Source: Penicillus capitatus (Eukaryota; Plantae; Chlorophyta). From it: 64,000 nucleotides of DNA. Under the pieces are notes generated by a model. The model saw nothing but the letters and a program-made list of their open reading frames with translations. It did no database searches and was not told the DNA's origin. The number at the start of each line of letters is the position of its first letter. Position 1 is the first letter of the stretch. The stretch spans positions 1,240,001-1,304,000 of the forward strand of contig OZ287700.1 of the NCBI GenBank assembly GCA_965649825.1. The letters are read 5' to 3'. Made by a program: the position numbers and the translations under genes. This document shows positions 1 through 64,000 of this stretch, in pieces.

Positions 1-372
1 AGTTGGCAGGACCCGTTCACGCCTGTGCCCTGGAAACAAAAACGCCAGAAGAAGTCAAGAGCACCGCCTAGATCGCATGCGATGCCACCGTTTATGTACG
101 CCATCGACCCGTGCGGCATTCTATGATGTTTACACATTGGACCAAGAGTGAAATCTTGTTCTCTTCGCAAACACATATGTATCAGGCGATGTACAGACAG
201 CATCCTTTTTCTCATGCGTTTCTCAGCTTTGTCACCAAGGCACCAAACACAGCTGCATTCATCTGGGGTCGCAAAGTACAGGAACAGAGCATCTGTTTGT
301 GTGGTCATTGCCACCGTGGAATCTCTCCTTGTGTCAAAACAGGTCGCGCCCCAGGCCAAAACTGTCAAATCA

Positions 373-1445
373 TCATTTCAACGAACGCTTGATGATCATA
401 ACGACGATCAACAAAATGGATCCGGCCAGAACAATAGGGGCTGCTCGACCACCCGGCCCCATGTTGACGAAAAGACGCCCGCCCAATGGCAACAGGCCCA
501 CGAGGGCATCGTCCAGTGCACCACTAGCGTCGGAGACAATCCGTGATGTCTTCTTCACTAGGTTCCATAACCAGGTCAGGGCTGTCCTCACCATACGTCC
601 GATAGCCGTCGCCACCTTCCGCAAACCTCTCAGGAGCTCGCCAAAAAAGCGGCCAATGTCATCGAGCATTGTCTCCAGAGGACTGGAACGACGACGTCCA
701 CGGCGAGCCTGACACCCCACAAGCACACTTTTCAAAAGCCACGTCCGTTCTGACTTACCGCTGCTTCATCGTATGGAATGAGAGACGCAGTCCAGTCGTT
801 AACCAACTCAATGCGTGTCTAAGACACAAGCTGTCACATCAGTCACCCATCAAAAGGAATGACATTAGAGAGCTCTTCGATCATGCTACGGAGTTCTGGA
901 TCATCTTGAATCGCCGCCAATGCTGCCGATTGCACACCAGAGTGATTCACCTAAACAGCGCACAGCAGTTCTATCTCCTGTACAGGCCACGCTTCAGATG
1001 CGTTACCATTCGTTCACTGGCGCGCATGATGCGTGAGAAGTACGTGCTGGATCGCGTATGAGAGTTGGCAGCATCGATCACGCTGTCCGCCTGGGCTCCT
1101 CCACTTCCCTTGTTCTCATCACTGTCAACGCCAATCACTCGACAGGTATGTAAGAAAATTTTCGTACTCCGAACAAAGCCCGACGATTTCTTCAACGGCT
1201 TCGTTGACCTCTGCCCTTCCGAAGTGAACTTCGTTATCATTCAACGAAACTTCCAGCCATGCGTCCTCCTCGAGCTGCTCATACTTAAGACCCGGTTTCG
1301 TGGGAGTGCGTGTACCGTACTTGAGGTCGCTCGCTCGTGGCGGAGTTCGTGGCTTGTGTCTACGACGACGCATACATGTCTATCTGTTTTTTGTTCGATG
1401 CGTGTCTCACTCGAATGACTGGACGTACTGGACGGGCGTCCGCAT
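373..1445 (-). CDS. Hypothetical protein with C-terminal transmembrane helix (5 exons)
   Basis: ATG at 1445. Four GT-AG introns of ~45-56 nt join exons in frame (MRTPVQYVQSFEHKPR...EAVEEIVGLCSDDENK...RIMRASERMVNHSGVQ...TMLDDIGRFF...GSILLIVVMIIKRSLK*). No family confidently recognised. Confidence 0.6.
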
Positions 1446-1635
1446 GGGAAACGCGTCCCAACTGACTCGACGCCGCACCGGCCGCCGCACCTGTTCCGAG
1501 TCTCAATGCCACTGAACGCAACATGATTTACAAATGCTAAGGGCGACAGACACGTACATCGTCGTCGCTATCAGCTGATACGACGCGGCGTCATATAACG
1601 TGATGCGACGTCTCGGTGTATAGAATATCCATAGC

Positions 1636-1738
1636 GATGTGACAATCATATGCATGTGACGATGGTGTTTGCTCGTGAAACATCCATCGTACGTCACATC
1701 ACACTCTCCTGAACACCGTGGCTGGCAAACGTCACATC
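1636..1738. promoter_or_regulatory. Cluster of GATGTGAC/GTCACATC motifs upstream of the 373-1445 gene
   Basis: GATGTGAC 1636-1643, CATGTGAC 1653-1660, ACGTCACATC 1691-1700 and 1729-1738. Function inferred. Confidence 0.35.
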
Positions 1739-1912
1739 ACTACATACTCTCATACGCCTCATCTTTGTTGTAGTTCTTTGCATAGACTGGAGGATCGATC
1801 GGTGGCGCACTGGGTGCAGGCTGTGCCAGATAGAGCGTCGTTGGATCATTCGGATCAACCAATCTACACAGAGGGAGAGCCTTGCTGTTGCATCTCCGTG
1901 AGATCCCGAGGC

Positions 1913-2593
1913 CTACGCTGTAGCGACGAGTTTTGAAGGTGGTTGGTTATGTGCATGAGATCTTTGGCTTTGCGATGTCGCTCCCGCTTGTGCCGTTCTT
2001 CGATGAAAAGAGAGATAGATTGGCACAAATGTCCCGACGCCGCCTCTTGTGAAAGACAGTTTAAACTGAATAGGCGGAAAGGAACCGGAAGGACCTCCCT
2101 CTTCCAACGCCGGCCATACTTGCCCTTTCGGCACACCGTTATCTCATTCATGTGTGTCCACCCAGAATCAGAGAACACGCATTACCAGCGATGTTGTTGC
2201 ATCCCAAGATGGGCTGATTGAATCGATGTCTTTGAATGTAGGCCAGTGGCACGTCGAAAGCTTTGAGCACTGGAGGACACACTTCTGGTGAAGAAGAGTA
2301 TTGGGCCATATGTCGAGACAAAACCTCCTCGCTGATCGTCGGCGACGAAAACGACTCGATAACTCGACAGCACCACAGTGCCACGTCCTTTCCACGATGT
2401 TGCTCGACTAGACACCCCATACACGATGCACGGTGTTCGGCTGTGAGGCGAGGGGACACTTTTGTAGAGGGAATGGAAGGTCTTTGATTTCCAAGTCGAC
2501 TCCCTCGCGCTGCAGCGCAAAGTATTCGCCAGTAAAGGGCGTCGGAAACAGTCCGCCCGTGGCTATGTTTGTCAAAGGCGGATTCACGGCCAT
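1913..2593 (-). CDS. WBP2/GRAM-domain (UPF0664-like) protein
   Basis: Exons read MAVNPPL...FALQREGVDLEI, GRGTVVLSSYRVVFVA, FDVPLAYIQRHRFNQPILGCNNIAG, FKLSFTRGGVGTFVP, matching WBP2-family motifs. Confidence 0.8.
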
Positions 2594-2678
2594 CGAATGC
2601 TACAGTAAAGACGGAATCACGGGAGAATGTCGTTGTTAATGAGACATCTCTCCGTGAACGCAGGTTCTCAACGTCGCC

Positions 2679-3830
2679 ATGCGACCGCAATCTTCGGGAC
2701 AAGGTCGGGCTCAGCGAGCGGCATAGAAGGCGATATCTGAGCGCTGTGGACGACAGGGCGCAATGTCAGTGCAGCGACGAAGCTCGAACACGTGGCCGAG
2801 CGATTTCAAGCTTTTTACAATGATCTTGAGCAGGAGAAACAAGCAAGGCCCGTCGTCGGTCTTCTGCAAAGGCGATGACAAAACTGCCTCTGCAGCAACG
2901 TCGTCTGTCAGACAACGCGCGATTTCATCAGCTGCAAGAAGCCCTGAACAAAATCGACCGAAACCTGGACGTAAGACAATCGTCTTACGTCAGCGATGTC
3001 GCTAAGGAAGCCCACGACGCTTAATTCTGCAGTCAGAGATCCGACGGCGTACCGAAGCGAACAAGAAAATACAGAACTACTTTGACAACGAGCTGCGGCG
3101 CATGCAAGACCGTCTAACGCAACAGATGAACGAGTGGCAGGAGTCGATGAAAACGCACGTCGATACGTTAACGAAGGACCTTCTTGCCGTTCAAAAGACC
3201 ATCAGGCGAGGTCGTCTCGATCAGAATCGCAGCAAACGTCTTTCGCTGTCGGCGATGATAGAGACGAGAAAGCCGAACGCGTATCAGCGATCGAGGAATG
3301 GACGCAGAATCTGATCGGCAAAATCGAAGAATGCGCCGTCGGACTCGAAGACGGTACACACCTCGATTCGATGGCCGCCAAATCGCGAGATCGTCTGCTG
3401 CGTATGACATAGAGCGGATGTCAAGACTGGAACGCGAGGCACATACGCTGAAACGGATTGGCGAAGACATCAGTCGCGTTCAGCAGAAAATCGAAGACGA
3501 ATCCGTTCAAAAGTAAACCGCTCCCCCATCCCTTCTCCTCTGAATATCTGCTTCTGTATACAGAGAGGCAGATCTGCTGCACATAAAGAATGAACTGTCC
3601 GAGATCTCAAGTCTGTCACCTGTCTTGTCATCGCGTTGCTGCATCTCTCTGTAGGCAGCGCCTGGGGAGAAACGAAGTTCCAGTCGACGATGCTCGAGGA
3701 GATGAAGAGCCTTCGACAGAGTCTAAAGGCAGAGACGGAGACGCGTAAAAATGAAGATGATTCAATTATTAACGCCATTAGTGAGTATACGAAGGCACTG
3801 CAGCAGGGACTGCGATTGGTGTGCCAATGA
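2679..3830 (+). CDS. SFA: SF-assemblin (striated fiber assemblin)
   Basis: KLEHVAERFQAFYNDLEQEKQ...LIGKIEECAVGLED...LKRIGEDI...EDDSIINAISEYTKALQQGLRLV* aligns with algal SF-assemblin. GCC-ATG at 2679. Includes a probable GC-AG intron 2843-2895. Confidence 0.9.
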
Positions 3831-3865
3831 AAACGAGATCTCTCCAACCGCAAAAATCCTATCAC

Positions 3866-3870
3866 TGTAA
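3866..3870 (+). terminator. TGTAA chlorophyte-type polyadenylation signal
   Basis: TGTAA 35 nt downstream of the SF-assemblin stop codon. Confidence 0.45.
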
Positions 3871-3921
3871 AGGACCGCGAATCTGCAGAACAGTAACGCG
3901 AATCTCTGCGTGTCATTTGGG

Positions 3922-5560
3922 ATGACGGCCACGCTACAGAACGTTCGGCGTCTGTCGCAATGCGAAAGGCATCTGGGCACAGAAAGACGGTAAGAGCGGA
4001 TGCGTTCGTTGTGTTATCGATGATCCTTTCTATGGCCGCACGACAGTTCCAGTCGTTGTGGGCGTCTCTCTGCTGAGAGCACTCCGACCACTCGATCCAC
4101 GGATCACCAGACGTCCAAAGAAGTAATGCCTTTAGTCTGCTTATCCATCCTCGTGACGCGTGTGATCCACTTTCGTGCTGAGCAGTTGCCGTTGTCATCA
4201 TCTCCAACAACAGGAAACGGTATCTCGCCGGATCTTAAGAGATCTTCTCCTAGTGGCCTTGAACTCGATGTTTGCTCCTTTATTCTGCATTGGATGTGTG
4301 TCTAACGAGGGCGATGGTGTGTTTGAAGATCGAAGATGTGAGTAAGCTGTACAAAACCAAGAAGGCCACGATTCAGGCGCTGCATCCCGTCGATCTGCAC
4401 GTTGAACCGAATACCAGAGTGGTGTTCCTTGGCCCTTCTGGATCAGGTCCGGCACTCTATCTTTGTTCAATACAGGAAGAGAAGAGAGATCTGATGCAGG
4501 GAAGACGACGTTGCTGCGGCTGATCTCTGGATTGGATGTTCCATCAACCGGGCGCATCTTCTACGATGGTACCGCCCGTATGCCACACAGAGATTGTTGA
4601 CACAGTCGATGGCGATCAGGCAAAGATGTGACAGAGATGCCAGTTCAGGATAGAAACCTAGGATTCGTTTTCCAGAACTACGCCCTCTTCAAACACATGA
4701 CCGTGGAGAAGAACGTTGCATTTGGACTGCGCATGCGTAAACTGGAGATCGATCAAGACAAAAGGTCATCGCTGCACTTCTGCCTTTACTGCACAAGTGG
4801 CCCGTTGCAGAATCAAAGAACTCTTGAAGATTGTCGAATTGGATGGCTACCAAAAACACTTGCCCAAGGAGCTATCTGGAGGACAGCGACAACGTATCGC
4901 TATGGCTCGTGCATTGGCGTGTTCACCACGTCTGTTGCTCCTGGATGAACCTTTTGGTGCATTGGACGTTGTGATTCGCCGTTCTCTGCGCGAGAGCCTG
5001 AAGCAGATCACAGATCAGCTGAATCTCACCACTTTGATGGTGACCCATGACCAAGTATCGTCACTCCTGTCATGTCTTCTCCAATGCTGTTGGCTGTCAA
5101 GGAAGAGGCGTTTGATTTGGCAGACAAGGTGGTGGTCTTCAATCGTGGAAAGATCGAACAGATCGGGACGCCGGATGAGATCCGTAAGGACCCTGCCACG
5201 CCGTTTGTCATGTACTTTATCGGCGATATCGATTCTCTGCCGGCGAAATCCCTCTTCATTCGCCGGATGAAGTTCAAAACGGACAAATCGATGGTCATGT
5301 TGCGACCGGAAGACATCCGTGTCTCCAATGAGCAGCAGAGTGAATACTACTGCCCAGCCACCGTGGCAGACAGGTATGACATGGGGTTCATTGTCAAATA
5401 CATTATCCGCTTCGACGATGAAGAGACCGTCTCCATCTTCGCCACGAGAGAAGAGGCAGCAACAACAAAGTCCTTTCCTGTACTGGGTCGTGTCTTTGTC
5501 TCTGTGGACCCCGAGAAGATGATGGGATTCAATGAAGAGGAGATTGAATACTTCAGATAG
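3922..5560 (+). CDS. cysA: Plastid sulfate ABC transporter ATP-binding subunit (CysA/SulA/Sabc-like)
   Basis: Spliced Walker [33 protein letters not shown] signature, [19 protein letters not shown]. Ser/Thr/Arg-rich N-terminal extension from ATG 3922 joins in frame via three introns. Confidence 0.88.
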
Positions 5561-5577
5561 GATGCGAGTCTGTGGTC

Positions 5578-7417
5578 TCAAACACCTTGGAGATATGTTT
5601 GCATCTTGTGAATCTGTTCCTGAACCGACCGTCGACTCGTGCCTCCTTCCGTATCCTTCATCTCGACGGATCGTTCAAAATTCCACACCTCATGGACATC
5701 CTCATCGAACGCAGCATGCAGGGACTTGAGATCTTGCGTGGTGAGCTCGTCCAGTCGACACTGCTTCTTCTCTGAGAGCACGACAGCCTGGCCGGCGATT
5801 TCGTGTGTTTCACGGAAGGGTACACCCTTGCGGACGAGATACTCAGCCAGATCTGTGGCCAGCATGTCACTCGATAGACCTGGGGGCATCAAAGGTTCGA
5901 TGGAGCAAAGAGTGAGATCACACTTGGGCACCGGACATCATCTTTTCTGGATAAGTGGTGAGTGTCGACAGTATTCCGCGTGTGATTTCGAGGCAGTCAT
6001 TGACTGTATCTGCCGTTTCAAAGAGGACCTCCCAGCATTCCTGCAGATCCTTATTGTATGTCGTGGGCAATCCCTTGATCACAGACATAATACTCATCAC
6101 ATTGCCCATCAGTCTTCCAGACTTGCCCCTAAAAAGCACGCCATCAAAGAATGGAGTTCTCTCCATCGACATGCCGGACAAGTTCCAGTCCATCTGGATT
6201 TTTCTTCTGAGGCATGAGACTGGATCCCGTTGTGTAGGCATCGCTGCATTGGACGAAACCGAACATGGCACTGCTGTAGACGATGAGATCTTCACAGAAT
6301 CGACTCAGATGCACGCCCAGCATCGAACAGGCAAAGATAAACTCCATGACAAAATCGCGATCCATAACCGCATCCATGGAATTGGGACAGACGCCACCCG
6401 TGAATCCGAGCTCACGGGCAAGTGCATGACGATCGATAGGGAAGGGATTTCCTGAAAGGGCACCCGATCCAAGAGGCAGGCGAGCAATTCTGGGAAACAT
6501 GTCTCGGAAACGCTCGTCATCGCGCTGCAAGGCATTGGCGTGGCACATGAGCCAATGACTCCATCTCACTGTCTGAGCCGACTGCAAATGTGTGAAACCT
6601 GATCCACAGACACGCCTCCCTGTACATCATCAGATCTTTGTTTGCCTGGCATTAAGATGTCGATGTCTGTGTCGGCTCGTTCGCAGAAGGTCCTGAGAAG
6701 CTGGTGTAGGTTTGTGCGTGTTCTTTGAAGTTCTTCCATGAGCCACAGTCGTGCATCCGTGGCCACCTGCAGAAATCCAAACGATGGATCGGTCTACTAT
6801 CATGCAGACCTGATCGTTTCGGCTGCGTCCGGTGTGCAGCTTCCCGCCAACTTCTCCAATCAATTCTGTCAGCCGTCTCTCATTTGCACTATGAATATCT
6901 TCATCATCCTTCACGACAAACTTGCCATGCGTCCACTCCTGACCTACCTAAACGCAGATCCCATACAGTACTGTGTGATGTGACCGTCATCGTACCTTTT
7001 CTAATCCGCGGAGAATCGCTTCCATTTCTTGAGAATTCAGAATCCCGGCTTTCTCAAGCGCCTTGGCATAGGCTTGACTGCCCTGTCACATCAAAACTGC
7101 ATGTTCTGCATTCTTTCAGGGGGCATGGTGACGATGTACTTGGATGTCATGTTTCCAGAATCGTTGATCGATAGAGAGGGACTCATTGAACTTTTGCATA
7201 AGCGGATCTGTCTCTGAGGTGAATCTCCCACCCCAGAGCTTCTTTCCATTGGAGACTGTTCCTTTGCTCTACGTCTCCCCACACCATAAGAGATCCATCT
7301 CTCGCAAAGAATCGCCATCACTTGCATCGTGATACGAAGAAAGCGTCTTCGATAGCGCCTCCGAACAGGCCTATGCACGTGCAGCAGGGCTCGAGGTCCG
7401 ATCGAAATGCAAAACAT
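5578..7417 (-). CDS. argH: Argininosuccinate lyase (plastid-targeted)
   Basis: [60 protein letters not shown]. Arg-rich N-terminal transit-like peptide. Confidence 0.95.
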
Positions 7418-7524
7418 GAAGACGCAATCGGCGATGGACACAGAGAGCTCGGCCGATCAATGCCTTAATGACAGCCGACGTTTCATTTACTCGCATTTGG
7501 TCAAGCACTCCGTCACTTTCGCCA

Positions 7525-9527
7525 ATGTCGAGCCGCGCTATCACCGTCCTGGCATGTCTCCTCGCGGTATGCCATGGCAAATGCATCTCATTGAAGAACA
7601 CTGCTTACTGTTTGTGACATGGTCGTCATAGTCCGTTGGTGTGGGTGGCGATACGGAATGTCACGAAGAGACATGCTCGTGGAAATCTGAATACTTTCCA
7701 AACATTCCCGTCATTCCATACGAGGGACCAGATTCGAAGAATCTCCTTGCCTTTCACTACTACAATGCATCTGAGATCATCATGGGCAAACCCATGAATG
7801 AATGGCACGTGACAGAATCTCCGTCGTGGAGCAAGAAAGGGCAGATTGGCATCTAGGCTGCGCTTCTCAGTTGCGTTTTGGCATACGATGCGTGGTAATG
7901 GAGCCGATCCCTTTGGGTTACCAACCAGAGTACTGTATCACAGTCTATCGATCTCCCAAAGACAGTCCATCCTTCTGCACAGAAATGGCCATGGGAGGAC
8001 GATTCTTTGAGTGACATGGACATGGCGCTGCGTCGTTTGGAGGCTGCCTTTGAATTCATGACCAAGTTGGGCGTGGAGTATTGGTGCTTCCATGACAGGT
8101 GTCATGCCTGCATGCATTTCTACGGTGATCTGCAACGAGGTGTGTCCATAGAGACATCGCCCCAGAAGGGAAGAATCTCGTCGAGACGAATGTTCAGCTG
8201 GATCAAATTGTCGAAGCTGCAGAGAAGCTACAGGAGAAGACCGGCATTCGATTGCTGTGGACAACGGCTCAGCTGTTCCTACATCCACGTTACATGCACG
8301 GCGCCGCCACCAGTCAGGCTTCAGCAAAGAGATCTCACTCCATTCTCCATTTCTATCCCGTAGGTCCACAAGCAGATGTCTTTGCTTTCGCAGCAGCCCA
8401 GGTGAAGAAATGCATGGAAGTGGCAAAACGGCTCAAGGCACAGGGCTATAACTTCTGGGGAGGCCGTGAAGGATATCATACTCTGAGGAACACCCATATG
8501 AAGCTCGAGTTAGATAACCTTGCCAGGTGCGCCACCGTATGAGTGAATGTTGAACAGTTCTGTTGACGGAGTGATAAAGGTTTCTGAAGATGGCTGCCGA
8601 CTATAAAGAGAAGATTGGCTTGCAAGGCACTCTGCTAATTGAACCCAAACCGCAAGAACCGACCAAACATCAAGCATGTCACTCTTTAGACATTCTCACA
8701 CTTTTGTGAACTGTCTGATCTGTTTGATCAGTACGACTTTGACGCCGCTACCACGATCGGTTTCTTGAAGAACTATGGCCTCGACAAAGACTTCAAACTC
8801 GTCGTCGAATGCAATCATGCCACGCTGGCAGGTCGCATCGTTATCTACCATCACACGGACATCATTCTTTATGTCGTCAGGCCACAGTTGTGAGCACGAA
8901 CTTGTCTTTGCCTCTCAGTACGGAATGTTGGGAAGCATCGATCTTAACACAGGCGATCCGCAGACAGTAAGAGGATGGCAAGAGTGAGCTGGGATATCTG
9001 TTGATGCTTGAAGGGATGGGATACAGATCAGTTCTTGACAGATGTGACTGAAGCAACTCTCATCATGGCCATCATTCTGAAACAGGGTTGGTGATGCCGC
9101 AGCAGCGAAGAGTGAGAAACATGCGATTGTGAATAGGTGGCATTGCACCAGGAGGATTCAATTTCGATGCCAAGCTTCAAAGGGAGAGCTTCGAAATCGA
9201 CGATCTGTTCTATGCACACATCAGTAGCATGGATGCTATGGCAAGAGGACTGAGAAATGCAGCAAGAATGGCAGAAGACGGCACGATCGATCGAATGATC
9301 GAAGAACGCTACTCCAGCTACACTGCCGGCATCGGCAAGCTTATCTCCAATGCCGAGGTATCAAACACATTTGGGTATTCCTTGCATCTGACTGCCCTGT
9401 CTTTTCTGTGCAGGTTGGATTCGAGGAGCTCGAGGCTTATGCATTCAGTCGTGACGATCCCGTTGTCGATGTGAAGAGTGGACAGGCTGAAAAGTATGAT
9501 ATGCTGTTGAGTCACTACATCCGATGA
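7525..9527 (+). CDS. xylA: Xylose isomerase (class II) with N-terminal signal-like peptide
   Basis: [56 protein letters not shown]. Exon 1 reads [18 protein letters not shown] introns at 7805-7856 and 8674-8731. Confidence 0.95.
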
Positions 9528-9621
9528 GTCTCAAGACGACTCGTGCAACATGAGATGTCACACTTTGGTCACACCTATCAAGTCAAACCGAGATGTTGTT
9601 CCTACCAGAATCGATCTTTCA

Positions 9622-9626
9622 TTACA
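9622..9626 (-). terminator. TGTAA polyadenylation signal (minus strand)
   Basis: TTACA on the + strand, downstream of the SnoaL-like gene stop at 9792. Confidence 0.35.
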
Positions 9627-9791
9627 AAGCAGTTCCCCCTTTACACCAAAAATATCATCTCCGCCGTGCCAGATCGCTCTAGACAACGAGAGGCACATGG
9701 TCTGGCATACAGACATTCAATAAGGCTCGTTCGTTTGCTGGCGATGCTAGAACAGCTGAATGGTGCAGCCAAGCATCTCCGACTGTGCTGT

Positions 9792-10494
9792 CTAATCAAA
9801 ATGGAGACGGTTGAGATGGACTTGGAGGAGATCCGTCTCGTCGATCCCTCCAACACGATCCTCCATCAACGGTGTTCGCCATACATCCACAGATGCGATG
9901 CGTGACCGATCACGGTTGAAGCGGAAAGTACTGACACCAGTGAATGTGGAATGATGTCTGGATGGCGGCTTTCCATGCCATCCTCCCAGATTCGTCCCAC
10001 GCCTACATCCATCCCAACATTGCCAACAGCAGATCACAGGGTGCCGCTTCTGCTCAACCCTTCAAACTGAACGAAGAGATGTTCGGTGCTGCCCGTGCCA
10101 AAGTCGATTGGCTCGACAAACAGATCTGGATAGGCTTTCTTTACATGTATCACCCAATCTGCCATCGCCTCGGGCCCAACGATCAGTTTTTTTCGCCTCC
10201 ATGTATTCTCATGATGCACAAATTCCTCGTCCAAAATCTCCGAGACGATGGCCGTGTCGCCTGCCATCGACAGACGCTATGCTCGGCGGGCGAATTCGCG
10301 GCGTTACCCTTGGACCAGAGTTTTTGAAAATAAGTGTGACAAAGTGTGACCATCTGTTTAATGCGCCAGTCTTTGATATCATCCGACTCGCGGTAGGCCA
10401 CCACTCGAGATGAGGTCACACGACGCGGAGGGACACTTCTCCGAAGGGGCAGTCCCTTCGACCCCGTCAAGAAACGCGTCTTGAGATGCGCCAT
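9792..10494 (-). CDS. SnoaL/NTF2-like fold protein, probable plastid transit peptide
   Basis: YFQKLWSKGN...SEILDEEFVHH...GPEAMADWVIHVKKAYPDL...LFVQFEG...GWHGKPPS...FTGVSTFRF resembles SnoaL-like ester cyclase patterns. N-terminus MAHLKTRFLTGSKGLPLRRSV. Confidence 0.7.
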
Positions 10495-10513
10495 CTGCAA
10501 ATCTCAGACGACG

Positions 10514-10526
10514 GTGACGTCACATC
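10514..10526. promoter_or_regulatory. GTGACGTCACATC motif in the 67-nt bidirectional promoter SnoaL/ATG1
   Basis: Palindromic GTGACGTCAC overlapping ACGTCACATC between divergent ATGs 10494 and 10562. Confidence 0.4.
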
Positions 10527-10561
10527 CAAGTGGCTCAGCATCCACCTCGTTCCCTTCCGTC

Positions 10562-12239
10562 ATGGCAGATTCCAGTGAGGCGCGTTTTGTGGGTGAGTGG
10601 GAGATTCTGACCCGCATTGGCTCGGGTTCGTTCTCTACGGTCTGGAAGGCGCAGCACCGGAGGACCCAACAAGTGGCAGCCGTTAAGGAAATCCCGACAG
10701 TGAAGCTCTCGGCAGACTACTCCAAATGTCTCGATGCAGAACTGGCCGCCATGCGTGGCATGCATCATCCCAACATCGTGACCTTCTACGAGCTGATCAG
10801 CGCAAGGCACAAGCAGTCGCGAATCGGCATCGATGGTGTGCTGCCGGTATAGGAGAGGAATCGCATGTGCATTGTCATGGAGTACTGTCGAGATGGAGAG
10901 CTGCAGTCAGCAATCCTTAACAAGCGTTGCGAGGAGGCATTTATCCAGCAATGCATGGCGCAATTGGCTGAGGGATTAAAGGCGCTGCGAACTGCCAAGA
11001 TCATACATGTGAGAATGACCTGTCTGGGTGAGTGAGGGGCTGAGGGGATGTCTGTTTAGCGCGATTTGAAGCCGGCGAATCTGCTGCTTTCGGATGGGGT
11101 GCTCAAGATTGCGGATTTTGGATTTGCACGGAACCTGCCATCACAGAACTTAGCAGATACACTTTGTGGATCCCCGCTCTACATGGCACCTGAAGTTCTG
11201 CAAAGAAAGAGGTCGGTCCACTTGTCATTGTGTGACCAGAAAGTGTGAGAGAAATGGGAGTAGGTATGACGCGCGTGCAGATTTGTGGAGCGTGGGGGTG
11301 ATTCTGTTCGAGATGTTGGTCGGTAAGCCACCCTTCGAAGGCCAGAACTATATCCAGCTGCTGCACAATATCGAAACGAAGCCGCTCAAAATTCCCAAAT
11401 CTGTCGCCAAGGACGTTTCCAAGGACTGTCTGGATCTGTTAGTGAAACTGCTGCAGAGAGATGCACACAAACGCATCGATTTCGATACCTTCTTCCAACA
11501 TCCTTTCATCAGAGACGCTCCTTGTGCAGAAAGCGCCATAGAGACACGTCCTCACGTTGCATGTCCTCCTCCCTGTACAGCATCTCTGCCGTTTGTGGCC
11601 GAAGAACCGGACCATCAAGATCTGGCGATCGGAGAGGATGAAGAATTTCACTACACCGTGGAGGATGACTTCGTGGTGGTCAATCGGGCTGGATCCGACG
11701 ACGGCAGTACTTCTGAGGCCAAACGCGATGACATTCTTTGTACATCGAGGCTGCTACGGATTGCGGATTGGGCGATGGAGGCGGCGGATATGGCGGCGTC
11801 CAAATCTCAGGCTTTCTGCCGATCCCTCGTTTCTGTACAGATTATTCAGCATCTCGTCGAAAAAGCAACTCCTGCCCGTCCAGAACTTTTAAACAAACTA
11901 CAAGGAGCTCTACAGAAGTCTAAGGCGATTTCGGAACGTCTCACGCAGACAGAGGTCACAAAAAAGTGCAGAGTCTCGCAGATCTATGCCGTATTCAAAG
12001 AAGGCGCTCTCGTCTGTGCGCAAAAGGCAGCAGCCGATGAGCTTTGTGGGCAATACTATGACAGCTGCGAGAATTACGCAAGGAGCACGGAATTATTGAC
12101 ATTCTTAGTTGAGGAAGGATCCGGCGTCACACTGGATCCTCCATTCAAGCTGAAAAGCAGCGAAAGAGAAAAGCTCAAGAATCTAATCAATGCCATAAAC
12201 GAGAGAAAAGAGAAGTGCACACCGACAGCCAGTACTTAA
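10562..12239 (+). CDS. ATG1: Serine/threonine kinase ATG1 (autophagy)
   Basis: [71 protein letters not shown], plus a helical C-terminal region. GC-AG intron 10802-10852. Confidence 0.9.
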
Positions 12240-12346
12240 CAAGAGCAACCATCATTCCCATCCACGCTTCTCTCACTTCGTGGCCGTACAGTATCTGTGG
12301 GACGTAAAGACGACGCATGTGTACACTACCAACCGATGCTTCCATT

Positions 12347-13038
12347 TTAAACAACGTAGAGATCCGACACGCGGACAGATTGTGTGATTCTCTTGGCGTC
12401 ATTGTGTGACAAGTATGAGATTTTCTCAGGCGCGACCGCTTCCAGAAACTTCTTGAACTGTTGACCGAGCAACACTTGCATCTCTTTGTCGCCCGAGCTG
12501 CTCGTCCAGAGACAGATTCTGTTTCCTTTTGCACGGATATTGCAAGCGACGCCACAGATGTCGTCCATCTCATTAAACATCTCACCTGTCACATCACCGC
12601 ATACAGCACTGAGACGTCCTTCTCCTATGCCGCGTGTTACCAATGCACGCAAGCATGGCATCGAGCCAAGCTTCGTTCGTGAGTTTCTCTTGGTTCTTTC
12701 CTTTGGGTATTCCGATCGTCCATCGTCCACCGTTCTCACAAGACGGATCCTCCCATTTGGGCGCCACACCTGCCTTGCTTTTTCGCATAGGTCAATGCAT
12801 CTCGATGCAGTGGACCTTCTTTGAAGAGGTGGATGTCACAGTTTGGCTTCAACGTCCCCGGTGATGCGACATTGTGATGAATGCGCCAGAAATCTTCGAC
12901 CGTCCCGAACGTATAAATAGAACGCAGCGTGTCGCCAAAGTTATCATTCGTATGTCGACAGGAAGGATTATCAAACCATAACGTCCAGCGACGTCCCAGA
13001 GGATGTGTTGCAGTCGCACGGTCGTTTGTCGTCGTCAT
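12347..13038 (-). CDS. eIF4E: Translation initiation factor eIF4E family protein
   Basis: HPLGRRWTLWFD, TFGTVEDFW, FKEGVAPKWEDP..NGGRW, DICGVACNIRAKGNRICLWT. Confidence 0.93.
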
Positions 13039-13078
13039 GACGCGCACCAAATGACAAACGCCGTACGAAACGCCGAAC

Positions 13079-13942
13079 ATGCAGCGACGTGTTGCTGCCC
13101 GTCTGGTGCGTCAACTCTGGATCGATCAGAGCTGGATGGCAGCATCTAACAGCGCCGCCCCGCCGTCGGACGAAGCGTCGACGGTGTCCTTTGGAAGTCG
13201 ACGTGTCGATCCGAAAGAGAAGCCCGTTCTCATTGGCAACATCTTCAGCAACGTCGCCGAGCGTTATGACTTGATGAACGACCTCATGAGCTTCGGCATC
13301 CACCGTCTGTGGAAAGACTACTATGTCTCGCAGTTTCCCGTCTCCCCTACGCTGCAGCATCTCGACGTTGCAGGCGGAACGGGAGATATCGCCTTTCGTT
13401 TGGTCGATCGTCTACCGGCGCCGAGGGAGTCATCAAAAATCGTGGTCTGCGATTTGAGCAAAGAGATGGTCGATCAAGGAAGGCGAAGGGCTGAACGCAG
13501 TGCCAAAGAACGACACCGACAGTGTATTGAATGGAAGGTTGGCGATGCCGAGGCGCTGCCGTTCGAAGACGCCACATTCGACTCTTACTCGATCGCCTTT
13601 GGCATCCGCAACACGACGCATATGGATGTCGTTCTCCGCGAAGCGCATCGCGTTCTCAAGCCTGGTGGCTTTTTCGCCTGTCTGGAATTTTCGCACGTGG
13701 AGAATTCTTTATTGAGCCGACTCAACGACATCTACTCTCTCAACATTATACCCCTCATGGGTCAGATGATCGTGGGAGACCGCGACTCGTATCAGTACTT
13801 AGTCGATAGCATTCGACAGTTTCCGAAACAGGAGCCCTTTGCCACGATGATCTCTCGTGCAGGTTTCGGAGACGTGGCCTATGAGAATCTAACCGGCGGC
13901 ATCGTGGCGATCCATTCAGGCAGAAAGGCGACCGATGGCTAG
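13079..13942 (+). CDS. COQ5: COQ5/UbiE 2-methoxy-6-polyprenyl-1,4-benzoquinol methylase (intronless)
   Basis: IFSNVAERYDLMNDLMSFGIHRLWK, LDVAGGTGDIAF, GDAEALPFEDATFD, YSIAFGIRNTT, YQYLVDSIRQFP. Confidence 0.95.
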   Translation: MQRRVAARLVRQLWIDQSWMAASNSAAPPSDEASTVSFGSRRVDPKEKPVLIGNIFSNVAERYDLMNDLMSFGIHRLWKDYYVSQFPVSPTLQHLDVAGGTGDIAFRLVDRLPAPRESSKIVVCDLSKEMVDQGRRRAERSAKERHRQCIEWKVGDAEALPFEDATFDSYSIAFGIRNTTHMDVVLREAHRVLKPGGFFACLEFSHVENSLLSRLNDIYSLNIIPLMGQMIVGDRDSYQYLVDSIRQFPKQEPFATMISRAGFGDVAYENLTGGIVAIHSGRKATDG

Positions 13943-13976
13943 AAGACCCCGTCCGCAAGCGCGGAAAGGCCGCTCA

Positions 13977-13986
13977 GATGTGACGT
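13977..13986. promoter_or_regulatory. GATGTGACGT motif upstream of 6PGD
   Basis: Same motif as at other promoter-proximal sites; 44 nt before ATG 14031. Confidence 0.35.
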
Positions 13987-14030
13987 CTGCGTCGACAAAG
14001 GGGGATGGATGGTGGCACGAATGTGTCGTC

Positions 14031-15855
14031 ATGCATGGAACGATGAGCATCTTTGCTGTTAAGCCGCGCAATTTTGAGCGCTGTGTTGTCAACGTTGCCG
14101 CTCGCCCTTACGCGAAGTCTCGTCAGATTCGCCCCCTGCGCAACGCACGTCTAACTCAGACAAGAACTTGTCATCCCATTTATCGCGCGAGAGATCTCGT
14201 CGCGCTCGAAGCCATCGCCGACAACAGAGAACGAGCCACAGACACGATGGGCGACACGTCGTTCGTTTCATTCGCCAAGAGTCGACCCGTCTTGTCAGCG
14301 TCATGCCTATAGGGTGGCGGTATCCGATATCGGATTGGTCGGCCTTGCCGTCATGGGCCAAAACCTGGCGCTCAATATCGCCGAGAAGGGATTCAAGATT
14401 AGCGTCTTTAATCGAACCTATGCCAAAACGGAAAAGGCAGTGCAGCGTGCGTCGAAAGAGAAGCTCGCCGAAAACTTGAAAGGCTACGAAGATATCGAAG
14501 ATTTTATCCAATCGCTCAAAACGCCCAGAAGAGTGATCATCTTGGTCCAGGCTGGAAAGCCAGTGGACGCCACCATCGATAACCTATTGGCAAATGGCTT
14601 TGAAGAAGGCGATCTCATTATTGACGGTGGAAATGAATGGTATGAGAACACGGAGGCCCGTTTGAAAAAAGTGCAAGAAAGGGGAGTGCTTTACATGGGT
14701 ATGGGCGTATCTGGCGGAGAAGAGGGTGCCAGAAATGGACCATCCATGATGCCGGGTGGCAACAAGCAAGGGTACATACAGCTTAGCTTCTCCCCAGCTT
14801 CCTCCTCACAGGATGCCGTTTTCTGTAGATACGAGTATATTCGAAGAATTGTGGAGAAGGTGGCTGCGCAGGTTGATGATGGTCCATGTGTGATGTACGT
14901 TGGAGAAGGCGGCTCTGGGAATTTTGTGAAGATGGTGCACAATGGCATCGAGTACGGCGACATGCAACTCATCTCCGAAGCGTACGATATTTTGAAGACG
15001 ATCGGTGGCCTGACCAACGAAGAATTGGCAAAGGTCTTTACCGAATGGAATCAGACAGAGCTCAAAAGTTTTCTCATCGAAATCACATCGATCATCCTAA
15101 CCGTCAAAGACGAAGGATCCAACGATGAATATATACTGGACAAGATCGTTGACAAGACTGGAAGCAAAGGCACCGGTAAATGGACGGTGCAACAGGCAGC
15201 CGATCTCTCAACGGCGGCGCCCACCATCACTGCCTCGTTGGATGGCCGATACATGAGTGCCTTAAAGTACCAGAGGGTCAAAGCCTGTGCCTTCTACAAA
15301 GACCTCGATCTCCAGACGCCAACAAAAGTGCCAGGAATTGACAAGGCGCAGCTCGTGGATGATGTACGCAAGGCACTCTACGCTTCCAAGATCTGTAGTT
15401 ATGCTCAAGGAATGAACATCATTCGTGCCAAGAGTCAAGAAAAGAAATGGAACATCGATGTTGGCTCTTTGGCGCGTATCTGGAAAGGAGGATGCATTAT
15501 TCGAGCGGCGTTCTTGGATGACATCAAGAAAGCGTACTACAACAATCCAGAACTCGATAATCTCTTGATGGATCCCTTCTTTGGAAAAGCCATCGCTGCA
15601 AACGATGCCTCGTGGAGAAAGGTTGTGCAGTTGGCGATCGGATCCGGCGTGGCCGTTCCCGGAATGACGGCAAGTCTCTCGTATTTTGACGCGTATCGTC
15701 GGGAACGGCTTCCGGCCAACTTAGTCCAGGCACAGCGCGATTTCTTCGGCTCGCACACATACGAGAGATTTGACAAAGAGGGATGGTTCCACACCGTCTG
15801 GGATGCTTCGTTTGGCAGTGCCGATTCTGTGACAACAACAGGATACAATGCATGA
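14031..15855 (+). CDS. gnd: 6-phosphogluconate dehydrogenase, decarboxylating
   Basis: IGLVGLAVMGQNLALN, GVSGGEEGARNGPS, GNFVKMVHNGIEYGD, GSKGTGKWT, AQRDFFGSHTYER. Introns 14258-14312 and 14772-14828. Possible starts at 14031, 14043 and 14247. Confidence 0.97.
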
Positions 15856-15979
15856 TCGACAGAGAAACAACAAAAATGCAAGTTCGTCTCATGAACACCG
15901 AACGCTGAATCTTGCAGCAAACGTTCCTTTAATCATCATCTCCGTGCCGTGCCACGTCTCGTGTGCGTTGGATGACCGA

Positions 15980-17125
15980 TCAAACAAGATGGAATGTCTT
16001 TGTGAGGTTGAGAATAGAATCTGCGATAACGCGATGCGTGTCTCTGCAGTATCCTCCCGAGAGCAGCATCACGATAGGCGCTTTGGCATCGGCTGCGTGT
16101 TGGAACACCATTTCGTCCCGTTGGATCACGGCATCCGATGTGACATTGAGGCGTCCAAGCGGATCGCCTTTCAAGATATCTGTCCCTGCATTGTAGACGA
16201 CCAGATCCGGTTGAAAACGTTGTCGAGCAGTATTCAGGGCTGTCTTGAGCTTGTCCAGGTACTCAACGTTGCCCACTCCAGAACGCAGCTCTACGGCGAT
16301 ATCGATGGCAGATTTCGCAACGAAGTCTCCTGGAAAAATACCTAAACCAATGAACGGTGTATCACGCACTTGAGGGTGACAACACAAAGCGGCGGCTGAC
16401 CTGCATTGTAGATGTCCACAATAAAGAGATGATCATCTTTGAAAGTGCGTTTGTCATGTTCAACGCCATTTCCTTGATGAACATCGCCATCAATGTAGAG
16501 CACGTTCTGAATCTTCTGATTCGTGGCTGATCGAATCTTGCGGATGCCGACGGTTATATCTGCATAAAAGCACCACCCTTCGCTGTGATTATTGCGTGCA
16601 TGATGGGCGCCGCCTCCTGCAAGCGCAACGGGTAGAGTGCGGGACTCAGTTGAATGACGGACCGAGATTGATGGCCCATCCTCGTTCAATCGCAAGTCCC
16701 ATCGCCAAGACCGTGCCACCGAGATGGTATCGTATGGGATCCATCAAACAGCGCTGCAAGAGAAAACGCGGAACGATTAAAGCCAGAGGCAGCTCCACCA
16801 CTTGACATATATACAGCTTGCTCTTGTGCAGCTTGTTCAGATGTTCTTCTGTGTGCACGTCTCTCAACATCTCATCCGTTGCGTAGACAGGTGACGGGAG
16901 ATCTGAACGTTGACAGAGACCAGCCGATTCAAGGAGTCCTGCAATCTTTCCGAATTTGCATGCGTCCATTGGATGGAGCTTCTCAAGGCCAAAGACCCGG
17001 ATGTTGTACTCTTCGCAGTAGACAATAGGCACACGGCTCTTCCATGTTCCCCGACAAGGGATGGCGTTGCGAACTGAAGGGACGAGTTCAGGACGGCACG
17101 CATTCGCCGGGAAAAGGGCAGCCAT
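15980..17125 (-). CDS. HDAC11: Class IV (HDAC11/HDA2-like) histone deacetylase
   Basis: FGLEKLHPMD, AINLGGGAHHA, GWCFYADIT, IDGDVHQGNG, VYNAGTDIL.GDPLG, LLSGGY. Confidence 0.9.
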
Positions 17126-17139
17126 AATGCATGCGTGGA

Positions 17140-17149
17140 CAGTCACATC
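17140..17149. promoter_or_regulatory. CAGTCACATC motif in the HDAC/protease bidirectional promoter
   Basis: Lies between divergent ATGs 17125 and 17230. Contains CAGTCACA. Confidence 0.35.
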
Positions 17150-17229
17150 GTACGAAGACCCCAACGGTGCGTCTAAAGGCAGGTCGCTTCGCATCTCCGT
17201 CCTTTCCGCACCACCACCACCTTGAAGCG

Positions 17230-19237
17230 ATGAAGCGTGCCCTTGTCGCCTTCGTTTGCCTAAGCACTCTTGCTTGCGGCGTCCTCGGTGCTATTCACGA
17301 GTTCAACGATGCCAAAATACGTGAAATGGCCAACGCCGCCGAGAATGCGGTGAATTCGTTTGCCGGTTTCCCCAAGAGCTACGAGGTATCATCGCCAGAC
17401 GTCATACATTACGAGGCGGCGTTTTAGGCGGAGTATACGTTTACGCTTCCCTACACCAGCCTCTTCAGTCCGGAGCCCGTCAAGTGCGTCGTCAGACGGT
17501 CGCATGCCCATGTCTAAATCGGTCGCGCTTAGGTATTCGATTCACATGTGGGTCGATGCCGAGGACGAACACGACAAGAAGATACGTATCGAAGACTCTG
17601 ATGGCAGAAACAAGAAAATCACCACCAAGGTAAGGCGCGGACTGTTGATACCCGTATGGACGCTTTTGACCCGTAGGACATCCAATACGTGGTGAACCCA
17701 CGCATCAATGAACTCATGTGCACAAAACAGAAGCCCAAACCCGATGACCATCATCTTCATGTGCTGACAGGAAAGGAAAGGGTGCGTGCGTCTTCTTCTT
17801 AAACACTGTGTGCGTGAGGTGCGGATTTCTAGGGACTGCCGCACGATATGGTCAACTGGACGTATGTTGGTAACGCCTTCTACGAATCGGAGCCATGTCA
17901 AGTGTATCGCCTGACGGAGACGTTCTTTGAGCGCACGGCATATTACACACTCTACGTTTCGCCGGAAGGTTCCCCTCTGTTCATGTCGGCCATCGGGCAG
18001 AACTATTTCACTGGGGCGCATTTCGATGAGTATCTTGCGTACTTTACCGCTTACGTCCCGGGCGTACCAGATCCTTCTGTCTTTGACCCGCCAGCAGAAT
18101 GCGAAGGCAAGTGGTGGAACGAGCTCCATCCGGAGGACAGTATGGAGAACAGACCTATTCTTATGCAACTGGATTTCTTTGTACCATTCATCGCACAGGG
18201 ACATCCGGAATACGATGCCTTCCTTGCAAAGAACCAACATGGACGTCGACTATCCAGTGCATCTGAATACAATGACCGTTTGAAGATTTTTTTGAGAAAC
18301 AAAGAACACATCGAGCGTCACAACGCACAGAATGGCGTCAGCTATTGGCTAGAGCTGAATGAATTCGCTGACTGGACAGACGAGGAGTTCATGGGACTCA
18401 AGACAGGTCAAATGCTTTTGTGTGAGAAAGAGTGAGCACTTGGGTGTCGCTGTAGGCCATTTGGAAGAAAATAAGCAGGTGGATGCGTTGATACGAGAAC
18501 ATGCAGAGTACTTTGTGGATGTCGAGAATGATGAGCTTCCCGAGAGCTTCTCCTGGTATGGCACACCAGCAGACGGTATTGTCAAAGATCAAGCCGTTTG
18601 CGGATCCTGCTGGGCCTTTGCTGCGACCGAAGCGATGAAGGGCGCCTGGTATGTGGCGACGAACGAATCTGCCAGTTTCTCTGAACAGCAGCTCGTCGAT
18701 TGCGCCTGGAATTATTTCAACTATGCATGCGAAGGCGGATTCATCACGATGGCTATTCTGTTTGCCATTAACAACGGTGGCGTCGCATCGGAATTTGCTT
18801 ACGGTTACAAAGGAGTCGATGACTTCTGCACACCGCACGTCGAGAACTTTGCCAAGTTCAGCAACGTGGGTATTGCTGGCAAGAGAGAGCCAGAAATCGT
18901 GAAAAAGGCCTTGATCAAGCATGGACCTTTGGGAATCTCGATGGATGCCGGTCATCTCGATTTCAGATTCTACAAATCTGGCGTCTTTATTCAGCCCAAT
19001 TGCTCAAGCACCAAAACAAACCATGCTGTGGCGCTGATCGGCTATGGCAAAGAGAATGGACGCAACTACTGGTTGATTAAGAACTCGTGGAGTACCCTGT
19101 GGGGCGACAAGGGATACATCAAGATGGATGCCGAAGAATTCGACTGCGGCACCACAACGCGTCCAGTCTATGCCGTAGCAGATCCAGAAGCAGCTGCAAA
19201 GCGCATTGAAGAGCTGCGAGAGCGAGCACACGCATGA
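17230..19237 (+). CDS. Secreted papain-family (C1A) cysteine protease with long N-terminal extension (26/29-kDa proteinase/CfaD-like architecture)
   Basis: Signal peptide MKRALVAFVCLSTLACGVLG; I29 prodomain (RLKIFLRN...ELNEFADWTDEEF); catalytic QAVCGSCWAF, NHAV, IKNSWS. Confidence 0.92.
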
Positions 19238-19341
19238 TGTCCATCTCGTTTTTTAGCGTTGCTAATAGTAAGGGCCCTGTGGCTTTCAGTTTAAGGAGAG
19301 ACCTGTTATTAAGGCTTCATGTCTGAGCGGTTTTTTGGATA

Positions 19342-19785
19342 TTATACACTTGAGTTTGTGAGATTCTTAATACGTGCTGCTGCCTCGACGTATTTCGTAA
19401 AGCTGTCACGTTTCCTGTTGAATTGTTGGGTAAAGAGATCCTGTGCCTTTATGAATGCAATCTAAAGACAAAAGCATCGACTCAGAGTGTCTGTCCGTCA
19501 TACAATGTGTCCAATTAGAACGCCTACCTCTGAAGCATCCCACGCGAAATCGCTTTTCATGACGGACAGCATTCGGCCAGGGACCGCATCGAGATAGCCG
19601 GGATTGGAGATCCAAATCGAACGACTCAGCCGCTCCTCGTGTGTCGGATCCCTGCCTTTGCCTTTGGCATCGCGCGCTCGGATAGCGTCCATGCATGGCG
19701 CTTGGCGGGAGGGATTTCGCAATGCACGATCTGGATAGAGGAGTTGTTGGATGTCGACATCCTCGTTGTCGTTTGCCATCATCAT
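19342..19785 (-). CDS. Hypothetical protein (~126 aa, 2 exons)
   Basis: GT-AG intron 19462-19527 joins ...MKSDFAWDASE to IAFIKAQDLFTQQFNRKRDSFTKYVEAAARIKNLTNSSV* in frame. Confidence 0.6.
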
Positions 19786-19879
19786 TGCATCGATCGTTGA
19801 TGGCCGCCATTATGAATCCGATGATCATTCAACCGTTCTGGACAACGTGTCCGTGTTCACGTGTCCGTGTTCCATCCAT

Positions 19880-20684
19880 ATGAAAACTCCGACGATCTTT
19901 GCGCTGTTCTTGGCGACGGTCGCTTTTCGGCTGTGCTATGGAAGTGATGTCGTGGAGCTGACGGACGAGAATTTCGACCGACTTGTGGCACAGGGCACAT
20001 GGATGGTAAAAGTCTTTGCTCCATGGTAACCACTCGGCTCTGCAGCTCAGCGCCGTTTCAGCTCTGCCTTCAGGTGTTCTCACTGTCGCAAAGTGCGCCC
20101 CGTCTGGGAAGAACTCGCGACGACGCTCAAGAATGAAGGCATTAACATTGGCACCGTAACCTCTTCCTAACCCTGAACAGTCCATGTCGACATGGCCGGC
20201 CGGCCCTTCAATCTAGATCGATGGAACGAAAGAAACGGTCCTGGTCACCCGTTTTGACACGACAGGATTTCCATCCTTCTACCATCTCAAAGACGGAAAG
20301 TGCCGAGAGTACGAAGGCCAGAGGACAGTACAGAGCGTAAGATGACGATCGGTATGTTAGGAGAGAGACTGAGATGGGTGATCTGCTGCATAGTTTGCAG
20401 ATTTTGCTCGATCCGGATACCAGTCGGTTGATCCGATGCCTTTCTATCGCGCACCAAATGGACCCCTCGGCAAAATGATGGCAGCTGCTAAGCAGATGCC
20501 GCTGCAAGTGGCGGACACGTATCAATGGCTGCATAAAGAGAAGGAGTTCTCACAGCTGGTCATCCTAGCGATGACGCTCTGCATTCCCGTCTCCATCGGC
20601 CTTGGGCTGATCTGTGCACTGGACTGTCTCTTTACTCGATCCCAAGTGCGACGGACGGCCGTTGCGCGACCGCACGAGGAATAG
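19880..20684 (+). CDS. Membrane-anchored thioredoxin/PDI-like protein (TMX1-like)
   Basis: Signal peptide, VVELTDENFD, spliced FAPWCSHC active site, GFPSFYHLKDG, C-terminal TM helix. Confidence 0.88.
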
Positions 20685-20704
20685 AACACCAACACCCTCG
20701 CTCA

Positions 20705-20709
20705 TGTAA
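20705..20709 (+). terminator. TGTAA polyadenylation signal
   Basis: 20 nt after the TMX stop codon. Confidence 0.4.
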
Positions 20710-20846
20710 ACTATGGAAGCTGACACCGTGTGCAAGGATATGACAGACACATCTAGACGGTTTGATCATCAAAAGGACACCTCTCTATCGATCTTCCCCG
20801 ACGGCCATCATAGATCGATGATCGTGACAAGACATGTGCTCTCGCT

Positions 20847-21873
20847 TTACTCCACGATGAGGACGTTGTTTGTGACGCCGGAATCGTGTGTGATACTGGG
20901 GAAGGCATCGGTCAATCTCCATTCATCATTTATCAGCAGCTTGAATTCGTACCGGCCCTGAAACCAACCGTACATGGATTGGATGTTGTCGTCAGGAGTA
21001 TGTGCGAGAGAAGCAAGCGTACAGGCAGGAGTTCTAGTGTTCCTGTGAATTCTGACATGACCTGTTCCGAGATCTCTTCTGCGGATAGCTCTCTGCCTCG
21101 AGTCCATCCATCAAAGTCGCCCATGATACGCACGTCTTGTGCAACGCCGACCCAAGTGATCGGCACTTTGCGCGGACAGTTGCTCGAAATCACTTCTCTC
21201 TCCTTTTCCAATGCCTGATGGGTGACATCCAGTCGCTTCTGCAGGGCACTCAGTTTCCGAATGGTATCATCTTCGTCCACGGCAAACTTAAGAGAGGCCG
21301 CGACAGATACCGTCAGACAAGATAGAGCATCCAACTCATCAATAACCTGCACACCATCAAGATGAGACATCGCGTCCAAACGGGACAGCACCTTGCTTTC
21401 TGCATAATTCTGAATGCTTCATGCATCGCCTGATTGCCATCTTCCATCCGATGCTCCAAGTATGCTATATACTGAAAGCCATCCTTGTTAAGGGATACGA
21501 CTGAGAGATGCTCACTTTGTTGGCTTCGCTCAGTCTAAGCGACATTCGACTTCTGGATTCCTTCAGTTGCTCGATCAACTGCATCAGAGATCGGGATCAC
21601 GATGTGGATCTTGTGCGATGTGGCCGACACCTTCTCTTGGTTCCTGTCGTCGATGCTAAGAAGTTTGGATGTGCTGGATGCGCGTTTCCTGCTGTTGGAT
21701 GCATTCTGCATCTCTGAACGCACTGTCTAAACAGCACCTTTATGTGGCGCTCTGACTCTGAATGGACATACTAGACAACTGGAGAGAAAACTGCGAGAAA
21801 GGGGGTCTGGAAACGAAACCTGTGGCAAAGACGCATATCCACAAGAACAGTTCGAGATTCGAAGGAGCGACAT
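20847..21873 (-). CDS. PTST1: PROTEIN TARGETING TO STARCH 1-like (coiled coil + CBM48)
   Basis: Transit peptide; RMSLRLSEANKYIAYLE coiled coil; VPITWVGVAQDVRIMGDFDGWT...LLPGRYEFKLLINDEW...NNVLIVE*. GC-AG intron 21347-21396. Confidence 0.85.
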
Positions 21874-22049
21874 GGCTGCGGTGGACGTTGCTTCGTCGCT
21901 GACGATTTGGCATCCACCTCTTAGTTGTGAATCTCGTGCATTGGGCGATAGGCGGGGACGGAAAACGGCGTGAAAGAAAATCGACCGCGAGCATCCTGCA
22001 ACGCTGGAAGCGAAGAATCTTTCTGGACGTCTTTTCACTTGGACACAGC

Positions 22050-22614
22050 GTGTATGACCCACGATCGCCAAACAAAAGAACATCCGATCCGCGGGTCTCT
22101 TCGACGGACCAACCAAAGACGTCCACCCTTCCGACCCTCTCTCAGAAAGCCCTAACTCAAGAAACTGTTCTCGGCTCCGAAATCTTTATCGTATGGCATC
22201 TTCACTGTCCATGCAAAGATTCAGAAGAGTGATTTGACAGGCACGGGATGTTTTGAGTCTCAAGGAGTGCCGTCAGTTTATAGAGTTTGCAGAATCTCTT
22301 GGATTTCAGCATCAAGGAAGCAGAGGTGCAGCGCACCAAGAAGTCCGTTGTGTGTCATCTTCTGCATTTCTACTTCTCTATCCTTAAAGGCACTGCGAGA
22401 CAACGATCGGATTTCGTTCCATGATGAACGGCTTGCCCAGCAACTCTGGAATCGTACTGGATTGAGCGCTCTGTTTGACGGGATCGATCTCGAAGGATGT
22501 CGTGCTATTGGTCTAAATCCACACATTCGGTTCTACAGGTGCATCTGTTCTTCGTCTATCGTGTGCGGTACATCCAAATCCTTTTCGATGAGGATGAAAG
22601 ACGAAAGCGAATAA
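22050..22614 (+). pseudogene. Truncated 2OG-Fe(II) oxygenase (prolyl-4-hydroxylase-like) remnant
   Basis: Spliced EIFIARDVLSLKECRQFIEFAESLGF..GSRGAAHQEALRDNDRI..LAQQLW..GLNPHIRFYR, then a stop without the HxD...H catalytic core. No in-frame ATG found. Confidence 0.55.
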
Positions 22615-22622
22615 TGCTCTGA

Positions 22623-22634
22623 AGTGACGTCACT
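22623..22634. promoter_or_regulatory. Perfect palindrome AGTGACGTCACT upstream of NVL
   Basis: 12-bp palindrome 50 nt before ATG 22685. Confidence 0.35.
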
Positions 22635-22684
22635 GTTCGGGACGACTGGCGCATGCATTGGGGAGCATGCGTGCCTCTGGCGTG

Positions 22685-25327
<2,643 letters not shown>

Positions 25328-25505
25328 CGGTCCGTTTCTGAAGACGCCGTGAGCATTCTCTTTGCCGAATCTTCGACGTTGCGTCCTCAGTGAACGCGTC
25401 ATAGAAACGTGTGTCTTCGTGAGGCACGAGGCATTCGTGGTTTTGACGTACATAGTAAAAAGGCAGGGCGAAATCGGGACAACAAGGAAAAAGCAGATCG
25501 TACTC

Positions 25506-26582
25506 ATGGATGCATGGAAGTCGGCATTGCTTCGGGACTTTTTCCAACGACTCCAGTAATTCTCCTCCGTCATACTGACATTTCGCATCGCCCTTGCGTT
25601 CGGCGCAACCGATTTCCGGATTTGCAGAGAGGCGGAAAGCAACCGGAATCGCGAAACGCGCGCCGCCATTCTTTTGCAAGTGCTGATCATCGCAATGCTT
25701 TGCCAACGGTCACACCTTATGCAAAACGCCAGGCACATGCGAGAGGACTTCTCTTGCGCAAGAGGCTCGAGATCTTCAGGTGCCTTCATCAGCTTCACTC
25801 GTCTAAAGGGGCCGTCCGTTTTGGCACAGATCTGCAGCTGTCAAGATTCAAAGCGGATGGCGTGGTTTCAAAGGACGCGAGCTCTATCGTGCCAAACTCG
25901 ATCAATATCAGACCAGACTGAGAGGGGTCGCGTTCTAAACCGAGTGTGTGAGATCGAGTGTGACCTGCTGCAGGTGTATTTCGCACAGATGGCGACGAGA
26001 ATCCAGGCGCATTGGCGTGGCTACGCGTCAAGGAAGTACATTCACGATTTCTACCAACGCAAACGCTACATCCAGAGCGTTCTCGAGGCCAACAGTGCTG
26101 TACGCGTTTTGCTGGAAGAAGCAGAAAGAGACACATACGTTGAGCTCGAGCGGTTAGCAGTGGACCGGAATAAAACGGAAATCGCGTCGAGACTCGATCG
26201 CATGCATCATCTTCTGTCGACGGCAAGTGTCCAGGGGACTCTCCACGCGAAATCGTGTCAGCTGCTCGATGCAAAGATGGGGGCGGAATTGTTAGAAGAC
26301 GCCGTCCGGCGACATCGACGTCTCTCCAGAACGGAAACGCAAACGGGAGACCGACAAAGCCCGCTGGAGACGTCTAACGCATCGACGATTCGCGTGGACG
26401 GGCCTTACGACCACGTGCGTGAAGAACGATCCCTTCAGAGACGTGTGGAGAAAGCCTATGCAGCTGCCTATTGCGTTCAGCCTTTCACGTCCAGCATACG
26501 AAATATCAAAGCATGGAGGCCTTTGACAACACTCGGCACTTCCGACCACCCAATGCTCGAAACAACGAGCATTTCGCAATGA
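25506..26582 (+). CDS. SPATA17: SPATA17-like IQ-motif ciliary protein
   Basis: Three IQ motifs after splicing (AAILLQAHARGLLLR, AAVKIQSGWRGFKGR, ATRIQAHWRGYASRK), followed by YIHDFYQRKRYIQSVLEAN and RMHHLLST. Confidence 0.75.
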
Positions 26583-26717
26583 GACGTTGGCTTCAGGTGT
26601 GAGACGTCGACGATTAAACGCAGTTATTTGGTTATGGTCGCAATGTACAGCAGTACATAACGTTTCGGAAAGAGTGAGAATGACGTCGCGGTTAAGTATG
26701 TGCGCCGCCTCAACTGT

Positions 26718-28007
26718 TTAGGGCTGCTCCAATACGTTCCAGTGTTCGTCATACCATTTGACCGTCCGCGGATCGTAGAAACACCGCGTCGATCCATCGT
26801 AATAGAGCCCGCGCGCTTCGCTATAGAAATATCCACTTTCAGCATGAAAGACAAATCCTTCGGGTGCTTGGTAGTCTGCAGGTCGATCTTTCCTCCGACT
26901 CACTTCTTTCACTTTCTGAAGCAGTTCGCTCTTCTCCACGACCTGACGGCAATCGACCTTTCTCTCCATTAAAAACCGTTTCAGCTCCGAAATCGGCCAT
27001 GAGGCAAAGTCCTCGTCATCTTGTGCCGGCACACCTTCCCGACTGCCGGACGGGACTTCTGTCCCTTTGACGTTGGATGTATCCGGTGGTGTCTGCATTT
27101 TCTCGATCTCTTCTTCCTGATCGCTGTCTTCCGCAAACATGTCCTCTGCCAAACAGGCACTTCCAATAGGTCCGTCTGCGACAGAGCCCTTTACTGGAAT
27201 CGGTATTCTGATCGGCAGTCTCTTTCTTTCCATAGCCCATGGTTTCGAGAGCGTGTTCGAATTCCTCTCTATACAGAGAGTAAGCATCCATCTCCCCGCT
27301 ATTCAGCAAGGCATCCGCCAACTCTGTCAATTCCCCAAAGGCTTTCATATCCGCTTTCTCTTGACCCTCTGTCGACACCATCCCCATCACCCATACTACA
27401 GACAGCAACTGTGTCATACCTGGCGTCTTCTTCTTTCCCAGACGTCTCAGTCCTGCCAACACTGTCTCTCTTGGCTTCAGAAAGGCGACGATATTTTTCT
27501 TCAATTCCAAGATTTGCGTCATGGATGGCTTCTCGATCTTTTCGGAGGCTGCCATCGCTTCTTGTTGCTCGGCATGTCGCCGAAGGACATCGATCGAACA
27601 GACCGTTGCTTCTGAACTCTGTAGCCAAGCATCGTCTGCTTCCGATTTTTCTTTTCTGTTCTCCACGTAGAATCCATCCTCTTCAAAGCTGCCAAACTGA
27701 CGTTCCTCGTCTAAATTGAATGGCTCCAACGGAACAGCTCCTTCTTCTGTCTCTTCGGCATGCAGCAGTTGTTCTTCGCCTCCTCGAACGTCTTCCAGCC
27801 ATTCTGTCTCTTCATTACCTACCAGACCGTCATCTCTGAGTACAGGCGAAGCGGAGATTGTCATGGCGTGCCTCTCGTATCGTGCTGTTTCGTGTGAATG
27901 TCGGGATCGGCATCGGACATAGATGCATCGTCCTCTGGTATGATTTCTGTCTCGCCGAATCGCACTTTCTTCTTTGTTCCGGTCTGGTCTCCTCTGTCGC
28001 GCTTCAT
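26718..28007 (-). CDS. CD2BP2: CD2BP2/Lin1 (U5-52K)-like splicing factor with C-terminal OCRE-like domain
   Basis: VPLEPFNLDEERQFGSFEEDGFYV, DAWL, LKPRETVLAGLRRLG, ELTELADALLNSGEMDAY. C-terminal GFVFHAESGYFYS..GLYYD...FYDP..KWY. Confidence 0.8.
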
Positions 28008-28022
28008 GTTCTCTTTCACGCT

Positions 28023-28030
28023 GATGTGAC
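28023..28030. promoter_or_regulatory. GATGTGAC motif in the CD2BP2/RSH-A bidirectional promoter
   Basis: Lies between divergent ATGs 28007 and 28098. Confidence 0.33.
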
Positions 28031-28097
28031 AGCTGCGGCACGTGTCTGGCGAAGTCTTCGTCAAGGTGACGTTAGATTTGGCAGCGTGGTTTGGTCG

Positions 28098-30710
28098 ATG
28101 CCCTGCAAAGCGTTACGCTATCTCGGTGGATCTCCAGGAAGAGCCTATGGCCTGTCTATCAAACGAAAACGCCTTCCAGTAAATCGCGGTTTGCTGCTGG
28201 ACACCTTCGTCGAACCGTCATCCATCGCTCATAGCACTCCTTCCCTTACCAGTGCTGTCGAAGGTGGCACGATAAACCAGCACTCGTCTGGCGCATTTCG
28301 TTTGTGGCATTCTAGTGGCAAGAGCGCATGGACTGGCGCACCATCCGACGCCTACGCATATTATCCAGTGGTGGGGGTGGAGACTGGGCATCGTCGGTAT
28401 TGGAGCTTTTCTGTACTACTTAGCATTCAACACCTTCGTACAGCATTTCAGATCAAAGCCCACAGAGGTCAGCGCAACAGCTGATCTCCTTCTTGAGTGA
28501 GCAGAGCGTCCGTATACAGGATGATGAGATCGAGCGCTGCGTGCTGCATGGCATTGACGTTTCGGACAGTCGCTTTTTGAGGCGACCAGCTGTCAAAAGG
28601 GCATTGGAATTTGCTGAGAAGGCACACGAAGGACAGAAACGCAAGACAGGAGAACCGTACATTGTCCACTGTATCCACACAGCTTTGATCATGGAGAATC
28701 TCATGGATCCTTCGCTTCCTGATGCCAAATGCGAAATGGCCGTCATCTGTGCGTTGCTGCACGATGTCCTCGAGGATACAACGATCTCCCATGAACATCT
28801 CCAAGAAGAATTCGATGTCTCCATCGCAACTGCCGTACTGGAGATATCGGAGATGAGTTCAATGATCCAGCTCTTAAGACGACATCGGCGCCAACATGTA
28901 TGCCCTTTGCACACCGTATTGGCCACTGAGTTCTCTTCTGGGATGTCAAATAGTCGGTGGACGATCGGGAGAGGTGGAGAGAAGATAACATGCTCAGAAG
29001 CGCCATTCTTAAGAGACTGGAAGATCCCATGATTCTGGCTATCAAGCTATCAGACCGATTGCACAACCTGCGAACGATCTATGCCTTGGAGCCCGAAAAA
29101 CAGAAGGCCATGGCACGAGAAACGCTGAACGTTTTCTGTAAACTGGCCGAACGCCTCGGCCTCTTTTCGCTCGAAGCAAGACTGTGCCATACTCTTCTGT
29201 CACGATGCGAGTGATCTTGCTTGTTCAGGCCGAGATGGAAGACTTGTGTTTTTGTATACTACAGCCACATGAATTCTGGGATGTGTACCAGCGCATCCAG
29301 CTTGTATGGAAGTCTGAGAAGATCAAACATCATCTGCACGACGCAAAGACAGGGATGGCATCAGAGAACACGGAGTCGGAAGGCGATCTCCCACAGAAAC
29401 ATGTCCGGGAACTGCTTCACTTGGTCACACCGTTCACGGCTGTGCGCTATCCTTTCGTGGCCTCCGGGACAAAGGCCGGTTTTGGTTGGCATTTTTTGCA
29501 GAGCTGTGCGAAGCGACTGTTGTACGAGATTGGGATGTTGTCGTTCAGTGCTGGTCTCCGTATCGACATTGTCGGCCGAGTGAAAAGCCTCTACAGTACT
29601 TACACAAAATCGAAGAAAAAGAACATTCCCATCGAAGAAGTCTACGACGTTTTGGCCCTCCGTGTGATTGTGACGGAAGGGGATCATCCGGAAGTGGCCA
29701 TAGGCGTGTGCTACAACATCCTCGATCTCGTTCGGCACCTATGGAAACACATTCCTCCGGAACTTGATGACTACATTGCCTTGCCAAAGCGATCTGGATA
29801 CCAGAGTCTACACATCACTGTCAAAGGCCCCGGCGATGTTCCATTCGAAGTGCAGATTCGCACGGCCTCGATGGACAAGAGCGCCGAGTACGGTCAAGCA
29901 GCACATTGGTGCTACAAGGAGTACGGCGCAATCGAAGCTGAAGAATCGACCTCCCTGTCCATCCGCGATGTGATCTGGGGCAAGAACGTTGCCATACTGG
30001 GACGTCCCGTTGTCCGGATTCGAGACGGCAGTTGGCGCGACGGTATCGTAATTGGAATAGAGAACGAAGGACTGGCCATCATCGTCGCCATCAACATCAC
30101 ACAACGTATATCGCGCTCCTATGGCTCATTCACCGTTGCGTTGTTGGAGTCTTATAAAGAGCTCTTGGAGTATGTGGAAACGCGAGGATGGACGGTTCCA
30201 GGGTGCGGCGATTTTCACGCCGTCGTGGAGCGCTATGTTCTTTGCTCAGATCATGCCTATCACCGCATCGACCACTATGGACTCAAGCACGCCACCGTCG
30301 TCCGTCCCATTCTCACATTCGATTCGCATCACTCCCTAGCTTCACATGTCGCTTCTCTGAGTGCGGGTACTCAAGGAAATGCGATTCCGTTGACGAAGGA
30401 GGATGAGGAATTGAAGCCGCGTATTACCCATTTGCGATCGATGCTCAAAGAGAACGAAAACAATCCCACGACGCCGACCGAGTTCTCGACCGTTCACGTT
30501 TTGATCTGGCCGGAAGGAAAGATCCGGAGCTTTCCTCGAGGGACAACGGCAGCCGATGTCATGGCATCGCGTTCGAAACACAATGGCCATGACGAGCACG
30601 ATCGCGATCCGATTCTGGTAAATGTCAACCGTAGCTGGGTCCCATCCGATACTCCATTGAGGAATGGCGATTCTCTGCATCTGCAAGACGAAGAAATGCA
30701 TTCTTCTTGA
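28098..30710 (+). CDS. RSH: RelA/SpoT homologue RSH-A (HD + intact synthetase + insertion + TGS), plastid-targeted
   Basis: GEPYIVH, LLHDVLEDT, KLSDRLHNLRT; GRVKSLYS, YDVLALRV, DDYIALPKRSGYQSLH, FEVQIRT, AEYGQAAHWCYKE; C-terminal TGS. GC-AG intron 29176-29228. Confidence 0.92.
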
Positions 30711-30741
30711 TGTGGCTTCAGCAGTGACGGCTGTCTCGACG

Positions 30742-33700
30742 ATGATGCGTTTCGCCTTGCTCTGTCTCTTGTCGATAGCTGTGCTTGATATCGGATTCCT
30801 TATCTCTCTGTTCCGGCAAACCTGTCCTTGCGAGACGACGTATATGTACAAGAGCTATCTTCACGCTTTGCAGCGCAAGGATCGGCGCTATCATCTCTAT
30901 CGCTATCACGAACGACGCATTCCCGGCGGACGTCGAGAGCCGAAGGGAGGCACCATGGCTGTCCTCTTTCTTCCAGGGAGTGCCGGAAACTATCAACAGG
31001 TTGTTGCCGTCGAAACGCCGCGATCTGTCTTCGACGTGTGAAGACACAGGCGAGTTCTTTGGCGGCGGAATCTGCTCGGGCGTTTCGGAGACGTTCCATG
31101 GATTGGTTGTTTGATCTGGAATGGTATTCCGTGGACTTCGGCGGAGAGTATTCCGCCTTCGAGGCCAAGATCATTGTCATCCTTTGATACCGTTTTGTGT
31201 GAGAAGGCAAGATGCTCACTCGTGTGTTAGGAAAATCAAGCAGCGTTTGGGATGGAATGTGTGAGATGGCTCCATCACAGCACAAACAGAGGCACGGTGA
31301 TATTGGTCGGACATTCCTTCGGCGGCATCGTCGCACGATTGATCGTCTCCGATCTCGAGCGAGAGAAAGGTGAAGTGTCCGAGGAGGATATGAAATGTGA
31401 GCGTCATTGTTTAGTCAGAGAGAGGGATGGTGAGTTTGGTGGTCACCCTTGCAGCGCCACATGCCGCACCGGTGCTCATGTTACAGCCGTCAATGGCATC
31501 TCTGTATGCCCAGCTGAATAATGTTCACACGTCGGTGCCCTTGCTCTCCATATCGGGCGGCAGAAAAGATTACCAGATATCTCCTCTGTTCACGCGCATC
31601 CCCGGTCTCTCTTTTCACCTCGTGATGAACCATCTCCTGAGTGACGTGTGTAGCATATGTGTCATTCCCTTCGGTGGATGTTGCGACGGCAGATGTGGCT
31701 GGTGTGTGGACATCCATCAGTCATCAACGCATCGTCGTCTGCAATCAGTTTGTCCAGCGATTGGTGCCCCTGCTTTTAGAATTTGCCAACACATGTGGAC
31801 TGGCTCCCGGGGCAGCGACACGTGCAGAGGTGCAGAGACTCGTGGACAAACATCTGACAGGCACAAGACCTGCGCATTTCAAAACGGGCAGGCAACAGTG
31901 GACGTGCCAACACCATGGAGAAGCCATCGACCTCCCGTTTGACGGTATTCTTCCTGGACCGAGATTGGAAATTGGCAGCAGGCATACCTTTCAAGTGAGT
32001 ACTGCGCAATCTGTTCTCCATTTCTGCTTCTGTGTCACCGCAGGATGCAAGCAACATTTGTTATCTGTGGAAACCGTCTTTGGATGGTATTGAAGAGGGA
32101 TGGATGCTGTTCATGGGTTTAACCCCGTGCAGCCATTTTCGCATATGGTCCGTCGATGCATCGGCGGGTGCTTTCTCGGTGACATCTTTGGAAGATCTCA
32201 CAGAACAGATTCAGATCGGACCTTATGCCGCGGAGAATCTGCAGCCACGTCCTGTTGCACGCAAGTAGGCGAATGATCCATGTCACATGTGCCTTCTAAA
32301 AAAAGTGCATTCAGTCATTCATTTGAGGTGATACAAGGCAGAGACTATCTCAGCAATGCCTCATGGATTTTTCACCTCCCTTCAGAGGAGCCCATAACGG
32401 CACCCGGCATCCTTCTCTGTGTCCGAAAGGCAGAGCACCACGATTTTCAGTTTGCCGTCGAGATGCAACGGAAGACGGCTCCACTGACGATAGCACTCGG
32501 ATTCTGGCATCTCTTCTGGCCTCACACAGTAGAGTATTGGCACAGGGATTCGGTTCAGCGAGAAAGACTGTATGTCGAAGTGGACATTGCTCATATTCCT
32601 GAATGGATCTGGCATATCGGCGTCTATGTGAAGTGGTCCATTAAATCTGTGGATGCAAACAGCAATACCTCAGCCATGCCGCATTGCTGGAATCCAGTAG
32701 AAATTCCTCCCCGAAACGACCGTTCACTATCCCTGACCCACAGATCCTACCTTATCCATCCAGAATGCAGCTACTTTGTCTTCCTGGATTTCAATGCTAT
32801 TGGCAAACTCTATGATGTGACGTGGTATTCCGGAGGACAGATCTTGGCTCTTGTGATGGTGTGGACATCTTTGTCGTCTCGGCATTCAGGCAAGCAGCAG
32901 ACATCTGTGATGCATTCCCTCTCCTGGAAATCCATTGCTATGGTGATGGTATGCAGCTTGACTCTCCTCAAGATAAAGGATTGGCAGCTGTGGCAGTCAT
33001 TGGGCATTTGGTTTCCAATGACGTCTCCATACATTCTTCTGGAGGTTCCGAGAACCACCTTCGTCGCCATCTGCTCCATGGGACTTGCAGATCTTCTGGT
33101 CATTCTGCTGGACCGTTTTTGGTTCCTTCCGAGCATCCGTAGCATGCAGAGTGTCTTTTCAAGATCTCACACTATCAGAAGATGGAGCGATCGATGCTTT
33201 CTGTTGTCATGCGCAGCCATGCTGCTGTTTTGTGTTTATCTCCATCCAGCCCTCATCTGTCTCTTCTCCATCGAAGGGCACTTAATCAGATATGCCATAC
33301 ACCGACGCCACGCAGCAGAAGAGCATGAACAAGGTCGGATTTCTTTCTGCTCTGCCTTCGCGGGAGGGAGTGTATGTGTGTGCGTAGCTTTGTGTCAAAG
33401 AGTGAGACTGGAATTTGCTGGAATGCTTATGGAAATGCCGAGCTTCTGCGCGTGGTGGCATCTTCCTCCTTTCTACCGTCAGCTCCATCTCCTCGACTAC
33501 GGCATCTCACTCTCTCTCCTTATCCCTCATCTTCTCACTCTTTTACGCATCGCAGCCTATTCAAATCGATCTCAGTTCTCTCCTCGGCGACGGCGGCGGC
33601 TCGAGTGGCTTAGAAAGACATTGACCTATCTCGCTCTTTTCTGCACTGTGGCAGGCTGGACACCATGTGCCCTTTATTTCTTCTGCGCCATTTCTTGGTT

Positions 33701-33746
33701 TCCTTTCACACCAGGACTGCACCAAGAGATCATAAAATCTCATTAA
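30742..33746 (+). CDS. PGAP1: GPI inositol-deacylase PGAP1/Bst1
   Basis: N-terminal TM, CETTYM, VLFLPGSAGNYQQ, YSVDFGGEYSAF, lipase box VGHSFGG, VTLAAPH, HQRIVVCNQ, multi-TM C-terminus. Confidence 0.88.
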
Positions 33747-33816
33747 TTCCATTTCGTATCATATTTGCCATCCGTGTCATGGTTCCGCGTCGTCGTGGAG
33801 CTCAAGTGCCGTTGCT

Positions 33817-36453
33817 ATGAGCGCTGTGTTCAAGATGCACATTGTCGGATGGCACAGTGTCGTTAGACCTGCCGATACGCGACGCATCGATTCGAATCTC
33901 CACGCCGGGCCACGTGGTGGACACCGAATCGTCGTTTAGGGTTTTGCCATCGATGCATGTGTCGTCCCTAGACTCGCAACCGCTCGGACGCAATGGACGA
34001 CGTTATCGACAAATCTCCTGCTCCATCAGCAGCGGCAGACTCACTCCATTCCCTATGCAATTCTCGCGACACTACGTACCAGCTCACACCGTTCTCCGAA
34101 GCTCTCGTTGTCACACCATTTGTGCAGGCGAAGCTGCATGGGGAGGCCGAGGCGAATGTCATCTTCATTTCACACACCGACTATGAAGTGAGGCCTTTGT
34201 CGATGACGGACGTGTCACTCTTTTTTTGTGTGAGACAGGTCTATGATCACATGAAAGCTGAGAGCGTGGATATCCATTTCCTCTGGCAGCGTTTGCAAGA
34301 CCAATTGGATCATCTGGATATCTACGGGCGGCGTCGAGTGGGTTCGGCCCTGATCCTGGCGTTCGATGCGCACAGCGGTCAGTTTCGCAAATCTGGAGAG
34401 CCTTTCATTACACACCCTGTTGAAGTGGCACGTATTCTGGGCGGTCTTCGTCTGGATGCAGATACCATTGTGGCAGGTCTGCTGCACGACACGGTCGAGG
34501 ACACCGATCGTATGTCGTTCGACGACATCGAAACGCGTTTTGGATCCGACGTCCGTCGAATCGTCGAAGGCGAGACACGATGGACCAAAATGATGCCGAT
34601 GCGTCCGGGAGATTCCGATAAGGATCTCGATTTTCGTCATTTCTTCACCAGCATTTCTAAAGACGTCCGCATCATTCTCGTCAAACTGGCCGATCGTCTA
34701 CACAACATGCGAACGATGAAGAGCATGAGATCGGAAAAACAGAAAGAGAAGGCGGCCGAGACGCTGCAGGTGTTTGCTCCGCTGGCAGGGGTGCTGGGAT
34801 TGGATCGCGTCAAGGAGGAAATGGAGGAGCTCTCGCTGCAGTATCTCGATCCGGAACGCTACACGCAACTCAAGGCGCATCTGAAGAGATTAGCAGAGGA
34901 ACAGAAGAACCCCTTGAGTGAGGCGCAGGAAAGCCTGCAAAGGCAGTTGGATGCAGATCCTGCCATCGCTTCCGCAGAGATCCGTGTGCGCATTGCGCCT
35001 CGGCAGAAATCGCTCTACAGTCTTTACCAACTGTGCGAGCAGTCGAAATGGAATTTTGAAAACAATCAGGAACTGCGGCATGTGGCTCAGTTGCATGTAT
35101 TGCTGGAGACTACGGCGTCCTTTGAAGAGGCAGCACGATTGTGTTACTATGTCATGGGAGTGGTGCATCTGCTGTGGAGTCCCATTCCTGGGAAGATCAA
35201 GGATTACATCTCCACGCCGAAGCTGTCATCATGGAGGGGACTGGCCACGACCGTCTGGCCATCGTCTGGACCCCGACTCATCACACCGGTCGATGTCCTG
35301 ATTCAGACATCGCAGATGAGCGTATGGAGTCTGACGGAATGGTCAACGTGGAATCTGAACGGATGGACGGATGACAGCGAAGGAATGACCGACCAGCGGG
35401 TCGACGATGATGACGGCGACGATATCATCGGTGTATTCAACGGCACTGAATTCGGTGCCTCTGTATCTCAAACGTATCAGAAGAACGGGAAGGCGTACGT
35501 GCGGAACGGCAGCGCCATGAATGGGACGTTATCGAATGGAGCGGAGCTGGATTCTACTTCAGTGCCGTCGGGGGATGCGCGTTGGGATGGACTGAGTCAA
35601 GCTCAGCTGCTGTGGGTGGAGAATCTTCAGAAGTGGCAGCAAGAGATCGGCACCGACATGTCTCCACGTGATTACGTTGATTGCGTTCGAGACGAATTTC
35701 TCTCTCCCTCTGTCTACGTTTTCACCCCTGCGGGTGAATTTATTCAACTCCCTAAAGTGCACACCATCTGACCCTTGGCAAGAGTGGGGGTGTATGGCGT
35801 GTTGTGTTTAGGGGTCTACTGTTTTGGATTTTGCTTATCACGTCCACTCAGATATCGGCAATCGAGCAGTCGGTGCCAAGGTGGACGGTGTGCGTGTGGG
35901 TCCAGGCTATGTGCTTAAGAACGCCCAGGTGGTCGAAATTCTTACCTCAACGATGTGGAAGATCTCGCAAGAATACCTTAATGCCTTGCGATGCAGAATA
36001 CCTGCGATTCAAACAACTTCGGCCAGAAAAAAGCTCAAGAAATTTCTCAAAGAGATCAGCAGACAGCTGGAGCCACGTATCACTCCTACCGCTCCCTGTC
36101 CTCTATGGTCATGATCTGTTTTAGGGCCGTCGAGAATGGAAGAAGTGATTTGGAAGGAGCAGTCGATGGCTGAATCTTCTTTTTGGGTGTTGGTTGAATG
36201 CGAAGACAAACAGGGAGTGCTTGCAGATATCACACGTGTGATTTCGGCAATGGGTTTGAATGTTTCGAAGCACTGGGGGCATCGCAGGGCTAAGGGTGAC
36301 TTTGTGATGAAATACGATATCCATGATCCAGGTGGGAAGAATGCCAAAGAGCTCAGTCGTGCCATAGAAGCTGTCGAAGGCTGTAGACAGGTGAAAATGG
36401 GCTGTACACTGCCAAACCTTGCTGCCGGGCCCCAATTCTGGCTCCGCCCATAA
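33817..36453 (+). CDS. RSH: RelA/SpoT homologue RSH-B (RSH1-like: HD + degenerate synthetase + TGS + ACT)
   Basis: GEPFITHPVEV, LLHDTVEDT, KLADRLHNMRT; TGS VYVFTP..GSTVLDFAYHVH; ACT VECEDKQGVLADIT. Synthetase motifs YQSLH and EVQIRT are replaced by WRGLA and DVLIQT. Confidence 0.92.
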
Positions 36454-36601
36454 ACTGCTGCGTTAGACACGACCGATATTCTGTATGGGTAGTGATTGGT
36501 TACTGTTTTGGACAATCCTCTCGCACACAATGAGAAATGCAAGATGCTGAAATGCGTCTTTGCATCCAACAAAAACACACACATTATCAACGACATCATC
36601 T

Positions 36602-37630
36602 TCAAGGACGTGGCGGCGGTTCGCTCGACCAATCATCAGCAGGTGGTCTGGATCCCGCTGGCGGCGGGGCAGATCCCCAGTCGTCTCTCGCCGCCGCCGG
36701 AGGACCACCAGGAGGCGGGGCAGATCCCCAGTCGTCTCTCGCGGCCGCCGGAGGACCACCAGGAGGCGGGGCAGATCCCCAGTCATCTCTCGCGGCCGCT
36801 GGAGGACCAGGCGGCGGCGCTGTATCTCCCCATCCCCCATCCGTCGGCTGAGCCGCATTCCATCCTCCAGATGTATCCACGAACGGTGCGCCGCCAGCGT
36901 CCTCCCATCCTTCGCCAGCAGCTGCATACGTTCCTCCGTGTGCTGTCACCGGAGCGTCCGTCACCCATGCCTCGGCTCCCGGAATCTGAGGCTGAATGGC
37001 GCCCTCTGCCTCCTCTTCTTTGATGTCTTCCGGCTCACGGAAGAAAAACAGATCGACCACGACATCCCACTTCTCACCATACGGCAACGTCCCGCGCATT
37101 TGCAGCACCATGCGTGCCAAAATGAAGTACAGCACGCCAATGGCATGTTTGCCCTTGTTGTTCGCCGGAATCGCAATATCGACGTACTTCACTGGAGAAT
37201 CGGTATCGCAGAAAGCGATCGTCGGAATATTAACATATGAAGCCTCTTTGATCGGCTGATGATCGGTACGCGGATCACATAGAAGCAGCAGACGTGGCTC
37301 TTCATAGTACTTCTGGATCTGATTTGTGAAGGTTCCTGGAGTATGACGTCCAGCTTGGTACTTTGTCCCTGTGTAATGCGCAAACTTGAGAACGGCGCGT
37401 TGGGCATAGGGACGTGCGGTCGCGACCATGACATCCTGTGGATCTTCAATCGCCACAATGATCCTCGCCGCCAACTGCAGTTTGTTCCACGTCTTCTCCA
37501 AGTTGAAGACATGGACGCCTTCTTGGTTGCGGCCAAAAACGTAGCGCTCCATCTGGAAATCGCAGTTCTTGGTGCCGAGATGGCACCCGGCTGCGAGCAT
37601 CATCTGAACATCGAGCTCTTTCTGATTCAT
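36602..37630 (-). CDS. RPSA: 40S ribosomal protein SA (uS2), intronless, with repeat-expanded C-terminus
   Basis: [58 protein letters not shown]. Confidence 0.97.
36663..36815. repeat. 51-bp coding tandem repeat x3 ([17 protein letters not shown]) in RPSA
   Basis: Units start at 36663, 36714 and 36765 and are near-identical. Confidence 0.9.
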
Positions 37631-37685
37631 AATGCCGACGGACGAAATGCAAAGGCGCCGCCGAGATCGCTGGGGAGGATGTCAG

Positions 37686-37695
37686 ACGTCACATC
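37686..37695. promoter_or_regulatory. ACGTCACATC motif in the RPSA/TYW1 bidirectional promoter
   Basis: Lies between divergent ATGs 37630 and 37706. Confidence 0.4.
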
Positions 37696-37705
37696 AAGTC
37701 GAGAG

Positions 37706-39809
37706 ATGGAATACCTCCTGACAACATGGATGGCTGTCGTCGTCGCGGCATGTCTGGCGACATTGGTATGGCGAAGAGTATGTTCGTTATGGAAGAGGAT
37801 CGAAGAGGTAACAGACTCTGGAAAGGAGGGAAGGATACTCTATGGCTCCCAAACGGGAACCTGCCGTACATTGGCGGAGGCACTGCATCGGAAGGCCCAC
37901 ATGCAAGGATACTCCTTAGCCTTAACGAATCTAAAAGATTTCGAAGTGGAAGATCTGCCCAAAGAGCGTTTGGTGTTGCTCCTGATCTCGACCTATGAGA
38001 ACGGCGAACCTCCAGACGATGCCAAATGGTTCTGCAGGTGTGTGCTTTGGCTGGAGAGAAGTGTGAGAAAGTGTGATATTGAAGTTGGCTGGAAGATGCG
38101 GAGAAAGATTTCCGAATGGGGAAACAGCTGATGCAGGGTACATCGTTCTCCGTCTTTGGCTGCGGAAATCGTCTCTATGGATCTTCCTTCAACGTCGTCG
38201 GGCGCCACGTGAATGCTTCTCTCAAGAAACTCGGCGCCAAACGGATTGTCGAAATGCATGTGGGCGATGAGGACAAGGGAAACATCGAGAGGCAGTTCCT
38301 CAAATGGCGCAACAAAGCAAGCGGGCTTCTTGCTGTCACTATGGGTGTCCTGAATACCTCTTGCAGATTCTGAACCAGTTACCTTCACTGGGCAATCGAC
38401 TCCAAGACGACGATTGCGAAGAGGAGAATCTAGTGCCGCGTGAAGAGGTATGCGGGTACGGATGCTCTGGGAACGTGTGATGGCGAATGCATCAAGGTGG
38501 ATATTGAAGATTTGGTAGAGGCAGGCGGTAAAGAAGCTGCCGATTCTTCTCGACCGATGGATATGTTGACGCCTATGCTGCGAACATCGTTGACGAAACA
38601 GGGTTACAAGCTCATTGGCACACACAGTGGTGTCAAGATGTGCCGGTGCGGATCTCGAGGCATGGCCTTCTGCGATATCTTCTTGATCCAGATGGACGAA
38701 ATCGATGTTACGGGGACGCGGAGGATGCTACAAACATACATTCTATGGCATCGAATCGCATCGTTGTATGGAGATGACGCCTTCCTTGGCATGTGCCAAC
38801 AAATGTGTGTTCTGTTGGCGACATCATACGAATCCTGTTGGCAAAGAGTGGAAATGGAACATGGATTCCGCGACAGAGATCGTTGTGCAATCGATCCAGT
38901 CACATCGCAAAATGATCAAAGAGTTCAGCGGTGCGCCGGGAGTCAAGAAAGAGCGATTGGAGGAGGGATATCGAGTAGGGCACTTATGTATGGGGGTGAC
39001 AAGGAGTGAAAACGGAGTGGCTTAGATCAAACACTGTGCACTGTCGTTGGTGGGAGAGCCCATTATGTACCCAGAGATCAATGCACTGGTCGATGAGCTG
39101 CATGGCAGGGGTATGTCAACCTTTCTCGTGACAAACGCACAGTTTCCTGACAACATGCAAAGATTGAAGCCAGTGACGCAGCTCTACGTTTCGGTGGATG
39201 CTGCCACCAAGGCATCGTTGAAATCCATCGACCGGCCACTCTTCGGCGATTTCTGGGAGCGATTCCAGTCGTGTCTGACGCTTCTTCGTCAGAAACGGCA
39301 GCGAACGGTGTATCGGATGACCCTTGTGAAGGAATGGAATATGAAAGAGATGGCAGAATACGCCACACTCGTCAACCTGGGCGAACCAGACTTCGTGGAG
39401 ATCAAGGGTGCCACATACTGTGGAGAATCTTCTGCCAGTGGGCTCACCATGAAGAACATTCCTTATCACGCAGACATCTGTGCCTTTGCTCAGGCCCTCT
39501 GCTATCAAACCCAAGGTATCGATCGCTCTCAGTGCGCTGCAAAGAGAGGAGATCTGTTCAGGGGTGTATGGATTGGCATGCGAACACGCACATTCCTGTT
39601 GTGTTCTGTTGGCTCGAATCGATCGATTCTTCCGCGAGGGAAGATGGCATACCTGGATCGATTACGATCGGTTTTCTGAGCTCGTGCATCGTGGCGGCGC
39701 GTTCAGTTCGGAAGATTATCAGTGCGAGACGCCTGATTGGGCGATCTATGGCGCATCGCGTCAGGGATTTGACCCAGCCGAGCAACGATTCTATAAGTGC
39801 CGAAAATGA
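37706..39809 (+). CDS. TYW1: tRNA wybutosine-synthesis radical SAM enzyme TYW1 (flavodoxin + radical SAM)
   Basis: ILYGSQTGTC flavodoxin, GYKLIGTHSGVKMCR, SLACANKCVFCWRHH, LVGEPIMYP, TFLVTNAQFP, CEHAHSCCVL. Confidence 0.95.
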
Positions 39810-40027
39810 CAATCGTCTAAACAGAGACAGTTTTGTTGAGATGTCCTGGCCGAGTTTGAATTGCCTGTCCTATGAGCAGTGTCAGATGGTGATGTCCACT
39901 CAAGCTTGAATTAAATTCAATCATCCCCTTGAAAAGCTACAAAATCAGACCTGTCCAATGTACAGTCATCGTACTCCTACGTTCCTCCTCGCAGCAAACC
40001 ATCAAGTGCATTCGCACAGACGAAAAG

Positions 40028-41600
40028 TCAGTATGTCGCGTTTAAATGCGAAAAAAGAGAACTAAACTGTTGATCGTAGAATCCCCCATCCTTTACGTTT
40101 TTCTGCAGTTCCTTCATTGCGATAAAAATGTAGGCGGCAATGACAGCTCCTATGAGTGGTCCGCAAATAGGGATCCATGCATAATACCATTCTGAAGGTC
40201 CTTTGCCATCTATCGGCAAGATACAATGGGCAAATCTTGGTGCCAAGTCTCGTGCTGGATTCATAGCGACACCCATTCCACCGAGACACAGAACTAACAT
40301 CGCAATCAGAAGACCGATGTAAAGAGACATGATTCCATGGCGATAGACATCATCATATCCTTCATAAAGAAATTGAGCCCGTTCCTTAATGAAGAGAATC
40401 CCGATGACAAGAAAAAACGTGGAAATGACTTCGGTGATGAGATTGATCAGAGGAGAGTACGTGGCAGGGCGAGTACAGAAGATTGCCAGTTTCATATTCT
40501 GATCAGCTCTCTTGCTTGCCGAGACTAATAGATCTTCATCGACGTTGTCTTTTGGATGAGCTTCGTGCATTGCTTGAGGGTTTACTTGGTCGCTTGATTC
40601 GAGTGCCGGGGCAGTTTCGTAGTCAGCATCGGGGTCCATTACAGTCAAATTGTTGCGCAGTGGATCGCCCACTCTCGGATCGTCTGCACGTATGGAACGA
40701 TCGGTTGTTTGATCTTCTGGGACGCTCTCCAGCTCAGACATATCGCTGCTTCTCAGACGAGGCATCTGGACATAGATCTCTCCTTCGTCTGAAATGTTCG
40801 CATTGGCCGTCGCTGCAGCACAGAAACGTCACATCAAGATTTGGCAGGAGAGAAGGTTGACCGATGGGTCAGCAGAAAGGCAGCTAGCTACCTGATCGAG
40901 AGCGGACGGCCACGGTCCCGGGATCACTGCTGTGTTCCATGCGTTCGAGTCGATTGTGCAAATCGGCGATCGTCACGGAGCGGCGTCGATTTGGTCGGGC
41001 TCTCGACGCCTCGGGGCCCAGTACAGCTGACGTGTTGTACACCAGGCTTCCGTGTGGCGTCCTCCGAACCGTCCCGCTCAATCGCCGTCCGATCTGCCAC
41101 ACTCTATTCTGAATCGCACTTGGCAGCCGCGGGGTCACTGATGGCTGACGTGTATTGTATGAAACGAAGTCGAGACCACGTCGACCAATGTCGTCACGCG
41201 TGCGCAAAAGACGCTCGGCATCTTTCTGCGGAGGCGGCTCCGGTTCGGTTTTGAACTGGGGATAATAGAAAACAAACATGAGACACGCACCAACAAAGGC
41301 ACCGAACGTTTGACTGAGGGCGATGGGGGGCCAGTCGCTCAAAGATATATCTCCAACCAGAGCACTGCCGAGTGCCATTGCTGGGTTAAGAGCCGTGCTG
41401 ATATAACCGAGGAACTGAACTGGGATAAAAACGGCGAGGCCAACGCCGAAAGCCAACCATCCGTAGCTGACGTCATGGCCTTTCGTCTTTGGCAACAGCT
41501 TATTTGCCAAGAGCGCAAGAACAAAGAAGACAAACGTCATCGTAGCGAAGGCTTCCGAAATACATCGTGAAAGAAGGGAATAGTCGCCAGAATAACCCAT
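40028..41600 (-). CDS. GlpF/GIP-type aquaglyceroporin with very long loop C (2 exons)
   Basis: First box ISTALNPA; second half AIFCTRPA...MNPARDLAPRFAHCILPIDGKGPSEWYYAWIP. One intron near 40810-40890 joins the two ORFs in frame. Confidence 0.9.
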
Positions 41601-41750
41601 TCGGACGGAAGAGGTGCGAAACAGTCAGAAGTGGAGGTATAAGTAGTCTCAAGTCGATGCGACGTGAATTAAATTCCCGAGAAGAACGCCTTGCGGTGGA
41701 ACGGGTCCACGTCGGACAATCTGTGTACATGCTAGCTATATGGCAAGTCT

Positions 41751-41950
41751 GTGCGTTCGTTCGATCTCCTGTGTGCGTTCGTTCGATCTCCTTGTGCGTT
41801 CGTTCGATCTCCTGTGTGTGTGCGTTCGTTCGATCTCCTGTGTGTGTGCGTTCGTTCGATCTCCTTGTGTGCGTTCGTTCGATCTCCTTGTGTGCGTGCG
41901 TTCGTTCGCGTGTTTGTTTGTTCGTTTTTTTGTTTGTTCGTTCGTTCTCT
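41751..41950. repeat. Compound minisatellite: 6 full copies of GTGCGTTCGTTCGATCTCCT separated by variable (T/GT)n, then a degenerate TTCG/TTTG tail
   Basis: Copies at 41751-41770, 41771-41792, 41793-41813, 41814-41839, 41840-41865, 41866-41888; partial copy to ~41908. Confidence 0.95.
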
Positions 41951-42057
41951 GGCTTGAACGGCGTAGTATTGCTCGGCGTCTTTTTCATCGTCATCATCGT
42001 CATTGTCGACACCCTTCGCGTGCACGGAGCGCAGAGCCAAGCACAGTCGTCCACAAC

Positions 42058-43262
42058 ATGGCCGCAGATGGAACGTACTTCGTTGGGCGCAACGAGCTCT
42101 TGGCGTGGATTAACACAACCCTCTCCCTGAACTTGACGAAAATTGAGCAAGTCAACATTCAACACCTGTCTGAACGCCCCTTCACGGCGCCTGTGTAGAC
42201 GGCCAACGGTGCCGTCGCTTGTCAGCTAATGGACGTCCTTTACAACAACCACTTTCCGATGCAGAAGGTCTCGACATCTTCACACAAAACTCCACACACA
42301 TGACGGACTGCACCTGCAGATCGATTTCAATGCCAACAATGAATACATTATGATTAACAACTACAAAGTCCTCCAGGCCTTCTTCAACAAGAAGGGAATT
42401 GAGAAAGTCGCTTATTGCTCTGTGCTGCATGACGAGTCATGTGCTGTCGTTGATAGAGTATCGAAGTCAATAAACTGATCAAGGGACGACCGTTAGATAA
42501 TATGGAATTCATTCAGTGGTTGAAGGCCTTTTGGGATCGCGAAACAGGTGGAATGGAATTGGAAGAAGATTACGATCCTATGGAGAGACGTCAGATGTGC
42601 AAAACAGGAGACATCAAGGAAACGGGGACAGCCACTGCTGCTGCTGCTCCGAAGGCCACGACAACCACCGTCAAAAGGCCCGGGTCCTCCAAAATGCCAT
42701 CCTCCCAAGGGACAACGCGGACAACTCCCAAAAGCAGCTCTGGAGGGTGCAGAACGGTGCCCGAGATTGAAAAGTTGATGCGGGAATGGTGTGTAGGAAG
42801 AGTCATAGCATAGGTGGACCCAGTCCCGTTGCTCGTAATACCCGTACCCATACGCCCAAGTCTTATCGAACCAGTCGAGTGGACGCCGTCCAGGCAGATC
42901 AACAAGCTGAAGAGAGGATCAAGGATTTGACGGAACAGGTGCAATGCATAGGGGGCAGACAGATGTCGAGATGGGATGGTATGTGCTTGTAGCTGACGGA
43001 TATGCGGATGACAGCCGAAGAATCGGTTCGAGAACGCGAGTTCTACTATGGCAAGCTGAGAGAAATCGAAATTCTCTGTCAGACACCGACCATCTGCGAA
43101 GAGCCGATTATCAAAGTGATTGAGCAGATTCTGTATGCCCCGAACGAAGAGGAGGCACGAGCCATCGTTCAGAAATGTCAGATGGACTATGCTGGCAGTA
43201 TTTTTGCTGAAGCTGACGAAGTAGCCCAGACAATTGAAGAAGATGAAAATGGGAATCCTTAG
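42058..43262 (+). CDS. EB1: Microtubule end-binding protein EB1
   Basis: FVGRNELLAWIN, ANGAVACQLMD, NNYKVLQAFF, KGRPLDNMEFIQWLKAFWD, REREFYYGKLREIEILCQ. Confidence 0.95.
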
Positions 43263-43636
43263 CTGTCTCGCTGCTGTCAAGCACTGGATGCCTCCGCCCC
43301 TTCCATTGCAGAGTCAGAGATTGAAATCGTGCGCATCTATCTCATTCATGTCTAATAACGATAGCCCTCTTGGTGTGAGTGGATGGGCACTGTTTCTAGC
43401 TCCCCGCGGTGGAGTCGTCTGTCGAATTTAGAATATTGATTCTTTTCATTGGTCTCCAAGAATGAGTCAGTTGGTCCATTGACCTGGTTCATAGGCGATT
43501 CCAAAATGGGAGTTCAGTTTGATGATGCATTCCCTACACTTCCTGATGATTGTCAATGGCTCGATGACCCTTTCACAATGTGCAACAAGTGTAAAGCACT
43601 CAATAACAGACAGACAGATCGTTTGATGCAGTGTCT

Positions 43637-44374
43637 TCACAAATCGAAGTCGAGATGGGGCAAAAACACAACGCCTGTCTCTCGCAGCCGATAAAAGCAC
43701 TCCACACAGAATTCTGTTTCTTCATTGGATGACGGCGCCGCCGCCACTGTTCTCTGCGTTTGGCGGCGCAGTCGGCCATCGACATTGGCGATGGAGAGAA
43801 GGTCGATTGGGATGGGTTCGATGATGTGATCGAAGAGAGGACGGAGATTGGCGACCAGATCACGATCGACATCCGATGTGCACAGCGTCATAAAGCTGTT
43901 TGGCTGACCCAGTACCATCTGCCCAATATTCATGCAACATCGGCAAAAGCTCAGGAGCTGTTGGGGATAGGCATTCAGACAGAGAAGCGTGGAGATCGAG
44001 TCGATGATCAGCGTAAAGCTAGCGTCCTCCTTTTCTGTCGGCCAGGATTTGATAAGGCGCAGAATCTCATCGAAGAGGGCATCGAAACGGCAGGCATGGC
44101 TTGTTTCCAGGTCGACGTTGCAGACTGACGTCAGGAGGTCGAAAACGCGGAGCTGTTGGGAAGCTATGAGGCTGTGCACCGATACGCCGGTCTTTCTCAG
44201 AACGCGCGCGTAGTGCTCGATGTTCTGATCAACCGTCACGAACATACACCGTCTGCCTGATAGCAGATGCTCCTTCAACAGGTGCGAAATCAGGAACCGC
44301 GTTTCGTTCTGCAGCGTGCTTTGAATCAACACCGATCCCGGACATCTCGATAACGAAACGAAATCCACCGACAT
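43637..44374 (-). CDS. ELP6: Elongator complex subunit 6-like RecA-fold protein (intronless)
   Basis: SVLIQSTL...FLISHLL...MFVTVDQNIEHYARVLRKTGVSV...LIIDSISTLL...NVDGRL pattern typical of ELP6. Confidence 0.65.
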   Translation of the reverse strand: MSVDFVSLSRCPGSVLIQSTLQNETRFLISHLLKEHLLSGRRCMFVTVDQNIEHYARVLRKTGVSVHSLIASQQLRVFDLLTSVCNVDLETSHACRFDALFDEILRLIKSWPTEKEDASFTLIIDSISTLLCLNAYPQQLLSFCRCCMNIGQMVLGQPNSFMTLCTSDVDRDLVANLRPLFDHIIEPIPIDLLSIANVDGRLRRQTQRTVAAAPSSNEETEFCVECFYRLRETGVVFLPHLDFDL

Positions 44375-44629
44375 GACGCGACGACTAACGACACGCCTCT
44401 CACAGACACGGTCACGGAGACGAGGAAAAACGATGGAATGTGTATATACGCTCCTATTATCAACGATCTCTTTCGTCGATTCCTTCCCCGAGAACGCATA
44501 CGACCGGAGCGCGTGGTTGGGGAATAAAGACACAGCCAGTGGTCGGTGTCCCATTGCTAAGAAATTTGTTCCGACGAAAATGCATTCATTGAAGTCGGTC
44601 ACAGCGTCACTCTTCTATCGGTATTGTCG

Positions 44630-45879
44630 TCAAGTCGATAGGAAACGAGATTGGCAGTCCTTAGCGAGTTCCTTCGAGCCGATGTAGATGGTGCTCTTGT
44701 CATCGAATGTCTCAATTCTTTGATCCAGAGATGACCCCTCATCGTTGTACGCTGCCCCTCCTGCCGCCTAATGATCACATCTCACTCTTTCTACAAGTGT
44801 GATTCCCTTCGAAAGCGTCACCTCGACAATGTAGGCCATTGGCATACACTCATACATCAAACGCAGACGCGTCGGCGAAAGCGGAGAAGAGGGAAAACAG
44901 TAGAGACCGCCGCCCTAGAACGGATACCAATGTGTGAGGACAAAGAGTGAGAGGATGCGGTGGCGGACAGAAGTGAGAATGTTGTGAATGTCCGAGACCA
45001 TGGCGCCGGAGTATCTGAGAATGTAATGGTTCTCCATCCAGCTTTGCATCAGTGCTTGATAAGGAGGACTGTCAGCCGCCGCCCGGAAATTCGCGGGAGC
45101 GCAGATCTTCTCTTCGCCAATGGTGATTTCATCACGCGCCAGAGACCACACTCCATTGACATAGACAAACTCCTGGACCTTCACTGTGACGTCGGTGTCT
45201 AAAAACAACGATGCTTAGAGAGTGTGCTTCGTTGAGGGTGATAGCGATGCCCGAAATCGGACGAGCGATGACAAGGAGTGTTTTGGGGCCATAGACAGCA
45301 TAGGCAGCACTGGCCAGATCACGTCCTGTCTGGCCAATGGGTGTATTGCCCTTCCAGATACCGATGATGGTCCCCACAGCGAAGTTGGACTTGAAGATAC
45401 TGGATCCATCCAGAGGATCGAACGCCACACAATAGCCAGATCCGGCCGCTTTCCTGGCCACTGGATATTCTTCACTTGGTGCCGTTTCGACGCATTCGCT
45501 CTCGATAAAGCGATTGAGCAGAATCTCATCTGTCCGAACATCTGCCTATCGAAACGATGTGCATAGTATTGTGGAAAAGATGAGATCATACCATGAGCTG
45601 AGAATCGCCAAACTGATTTGGCTGTCCCGTATAGTCCGCGCTGATCACTCCGAGTTCTGCCTGGATGTATCAAATCACGAAAGAGACGCTATTCGAGTGG
45701 CAGGATGATGTTAAGTACTGCGATGTCGGTGGCCGCCCGGCTAATGGCTAATAACACCGCCGCCTGAAAAACGCACGCATTTGGCAGGCCGAATGGTGGC
45801 GCGATTTTACGAGTCCTTTCGGCAGCGTCTTCAGTTCATCTGTCAAGAGCCGATGCATCACGGATCCTGCAGTGGTCAT
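44630..45879 (-). CDS. Sedoheptulose-1,7-bisphosphatase-like (FBPase class 1 fold), no evident transit peptide
   Basis: NQFGDSQLMADV, PSEE, VAFDPLDGSS, NFAVGTIIGIW, YGPKT, LRYSGAMVSD, LRLMYECMPMAYIVE, DDKSTIYIGSKE. Confidence 0.82.
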
Positions 45880-45932
45880 TAGGTCTTTCGAGCGACTTGG
45901 ATGGTGTTTGCGACGTTATCGATCCGTGGCGT

Positions 45933-45940
45933 GATGTGAC
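45933..45940. promoter_or_regulatory. GATGTGAC motif upstream of the SBPase-like gene
   Basis: 53 nt upstream of ATG 45879 (minus strand). Confidence 0.3.
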
Positions 45941-46194
45941 ATATGTTGCTGCATTTATACACCACAGAGTAACACTCTAACGTCACAGATCGGCAGAAGA
46001 ATCCCCAAAATCGATTCGTTGAATGGATTGAATGTTCGTGTCAGGAAGAGTATCGTGGTGCTTCACGCACACACACACTGCTAAAATCGAAATCCAGGAC
46101 AATAAACGGTTTTTTTGGAAGAGATTTCAAAATGTGTCCATTGAACAGAGATGTCAGGGAGCTAATTGAATAGCAAGACAATTACGTCTCTTGA

Positions 46195-47091
46195 TCAGCA
46201 TACTTTATTTTTTTCTACTTGAAATCTGTCCAGAGCAATGTACCAAAGATCGAGGGCAAAGTAAACTGCGTTTAAAAGATACGTATAGAGAAACCCAATC
46301 AAGATCTTGGAGAAGTGCCAAAAAGTGGAAGCCTTCAGTTTCCAAGAGACATTTATCTTTGTGTAGCGATCTTGGTGATGTCTAATACGCTGATCGTCGA
46401 CACAACATACGGTTTGAACCTACACGTATGTCTCCAAGTGAGCTAAACCATCAGAGAGAGAGACTCACGTTACCTCACAAGTAATGACCTCTGGCAACAA
46501 GTAGTGTATCAAAGGCAGAGGATGCACAACATATCGGCGCAAGCATTCAGCTGTGTACACAGTTACCTTATTCTCCGCAGGTTCACTCTTGAGATTCTTG
46601 ATGAAGACTTCGACTTTGAGGAATAGACAGATCAGCGTCAAAAAATGATAGAAGATACAACGGGCGCCAGCCAGAGTAATAAAGTTGTCTTCGTAGATGG
46701 CATCTTCATGGTAGTGAGGCATAACAACCTCCAACTGCTGCATCGCATTGGATGTTGTGAATACGAAGGCACCAGACTGCGATGTCTGCTGGGAAGTGCT
46801 CGGCGTCGGGGTCAGACATTCTGGAATGCCTTCGGCAGTGAGATGCAGACTCTCTTCTGAAAATGCCGGAGAGAAGGATCGCCGCCAGACCATGTCTTCA
46901 TTCAGCTCCGATTCTTCTTTAGTAGCACCGAACAACGCGTCTTCGTCATTCGCTAGGGCTTTCTCCTTCAGCAGAGACCGTAAAGTAGAGGCTATGTGCC
47001 ATATTGGATGGGAGTACCGTTGCAGCGTGGGAGTATGCATGTGCTTTTGAAGCAAGAAGCCATAGTCCGGTGGCGCCAGCACATAAGACAT
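46195..47091 (-). CDS. Hypothetical protein with NTF2/SnoaL-like (DUF2358-like) domain and C-terminal hydrophobic segment
   Basis: YHEDAIYEDNFITLAG..., intron 46420-46473 joins to VQTVCCVDDQRIRHHQD. Start codon uncertain. Confidence 0.5.
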
Positions 47092-47402
47092 GTTTCTTTT
47101 TGAAAAGCTGATTCATCGTTCCGCTCGGACGAGAATCTGCCGTCAAAGAACTCGTGTCCGTCGTGGCACCAGTTATGTGCTGAAAGAGAGAAAGGACCAA
47201 AGAACCGCAGAAACGACGCATTAAGATATGCAAAGATTACAGCAACTTCATACACACACAGCGTTTTCCTTTCCGCTGATGCAGACCACGCATTCAAACG
47301 GCACATTTCATATAACCGCCGACACAGATCATAAAACGTACGACAGTCCATCTGTTAGGCAAAAGTCGTCGGCGACCGGCAGAGGATCGAAGAGAAACCG
47401 CG

Positions 47403-50400
47403 ATGTTTGCCTATATCACGTGACTGCCGTCGTTTCAGTCGAAACTTCGACAAAACTTGGCCCTTTCTTTGCAGCAAAAAGCTGGTCCTGCCGGATGGCA
47501 TTTGCATACGTTGCATTGACTGGAGTACTGGAAACGATCTGATGGCATGTGGCGGCGACGATGGTTTCCTTCAAGCATGTCCCTAGACGATGCACTCGAT
47601 CGCCGTTTCGGCGAAGTTCTTGAGCGTTAGGTTCTGCGATTGGCAACGAGCCACAGAGACGACGCGGCTCTGCCTCTAAACCAAACGCTCGAAGGCCATC
47701 GCGGAATCGTGAACACTGTCTGTTGGAATGAAAAGCACGAGCGGTTGACATCTGCGGATGAACACGGCACGATCCTTGTCTGGGCTGCGTCTCACGGAGA
47801 GTGGAAAGAAGATATGCGAAACGAAAAGTGCATCCGGTCGCGGATCGCGATGCGTTCGACGGAATGTGACCATTGTTGGTGCAGAAACGAAGGAAAAGTC
47901 GCCGGTCTTCGCTGGAACGAGACCTGGGACAGGATATGTATTGCCTACGAGACAGGCCACGTCCTCGTTGGAGACATCGAAGGTCCTTTCCCCGCCTTTC
48001 CACCTCTGCGTCGCGCTCATGATCGTGGCAGGCAAACGGCAGTGGCTGACGGAACTGAATGCAAAACTGGTCTGCATTGCGTGGTCGCCGGACGACAGAA
48101 CGATTCTGGCAGCAGACTGTCAAGGAGTTTGCCACATTGTGGACTCCAAGGGTGACGTGCTTACGAAGATTCAATGGACTTTAGTGGTAGGCGACTATCG
48201 GTGTCGAGCTGACGCTCACATCTGTCTGGCAGACGGAGGCCGGAAGCCACGATACTCTTACATGCATGGACTGGCGATCGGGTAAGGACTGCCGCAGTTA
48301 AGTATTGCTGAGTTACGTGGTATGGTCGTTGGCCGTGCAGGAGGACAAGGCGGTATCGACAATCCTGTGGCTGTAGGATTCCGCACAGGCACCGTTCGTC
48401 TTTTGCACCGAGCGTCGACGGAGAAAGCGATCGACATTCGGACACCCTTTTTCAATCTCTTTGCTCTGAAATGGAGTCGCGACGGAGAAGTACACCGATT
48501 CGTCGATTGTCGTCGTCGACAGAATCGCAATGCAAACGCGTTCTCTAGGTTCTCGCCGTGACTGGAGAAATCGCGACGGACGCAAACGCATCTTCATGGC
48601 ATCATCGCCACCGTGTCGCGTTCTATTCGCGAACAGGTTCGGCTATTGGGTCATTGACGGTTCCAGCTGACAGCATCGGCGAAGTTGATTGGAATTCGGA
48701 AAGTTCTGTCTTGGCAATTTGTGCTGGAACACATGTGCACGTGGCCGATATCAGGTAAGAAACACCAGTACGAGAGCAACTACTCGAGTTGCCCACAGAC
48801 GTGATCGAATGTGGACGTTTTTGGGCACAACGCTCGTCTACGTATTCACGACGTCGATCGGTGGCGATGCAAATGTGCTCTTTATCGATTCAATCAGCGA
48901 AGAAATGCACGTGATATCCTTCGAGGAAGTGATCGGGTTGACATCTTGTGACCCTTTTTGCTTCGTTATTTCGAAGGTTTCTCTGCTGAACGCCTGTGCT
49001 TACGGTGCACTTTCTGACAGAGGGAAACGTAGGGCACCGATTCTGATGAGAATCGAATCTCGGTATTTACCTCGAGTGGCGTTCTTCAACTTTACAGTCT
49101 CTTACCACTCGTCGATCCCCATACGGCTGTTACTCGAGAATGCGCCATTGCGGCATCGGGAACGTGTCTATGGGTGTGGCACTTCAAGCGTAGCATCAAC
49201 GATCCGCGATTTCAAGGTGGACTGTCCGCAGACGATGCACACATCACGCTATTCAAATGCGATAAACAGACAGTAGGTGCATGCATTCCATGTCATCGGA
49301 AGTTTAGTCGATCGAGAGCATCAGGGAATTGCCAGCAGAGTTTCTGCGCCCTCGATCGGATCAGGCGTCGATGATGACGTCGCTGCGATTGCGGCGATCG
49401 AGGAGACGTTGATCGTGGCATCGATTGATGCCGATGTGCGCATCTATAAGTTACCGAGCGCGACGCTGTATGCAAAGCTCTCGATCTGCGAGAGGATCAG
49501 AAGTATCTCGTTGAACTGCGATGGATCGAGAGCGTCCTTCATCGACGAGGCTGCGATCATGCGGATCATCGAAGTTCCGCCGTGCCACACGATGATCGCG
49601 GCCCTCGGACCGACGAGGATCACTCCTTCGGTGCTATTTACGAAAAACGTGAGAAACGACGGCCTTCGTCTCCTGAACATCTTTCCAATCGTTTCAGGAT
49701 GTTTGGAGTGTCGTTTGGAGTGAAGACGATACACAGGCATTCGCTTTGATGGAGAAATCACGATTGTACATCCTTAGTGGAGATCACATCGAAGAGCCAC
49801 TCGAATCCGGGCATCGACTCTGTCGCTTTGCTTCGTTGAAAGTGGACACCGTCGCCATCGACGCTCAGCTCTCTTCGGCCGAACCAGATGCGATCGATAT
49901 TTCTCGCCTCTTTCGAACGCACAAAACAAAGGCGCTGCGCGACGTAGAGCATCTGCTTTCGGAAGGACGACTTCATGAGGCTTGGAAACGAGCCGAATCG
50001 CATCCGCACAAAAAACTCTTTGTCGTAATAGCCGACGAAGCTCTTCGACGTGACGAGTTCTCAATTGCAGAGCGTTGTTTCGCCAAGTGCACTCTCTTAG
50101 CGTTGTTAAGTGCAGGATGTCGGTCTCTAGGTGTGCTGACTATAATGGCATACAGCTTATCAAGAAACTAGCGTCTGTCCAGATGCCTTTTGTTCAGAAG
50201 GCAATGATTGCCTCTTTTCGGCGTCGCTTTGACGAAGCGGAGAAGATCTATGTGGAAAACGATCGATCCGATCTGGCAATCCAGTTGCGATGTAAGATCG
50301 GCGATCTCTCCATCGCGGAAGAGCTGGTGAAGCGATACGGCTGTGATCATTTCGCAAAGAACCAGTTATGGAATCTCATCGGCGATAGCTATGCAGAACG

Positions 50401-51949
50401 CAACGAATGGAAGAAGGCCGCACACTATTACCATCAGGTCGCCTCTGCTATCGCATCCCGATCGATTCGCTGATAACGGCGCAGTCCAGAAACAACGAAG
50501 ATCTGATAAACTGCTTGTTTCATTTGCACGATGCGAAAGGACTGTCGAAGCTGACGCGATCGATGCCTGATCGAAATCCGTTGCTCTTAGAGATTGGTGA
50601 TCGATTGGAACGATTGGGCGTGTGCGATGCCGCGGTAGATGCTTATCGAAAAGGAGGCGATGCAAAACGCGCCATCGACTGCTGCATTCGGATGAACGAA
50701 TGGGAAATGGCAGTCGAGTTGGCATCAATGGAAGACTATCCACAACTACACTCTCTGCTGTCTCAGCAAGCCCATCGATTGTTGAGGACAGAACAGACCG
50801 TGCCGGCAATTCGACTGTACCAATGTGCTGGCTATCACCTCGAGGCTTCAAAGCTCACACTCGATATCGCAAAGAAGTTGGATCTGAAACAGGCAAGCAC
50901 ACCTCACGTCCACTCTTTCTCATCAACGGCCCCCTTAAGGTTGGACCGCTGCTCCTCAAAAAGCTTCACGTATTGAGCGCACTCGAAATTCAGAAGTATA
51001 GAGCCAAGATCATGAAGTCTACGACCGCGTTGACCAAACAAGTCTCGACGAGAACGGATCGGAAGCCATCGGCTTCTTCGAACAAAACGACGGCACAGAC
51101 ATTAGCTGGTAGAGCTGTTTCCTACGGCCGTCTCATATCCGACGCTTCTCTCAGGACTCCTCACACTGGACGAGGCATCCGCCGAGCGTTCGGATAGAGC
51201 ATTGGATGATGCATGGCACGCAGCCGAGGCCTATCACTTCTACATTCGAGCCAACCAACTGATACGCGCCGGTGTGGATCGCCGCGTCTGGATTACGATT
51301 GGATGTTGCGTAGCCAGAGCGATACGAAGATGCCATGCGTGTTTCCTTGCACCTTGGCCGTTACACAGACATCCTCCATCCAGAAACGGTCTACGCCTTG
51401 CTCGCACTGTCGTCCTTCCACTGCCGTTTCTACAAACAAACGTCGAGAGTCCGTCACGCATTTCGGCCGAGCCGTCCACGAGTTTCACAAATTTTTTATA
51501 CAGGCGATGGTAAAGCTCGAAACTGAGCCAGCAATTGAGAGGCGTCGAAGGGAGTCCTATCGGAAGCTTTCGGTCTGTCTCTTTACGAAAGTCCTTCCAC
51601 AGGATCCCCGTGTCATCCGGGAGACGAAAGCTCGATCGCCTGTATCCTATCGACGCCATACTGACACTCTGCATACCATGCGCAACGTCTGCGTCCTCAC
51701 AGGAAGGTAAAAAATACCGTCTCTGTATCGGCTCTCCGTGAGCGACATTTCAGACACATTCGAAGCAAGGACAGATCCATGCGGTGCGAAATCTGTCGCC
51801 ATTCATGGTTATGTGAAGCGTCGAAGACACCCGTCTGTGCGATCTGTCGTTTCGACAGCAGCGCCGGATCGTTTTCCAACGAAGAAAGATCTCTCGTCGA
51901 ACAGCACCTCGATCTAATCGAGGAGACAACGCGATGTAATTCGCAATGA
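47403..51949 (+). CDS. WDR35: WDR35/IFT121 intraflagellar transport complex A subunit
   Basis: MFAYITKKL..MACGGDDGFLQVL, LNQTLEGH, LTSADEHGTILVW, AESHPHKKL, FDEAEKIY..NDRSDLAIQLR, AIDCCIRMNEWEMAVELA, AWHAAEAYHFY, C-terminal CVLTGR zinc-ribbon. GC-AG introns 47575-47630 and 50893-50939. Confidence 0.9.
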
Positions 51950-52107
51950 AGATTCTTAAACGGTTTCGACAACCGTTATGACCTCATCGGCAATCGACTC
52001 CGTAAGCCCACATGAACGAACGGCTTGGCGACGTCGATTCTTTGCCAGTTTGACGCGCGTTACGGCTTCCGTTGCACGTGCTTACGTTGCTGTGCTCTGC
52101 CAGTAAG

Positions 52108-53736
52108 ATGCAAGGACGCAGCGTTCGGCGTCGGTTGAATGGCCTTAACGCTCCAATGGTCGTCCTTCTCAGGGATGACGACGACTCGAAGCTTCTATCG
52201 AAGCAGAACGTTTTGCTGAAGAGCTTTCACCGACTAGGCATCTTCAACAGAATTGCCCCGATGCTGCGCCTTACCAGCACGCGATGGCGCACGGCAATTG
52301 ACAGTTCGACCACCAAGATGTCCCTCAAAACGGCGTCAAATTTCGACAACGATACGAGAGTCGACGCACTGACGAGGTTCTCTGCTCTCACCGACTTGAC
52401 GCTGGAGAAAGAATCTGCCGAGCCACAAACTGACAGTCTGGATGTCCTGCGAGGTCTTTCGCACCTGTCCAAATTGACGCTGCGGGGTCTTTCCGCTTAC
52501 GACGTGCCGTTTCTGATGACATCGACACTGAATCATCTGCCTCAGCTCACGACGTTAGATCTGGAGATACCGCCAGATGCTCTCTGGGATGGACTGCATT
52601 CGATATCCCACATTCTCGGATTACGAAGTCTGACGCTGCGCGTGTGCGGGGATTGCATGCCTTCTCTCTCGCCGAACGTATGGAGTCAGTATACCGATCT
52701 AACGGAACTCTCTTTACCGATCCGAGCAACGGGGGCGGCGCTGGGCTTGCCAGGTATTCTTTCTCTGGTGCAATTGAGTAGCTTGAGACTGAGTGTACCA
52801 CTGCTGAGGTCCGAGTTGGCCGATCTATCTGCATTACACAATCTCAGGTCACTCGTTTTATGCGGCTTGCCGTTTGAGGTAACAAATTACAATGAACTGT
52901 CACACATGACCCAACTGACCCGACTCGAATTGCCATTAATTTATAGACTCCTTCCACCTTTTCTCAAGAAATTTACTGAACTCAAATGCCTTTCGTTAAG
53001 TTGGGAGCTTTCATCGAAACCTGGGTTTCTCGTACCTGGTTTTTTACCGCAGACGTTAACATGCCTCACGCTTCATAATTTCGGTACTCCTATTCGTAAA
53101 GATATCATGGAGCCACTCACTGCCTTAAAGAAGTTAAGTCTGACTCAGCAAACGAATAGAGAAACGGGGGTAGGAGATCAAGCCGCTTTTCAGTCCTTAA
53201 ACGCTATTTTTGAGTTGTTCCTCAGTGTCAATGCTGTCGACTATCAACCATGCTTACCCTCCTTGCAACACATGCACTGCCTTAAATCACTCTTTCTCGA
53301 AACAACGGAAGAAATCGATTCGAACTATATCACAACACTTGCGAAGGAACTAAGACATCTAGAGCATTTGACAATTGGAACACTGAAGAACAGTGATGTG
53401 ACTGCTCTGATAAACATCCGATCGCTGAAGTCGTTAACACTTTTGCGCTGTGCCCAATTAGAACTGCGTTTGCTCTATAGTCTCGGAAGACTTGAACATT
53501 TGACAGACTTGTGTCTGTATGACTGCGGAATTGACCTTCTGTTGGAAGATCTTATGATCAACATCATGGAACACTTCAAATCGTTGGAGTACTTTGGATT
53601 CTCTCCTGTGCACACTTTACAGAAACACGGTTTACCAACATGGTACGAACATCGCAATCGGGTTGTCAAAATTGACGATAAATGCAAGCTACGTGTTTAC
53701 TTTGATGGTTCACTGGAGACCGTGACGTATCTCTGA
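52108..53736 (+). CDS. Intronless F-box-like/leucine-rich-repeat protein
   Basis: N-terminal LRLTSTRWRTAID followed by many LxxLxxLxL repeats. Single 1.6-kb ORF. Confidence 0.8.
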   Translation: MQGRSVRRRLNGLNAPMVVLLRDDDDSKLLSKQNVLLKSFHRLGIFNRIAPMLRLTSTRWRTAIDSSTTKMSLKTASNFDNDTRVDALTRFSALTDLTLEKESAEPQTDSLDVLRGLSHLSKLTLRGLSAYDVPFLMTSTLNHLPQLTTLDLEIPPDALWDGLHSISHILGLRSLTLRVCGDCMPSLSPNVWSQYTDLTELSLPIRATGAALGLPGILSLVQLSSLRLSVPLLRSELADLSALHNLRSLVLCGLPFEVTNYNELSHMTQLTRLELPLIYRLLPPFLKKFTELKCLSLSWELSSKPGFLVPGFLPQTLTCLTLHNFGTPIRKDIMEPLTALKKLSLTQQTNRETGVGDQAAFQSLNAIFELFLSVNAVDYQPCLPSLQHMHCLKSLFLETTEEIDSNYITTLAKELRHLEHLTIGTLKNSDVTALINIRSLKSLTLLRCAQLELRLLYSLGRLEHLTDLCLYDCGIDLLLEDLMINIMEHFKSLEYFGFSPVHTLQKHGLPTWYEHRNRVVKIDDKCKLRVYFDGSLETVTYL

Positions 53737-54410
53737 TGGTCGATTTCATTGTCGGGTGTCTATATCCCGACTGCATTTCTCTGCTGATTTCTTATCGCTA
53801 TCATAAACCTGCCACTCGCAATGTCACTATCATCCTGAACGGAGATCTACGGAGAGGAGATCACAAGTCGAGGAAACTATGCATTGGGATCAAGAGTGGT
53901 TGTTTGGTCTATGGAATGCAATGGGCGATCACCTTATGAGTGTCTTTGACAGAATGAGCTATTAGGATGTGGTTGAGCCGTGAGGCGTCCATGGGTATAC
54001 TCTATCTAATAAGACACTGATCTGTTCAGGAACTGCATCGTTTAACGTACGCATTTTGTGTAGCATCTCGATCGTGACGCGATCCCTGATGACTGACCTT
54101 CCTCGCTGTCTGAATTCTGTTCTATGCAAAGCAGATCTGCGTGCAACGCCTCTAGCAACGACAGAGGTTAAGAGCTTTCCTCCGTTTTCGGAAACACCAA
54201 TGATAGATATCACATCGATTATTGAAAGCACATGGATCGTTCAGAATGACTTTAATACAAAGAGATAATGATGTTTACGTACAAGTATGGAAGCTTGAAT
54301 GGGAAGAAGACTTCATTTGGAGGCCATCGTGTTTTGTAAGGTCTGCCTGCATGATCGATGATAAAGTCTTGTACCAGTTTCGCTTTTCAATCAATCACTG
54401 TCTGCGTTCG

Positions 54411-55230
54411 TTAGAACAGAATAGTACCATCCGCTTCGTCTACGATAAAGCATAGGAAGGGGTGGTCCACGATGATTTTGAAAGACGCAGCAGGGCGGGT
54501 CACGCTAACTGATCGTGCGTTGATAGTAACGGCTGTTGCCGTGGCTGCTTCCGTTCCCTACAGACAAGACAAAACCGTCCATGAAGGCTACGTATTTGTC
54601 AACCCGACCTCTTCATCCACAACGATTTTGGCCTTGTGGATCACTCGAGAAATAAAAAGACGCTTGTTTTGTGTCATGCCTGAGAAATCGGCCGGTGAAG
54701 AGAAAGCAGTAGAGAGGCCGAGGTTCTCAAGGACCTCATTCAACGACTCGAGGGATAGCTCCATTTCCCACTTCGGCATCTTAAGAGCATCCACCATCCT
54801 TTCGGCTAATCCGCTGCTGAAGAAAGTGCCGATATGAGCAGCGAGATTTTTCTCATCTTCTTTACATCCGTCCTTCTCATTTGGAAGCAGAACATACATT
54901 GTGAATGCGTCTCCCTCGTAGGGCATGGCAAAGAGGATGCTATTCAATGCATCCACTCACTTGAAACGAAGGCGATTCTTCTTCTGTTTCACGAACGGTA
55001 AGGTCTGATCTTTACCGATTGCATGAAACGTGTCTCCTTTAGTCAGGTCCGCTGGAAAAGGAACACGCCATTTGCCTTTGAAGTATAGCGTATTGACAGC
55101 CAACAGTCGCGTATTTGAGGAAAGAGCGCTGGAGGGGACAAGATCTGGAATCATCCCAACCGTTCTCTCACTAACCTATGCATTGATTTCGACGCAGGCC
55201 GCTTTAAATGCGTCCTTGAAATCTCACGAT
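54411..55230 (-). pseudogene. Serpin pseudogene (5'-truncated, in-frame stops)
   Basis: DFKDAFKAACVEINA*VSERTVGMIPDLV...VNTLYFKGKW..F..., MPY, DFSGMT, LFISRVIHKAKIVVDEEGTEAATATAV..ARS..DHPFLCFI..ILF*. Stops at 55176-55178 (TAG at the conserved Trp), 54957-54959 and 54411-54413. Intron 54558-54608. Confidence 0.85.
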
Positions 55231-55629
55231 GCGGTTTTTACAGAACCGATACTTTTCGAGGAATCGCTGTTGACGTTCAACGACTGTTCAACTGACGCGC
55301 TGTTTGCGTCGCTTAGGTCTTTTGAGTCTTTTCCGAGGCGCAGACGCCGCGACGCGGAAGCTCCTCGGAAACTATGAGCCTAGTAACAGTTGTCCTCTAC
55401 GTCATCTGTCAATTGCGAATGTAAAGGGACCTCGAGGTTGTGGGCGACGCGAGTGTAAAACTGCTTCTCATATCTCGCAAAGGAAGATGGTCGGTCGATA
55501 CGCACGAGGAAGTTTCGCTGGGAATGTTCTTCTGTGCGCGATGGATGATTTTGCAACAAAACCTCTTCGTTTGTGCCAAACGACGAAGGATTGAGAGCAC
55601 ACACAACGCATTATTATCAAACGACTGAG

Positions 55630-55974
55630 ATGGCAATGACATGGGCTGCAGCGTACGCCAGTTCGAAATGGGCACTGCGTGGCTGGACGCTCTCATGTTA
55701 TCAAGAACTCAGGAATCACAACATCAAAGTGTGCATCATCAGTCCAGGAATGGTTCGGACAGATTTCGTCACGTAAGCTCGCTCACTCGCCATCATCATG
55801 CATATCGGATGATGCAAGAATGCGTTGCGTTGTGGTAGGCGTTCGTCGACGGTAAACCCGGATAGGATGTTGGATCCGGAGGATGTGGCAGAAGCAGCAC
55901 TCTTGCCGTTTCAGACATCCTCAAAGTGTGTTCCTTGTGAGATCAATCTTCGACTCACGCGTTTTGCCGGTTAA
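55630..55974 (+). pseudogene. Short-chain dehydrogenase/reductase C-terminal fragment
   Basis: AAYASSKWAL (YxxxK), IKVCIISPGMVRTDF, MLDPEDVAEAAL..P.EINL. One GT-AG intron. No Rossmann TGxxxGxG or NNAG region upstream. Confidence 0.7.
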
Positions 55975-56363
55975 CCGTCTCACGTACAACATATTCTTGT
56001 AAAAACAATGGTTGTCACGATTGTAAAGATTTCTTCTACAGATACAGCGAAAGACGTCCATGTACATTGTGAAAGTCTTGCCAATCTATCGACTGTGTCC
56101 ATGACCTGCGTAGCTCTGCTGCTGTAGAATGCATTACAATGCGCAATATGATAGAATCTTCAACGGTAGGCGGCGCGGAGTGACGCGTTGCTGTCAGAAA
56201 GACTCTCAGCATCTCGATTGATGCGAGACGACGTGCGCAATGATGTCATTTCAATAAAATGATCCAAGTATGAGGTTAGAGGTTTCATCTAGATTTCATT
56301 TAATGCTTCTAGTATAGACAACAGAGACGACAATGAACCGTCCCATTCTGACAGACAACTAAG

Positions 56364-57935
56364 CTAGAGAATGCCTCTGTTTCGAGCAAAATGACGATCC
56401 ATGCATTTGAATTCCACAATCAGCCTTGGCGCCTTCTTACTCAAGATCTTGCGCATGCGTTTCTCACTGGACTTCCAGTCATTCAAGAAGATCCTCTCAA
56501 GTCTGGTCAAGAGATTAGGAGACAACAACTCATCGATGGGGGCCTGATTACGTAACGGTAAGGCAGAAAAGCCCAGAACTCGCAGCGCTGAAAGACTTTC
56601 CACATGTGAGATACCGTCCTGTGTCCCACTATCAAAATTCACGAAAACAGCTTCAAGCTGCGTCAGTCTGGCAATGCAAGACAGGGTACAATTGGACACA
56701 TTGTTCAAGTACAGAGAACGTACAGCTTGCGGCAATCTGAGATCGCTTAGATAATGCGTCATCGATTGTTTATCGCCATCATGCATGTGACCGAGACTCA
56801 AGTGTCTGAGGTTTTCCATATCTGCCAGGAAGGAAAGGCAACCGTCTTCTACCGAGCACGAGAATGCCAATGATGTCAGATTAAGTAACCTTCCCTTAAG
56901 ATGCGCCCCATATAAAGAAACACCATCTAAAGTCAGATCTCGCAGTTGATCAAAGACATCGAAGCAATCGTGCGAAATAAAACAGGGAGAATTCCAGTCG
57001 CCGCATAGCGTCAAAGACGTCAACCGTTTGCAAACGCTAACTGTGGCTTCGTCGCGTAGGTTGAGGAGGGCATTGATCTTTAGGGTCTCGAGGCGCTCGA
57101 ACGGAATCAAAAAGTCGAGAGTTTTTGGAGCCTCTCCAGTCAAAGCAATTCCCACGACGGCTGTTGGGTTGGAGTTAGAGCAGATGAACCGACTGGATCC
57201 CTCGACGAGGAGCTTCAATCCGTTGATTTTGTTCAAAAGATACAGACCCTCAAATAATCTGATTTTCTTCTCGCTGATAGCCATCTCTACGTTTCTGATG
57301 CGAGGGAACAGAGAGACAAAAGATGTCACCTCCGCCAGGCGCAATGGATCTCTCTCCTCGGCCCCTTTGAGAAAGCCGAATGCATTTGACGGACTGGTTC
57401 CATAGATGTTGAAATTGACGTCGTTGTAGATGAACAACGATGTGACAGATTCAAGTGCAGTCCATGCTATATGTAAGAAACTGTAACGGCCGTCACGTCT
57501 ACGGACGAGGCTCGCCCCCACTTCGAGATGAGATAGCTTTGGAAGTTGCAGGAGAATATCGACAACTCTTAGGATGTCATAGTCCGTAGAGAAATGCTCC
57601 TCTTCATCTTTAATGGTATTAGTTTCGGCAGGTGCCAGTGAAATCAACGGTTTGACGCCCGGAAGGATAAAAGGTCCAACATCCAGAGACGTCAGCCGTG
57701 GAAACTTTCGCAGCGACGCGACATCTTCAAGGACGAGACGACGGACAGGGTGCGGACGGACTTCGAAGATGTGCTGGTCGATGAGGCGAGACCATTGCTT
57801 GTTGAGCAATCTCAGCGACGGACCGTCCAGTCTCCATCTTCGCGTTTGCTTAAGTACGGAAACGACTTTATCGACTACCAAAGGCGGCAAAGACCACGAA
57901 TCGGTTTTTGGCTCTTTTGTCAACTTCTGGCCCAT
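56364..57935 (-). CDS. Intronless F-box-like/leucine-rich-repeat protein
   Basis: WSLPPLVVDKV...LRLLNKQWSRLID F-box-like motif, then LRR-like repeats. Single ORF. Confidence 0.8.
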   Translation of the reverse strand: MGQKLTKEPKTDSWSLPPLVVDKVVSVLKQTRRWRLDGPSLRLLNKQWSRLIDQHIFEVRPHPVRRLVLEDVASLRKFPRLTSLDVGPFILPGVKPLISLAPAETNTIKDEEEHFSTDYDILRVVDILLQLPKLSHLEVGASLVRRRDGRYSFLHIAWTALESVTSLFIYNDVNFNIYGTSPSNAFGFLKGAEERDPLRLAEVTSFVSLFPRIRNVEMAISEKKIRLFEGLYLLNKINGLKLLVEGSSRFICSNSNPTAVVGIALTGEAPKTLDFLIPFERLETLKINALLNLRDEATVSVCKRLTSLTLCGDWNSPCFISHDCFDVFDQLRDLTLDGVSLYGAHLKGRLLNLTSLAFSCSVEDGCLSFLADMENLRHLSLGHMHDGDKQSMTHYLSDLRLPQAVRSLYLNNVSNCTLSCIARLTQLEAVFVNFDSGTQDGISHVESLSALRVLGFSALPLRNQAPIDELLSPNLLTRLERIFLNDWKSSEKRMRKILSKKAPRLIVEFKCMDRHFARNRGIL

Positions 57936-59088
57936 CACAGCAAAAGACGAAAAGCGCGAGTAGTCGGTGCGTAGAGAGAGGTGTGTAACCGAATGAGATA
58001 TCTTTAATTGAATTAAGCCTGTTCTCGTAGGACAGCAAGTGTGGCGTCACGTCATCCCTGTCGCAGTAACACCACCCACCATTTACCGACATGCTGCACG
58101 ACCGAAATTCTATTCTCGAGTCCGCTTTCAAGGAATTCGGTCACACGTTGCGCTTCTTCTCGAATGAATTCCTACACGACAAAGGAACGGTGTCGCCTCC
58201 GACTGACGGGTTACGCTTTGCTGGTTTGTCAGTTTGGACAAAACAGACGAGATGGAGGCCGGCGCGTCGGATGTCGGACGGGAGGGACATCGACAACCGA
58301 ACTAACGAACGACCAAGTGAAACACGCAAAGATCGAGGCTTCGATATCTATTGGGTCAAACGATGATAACAGGTTCTTCGACGTCTCATCCAATCCATCA
58401 AGGCTCGTCTTCATCTCCCGCTCGGCGACGATGAGTCTGTCGACTGATCTTTGTGCAGGTCCTTCGCTTGGCATTCCTTCGTAGTTAGTGTGGTAGTTCC
58501 ATCCTGCTCTCTCTCGGAAAGATGTGTTCGAAGGCAGGAGAATAGAGGAGACGATGCTTGAAGTCGGACATCCGTTGAGCGATATGGCCAAGAATTTCTG
58601 GTCACATGCATTCATTGAAGCAGCGGGCATGACCCGGTGTGAGATTTCATTCGCGCTGTCCGCCGCAAAGAGCGACTCAGTATGCGATCAACGAACGTCG
58701 TGTCGCTATGGTCGTCTGTCCCGACCTGGGAAAGTGCGAGATCTGTCAATGTACTCCTCTTTCTCGATGACACGGTTTCCGTCATCTTTCCGTATTCTGT
58801 CGACTGCAGTGCGAGTGCTTTGCGCCAAGAGCCGTCCTTTCGCAATCGTCGGGTCTGGCAGCGACAGAGGTCCGACGATTCTGCCGACGCATCGCTCTGT
58901 CGACACTGTCGCGTTCACAGACCACCTGCAACTTCGGAAGCGCGCTGCTCCGATCGGTGTCTACGACATTGCGATGCTCAAAAGGAGTGCAATTGGACAT
59001 CGTGTGCAATCCGCTACAGCCGAACAGCGAGTAGTACTCGAAACAAAAAAGTCTGCCCCCAGCAAAAGCATCCAGACAGAACAACTCC

Positions 59089-62000
59089 TCAGTCTGTATC
59101 GACATCTTCGCCGAGGTCGCTGTCAAAAAAGTCGGACACTTCGATCACGGTCTCCACTCTTCCGCTTTCGTAGAAGAAACAGGGTTTCGTTGCCTTCCTG
59201 GTGGCCTGCAGAACACGCTTCGTCCTGCACACAGCAGGGCGGATCGCACCTCCGTCCATCGCGGATCCGGAATGTGCATCACAGCCGGCTGCTTCCCCGC
59301 TTTCCTCTCTTGCGCACTCCTTCTGATGCACCGACCTGTCAGAAGCAGAAATGAAGAAAACCAGGATGCCGCTCCGCGTCTCGCCTATCATGGAAGCGAG
59401 CGGCGGCGACACGGAGTTGCCGATCTGCTTGAATCGCGATGCCACGTTTTTGGCGGTCTTGTCCGTCGACGAAGAGAGCCGCTCGCGCGCCACAAACATG
59501 TAGTCATCGGGGAACCCCTGCGACCGCAAGCGCGTCGAACTCATGGGCGGGCACGTGATCGGGAGACGGGTACACCTGGATCCGTGCTGCCTCTCGCACC
59601 GAGATGTATCTGTCTTGGAACGGATGGATGACGGCGTATCCGCATGACGGCGACACTTCCGTCAGCAGTGTGCCGAAGATGTCGTTTCTCTTCAACCTGC
59701 CGAACGTCCTCCGCGGATTCGCGTGCCGTCGATTGACTTGGTTGACCATCCACCTGACAGCGAAGCAACGTCGGACTGGATGACGTGACTGATGGCGATC
59801 ACCTCGTGATCATGACCTCCTTCGTCGGCAGCATGAAGGTCTGCGCAGCGCATCGGCGATCGCTCAGGCGCGAGATCACCCCGTTCTGTCCGTCGGTGTA
59901 TCCCTCACACCGGGCCAAGATCCTTTCCTTTCCGTTGCGCGTGCTTCTTCTGAACCCGTGCGTGTGTCCCACGCAGACGTCTGAGGGCAGAGCTCCGTCC
60001 GGACGGAATCCGGTGGAACGGGACCTTACACTCCTCGTGCTTCACGACGCCGGGAAGGGACGTGAAATCGCCTCCGTCCTTCGAGATCATCTGAATTCTC
60101 AGCCACGCCCCGACGGAGATGGGAGAGCAGCGGTGGTTGATGCAGGGGCCTTGGTACTCCGTGCTGAAGGCGTCCATCAGCGCCTTGATCTGCAGCAGGA
60201 CCATCGCCCTCGGTGCAATGCGCGTTCGAGTACCGTCTGTCCTGCCCCCTGGACGACCTGATCTCTGACCTTGTTGAGCGCGGCCATCTCCTCGGGCGAC
60301 TTCCCTCTGACGTAGAGGTTCCAGACCTGAAGAGCAGACCGTCGACGTGGAGGTCCTCGAAGACGATGTTCCGACCTCCTGTTTCAGCGCTCCGAATGGC
60401 TGGAAGTACTCTCCAAGCGCCAACTGACCACAAACATCAGACGAGGGAAGAACGGAGGGGGCGTCTTACGTTCGCCCCATTCGGCGTGTGCTGCGCATCG
60501 CATATCGCCCGTAGGTTGCCGATCCTGGCGAGGACGTCTCTGTAGAGCACATCCAGGAAGAGCTGCGCCTTGCCCCTCCAGCCCTCGCTGTCGTGCTCGT
60601 TCATCCTGAGGTAACACTGGTAGGGTCTCTGCGCCGGCATTCTGAGGAAGACGTCAGATCCATTCCGCGGCGAAGGCACCTCACCCGTACGGCACAGACT
60701 CGGTCAGGTCGAAGCTGGTGACCTCCGGCAGGTCCTCCAGTGCGTCCCAGAGCAAGGTCGCCGGAGGCAGCAATCCCTTCCTTCTTTCATCGACATCCAC
60801 GACACATGGCTGCAAGCAGCAGGGCTAACACACCGGCAACGCCGACACCGCCGGTCTCACCTTTGCCATCTTCGACAGGTTGTTCGCCCGGGTCCGGAAC
60901 TCGTTCTCCGGAGGACACACCGTCGGGTGCGGGAAGGGAGGCAGTGGTTCCACGCCGCCGAGGGCCGCGATCAAGAACGCCCGAAACCGCATCTGCCAAT
61001 GCAGGATCCGACCACCCGTGTGCCTGGACGATCGCACCGTACCTGCGGAGCCCCGTAGCAGGCGGCAGAGAGGATGCCCATTCTCAGCTGGTATCCCAGC
61101 TTGATCAGGTTGAGCGCCGCGAAGCGCATGTACAGGCCTTCTTCTCTCGCCATCGATTCCTGCACCAGAGAGCTTGGCTCAACGAGTCGCACTGCGGGCT
61201 GGTCTCACAGCGACGTTCTCCAGCACGACGAATCTGGGCTTGAAGAACTCCACGGCCTGGACGAAGTTCTTGATCTCGGAGTTTCTCTGGCAGGAGAAGA
61301 TGTCCCACGTGTCCACATTCCTGTTCTTTCCGCTCAGCTGGGTACCAGAACAGCGACTGAGCATGACAGCCCAGTCTGCCCACGGCCACACTTACCCCTT
61401 GGCACGGGGGCCCTCCGACGATGACATCGACCTCTCCCGGGACGGGGAGGACGCCCTCCTGCTTCTTTCTGCGGAGGTAACCCCTCACGTCTCCTACCGT
61501 GATGCGCCCCTCCTCCAGTGCATCGGCGAGAGGAACGTATTCTTCCGCCGGCGGCCCATTCGGCGATCTGAGGCCGACCAAGGGCTTCCCAGATTCCAGC
61601 CCCGTGAGATCGAGTATCTTCGCATCGGACGACTCTGCCACGGGCTCTTCCCTCGGCAGGTAGGCTCCGTACGTCGCGCACAGACCGTGAAACCCCCTGC
61701 AGTTGGCCAGGAAGTCGTCCACCTTTCTGGCGTGCGTCTGGGGGGACGGCATAAGTCATGGTTTTCTCGCGGACGCAGTACCTTCGTCTGTGGGTGATTC
61801 AGCTGGTACGTGTCCAAGCTGTCCTGATGGAAGTCGACGGCATGCGTCGGGACCATTCGGATCCCATCCGACTCCCCGCAGATGAATCCGAATCCGCCAC
61901 ATCCGCAGTACAACTCCAAGACATTGTAGACCTGCGCATCACACATGCGCGGTCTCATTCCGAGGGCCGCGCGAGCAGGCCTTGAACGCACCGACTTCGG

Positions 62001-62576
62001 CCCCGACGAGTAACGAGGGTCTCTGTCCTGGAAGCTGTGAAAGCGTTCGTCGTACGTGAAGCGCACGAAGTAGTCCGTGTCCGTCGGAATGCTGTCCGCG
62101 TTGCAGAAGGCGACCTTCACCTTTCTGTGTCCAAACAGTCAACAGTCAAACAGCGAAGGGCGGCTGTACGCTCACACCTGTAAATCGTGCCGACCGGAAC
62201 GACATCATTCTCTCCGTTGGGTTGCAGAAAAAGCTCGCGTGCGTCGAACGAAATGGCTTCCAGCGTCGGAAGCTGATCTCCGCCGAAAACGTCGTTAGCG
62301 ACGCAGAACCACTGCGCGATAAACTCCTCGTTCTGACATGCATACGGAAATACGGTTGGGTAGGTTCTGGGGAAAACGAACGCTGCGAATCTCGACAACG
62401 CGGCACACCCAGACGCGATTGTCGTTGCGCTGCAGACCGCCGTACTCCGCGAAGACCTCGACGCACTCTCCGACTTCAACCTGGACCACAGTACGTTCGA
62501 CTGCCTCGAGTTCCGAGTCCCTTACCTCGAATGCCAATGAAGGATCGTCGAAGTCGACCAAAAACACGCGTTGCAT
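59089..62576 (-). CDS. CMT: Chromomethylase-like C5 DNA methyltransferase (BAH + MTase); 5' end unresolved
   Basis: BAH (VEVGECVEV..WVCRVVEI..AQWF..FTYDERFHSF); motif I LELYCGCGG; IV GGPPCQG; VI VVLENV; VIII YGAPQMRFRAF; IX ISVREAARIQGFPDDY; X QIGNSVSPPLA. GC-AG intron 59336-59384. Confidence 0.9.
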
Positions 62577-64000
62577 TCCAACCTCGGTAATTAAAACGGT
62601 CAGAACATCGATGAGCGCTCATTTCTGCAAAACGAATTGTCGCGTCATTCGACGCAAGATAATGAGCGACTGGCGGCAGATGGGTCGACAAACCCATCGC
62701 GGTGCATCGCAACTCGCGCGCCACTCTGCAGTGAGCGCGCAGAGTTCAGTTAAACGGCCAGTGTCTCTGGCCGTCGATCAAAACCCGCCCGAAATGACCC
62801 GTGTATTCGGCGCCGAACGGGAAACAACCGAACAACGGCGCCAGAACGCCTATCAAACACGCAGCGAAAGCTCTGTCTGACAATAAACTTTAACACACAC
62901 TTCTGCACTGTGTCCGCAAGCGCCTTTCTCTTGTAATTCACACTTAGAACAAATGTACGCCTGCCTTTAGCAGCAGACCGTGCTGATGCGGTTTTTGAAC
63001 GACGAAATCCGGTGAGCGCGAACGAAAGGGGCAGAACTCGGAGGCCTGTTGCAATCCATCGCCGCGGATTCTGAGATCTTGGGTTCTTAGACCATCGCAG
63101 CAGAACGATCATGCCTTTGTGTTCTCGATGAGAGCAAAGTTGCGAGCACGATGGGTGCTAGTGGAGCCAAATCGAATCGAGTCTGGGTGATAGCGAGCCT
63201 CTCTGTATCCAACGAAGGCGCAGTCCACGATGTGATGTCGGTCACTTATTCTCGGGGTCTCTGTTCGAGCACTTGCTTGCCTTATCGTCGTCGCGGAAAT
63301 GGATGCATGCATCGATCAACCAAACTACTCGCCCTTCTTGAAGTGTGCCACAGCGATTCTCTCGAAACCCTGAATGCCCAATTAACTGCATGCACTGTCC
63401 GGGATGAAGGATTGGTTCGAGGTGAGAACGTTTGCTCAACCTCTGCGCAGGATGACCCGCGAGCGTCGACTCGGTCATCAGACCGTCGCTGTGATGCGGA
63501 CACTCACGAGAGAAGGCCGATCAGCGGTTCGACTGGTCGGTAATCGAGTTCCGCGATACAGACAGGGATTCAAGCACCTACGAGGCCTCCTCGAAGCAGC
63601 CGGCAGAAAGGTCGGACTCCCCTCGTTCCGAGGCCTCGCTCGATGCGGTCGGAGCAGGCGTCGACACCTCGACCCCAGTGGTTCGAGCTCTCTGTTAAAT
63701 TCTATGCAAGAGACGTTTTTGGTTCTGTTGCATCCTCGCGTGTCGTCGGCGGGCGCAAGGACCGACTCGATCGGTCGACTTCAACGGTCCATTCGGCCGG
63801 TGATCGATGTTCTGTATTCTCGCGGCGGTGCGACGCCGAGTCGCAGTCGACCAGAGTCACAACGACGCCACGCACCTCGCAGCCTCCACATCGACGAGCA
63901 GTCTGTCCGACGTCCGCCAGCAGATCTCTGCAGACTCGGAATACTCGGAGACGGATGGCGTCGACAATTGTGCGCCTTCCGGCGTCGACGCTGCAGATTC

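Follow-up and report, generated by a model that had tools for sequence, protein, structure and literature searches.

A putative (p)ppGpp synthetase gene and a putative hydrolase gene as long-standing neighbours in green algae

Why do two genes for RelA/SpoT homologues (RSH), one expected to make (p)ppGpp and the other to break it down, lie side by side in a green alga? The window analysed here, a 64,000-nt stretch of Penicillus capitatus DNA (contig OZ287700.1), carries two co-oriented RSH genes, RSH-A and RSH-B, with a PGAP1-like gene between them. This arrangement, read from the sequence in an earlier note, was borne out by Pfam. The locus is nuclear DNA, judging by its spliceosomal GT-AG and GC-AG introns, which are conserved in the close relative L001 (L001/L002, 89-92% protein identity).

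Gene models, domains and catalytic motifs

The features of RSH-A are as follows.

28098-30710, + strand: RSH-A gene, RelA/SpoT homologue, 799 aa, gene model supported by comparison with L001
28098-28263, 28316-28467, 28520-28897, 28954-29175, 29229-30710, + strand: five RSH-A exons
28384..28440, + strand: hydrophobic segment, aa 79-97, LGIVGIGAFLYYLAFNTFV (Kyte-Doolittle 19-residue maximum 1.73)
28601..29163, + strand: hydrolase domain HD_4, aa 134-302 (Pfam HD_4, 7e-31)
29574..29924, + strand: synthetase domain RelA_SpoT, aa 422-538 (Pfam, 2.6e-34)
29997..30311, + strand: DUF7589 domain, aa 563-667 (Pfam PF24500, 3e-17)
30495..30680, + strand: C-terminal TGS-like domain (beta-grasp), aa 729-790 (Pfam and Foldseek)

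The RSH-A introns are 52, 52, 56, and 53 nt long, the 53-nt one being of the GC-AG type. Between the window and L001 the exons are 84-94% identical without gaps and the introns 67-77% identical with indels that are not multiples of three; this conservation pattern supports the exon/intron split and thus the five-exon model. Motifs, including every one named in the earlier note, were checked in a MAFFT alignment that set the two proteins beside B. subtilis Rel and RSHs from plants and algae. As that note had claimed, the synthetase motifs of RSH-A are complete (GRVKS, YDVLALRVIV, ELDDYIALPKRSGYQSLH, EVQIRT, and AAHWCYKE), with ELDD, an EXDD-type motif, in place of RXKD, and the AlphaFold model of this domain resembles Rel/SAS synthetase structures. 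The hydrolase motifs AHEGQKRKTGEPYIVHC, LLHDVLEDT, and KLSDRLHNLRT, to which the earlier note gave no emphasis, are all intact too. The dN/dS is 0.06 for the hydrolase domain, 0.08 for the synthetase domain, and 0.14 for the whole gene. We infer that RSH-A is a (p)ppGpp producer, possibly bifunctional; it is probably not simply a synthetase, because every hydrolase motif is also retained. The maker role proposed earlier for RSH-A is consistent with its synthetase motifs, but any ppGpp hydrolysis by RSH-A would blur the make/break division.

The hydrophobic segment of RSH-A is a predicted membrane anchor, preceded by a basic, Ser/Thr-rich, transit-peptide-like N-terminus. In the RSH3-type proteins from Caulerpa, Bryopsis, rice, and Chlamydomonas a similar segment precedes the HD domain; none was found in RSH1 or AtRSH2 in the same comparison. 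PF24500 scores 4e-73 in rice Os02g47120 and was not found by Pfam in AtRSH2 or in the RSH2-type Chlamydomonas protein XP_001697429. At aa 729-790 the Pfam TGS match is weak and under the cut-off (E 0.0076); Foldseek matched this region to the TGS domain 2kmm (E 1.6e-4, TM 0.65).

The features of RSH-B are as follows.

33953-36453, + strand: RSH-B gene (RSH1 orthologue), 764 aa, revised model
33953-34075, 34128-34187, 34239-35756, 35812-36076, 36125-36453, + strand: five RSH-B exons
34347..34802, + strand: hydrolase domain HD_4 (Pfam HD_4, 1.5e-39)
35001..35330, + strand: degenerate synthetase domain (Pfam RelA_SpoT, only 9.5e-10)
35712..35946, + strand: TGS domain, crossing intron 3 (Pfam TGS on the spliced protein, 2.3e-20)
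36184..36393, + strand: ACT domain (Pfam ACT_4, 4e-6)

RSH-B most likely starts at the ATG at 33953, which lies in a different frame and brings in two additional short introns; the introns are 52, 51, 55, and 48 nt long and the revised exons remain in frame in L001. A start at 33993 was rejected: in L001 that reading meets a stop at codon 12 and indels of 4 nt and 5 nt. The earlier note had RSH-B retaining the HD site, TGS, and ACT and losing YQSLH, EVQIRT, and the AAH motif, and Pfam and the alignment agree. All hydrolase catalytic motifs are intact (domain dN/dS 0.05). In the synthetase domain the critical Gly is replaced by Pro (APRQKS) and the Asp of YD by His, YQSLH reads WRGLA, EVQIRT reads DVLIQT, and the AAHW.YKE motif is gone. 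By sequence this domain would be catalytically dead, and its dN/dS of 0.01 is the strongest constraint within the protein (0.11 for the whole gene). An acidic insert of ~100 aa follows it. The dead domain may have been retained as a regulatory or structural partner to the HD domain, and RSH-B is best viewed as a putative (p)ppGpp hydrolase. Both RSH genes are under purifying selection.

Subfamily assignment and closest known systems

The earlier proposal that the two genes represent different RSH subfamilies rather than a recent tandem duplicate agrees with a neighbour-joining (NJ) tree, a simple distance method, built on 370 HD+SYN columns; the supplement of PMC6881373 supplied the reference sequences and the clade scheme already published. 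Within RSH2/3, RSH-A groups with 98% bootstrap in the "true RSH3" (Os02g47120/DUF7589) subclade, alongside Os02g47120, Selaginella 52204, and Chlamydomonas XP_001689858. RSH-B groups within RSH1 (76% bootstrap), and among named database entries it best matches RSH1 from algae and land plants. The two clades are separated by bacterial Rel sequences. RSH-A and RSH-B share only 25-33% protein identity; RSH-B is 36-45% identical to land-plant RSH1 and RSH-A is nearer to rice Os02g47120. They are thus ancient paralogues of separate subfamilies and not recent duplicates.

RSH-A shares DUF7589 with the "true RSH3" proteins (rice Os02g47120, Marchantia Mapoly0035s0150, Chlamydomonas XP_001689858, and Ostreococcus XP_001420831), together with the EXDD-type motif in the context E[FL]DDYI..PK.SGYQSLH, HC rather than HP after the first His, the N-terminal hydrophobic segment, and the terminal TGS fragment. 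To our knowledge no member of this subclade has been assayed. True RSH3 is missing from Arabidopsis, and such RSH3s have only a TGS fragment at the extreme end (PMC5633626). Arabidopsis RSH2/RSH3, regarded as the main ppGpp synthetases there (PMC6881373), are members of this wider family as well, lacking ACT and keeping their HD and SYN motifs intact, but form a separate subclade: they lack DUF7589 and the hydrophobic anchor and carry KLKD (RXKD-like) instead of an EXDD-type motif.

In its architecture (HD, degenerate SYN, TGS, and ACT) RSH-B matches plant and green-algal RSH1 (Arabidopsis RSH1 NP_001329795; Coccomyxa XP_005643557), with the HD site intact and the critical synthetase Gly substituted. 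RSH1 is considered the principal hydrolase of plastid ppGpp (PMC6881373, PMC5633626). The RSH-B synthetase domain is, however, far more eroded than those of Arabidopsis, Coccomyxa, and the metagenome contig L006, which retain YQSLH and EVQIRT; this erosion is common to Caulerpa g5519. The acidic insert and the physical pairing with an RSH3-type gene also set RSH-B apart from plant and green-algal RSH1. The pair further resembles RelA/SpoT of E. coli, where alarmone levels depend on a synthetase-dominant enzyme, whose EXDD motif was reportedly assigned by Sajish et al. in 2007, and on a hydrolase-dominant partner, and where the catalytic domain that works in one partner is present but dead in the other. 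The dead domain here is the synthetase of the hydrolase partner, whereas in E. coli it is the hydrolase of RelA; moreover, E. coli relA and spoT are not adjacent, and the algal RSH proteins are nuclear-encoded and presumably plastid-targeted.

Neighbouring genes and 5' flanks

The features outside the two RSH genes are as follows.

27868..28097, no strand assigned: 5' flank of RSH-A (93.5% identity to L001, no gaps)
30742..33746, + strand: PGAP1-like gene (Pfam PGAP1 matches to ORF pieces; tblastn using the L003 orthologue, 799 aa)
33747..33952, no strand assigned: 5' flank of RSH-B, 206 nt (95.6% identity to L001, top conservation within the block)
36602..37630, - strand: cytosolic ribosomal protein uS2/RPSA gene (ORF; Pfam Ribosomal_S2 on the L001 and L003 orthologues)

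RSH-B starts 3.24 kb beyond the stop of RSH-A, which revises the earlier value of 3.1 kb. The PGAP1-like gene has several short introns and encodes an alpha/beta-hydrolase membrane protein of the GPI inositol-deacylase type. Its start codon lies ~31 nt downstream of RSH-A, or within the end of RSH-A if ATG 30664 is the start; in L003 (~60% protein identity) the gap is ~19 nt. No PGAP1 homologue was found in the RSH loci of other classes by tblastn/tblastx, and only close relatives of the window have PGAP1 between the two RSH genes. It is a lineage-specific insert outside the core pair, so the idea of a cluster built around PGAP1 does not hold. The uS2/RPSA gene is convergent with RSH-B and forms the right boundary of the four-gene block, which is intact in L003.

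The flank at 27868..28097, which doubles as the divergent flank of an OCRE-domain gene on the minus strand, is the likely promoter/5'UTR of RSH-A, and 33747..33952 is likely RSH-B's own. Synonymous sites of the adjoining genes (dS 0.32-0.36) and introns (67-83% identity) are both less conserved than these flanks. The RSH-B flank showed no unusual RNA structure (z = -1.6). A k-mer comparison of the two flanks gave no sharing beyond a chance-level 8-mer and no shared promoter motif. CACGTG occurs at 28039 and 33911, one copy per flank; it was noticed post hoc and is absent from L003. The flanks give no support to the co-regulation proposed in the earlier note.

Adjacency in other green algae and its possible reasons

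The order RSH-A, PGAP1, RSH-B, RPSA is the same in L001, L002, and L003; in L003 the flanks are rearranged, with breakpoints outside the block. The Caulerpa lentillifera orthologues are the consecutive gene models g5518 and g5519, so adjacency there is probable from gene numbering. In Nannochloris sp. "desiccata" and the metagenome contigs L006, L013, and L014 an RSH3-type gene is followed by RSH1 on the same strand at 0.7-1.8 kb, in Nannochloris with a minus-strand gene in between, and in [Myrmecia] bisecta the pair is head-to-head, 1.3 kb apart. The linkage is thus present in several lineages of two green-algal classes, contrary to the absence from all relatives that the earlier note gave as grounds for refutation. 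In tblastx of the window against these cross-class loci (Nannochloris, Myrmecia, and metagenome), the two RSH genes were the only shared genes. An RSH3-type gene had no RSH1 within 10 kb in Bryopsis, Trebouxia, and ~12 long-flanked, picoplankton-like metagenome contigs; RSH1 stood apart from any other RSH gene in a pedinophyte, Parachlorella, and Monoraphidium. The adjacency goes back to an ancestor shared by at least Ulvophyceae and Trebouxiophyceae, and it has outlasted the loss of all other common neighbours, a flip to head-to-head, and unrelated inserts (PGAP1 here). The RSH3-type/RSH1 pairing was not found mentioned in the literature searched; while the enzyme families are known, the anciently conserved make/break gene pair is apparently new.

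The reading that we favour, at a probability of about 55%, is that these are neighbouring genes for opposing plastid (p)ppGpp enzymes whose old inherited linkage has been kept for a maker/breaker context. It is quite conceivable, if the less probable view, that they are instead chance neighbours from an early core chlorophyte whose short spacer has not yet been broken and whose linkage has no function. Loss of the pair in several lineages without obvious consequence would fit this, as would spacers of 0.7-3.2 kb that lower the breakpoint probability, a separate conserved 5' flank per gene with no shared cis motif, and the fact that an unrelated PGAP1 gene could insert. Such a relic, however, has to accommodate a pair that alone persists in the cross-class loci, the reorientation in Myrmecia that left adjacency intact, and the L003 breakpoints that flank the block; it also needs the coincidence that the sole surviving pair encodes antagonistic enzymes of one pathway. 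Independent juxtaposition in separate lineages could explain why orientation and intervening genes vary, and Coccomyxa has a different, RSH2-type paralogue two genes from RSH1. We consider it very improbable, since the chance that two given genes fall less than 5 kb apart is ~1e-4 per genome for genomes of 20-150 Mb, and a single ancestral adjacency with later local inversions and insertions is far more parsimonious than three or more separate juxtapositions.

Transcription of RSH-A, PGAP1, and RSH-B on one polycistronic mRNA, as in some green-algal loci, is suggested by the common strand and the minimal or absent gap between RSH-A and PGAP1. The same-strand pairs that chlorophytes have kept for hundreds of millions of years consist of short ORFs, closely packed on a single mRNA (PMC7896298); the RSH ORFs are 2.3-2.4 kb, and an upstream ORF of 2.4 kb is at odds with that pattern. 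With the conserved flank of RSH-B, the minus-strand gene within the Nannochloris pair, and the divergent Myrmecia pair, which rules out co-transcription there, an operon-like unit is very improbable. That RSH-B is a decaying copy of RSH-A, or the reverse, would account for their shared orientation and superfamily and for the degenerate synthetase domain, yet the phylogeny and identities given above refute it; the architectures differ (DUF7589 versus TGS and ACT) and RSH-B is strongly constrained, dead domain included, so its probability is negligible.

Transcription of each gene probably begins in the conserved 5' flank in front of it. If the linkage has been kept for a maker/breaker context, adjacency would give the two genes a common chromatin, copy-number, or expression setting. 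This could buffer the maker:breaker ratio, which would set plastid ppGpp. A functional reason behind the linkage is plausible, and its recurrence in distant green algae suggests that the pairing was inherited and possibly kept on purpose.

Gene models and gene content of the locus

The window DNA is eukaryotic and nuclear. Its GC content is about 0.51, the genes lie close together, their spliceosomal introns are very short, and a search of the whole window against Rfam returned zero family matches. This GC content and a placement next to Caulerpa would fit an alga of the Ostreobium type within the Bryopsidales (O. quekettii has a GC of 52.4%, bioRxiv 10.1101/2020.07.21.211367). Pfam searches with ORF pieces and spliced proteins revealed two long RelA/SpoT homologues on the forward strand, RSH-A and RSH-B, with a PGAP1-like alpha/beta-hydrolase gene (PGAP1) in between. 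The genes of the locus are as follows.

28098-30710, forward strand: RSH-A, 799 aa; exons 28098-28263, 28316-28467, 28520-28897, 28954-29175, 29229-30710
30742-33746, forward strand: PGAP1-like gene
33953-36453, forward strand: RSH-B (revised model), 764 aa; exons 33953-34075, 34128-34187, 34239-35756, 35812-36076, 36125-36453
36602-37630, reverse strand: cytosolic ribosomal protein uS2 (uS2/RPSA), a housekeeping gene
Other window neighbours, all ordinary housekeeping genes: ATG1-like kinase, UbiE/COQ5 methyltransferase, 6-phosphogluconate dehydrogenase, papain-type protease, AAA ATPase, OCRE-domain gene, TYW1-like gene, aquaporin, ELP6

The gene models were compared with L001 (from a metagenome assembly in ENA), in which protein identity to the window is 89-92%. 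The RSH-A exons align without gaps at 84-94% identity. The introns (52, 52, 56, and 53 nt, the last one of GC-AG type) align at 67-77% identity and differ by indels whose lengths are not divisible by three; L001 also retains the start codon and the splice dinucleotides. This pattern of exon and intron conservation supports the five-exon model. A start of RSH-B at ATG 33993 was ruled out by the L001 sequence, in which this frame contains a stop at codon 12 as well as 4-nt and 5-nt indels, and the revised model is in frame in both the window and L001 despite differing intron lengths (52 and 51 nt vs. 48 and 46 nt). All eight RSH introns (window 28264-36124) fall within 48-56 nt, and such uniform ultra-short introns are distinctive of this genome. 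The GC-AG borders of RSH-A intron 4 are present in the window and in L001, and RSH-B intron 2 of L001 also starts with GC.

The N-termini of RSH-A and RSH-B are basic and Ser/Thr-rich with few acidic residues (the first 41 aa of RSH-B are rich in Ser and Arg and include one acidic residue), and we infer that both resemble a transit peptide. PGAP1 starts about 31 nt past the RSH-A stop codon or, with ATG 30664, overlaps RSH-A by 47 nt (window 30664-30760). The spacing is likewise tiny in L001 (11439-11540) and in L003 (12109-12130), a locus from Logan SRR33785046 with about 60% protein identity to the window. With such spacing there is no room for a separate PGAP1 promoter outside the RSH-A coding sequence.

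Family assignment of the two RSH proteins

Both proteins belong to the long RSH superfamily (Pfam HD_4 and RelA_SpoT at 7e-31 and 2.6e-34 for RSH-A, 1.5e-39 and 9.5e-10 for RSH-B), and a PDB sequence search with the RSH proteins matched Rel/SpoT structures. Motifs were aligned with those of B. subtilis Rel, Nostoc Rel, and plant and algal RSHs. In RSH-A the synthetase motifs are complete (GRVKS, YDVLALRVIV, ELDDYIALPKRSGYQSLH, EVQIRT, and AAHWCYKE), and so are the hydrolase motifs (AHEGQKRKTGEPYIVHC, LLHDVLEDT, and KLSDRLHNLRT). In RSH-B the hydrolase motifs AHSGQFRKSGEPFITHP, LLHDTVEDT, and KLADRLHNMRT are intact and align with the Rel and RSH1 references. The earlier note had described a protein with all synthetase motifs next to one that keeps the hydrolase site and has lost synthetase motifs. 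The alignment bears out this reading for both proteins, with the caveat that RSH-A also retains intact hydrolase motifs and is, by sequence, potentially bifunctional.

The losses in RSH-B affect several synthetase positions: the catalytic Asp is replaced by His, YQSLH by WRGLA, and EVQIRT by DVLIQT. In addition, APRQKS of RSH-B aligns with SGRPKH of B. subtilis Rel, so that the Gly equivalent to RelSeq G240 is Pro in RSH-B; AtRSH1 has Ser there. Substitution of this Gly has been linked to loss of synthetase activity (PMC6881373). The erosion in RSH-B exceeds that in RSH1 of Arabidopsis, Coccomyxa, and the metagenome contig L006, and it is common to g5519, the Caulerpa lentillifera orthologue. 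The combined loss of YQSLH and EVQIRT is found in RSH-B and Caulerpa g5519 and not in other chlorophyte RSH1 proteins. The C-terminus of RSH-B carries TGS (Pfam 2.3e-20) and ACT_4 (4.3e-6) domains. Among named proteins, RSH-B is closest, at 36-45% identity, to RSH1 from Tetraselmis, Coccomyxa, bryophytes, and seed plants.

For phylogenetic placement, full-length RSH1, RSH2/3, RSH4, and bacterial Rel references came from Avilan et al. 2019 (PMC6881373, supplementary dataset), and a neighbour-joining tree was built from 370 HD+SYN columns with 100 bootstraps. RSH-B falls within RSH1 at 76% (with Arabidopsis, rice, Marchantia, Klebsormidium, and chlorophyte RSH1), beside Caulerpa g5519. Judged from its residues and its place in the tree, RSH-B is an RSH1 in which only the hydrolase site is intact. 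RSH-A groups with rice Os02g47120, Selaginella 52204, and Chlamydomonas XP_001689858 at 98%, apart from AtRSH2/3 and the chlorophyte RSH2-type proteins, and inside this RSH3-type clade it pairs with Caulerpa g5518 at 100%. This placement agrees with the published ML tree, where the Os02g47120/XP_001689858 clade (99.8/1/100) is the sister of the RSH2-type clade within RSH2/3 (PMC6881373). The suggestion that the two genes represent different subfamilies and not a recent tandem duplicate is upheld by the two bootstrap values (98% and 76%) and by the identity of only 25-33% between RSH-A and RSH-B. The two are ancient paralogues, and a recent duplication is refuted.

The region between the synthetase domain and the C-terminus of RSH-A matches DUF7589 (PF24500) at 3e-17 (4e-73 in rice Os02g47120); Pfam found no DUF7589 in AtRSH2 or in the RSH2-type Chlamydomonas XP_001697429. 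The close relatives of RSH-A are all algal and all contain DUF7589, and a protein-database search with DUF7589 and the C-terminal part of RSH-A only gave two matches, neither of them a named plant protein. No ACT domain was detected in RSH-A by Pfam, and its extreme C-terminus holds only a TGS fragment, with a Pfam E value of 0.0076 that is below the cut-off. In an AlphaFold model of the C-terminal 493 residues (mean pLDDT 73.5), Foldseek matched Rel and small-alarmone-synthetase structures, and the last ~60 residues matched the TGS domain 2kmm (E 1.6e-4). No informative match to DUF7589 was returned by Foldseek with this model because the synthetase domain dominated the search. The 'true RSH3' is described as missing from Arabidopsis and as having only a TGS fragment at its terminus (PMC5633626). 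RSH-A matches this description and belongs to the Os02g47120-type subclade of RSH2/3.

In members of the RSH3-type subclade, a hydrophobic segment precedes the HD domain by 60-80 residues. It is absent in RSH1 and AtRSH2, which suggests that the subclade may be membrane-anchored. The segment is seen at window 28384-28440 and in P0004, P0005, P0006, Os02g47120, and XP_001689858, with KD19 values of 1.5-2.3. RSH-A also has ELDD, an EXDD-type motif, within ELDDYIALPKRSGYQSLH (window 29790-29850). An EXDD-type motif (E[FL]DD or EDDD) occurs across the entire subclade, and RSH1 and RSH2-type proteins have the K/R-x-K-D type. In bacteria, the EXDD/RXKD charge reversal separates monofunctional RelA from bifunctional Rel; Sajish and colleagues reportedly described EXDD in 2007 as the mark of monofunctional RelA-type synthetases and RXKD as that of bifunctional Rel. 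The locus points to an unstudied DUF7589 subclade that is missing in Arabidopsis, apparently membrane-anchored, and RelA-like in its EXDD motif.

RSH4/CRSH proteins are distinguished by a degraded hydrolase domain, an intact synthetase domain, and usually C-terminal EF hands. An RSH4/CRSH identity was rejected for both window proteins, in which the HD motifs are intact and Pfam gave zero EF-hand matches; AtCRSH, OsCRSH, and CmRSH4 form their own branch of the tree, apart from both.

Conservation and loss of the RSH3-type/RSH1 linkage

The order RSH-A, PGAP1, RSH-B, and then uS2 on the opposite strand is the same in L001/L002 (ENA ERZ26696514) and L003. The window has a further block downstream of uS2; in L003 this block is found upstream of RSH-A in inverted orientation, which places the breakpoints exactly at the edges of the RSH-A, PGAP1, RSH-B, uS2 block. 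The displaced block comprises TYW1, aquaporin, EB1, and ELP6 (window 37825-44335 vs. L003 3254-9362). The Caulerpa lentillifera orthologues are the consecutive gene models g5518 and g5519.

Linkage was compared across classes in loci of 20-30 kb. In the trebouxiophyte Nannochloris sp. 'desiccata', RSH1 lies 1.8 kb downstream of an RSH3-type gene with DUF7589, in the same orientation, and a single small gene on the minus strand separates the two. Three metagenome contigs (L006, L013, and L014) have the same tandem order with spacers of 0.7-1.2 kb, and their RSH genes resemble those of the Nannochloris lineage. In [Myrmecia] bisecta the RSH3-type gene and RSH1 are arranged head-to-head, 1.3 kb apart. 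When the whole window was compared with the other-class loci by tblastx, the two RSH genes alone were in common.

The earlier note had the two RSH genes clustered around PGAP1. The RSH pair does recur in relatives, and PGAP1 lies between the RSH genes solely in L001-L003. Since its homologues are confined to these loci, PGAP1 is a lineage-specific insert. Homology of PGAP1 with the alpha/beta-hydrolase genes beside RSHs in Coccomyxa, Trebouxia, and Nannochloris is not supported, as no PGAP1 homologue was found there by tblastn with the L003 orthologue or tblastx with the window. Those genes are of Abhydrolase_1 type: one lies between RSH2-type and RSH1 in Coccomyxa, one flanks the Trebouxia RSH3-type gene, and one flanks the Nannochloris RSH pair together with a GDP-mannose-dehydratase-type epimerase gene.

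The linkage is not universal. No RSH1 was found within 10 kb of the RSH3-type gene in Bryopsis or Trebouxia, no RSH neighbour at RSH1 in a pedinophyte, Parachlorella, or Monoraphidium, and some twelve metagenome contigs that carry a more distant RSH3-type gene and long flanks also lack the pair. Apart from these exceptions the adjacency is kept across deep divergences while the remaining neighbours change. The probability of two given genes lying within 5 kb of each other is about 1e-4 per genome. The best reading of the RSH3-type/RSH1 adjacency is therefore descent from the common ancestor of Ulvophyceae and Trebouxiophyceae, with repeated loss.

A looser linkage involves RSH2-type genes. In Coccomyxa subellipsoidea (AGSI01000020.1, 1-14188), RSH2-type XP_005643555 is two genes from RSH1 XP_005643557 in divergent orientation. 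The Marchantia polymorpha ids of RSH2-type Mapoly0053s0013 and RSH1 Mapoly0053s0023 are ten apart on the same scaffold (PMC6881373 supplement), which hints at a loose RSH2/3-RSH1 linkage in a land plant too.

Selection, 5' flanks, and possible meaning of the pair

Both RSH genes are under purifying selection: in the comparison with L001, RSH-A shows a dN/dS of 0.14 and RSH-B one of 0.11, at a dS of 0.32-0.36. The dead synthetase domain of RSH-B (window 35001-35330) has a dN/dS of 0.01 and is the most constrained part of either gene. Such extreme constraint suggests that the domain keeps a non-catalytic, regulatory role, for example as an allosteric partner of the HD domain.

The 5' flanks of the two genes are 93.5% (27868-28097) and 95.6% (33747-33952) identical to L001, compared with 84-95% for exons and 67-83% for introns. 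With flank identity far above that of introns and above the dS-based expectation for neutral sites, each RSH gene seems to have its own constrained promoter/5'UTR. The two flanks share no k-mer longer than 8, a length that was also the mode in 500 shuffles and is at chance level, and their predicted RNA structure is nothing unusual (z -1.6 and -0.06). CACGTG occurs 42-59 nt upstream of both ATGs. L001 retains the motif, L003 does not, and its presence in other loci varies; it was found post hoc and is a weak lead.

In plants and algae, plastid (p)ppGpp governs how much photosynthesis a cell can sustain and how it acclimates to stress, and to our knowledge the balance between its synthesis and breakdown is poorly understood beyond Arabidopsis. 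The physical pairing of RSH3-type and RSH1 genes is older than the divergence of two green-algal classes. In the working we consider most likely, RSH-A would make (p)ppGpp in the plastid, perhaps bound to a membrane and with a RelA-like use of substrates, RSH-B would be the (p)ppGpp hydrolase, the two would be transcribed separately, and their physical linkage would buffer the RSH-A/RSH-B ratio. Put more broadly, RSH1 and an RSH2/3-family synthetase gene may already have been joined as a physical make/break unit in the ancestor of core Chlorophyta, if not of Viridiplantae, with linkage kept by selection so that the synthetase/hydrolase ratio is buffered against copy-number, chromatin, or segregation effects. 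We regard this reading as rather unlikely, at about one chance in four; the older, Viridiplantae date is supported by the proximity of RSH2-type genes to RSH1 in Coccomyxa and Marchantia. If true, the pair would be a rare case of deeply conserved, functionally antagonistic enzyme genes in eukaryotic nuclear genomes. Deep conservation of the pairing between the predicted main synthetase-type gene and the RSH1 hydrolase gene would offer a testable handle on the balance through a shared chromatin domain, dosage coupling, or co-expression.

The linkage could also be a neutral relic with no functional meaning, a serious alternative that we hold less likely than not, and the locus would then be two ordinary RSH genes in a compact genome. 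A polycistronic RSH-A/PGAP1/RSH-B transcript would fit the tiny spacing from RSH-A to PGAP1, but small and tightly spaced ORFs would be expected and these are large; moreover, the Myrmecia pair is divergent and RSH-B has its own conserved 5' flank, so that such a transcript is unlikely. The enzymes belong to known families and the genomic arrangement is apparently new, although a prior description is possible: no mention of RSH3-type/RSH1 pairing was found in the RSH papers searched, a set that covers part of the subscription literature.

Elsewhere in the window, the C-terminus of uS2/RPSA (36602-36930, reverse strand) closes with three tandem copies of a 17-aa Pro/Gly/Ala-rich unit. The region 52072-63000 contains long ORFs without Pfam match at 52072-53736 (forward), 56364-57938 (reverse), and 58524-59354 (forward), and the GC content at 58-63 kb is 0.56-0.62, unlike the remainder of the window.
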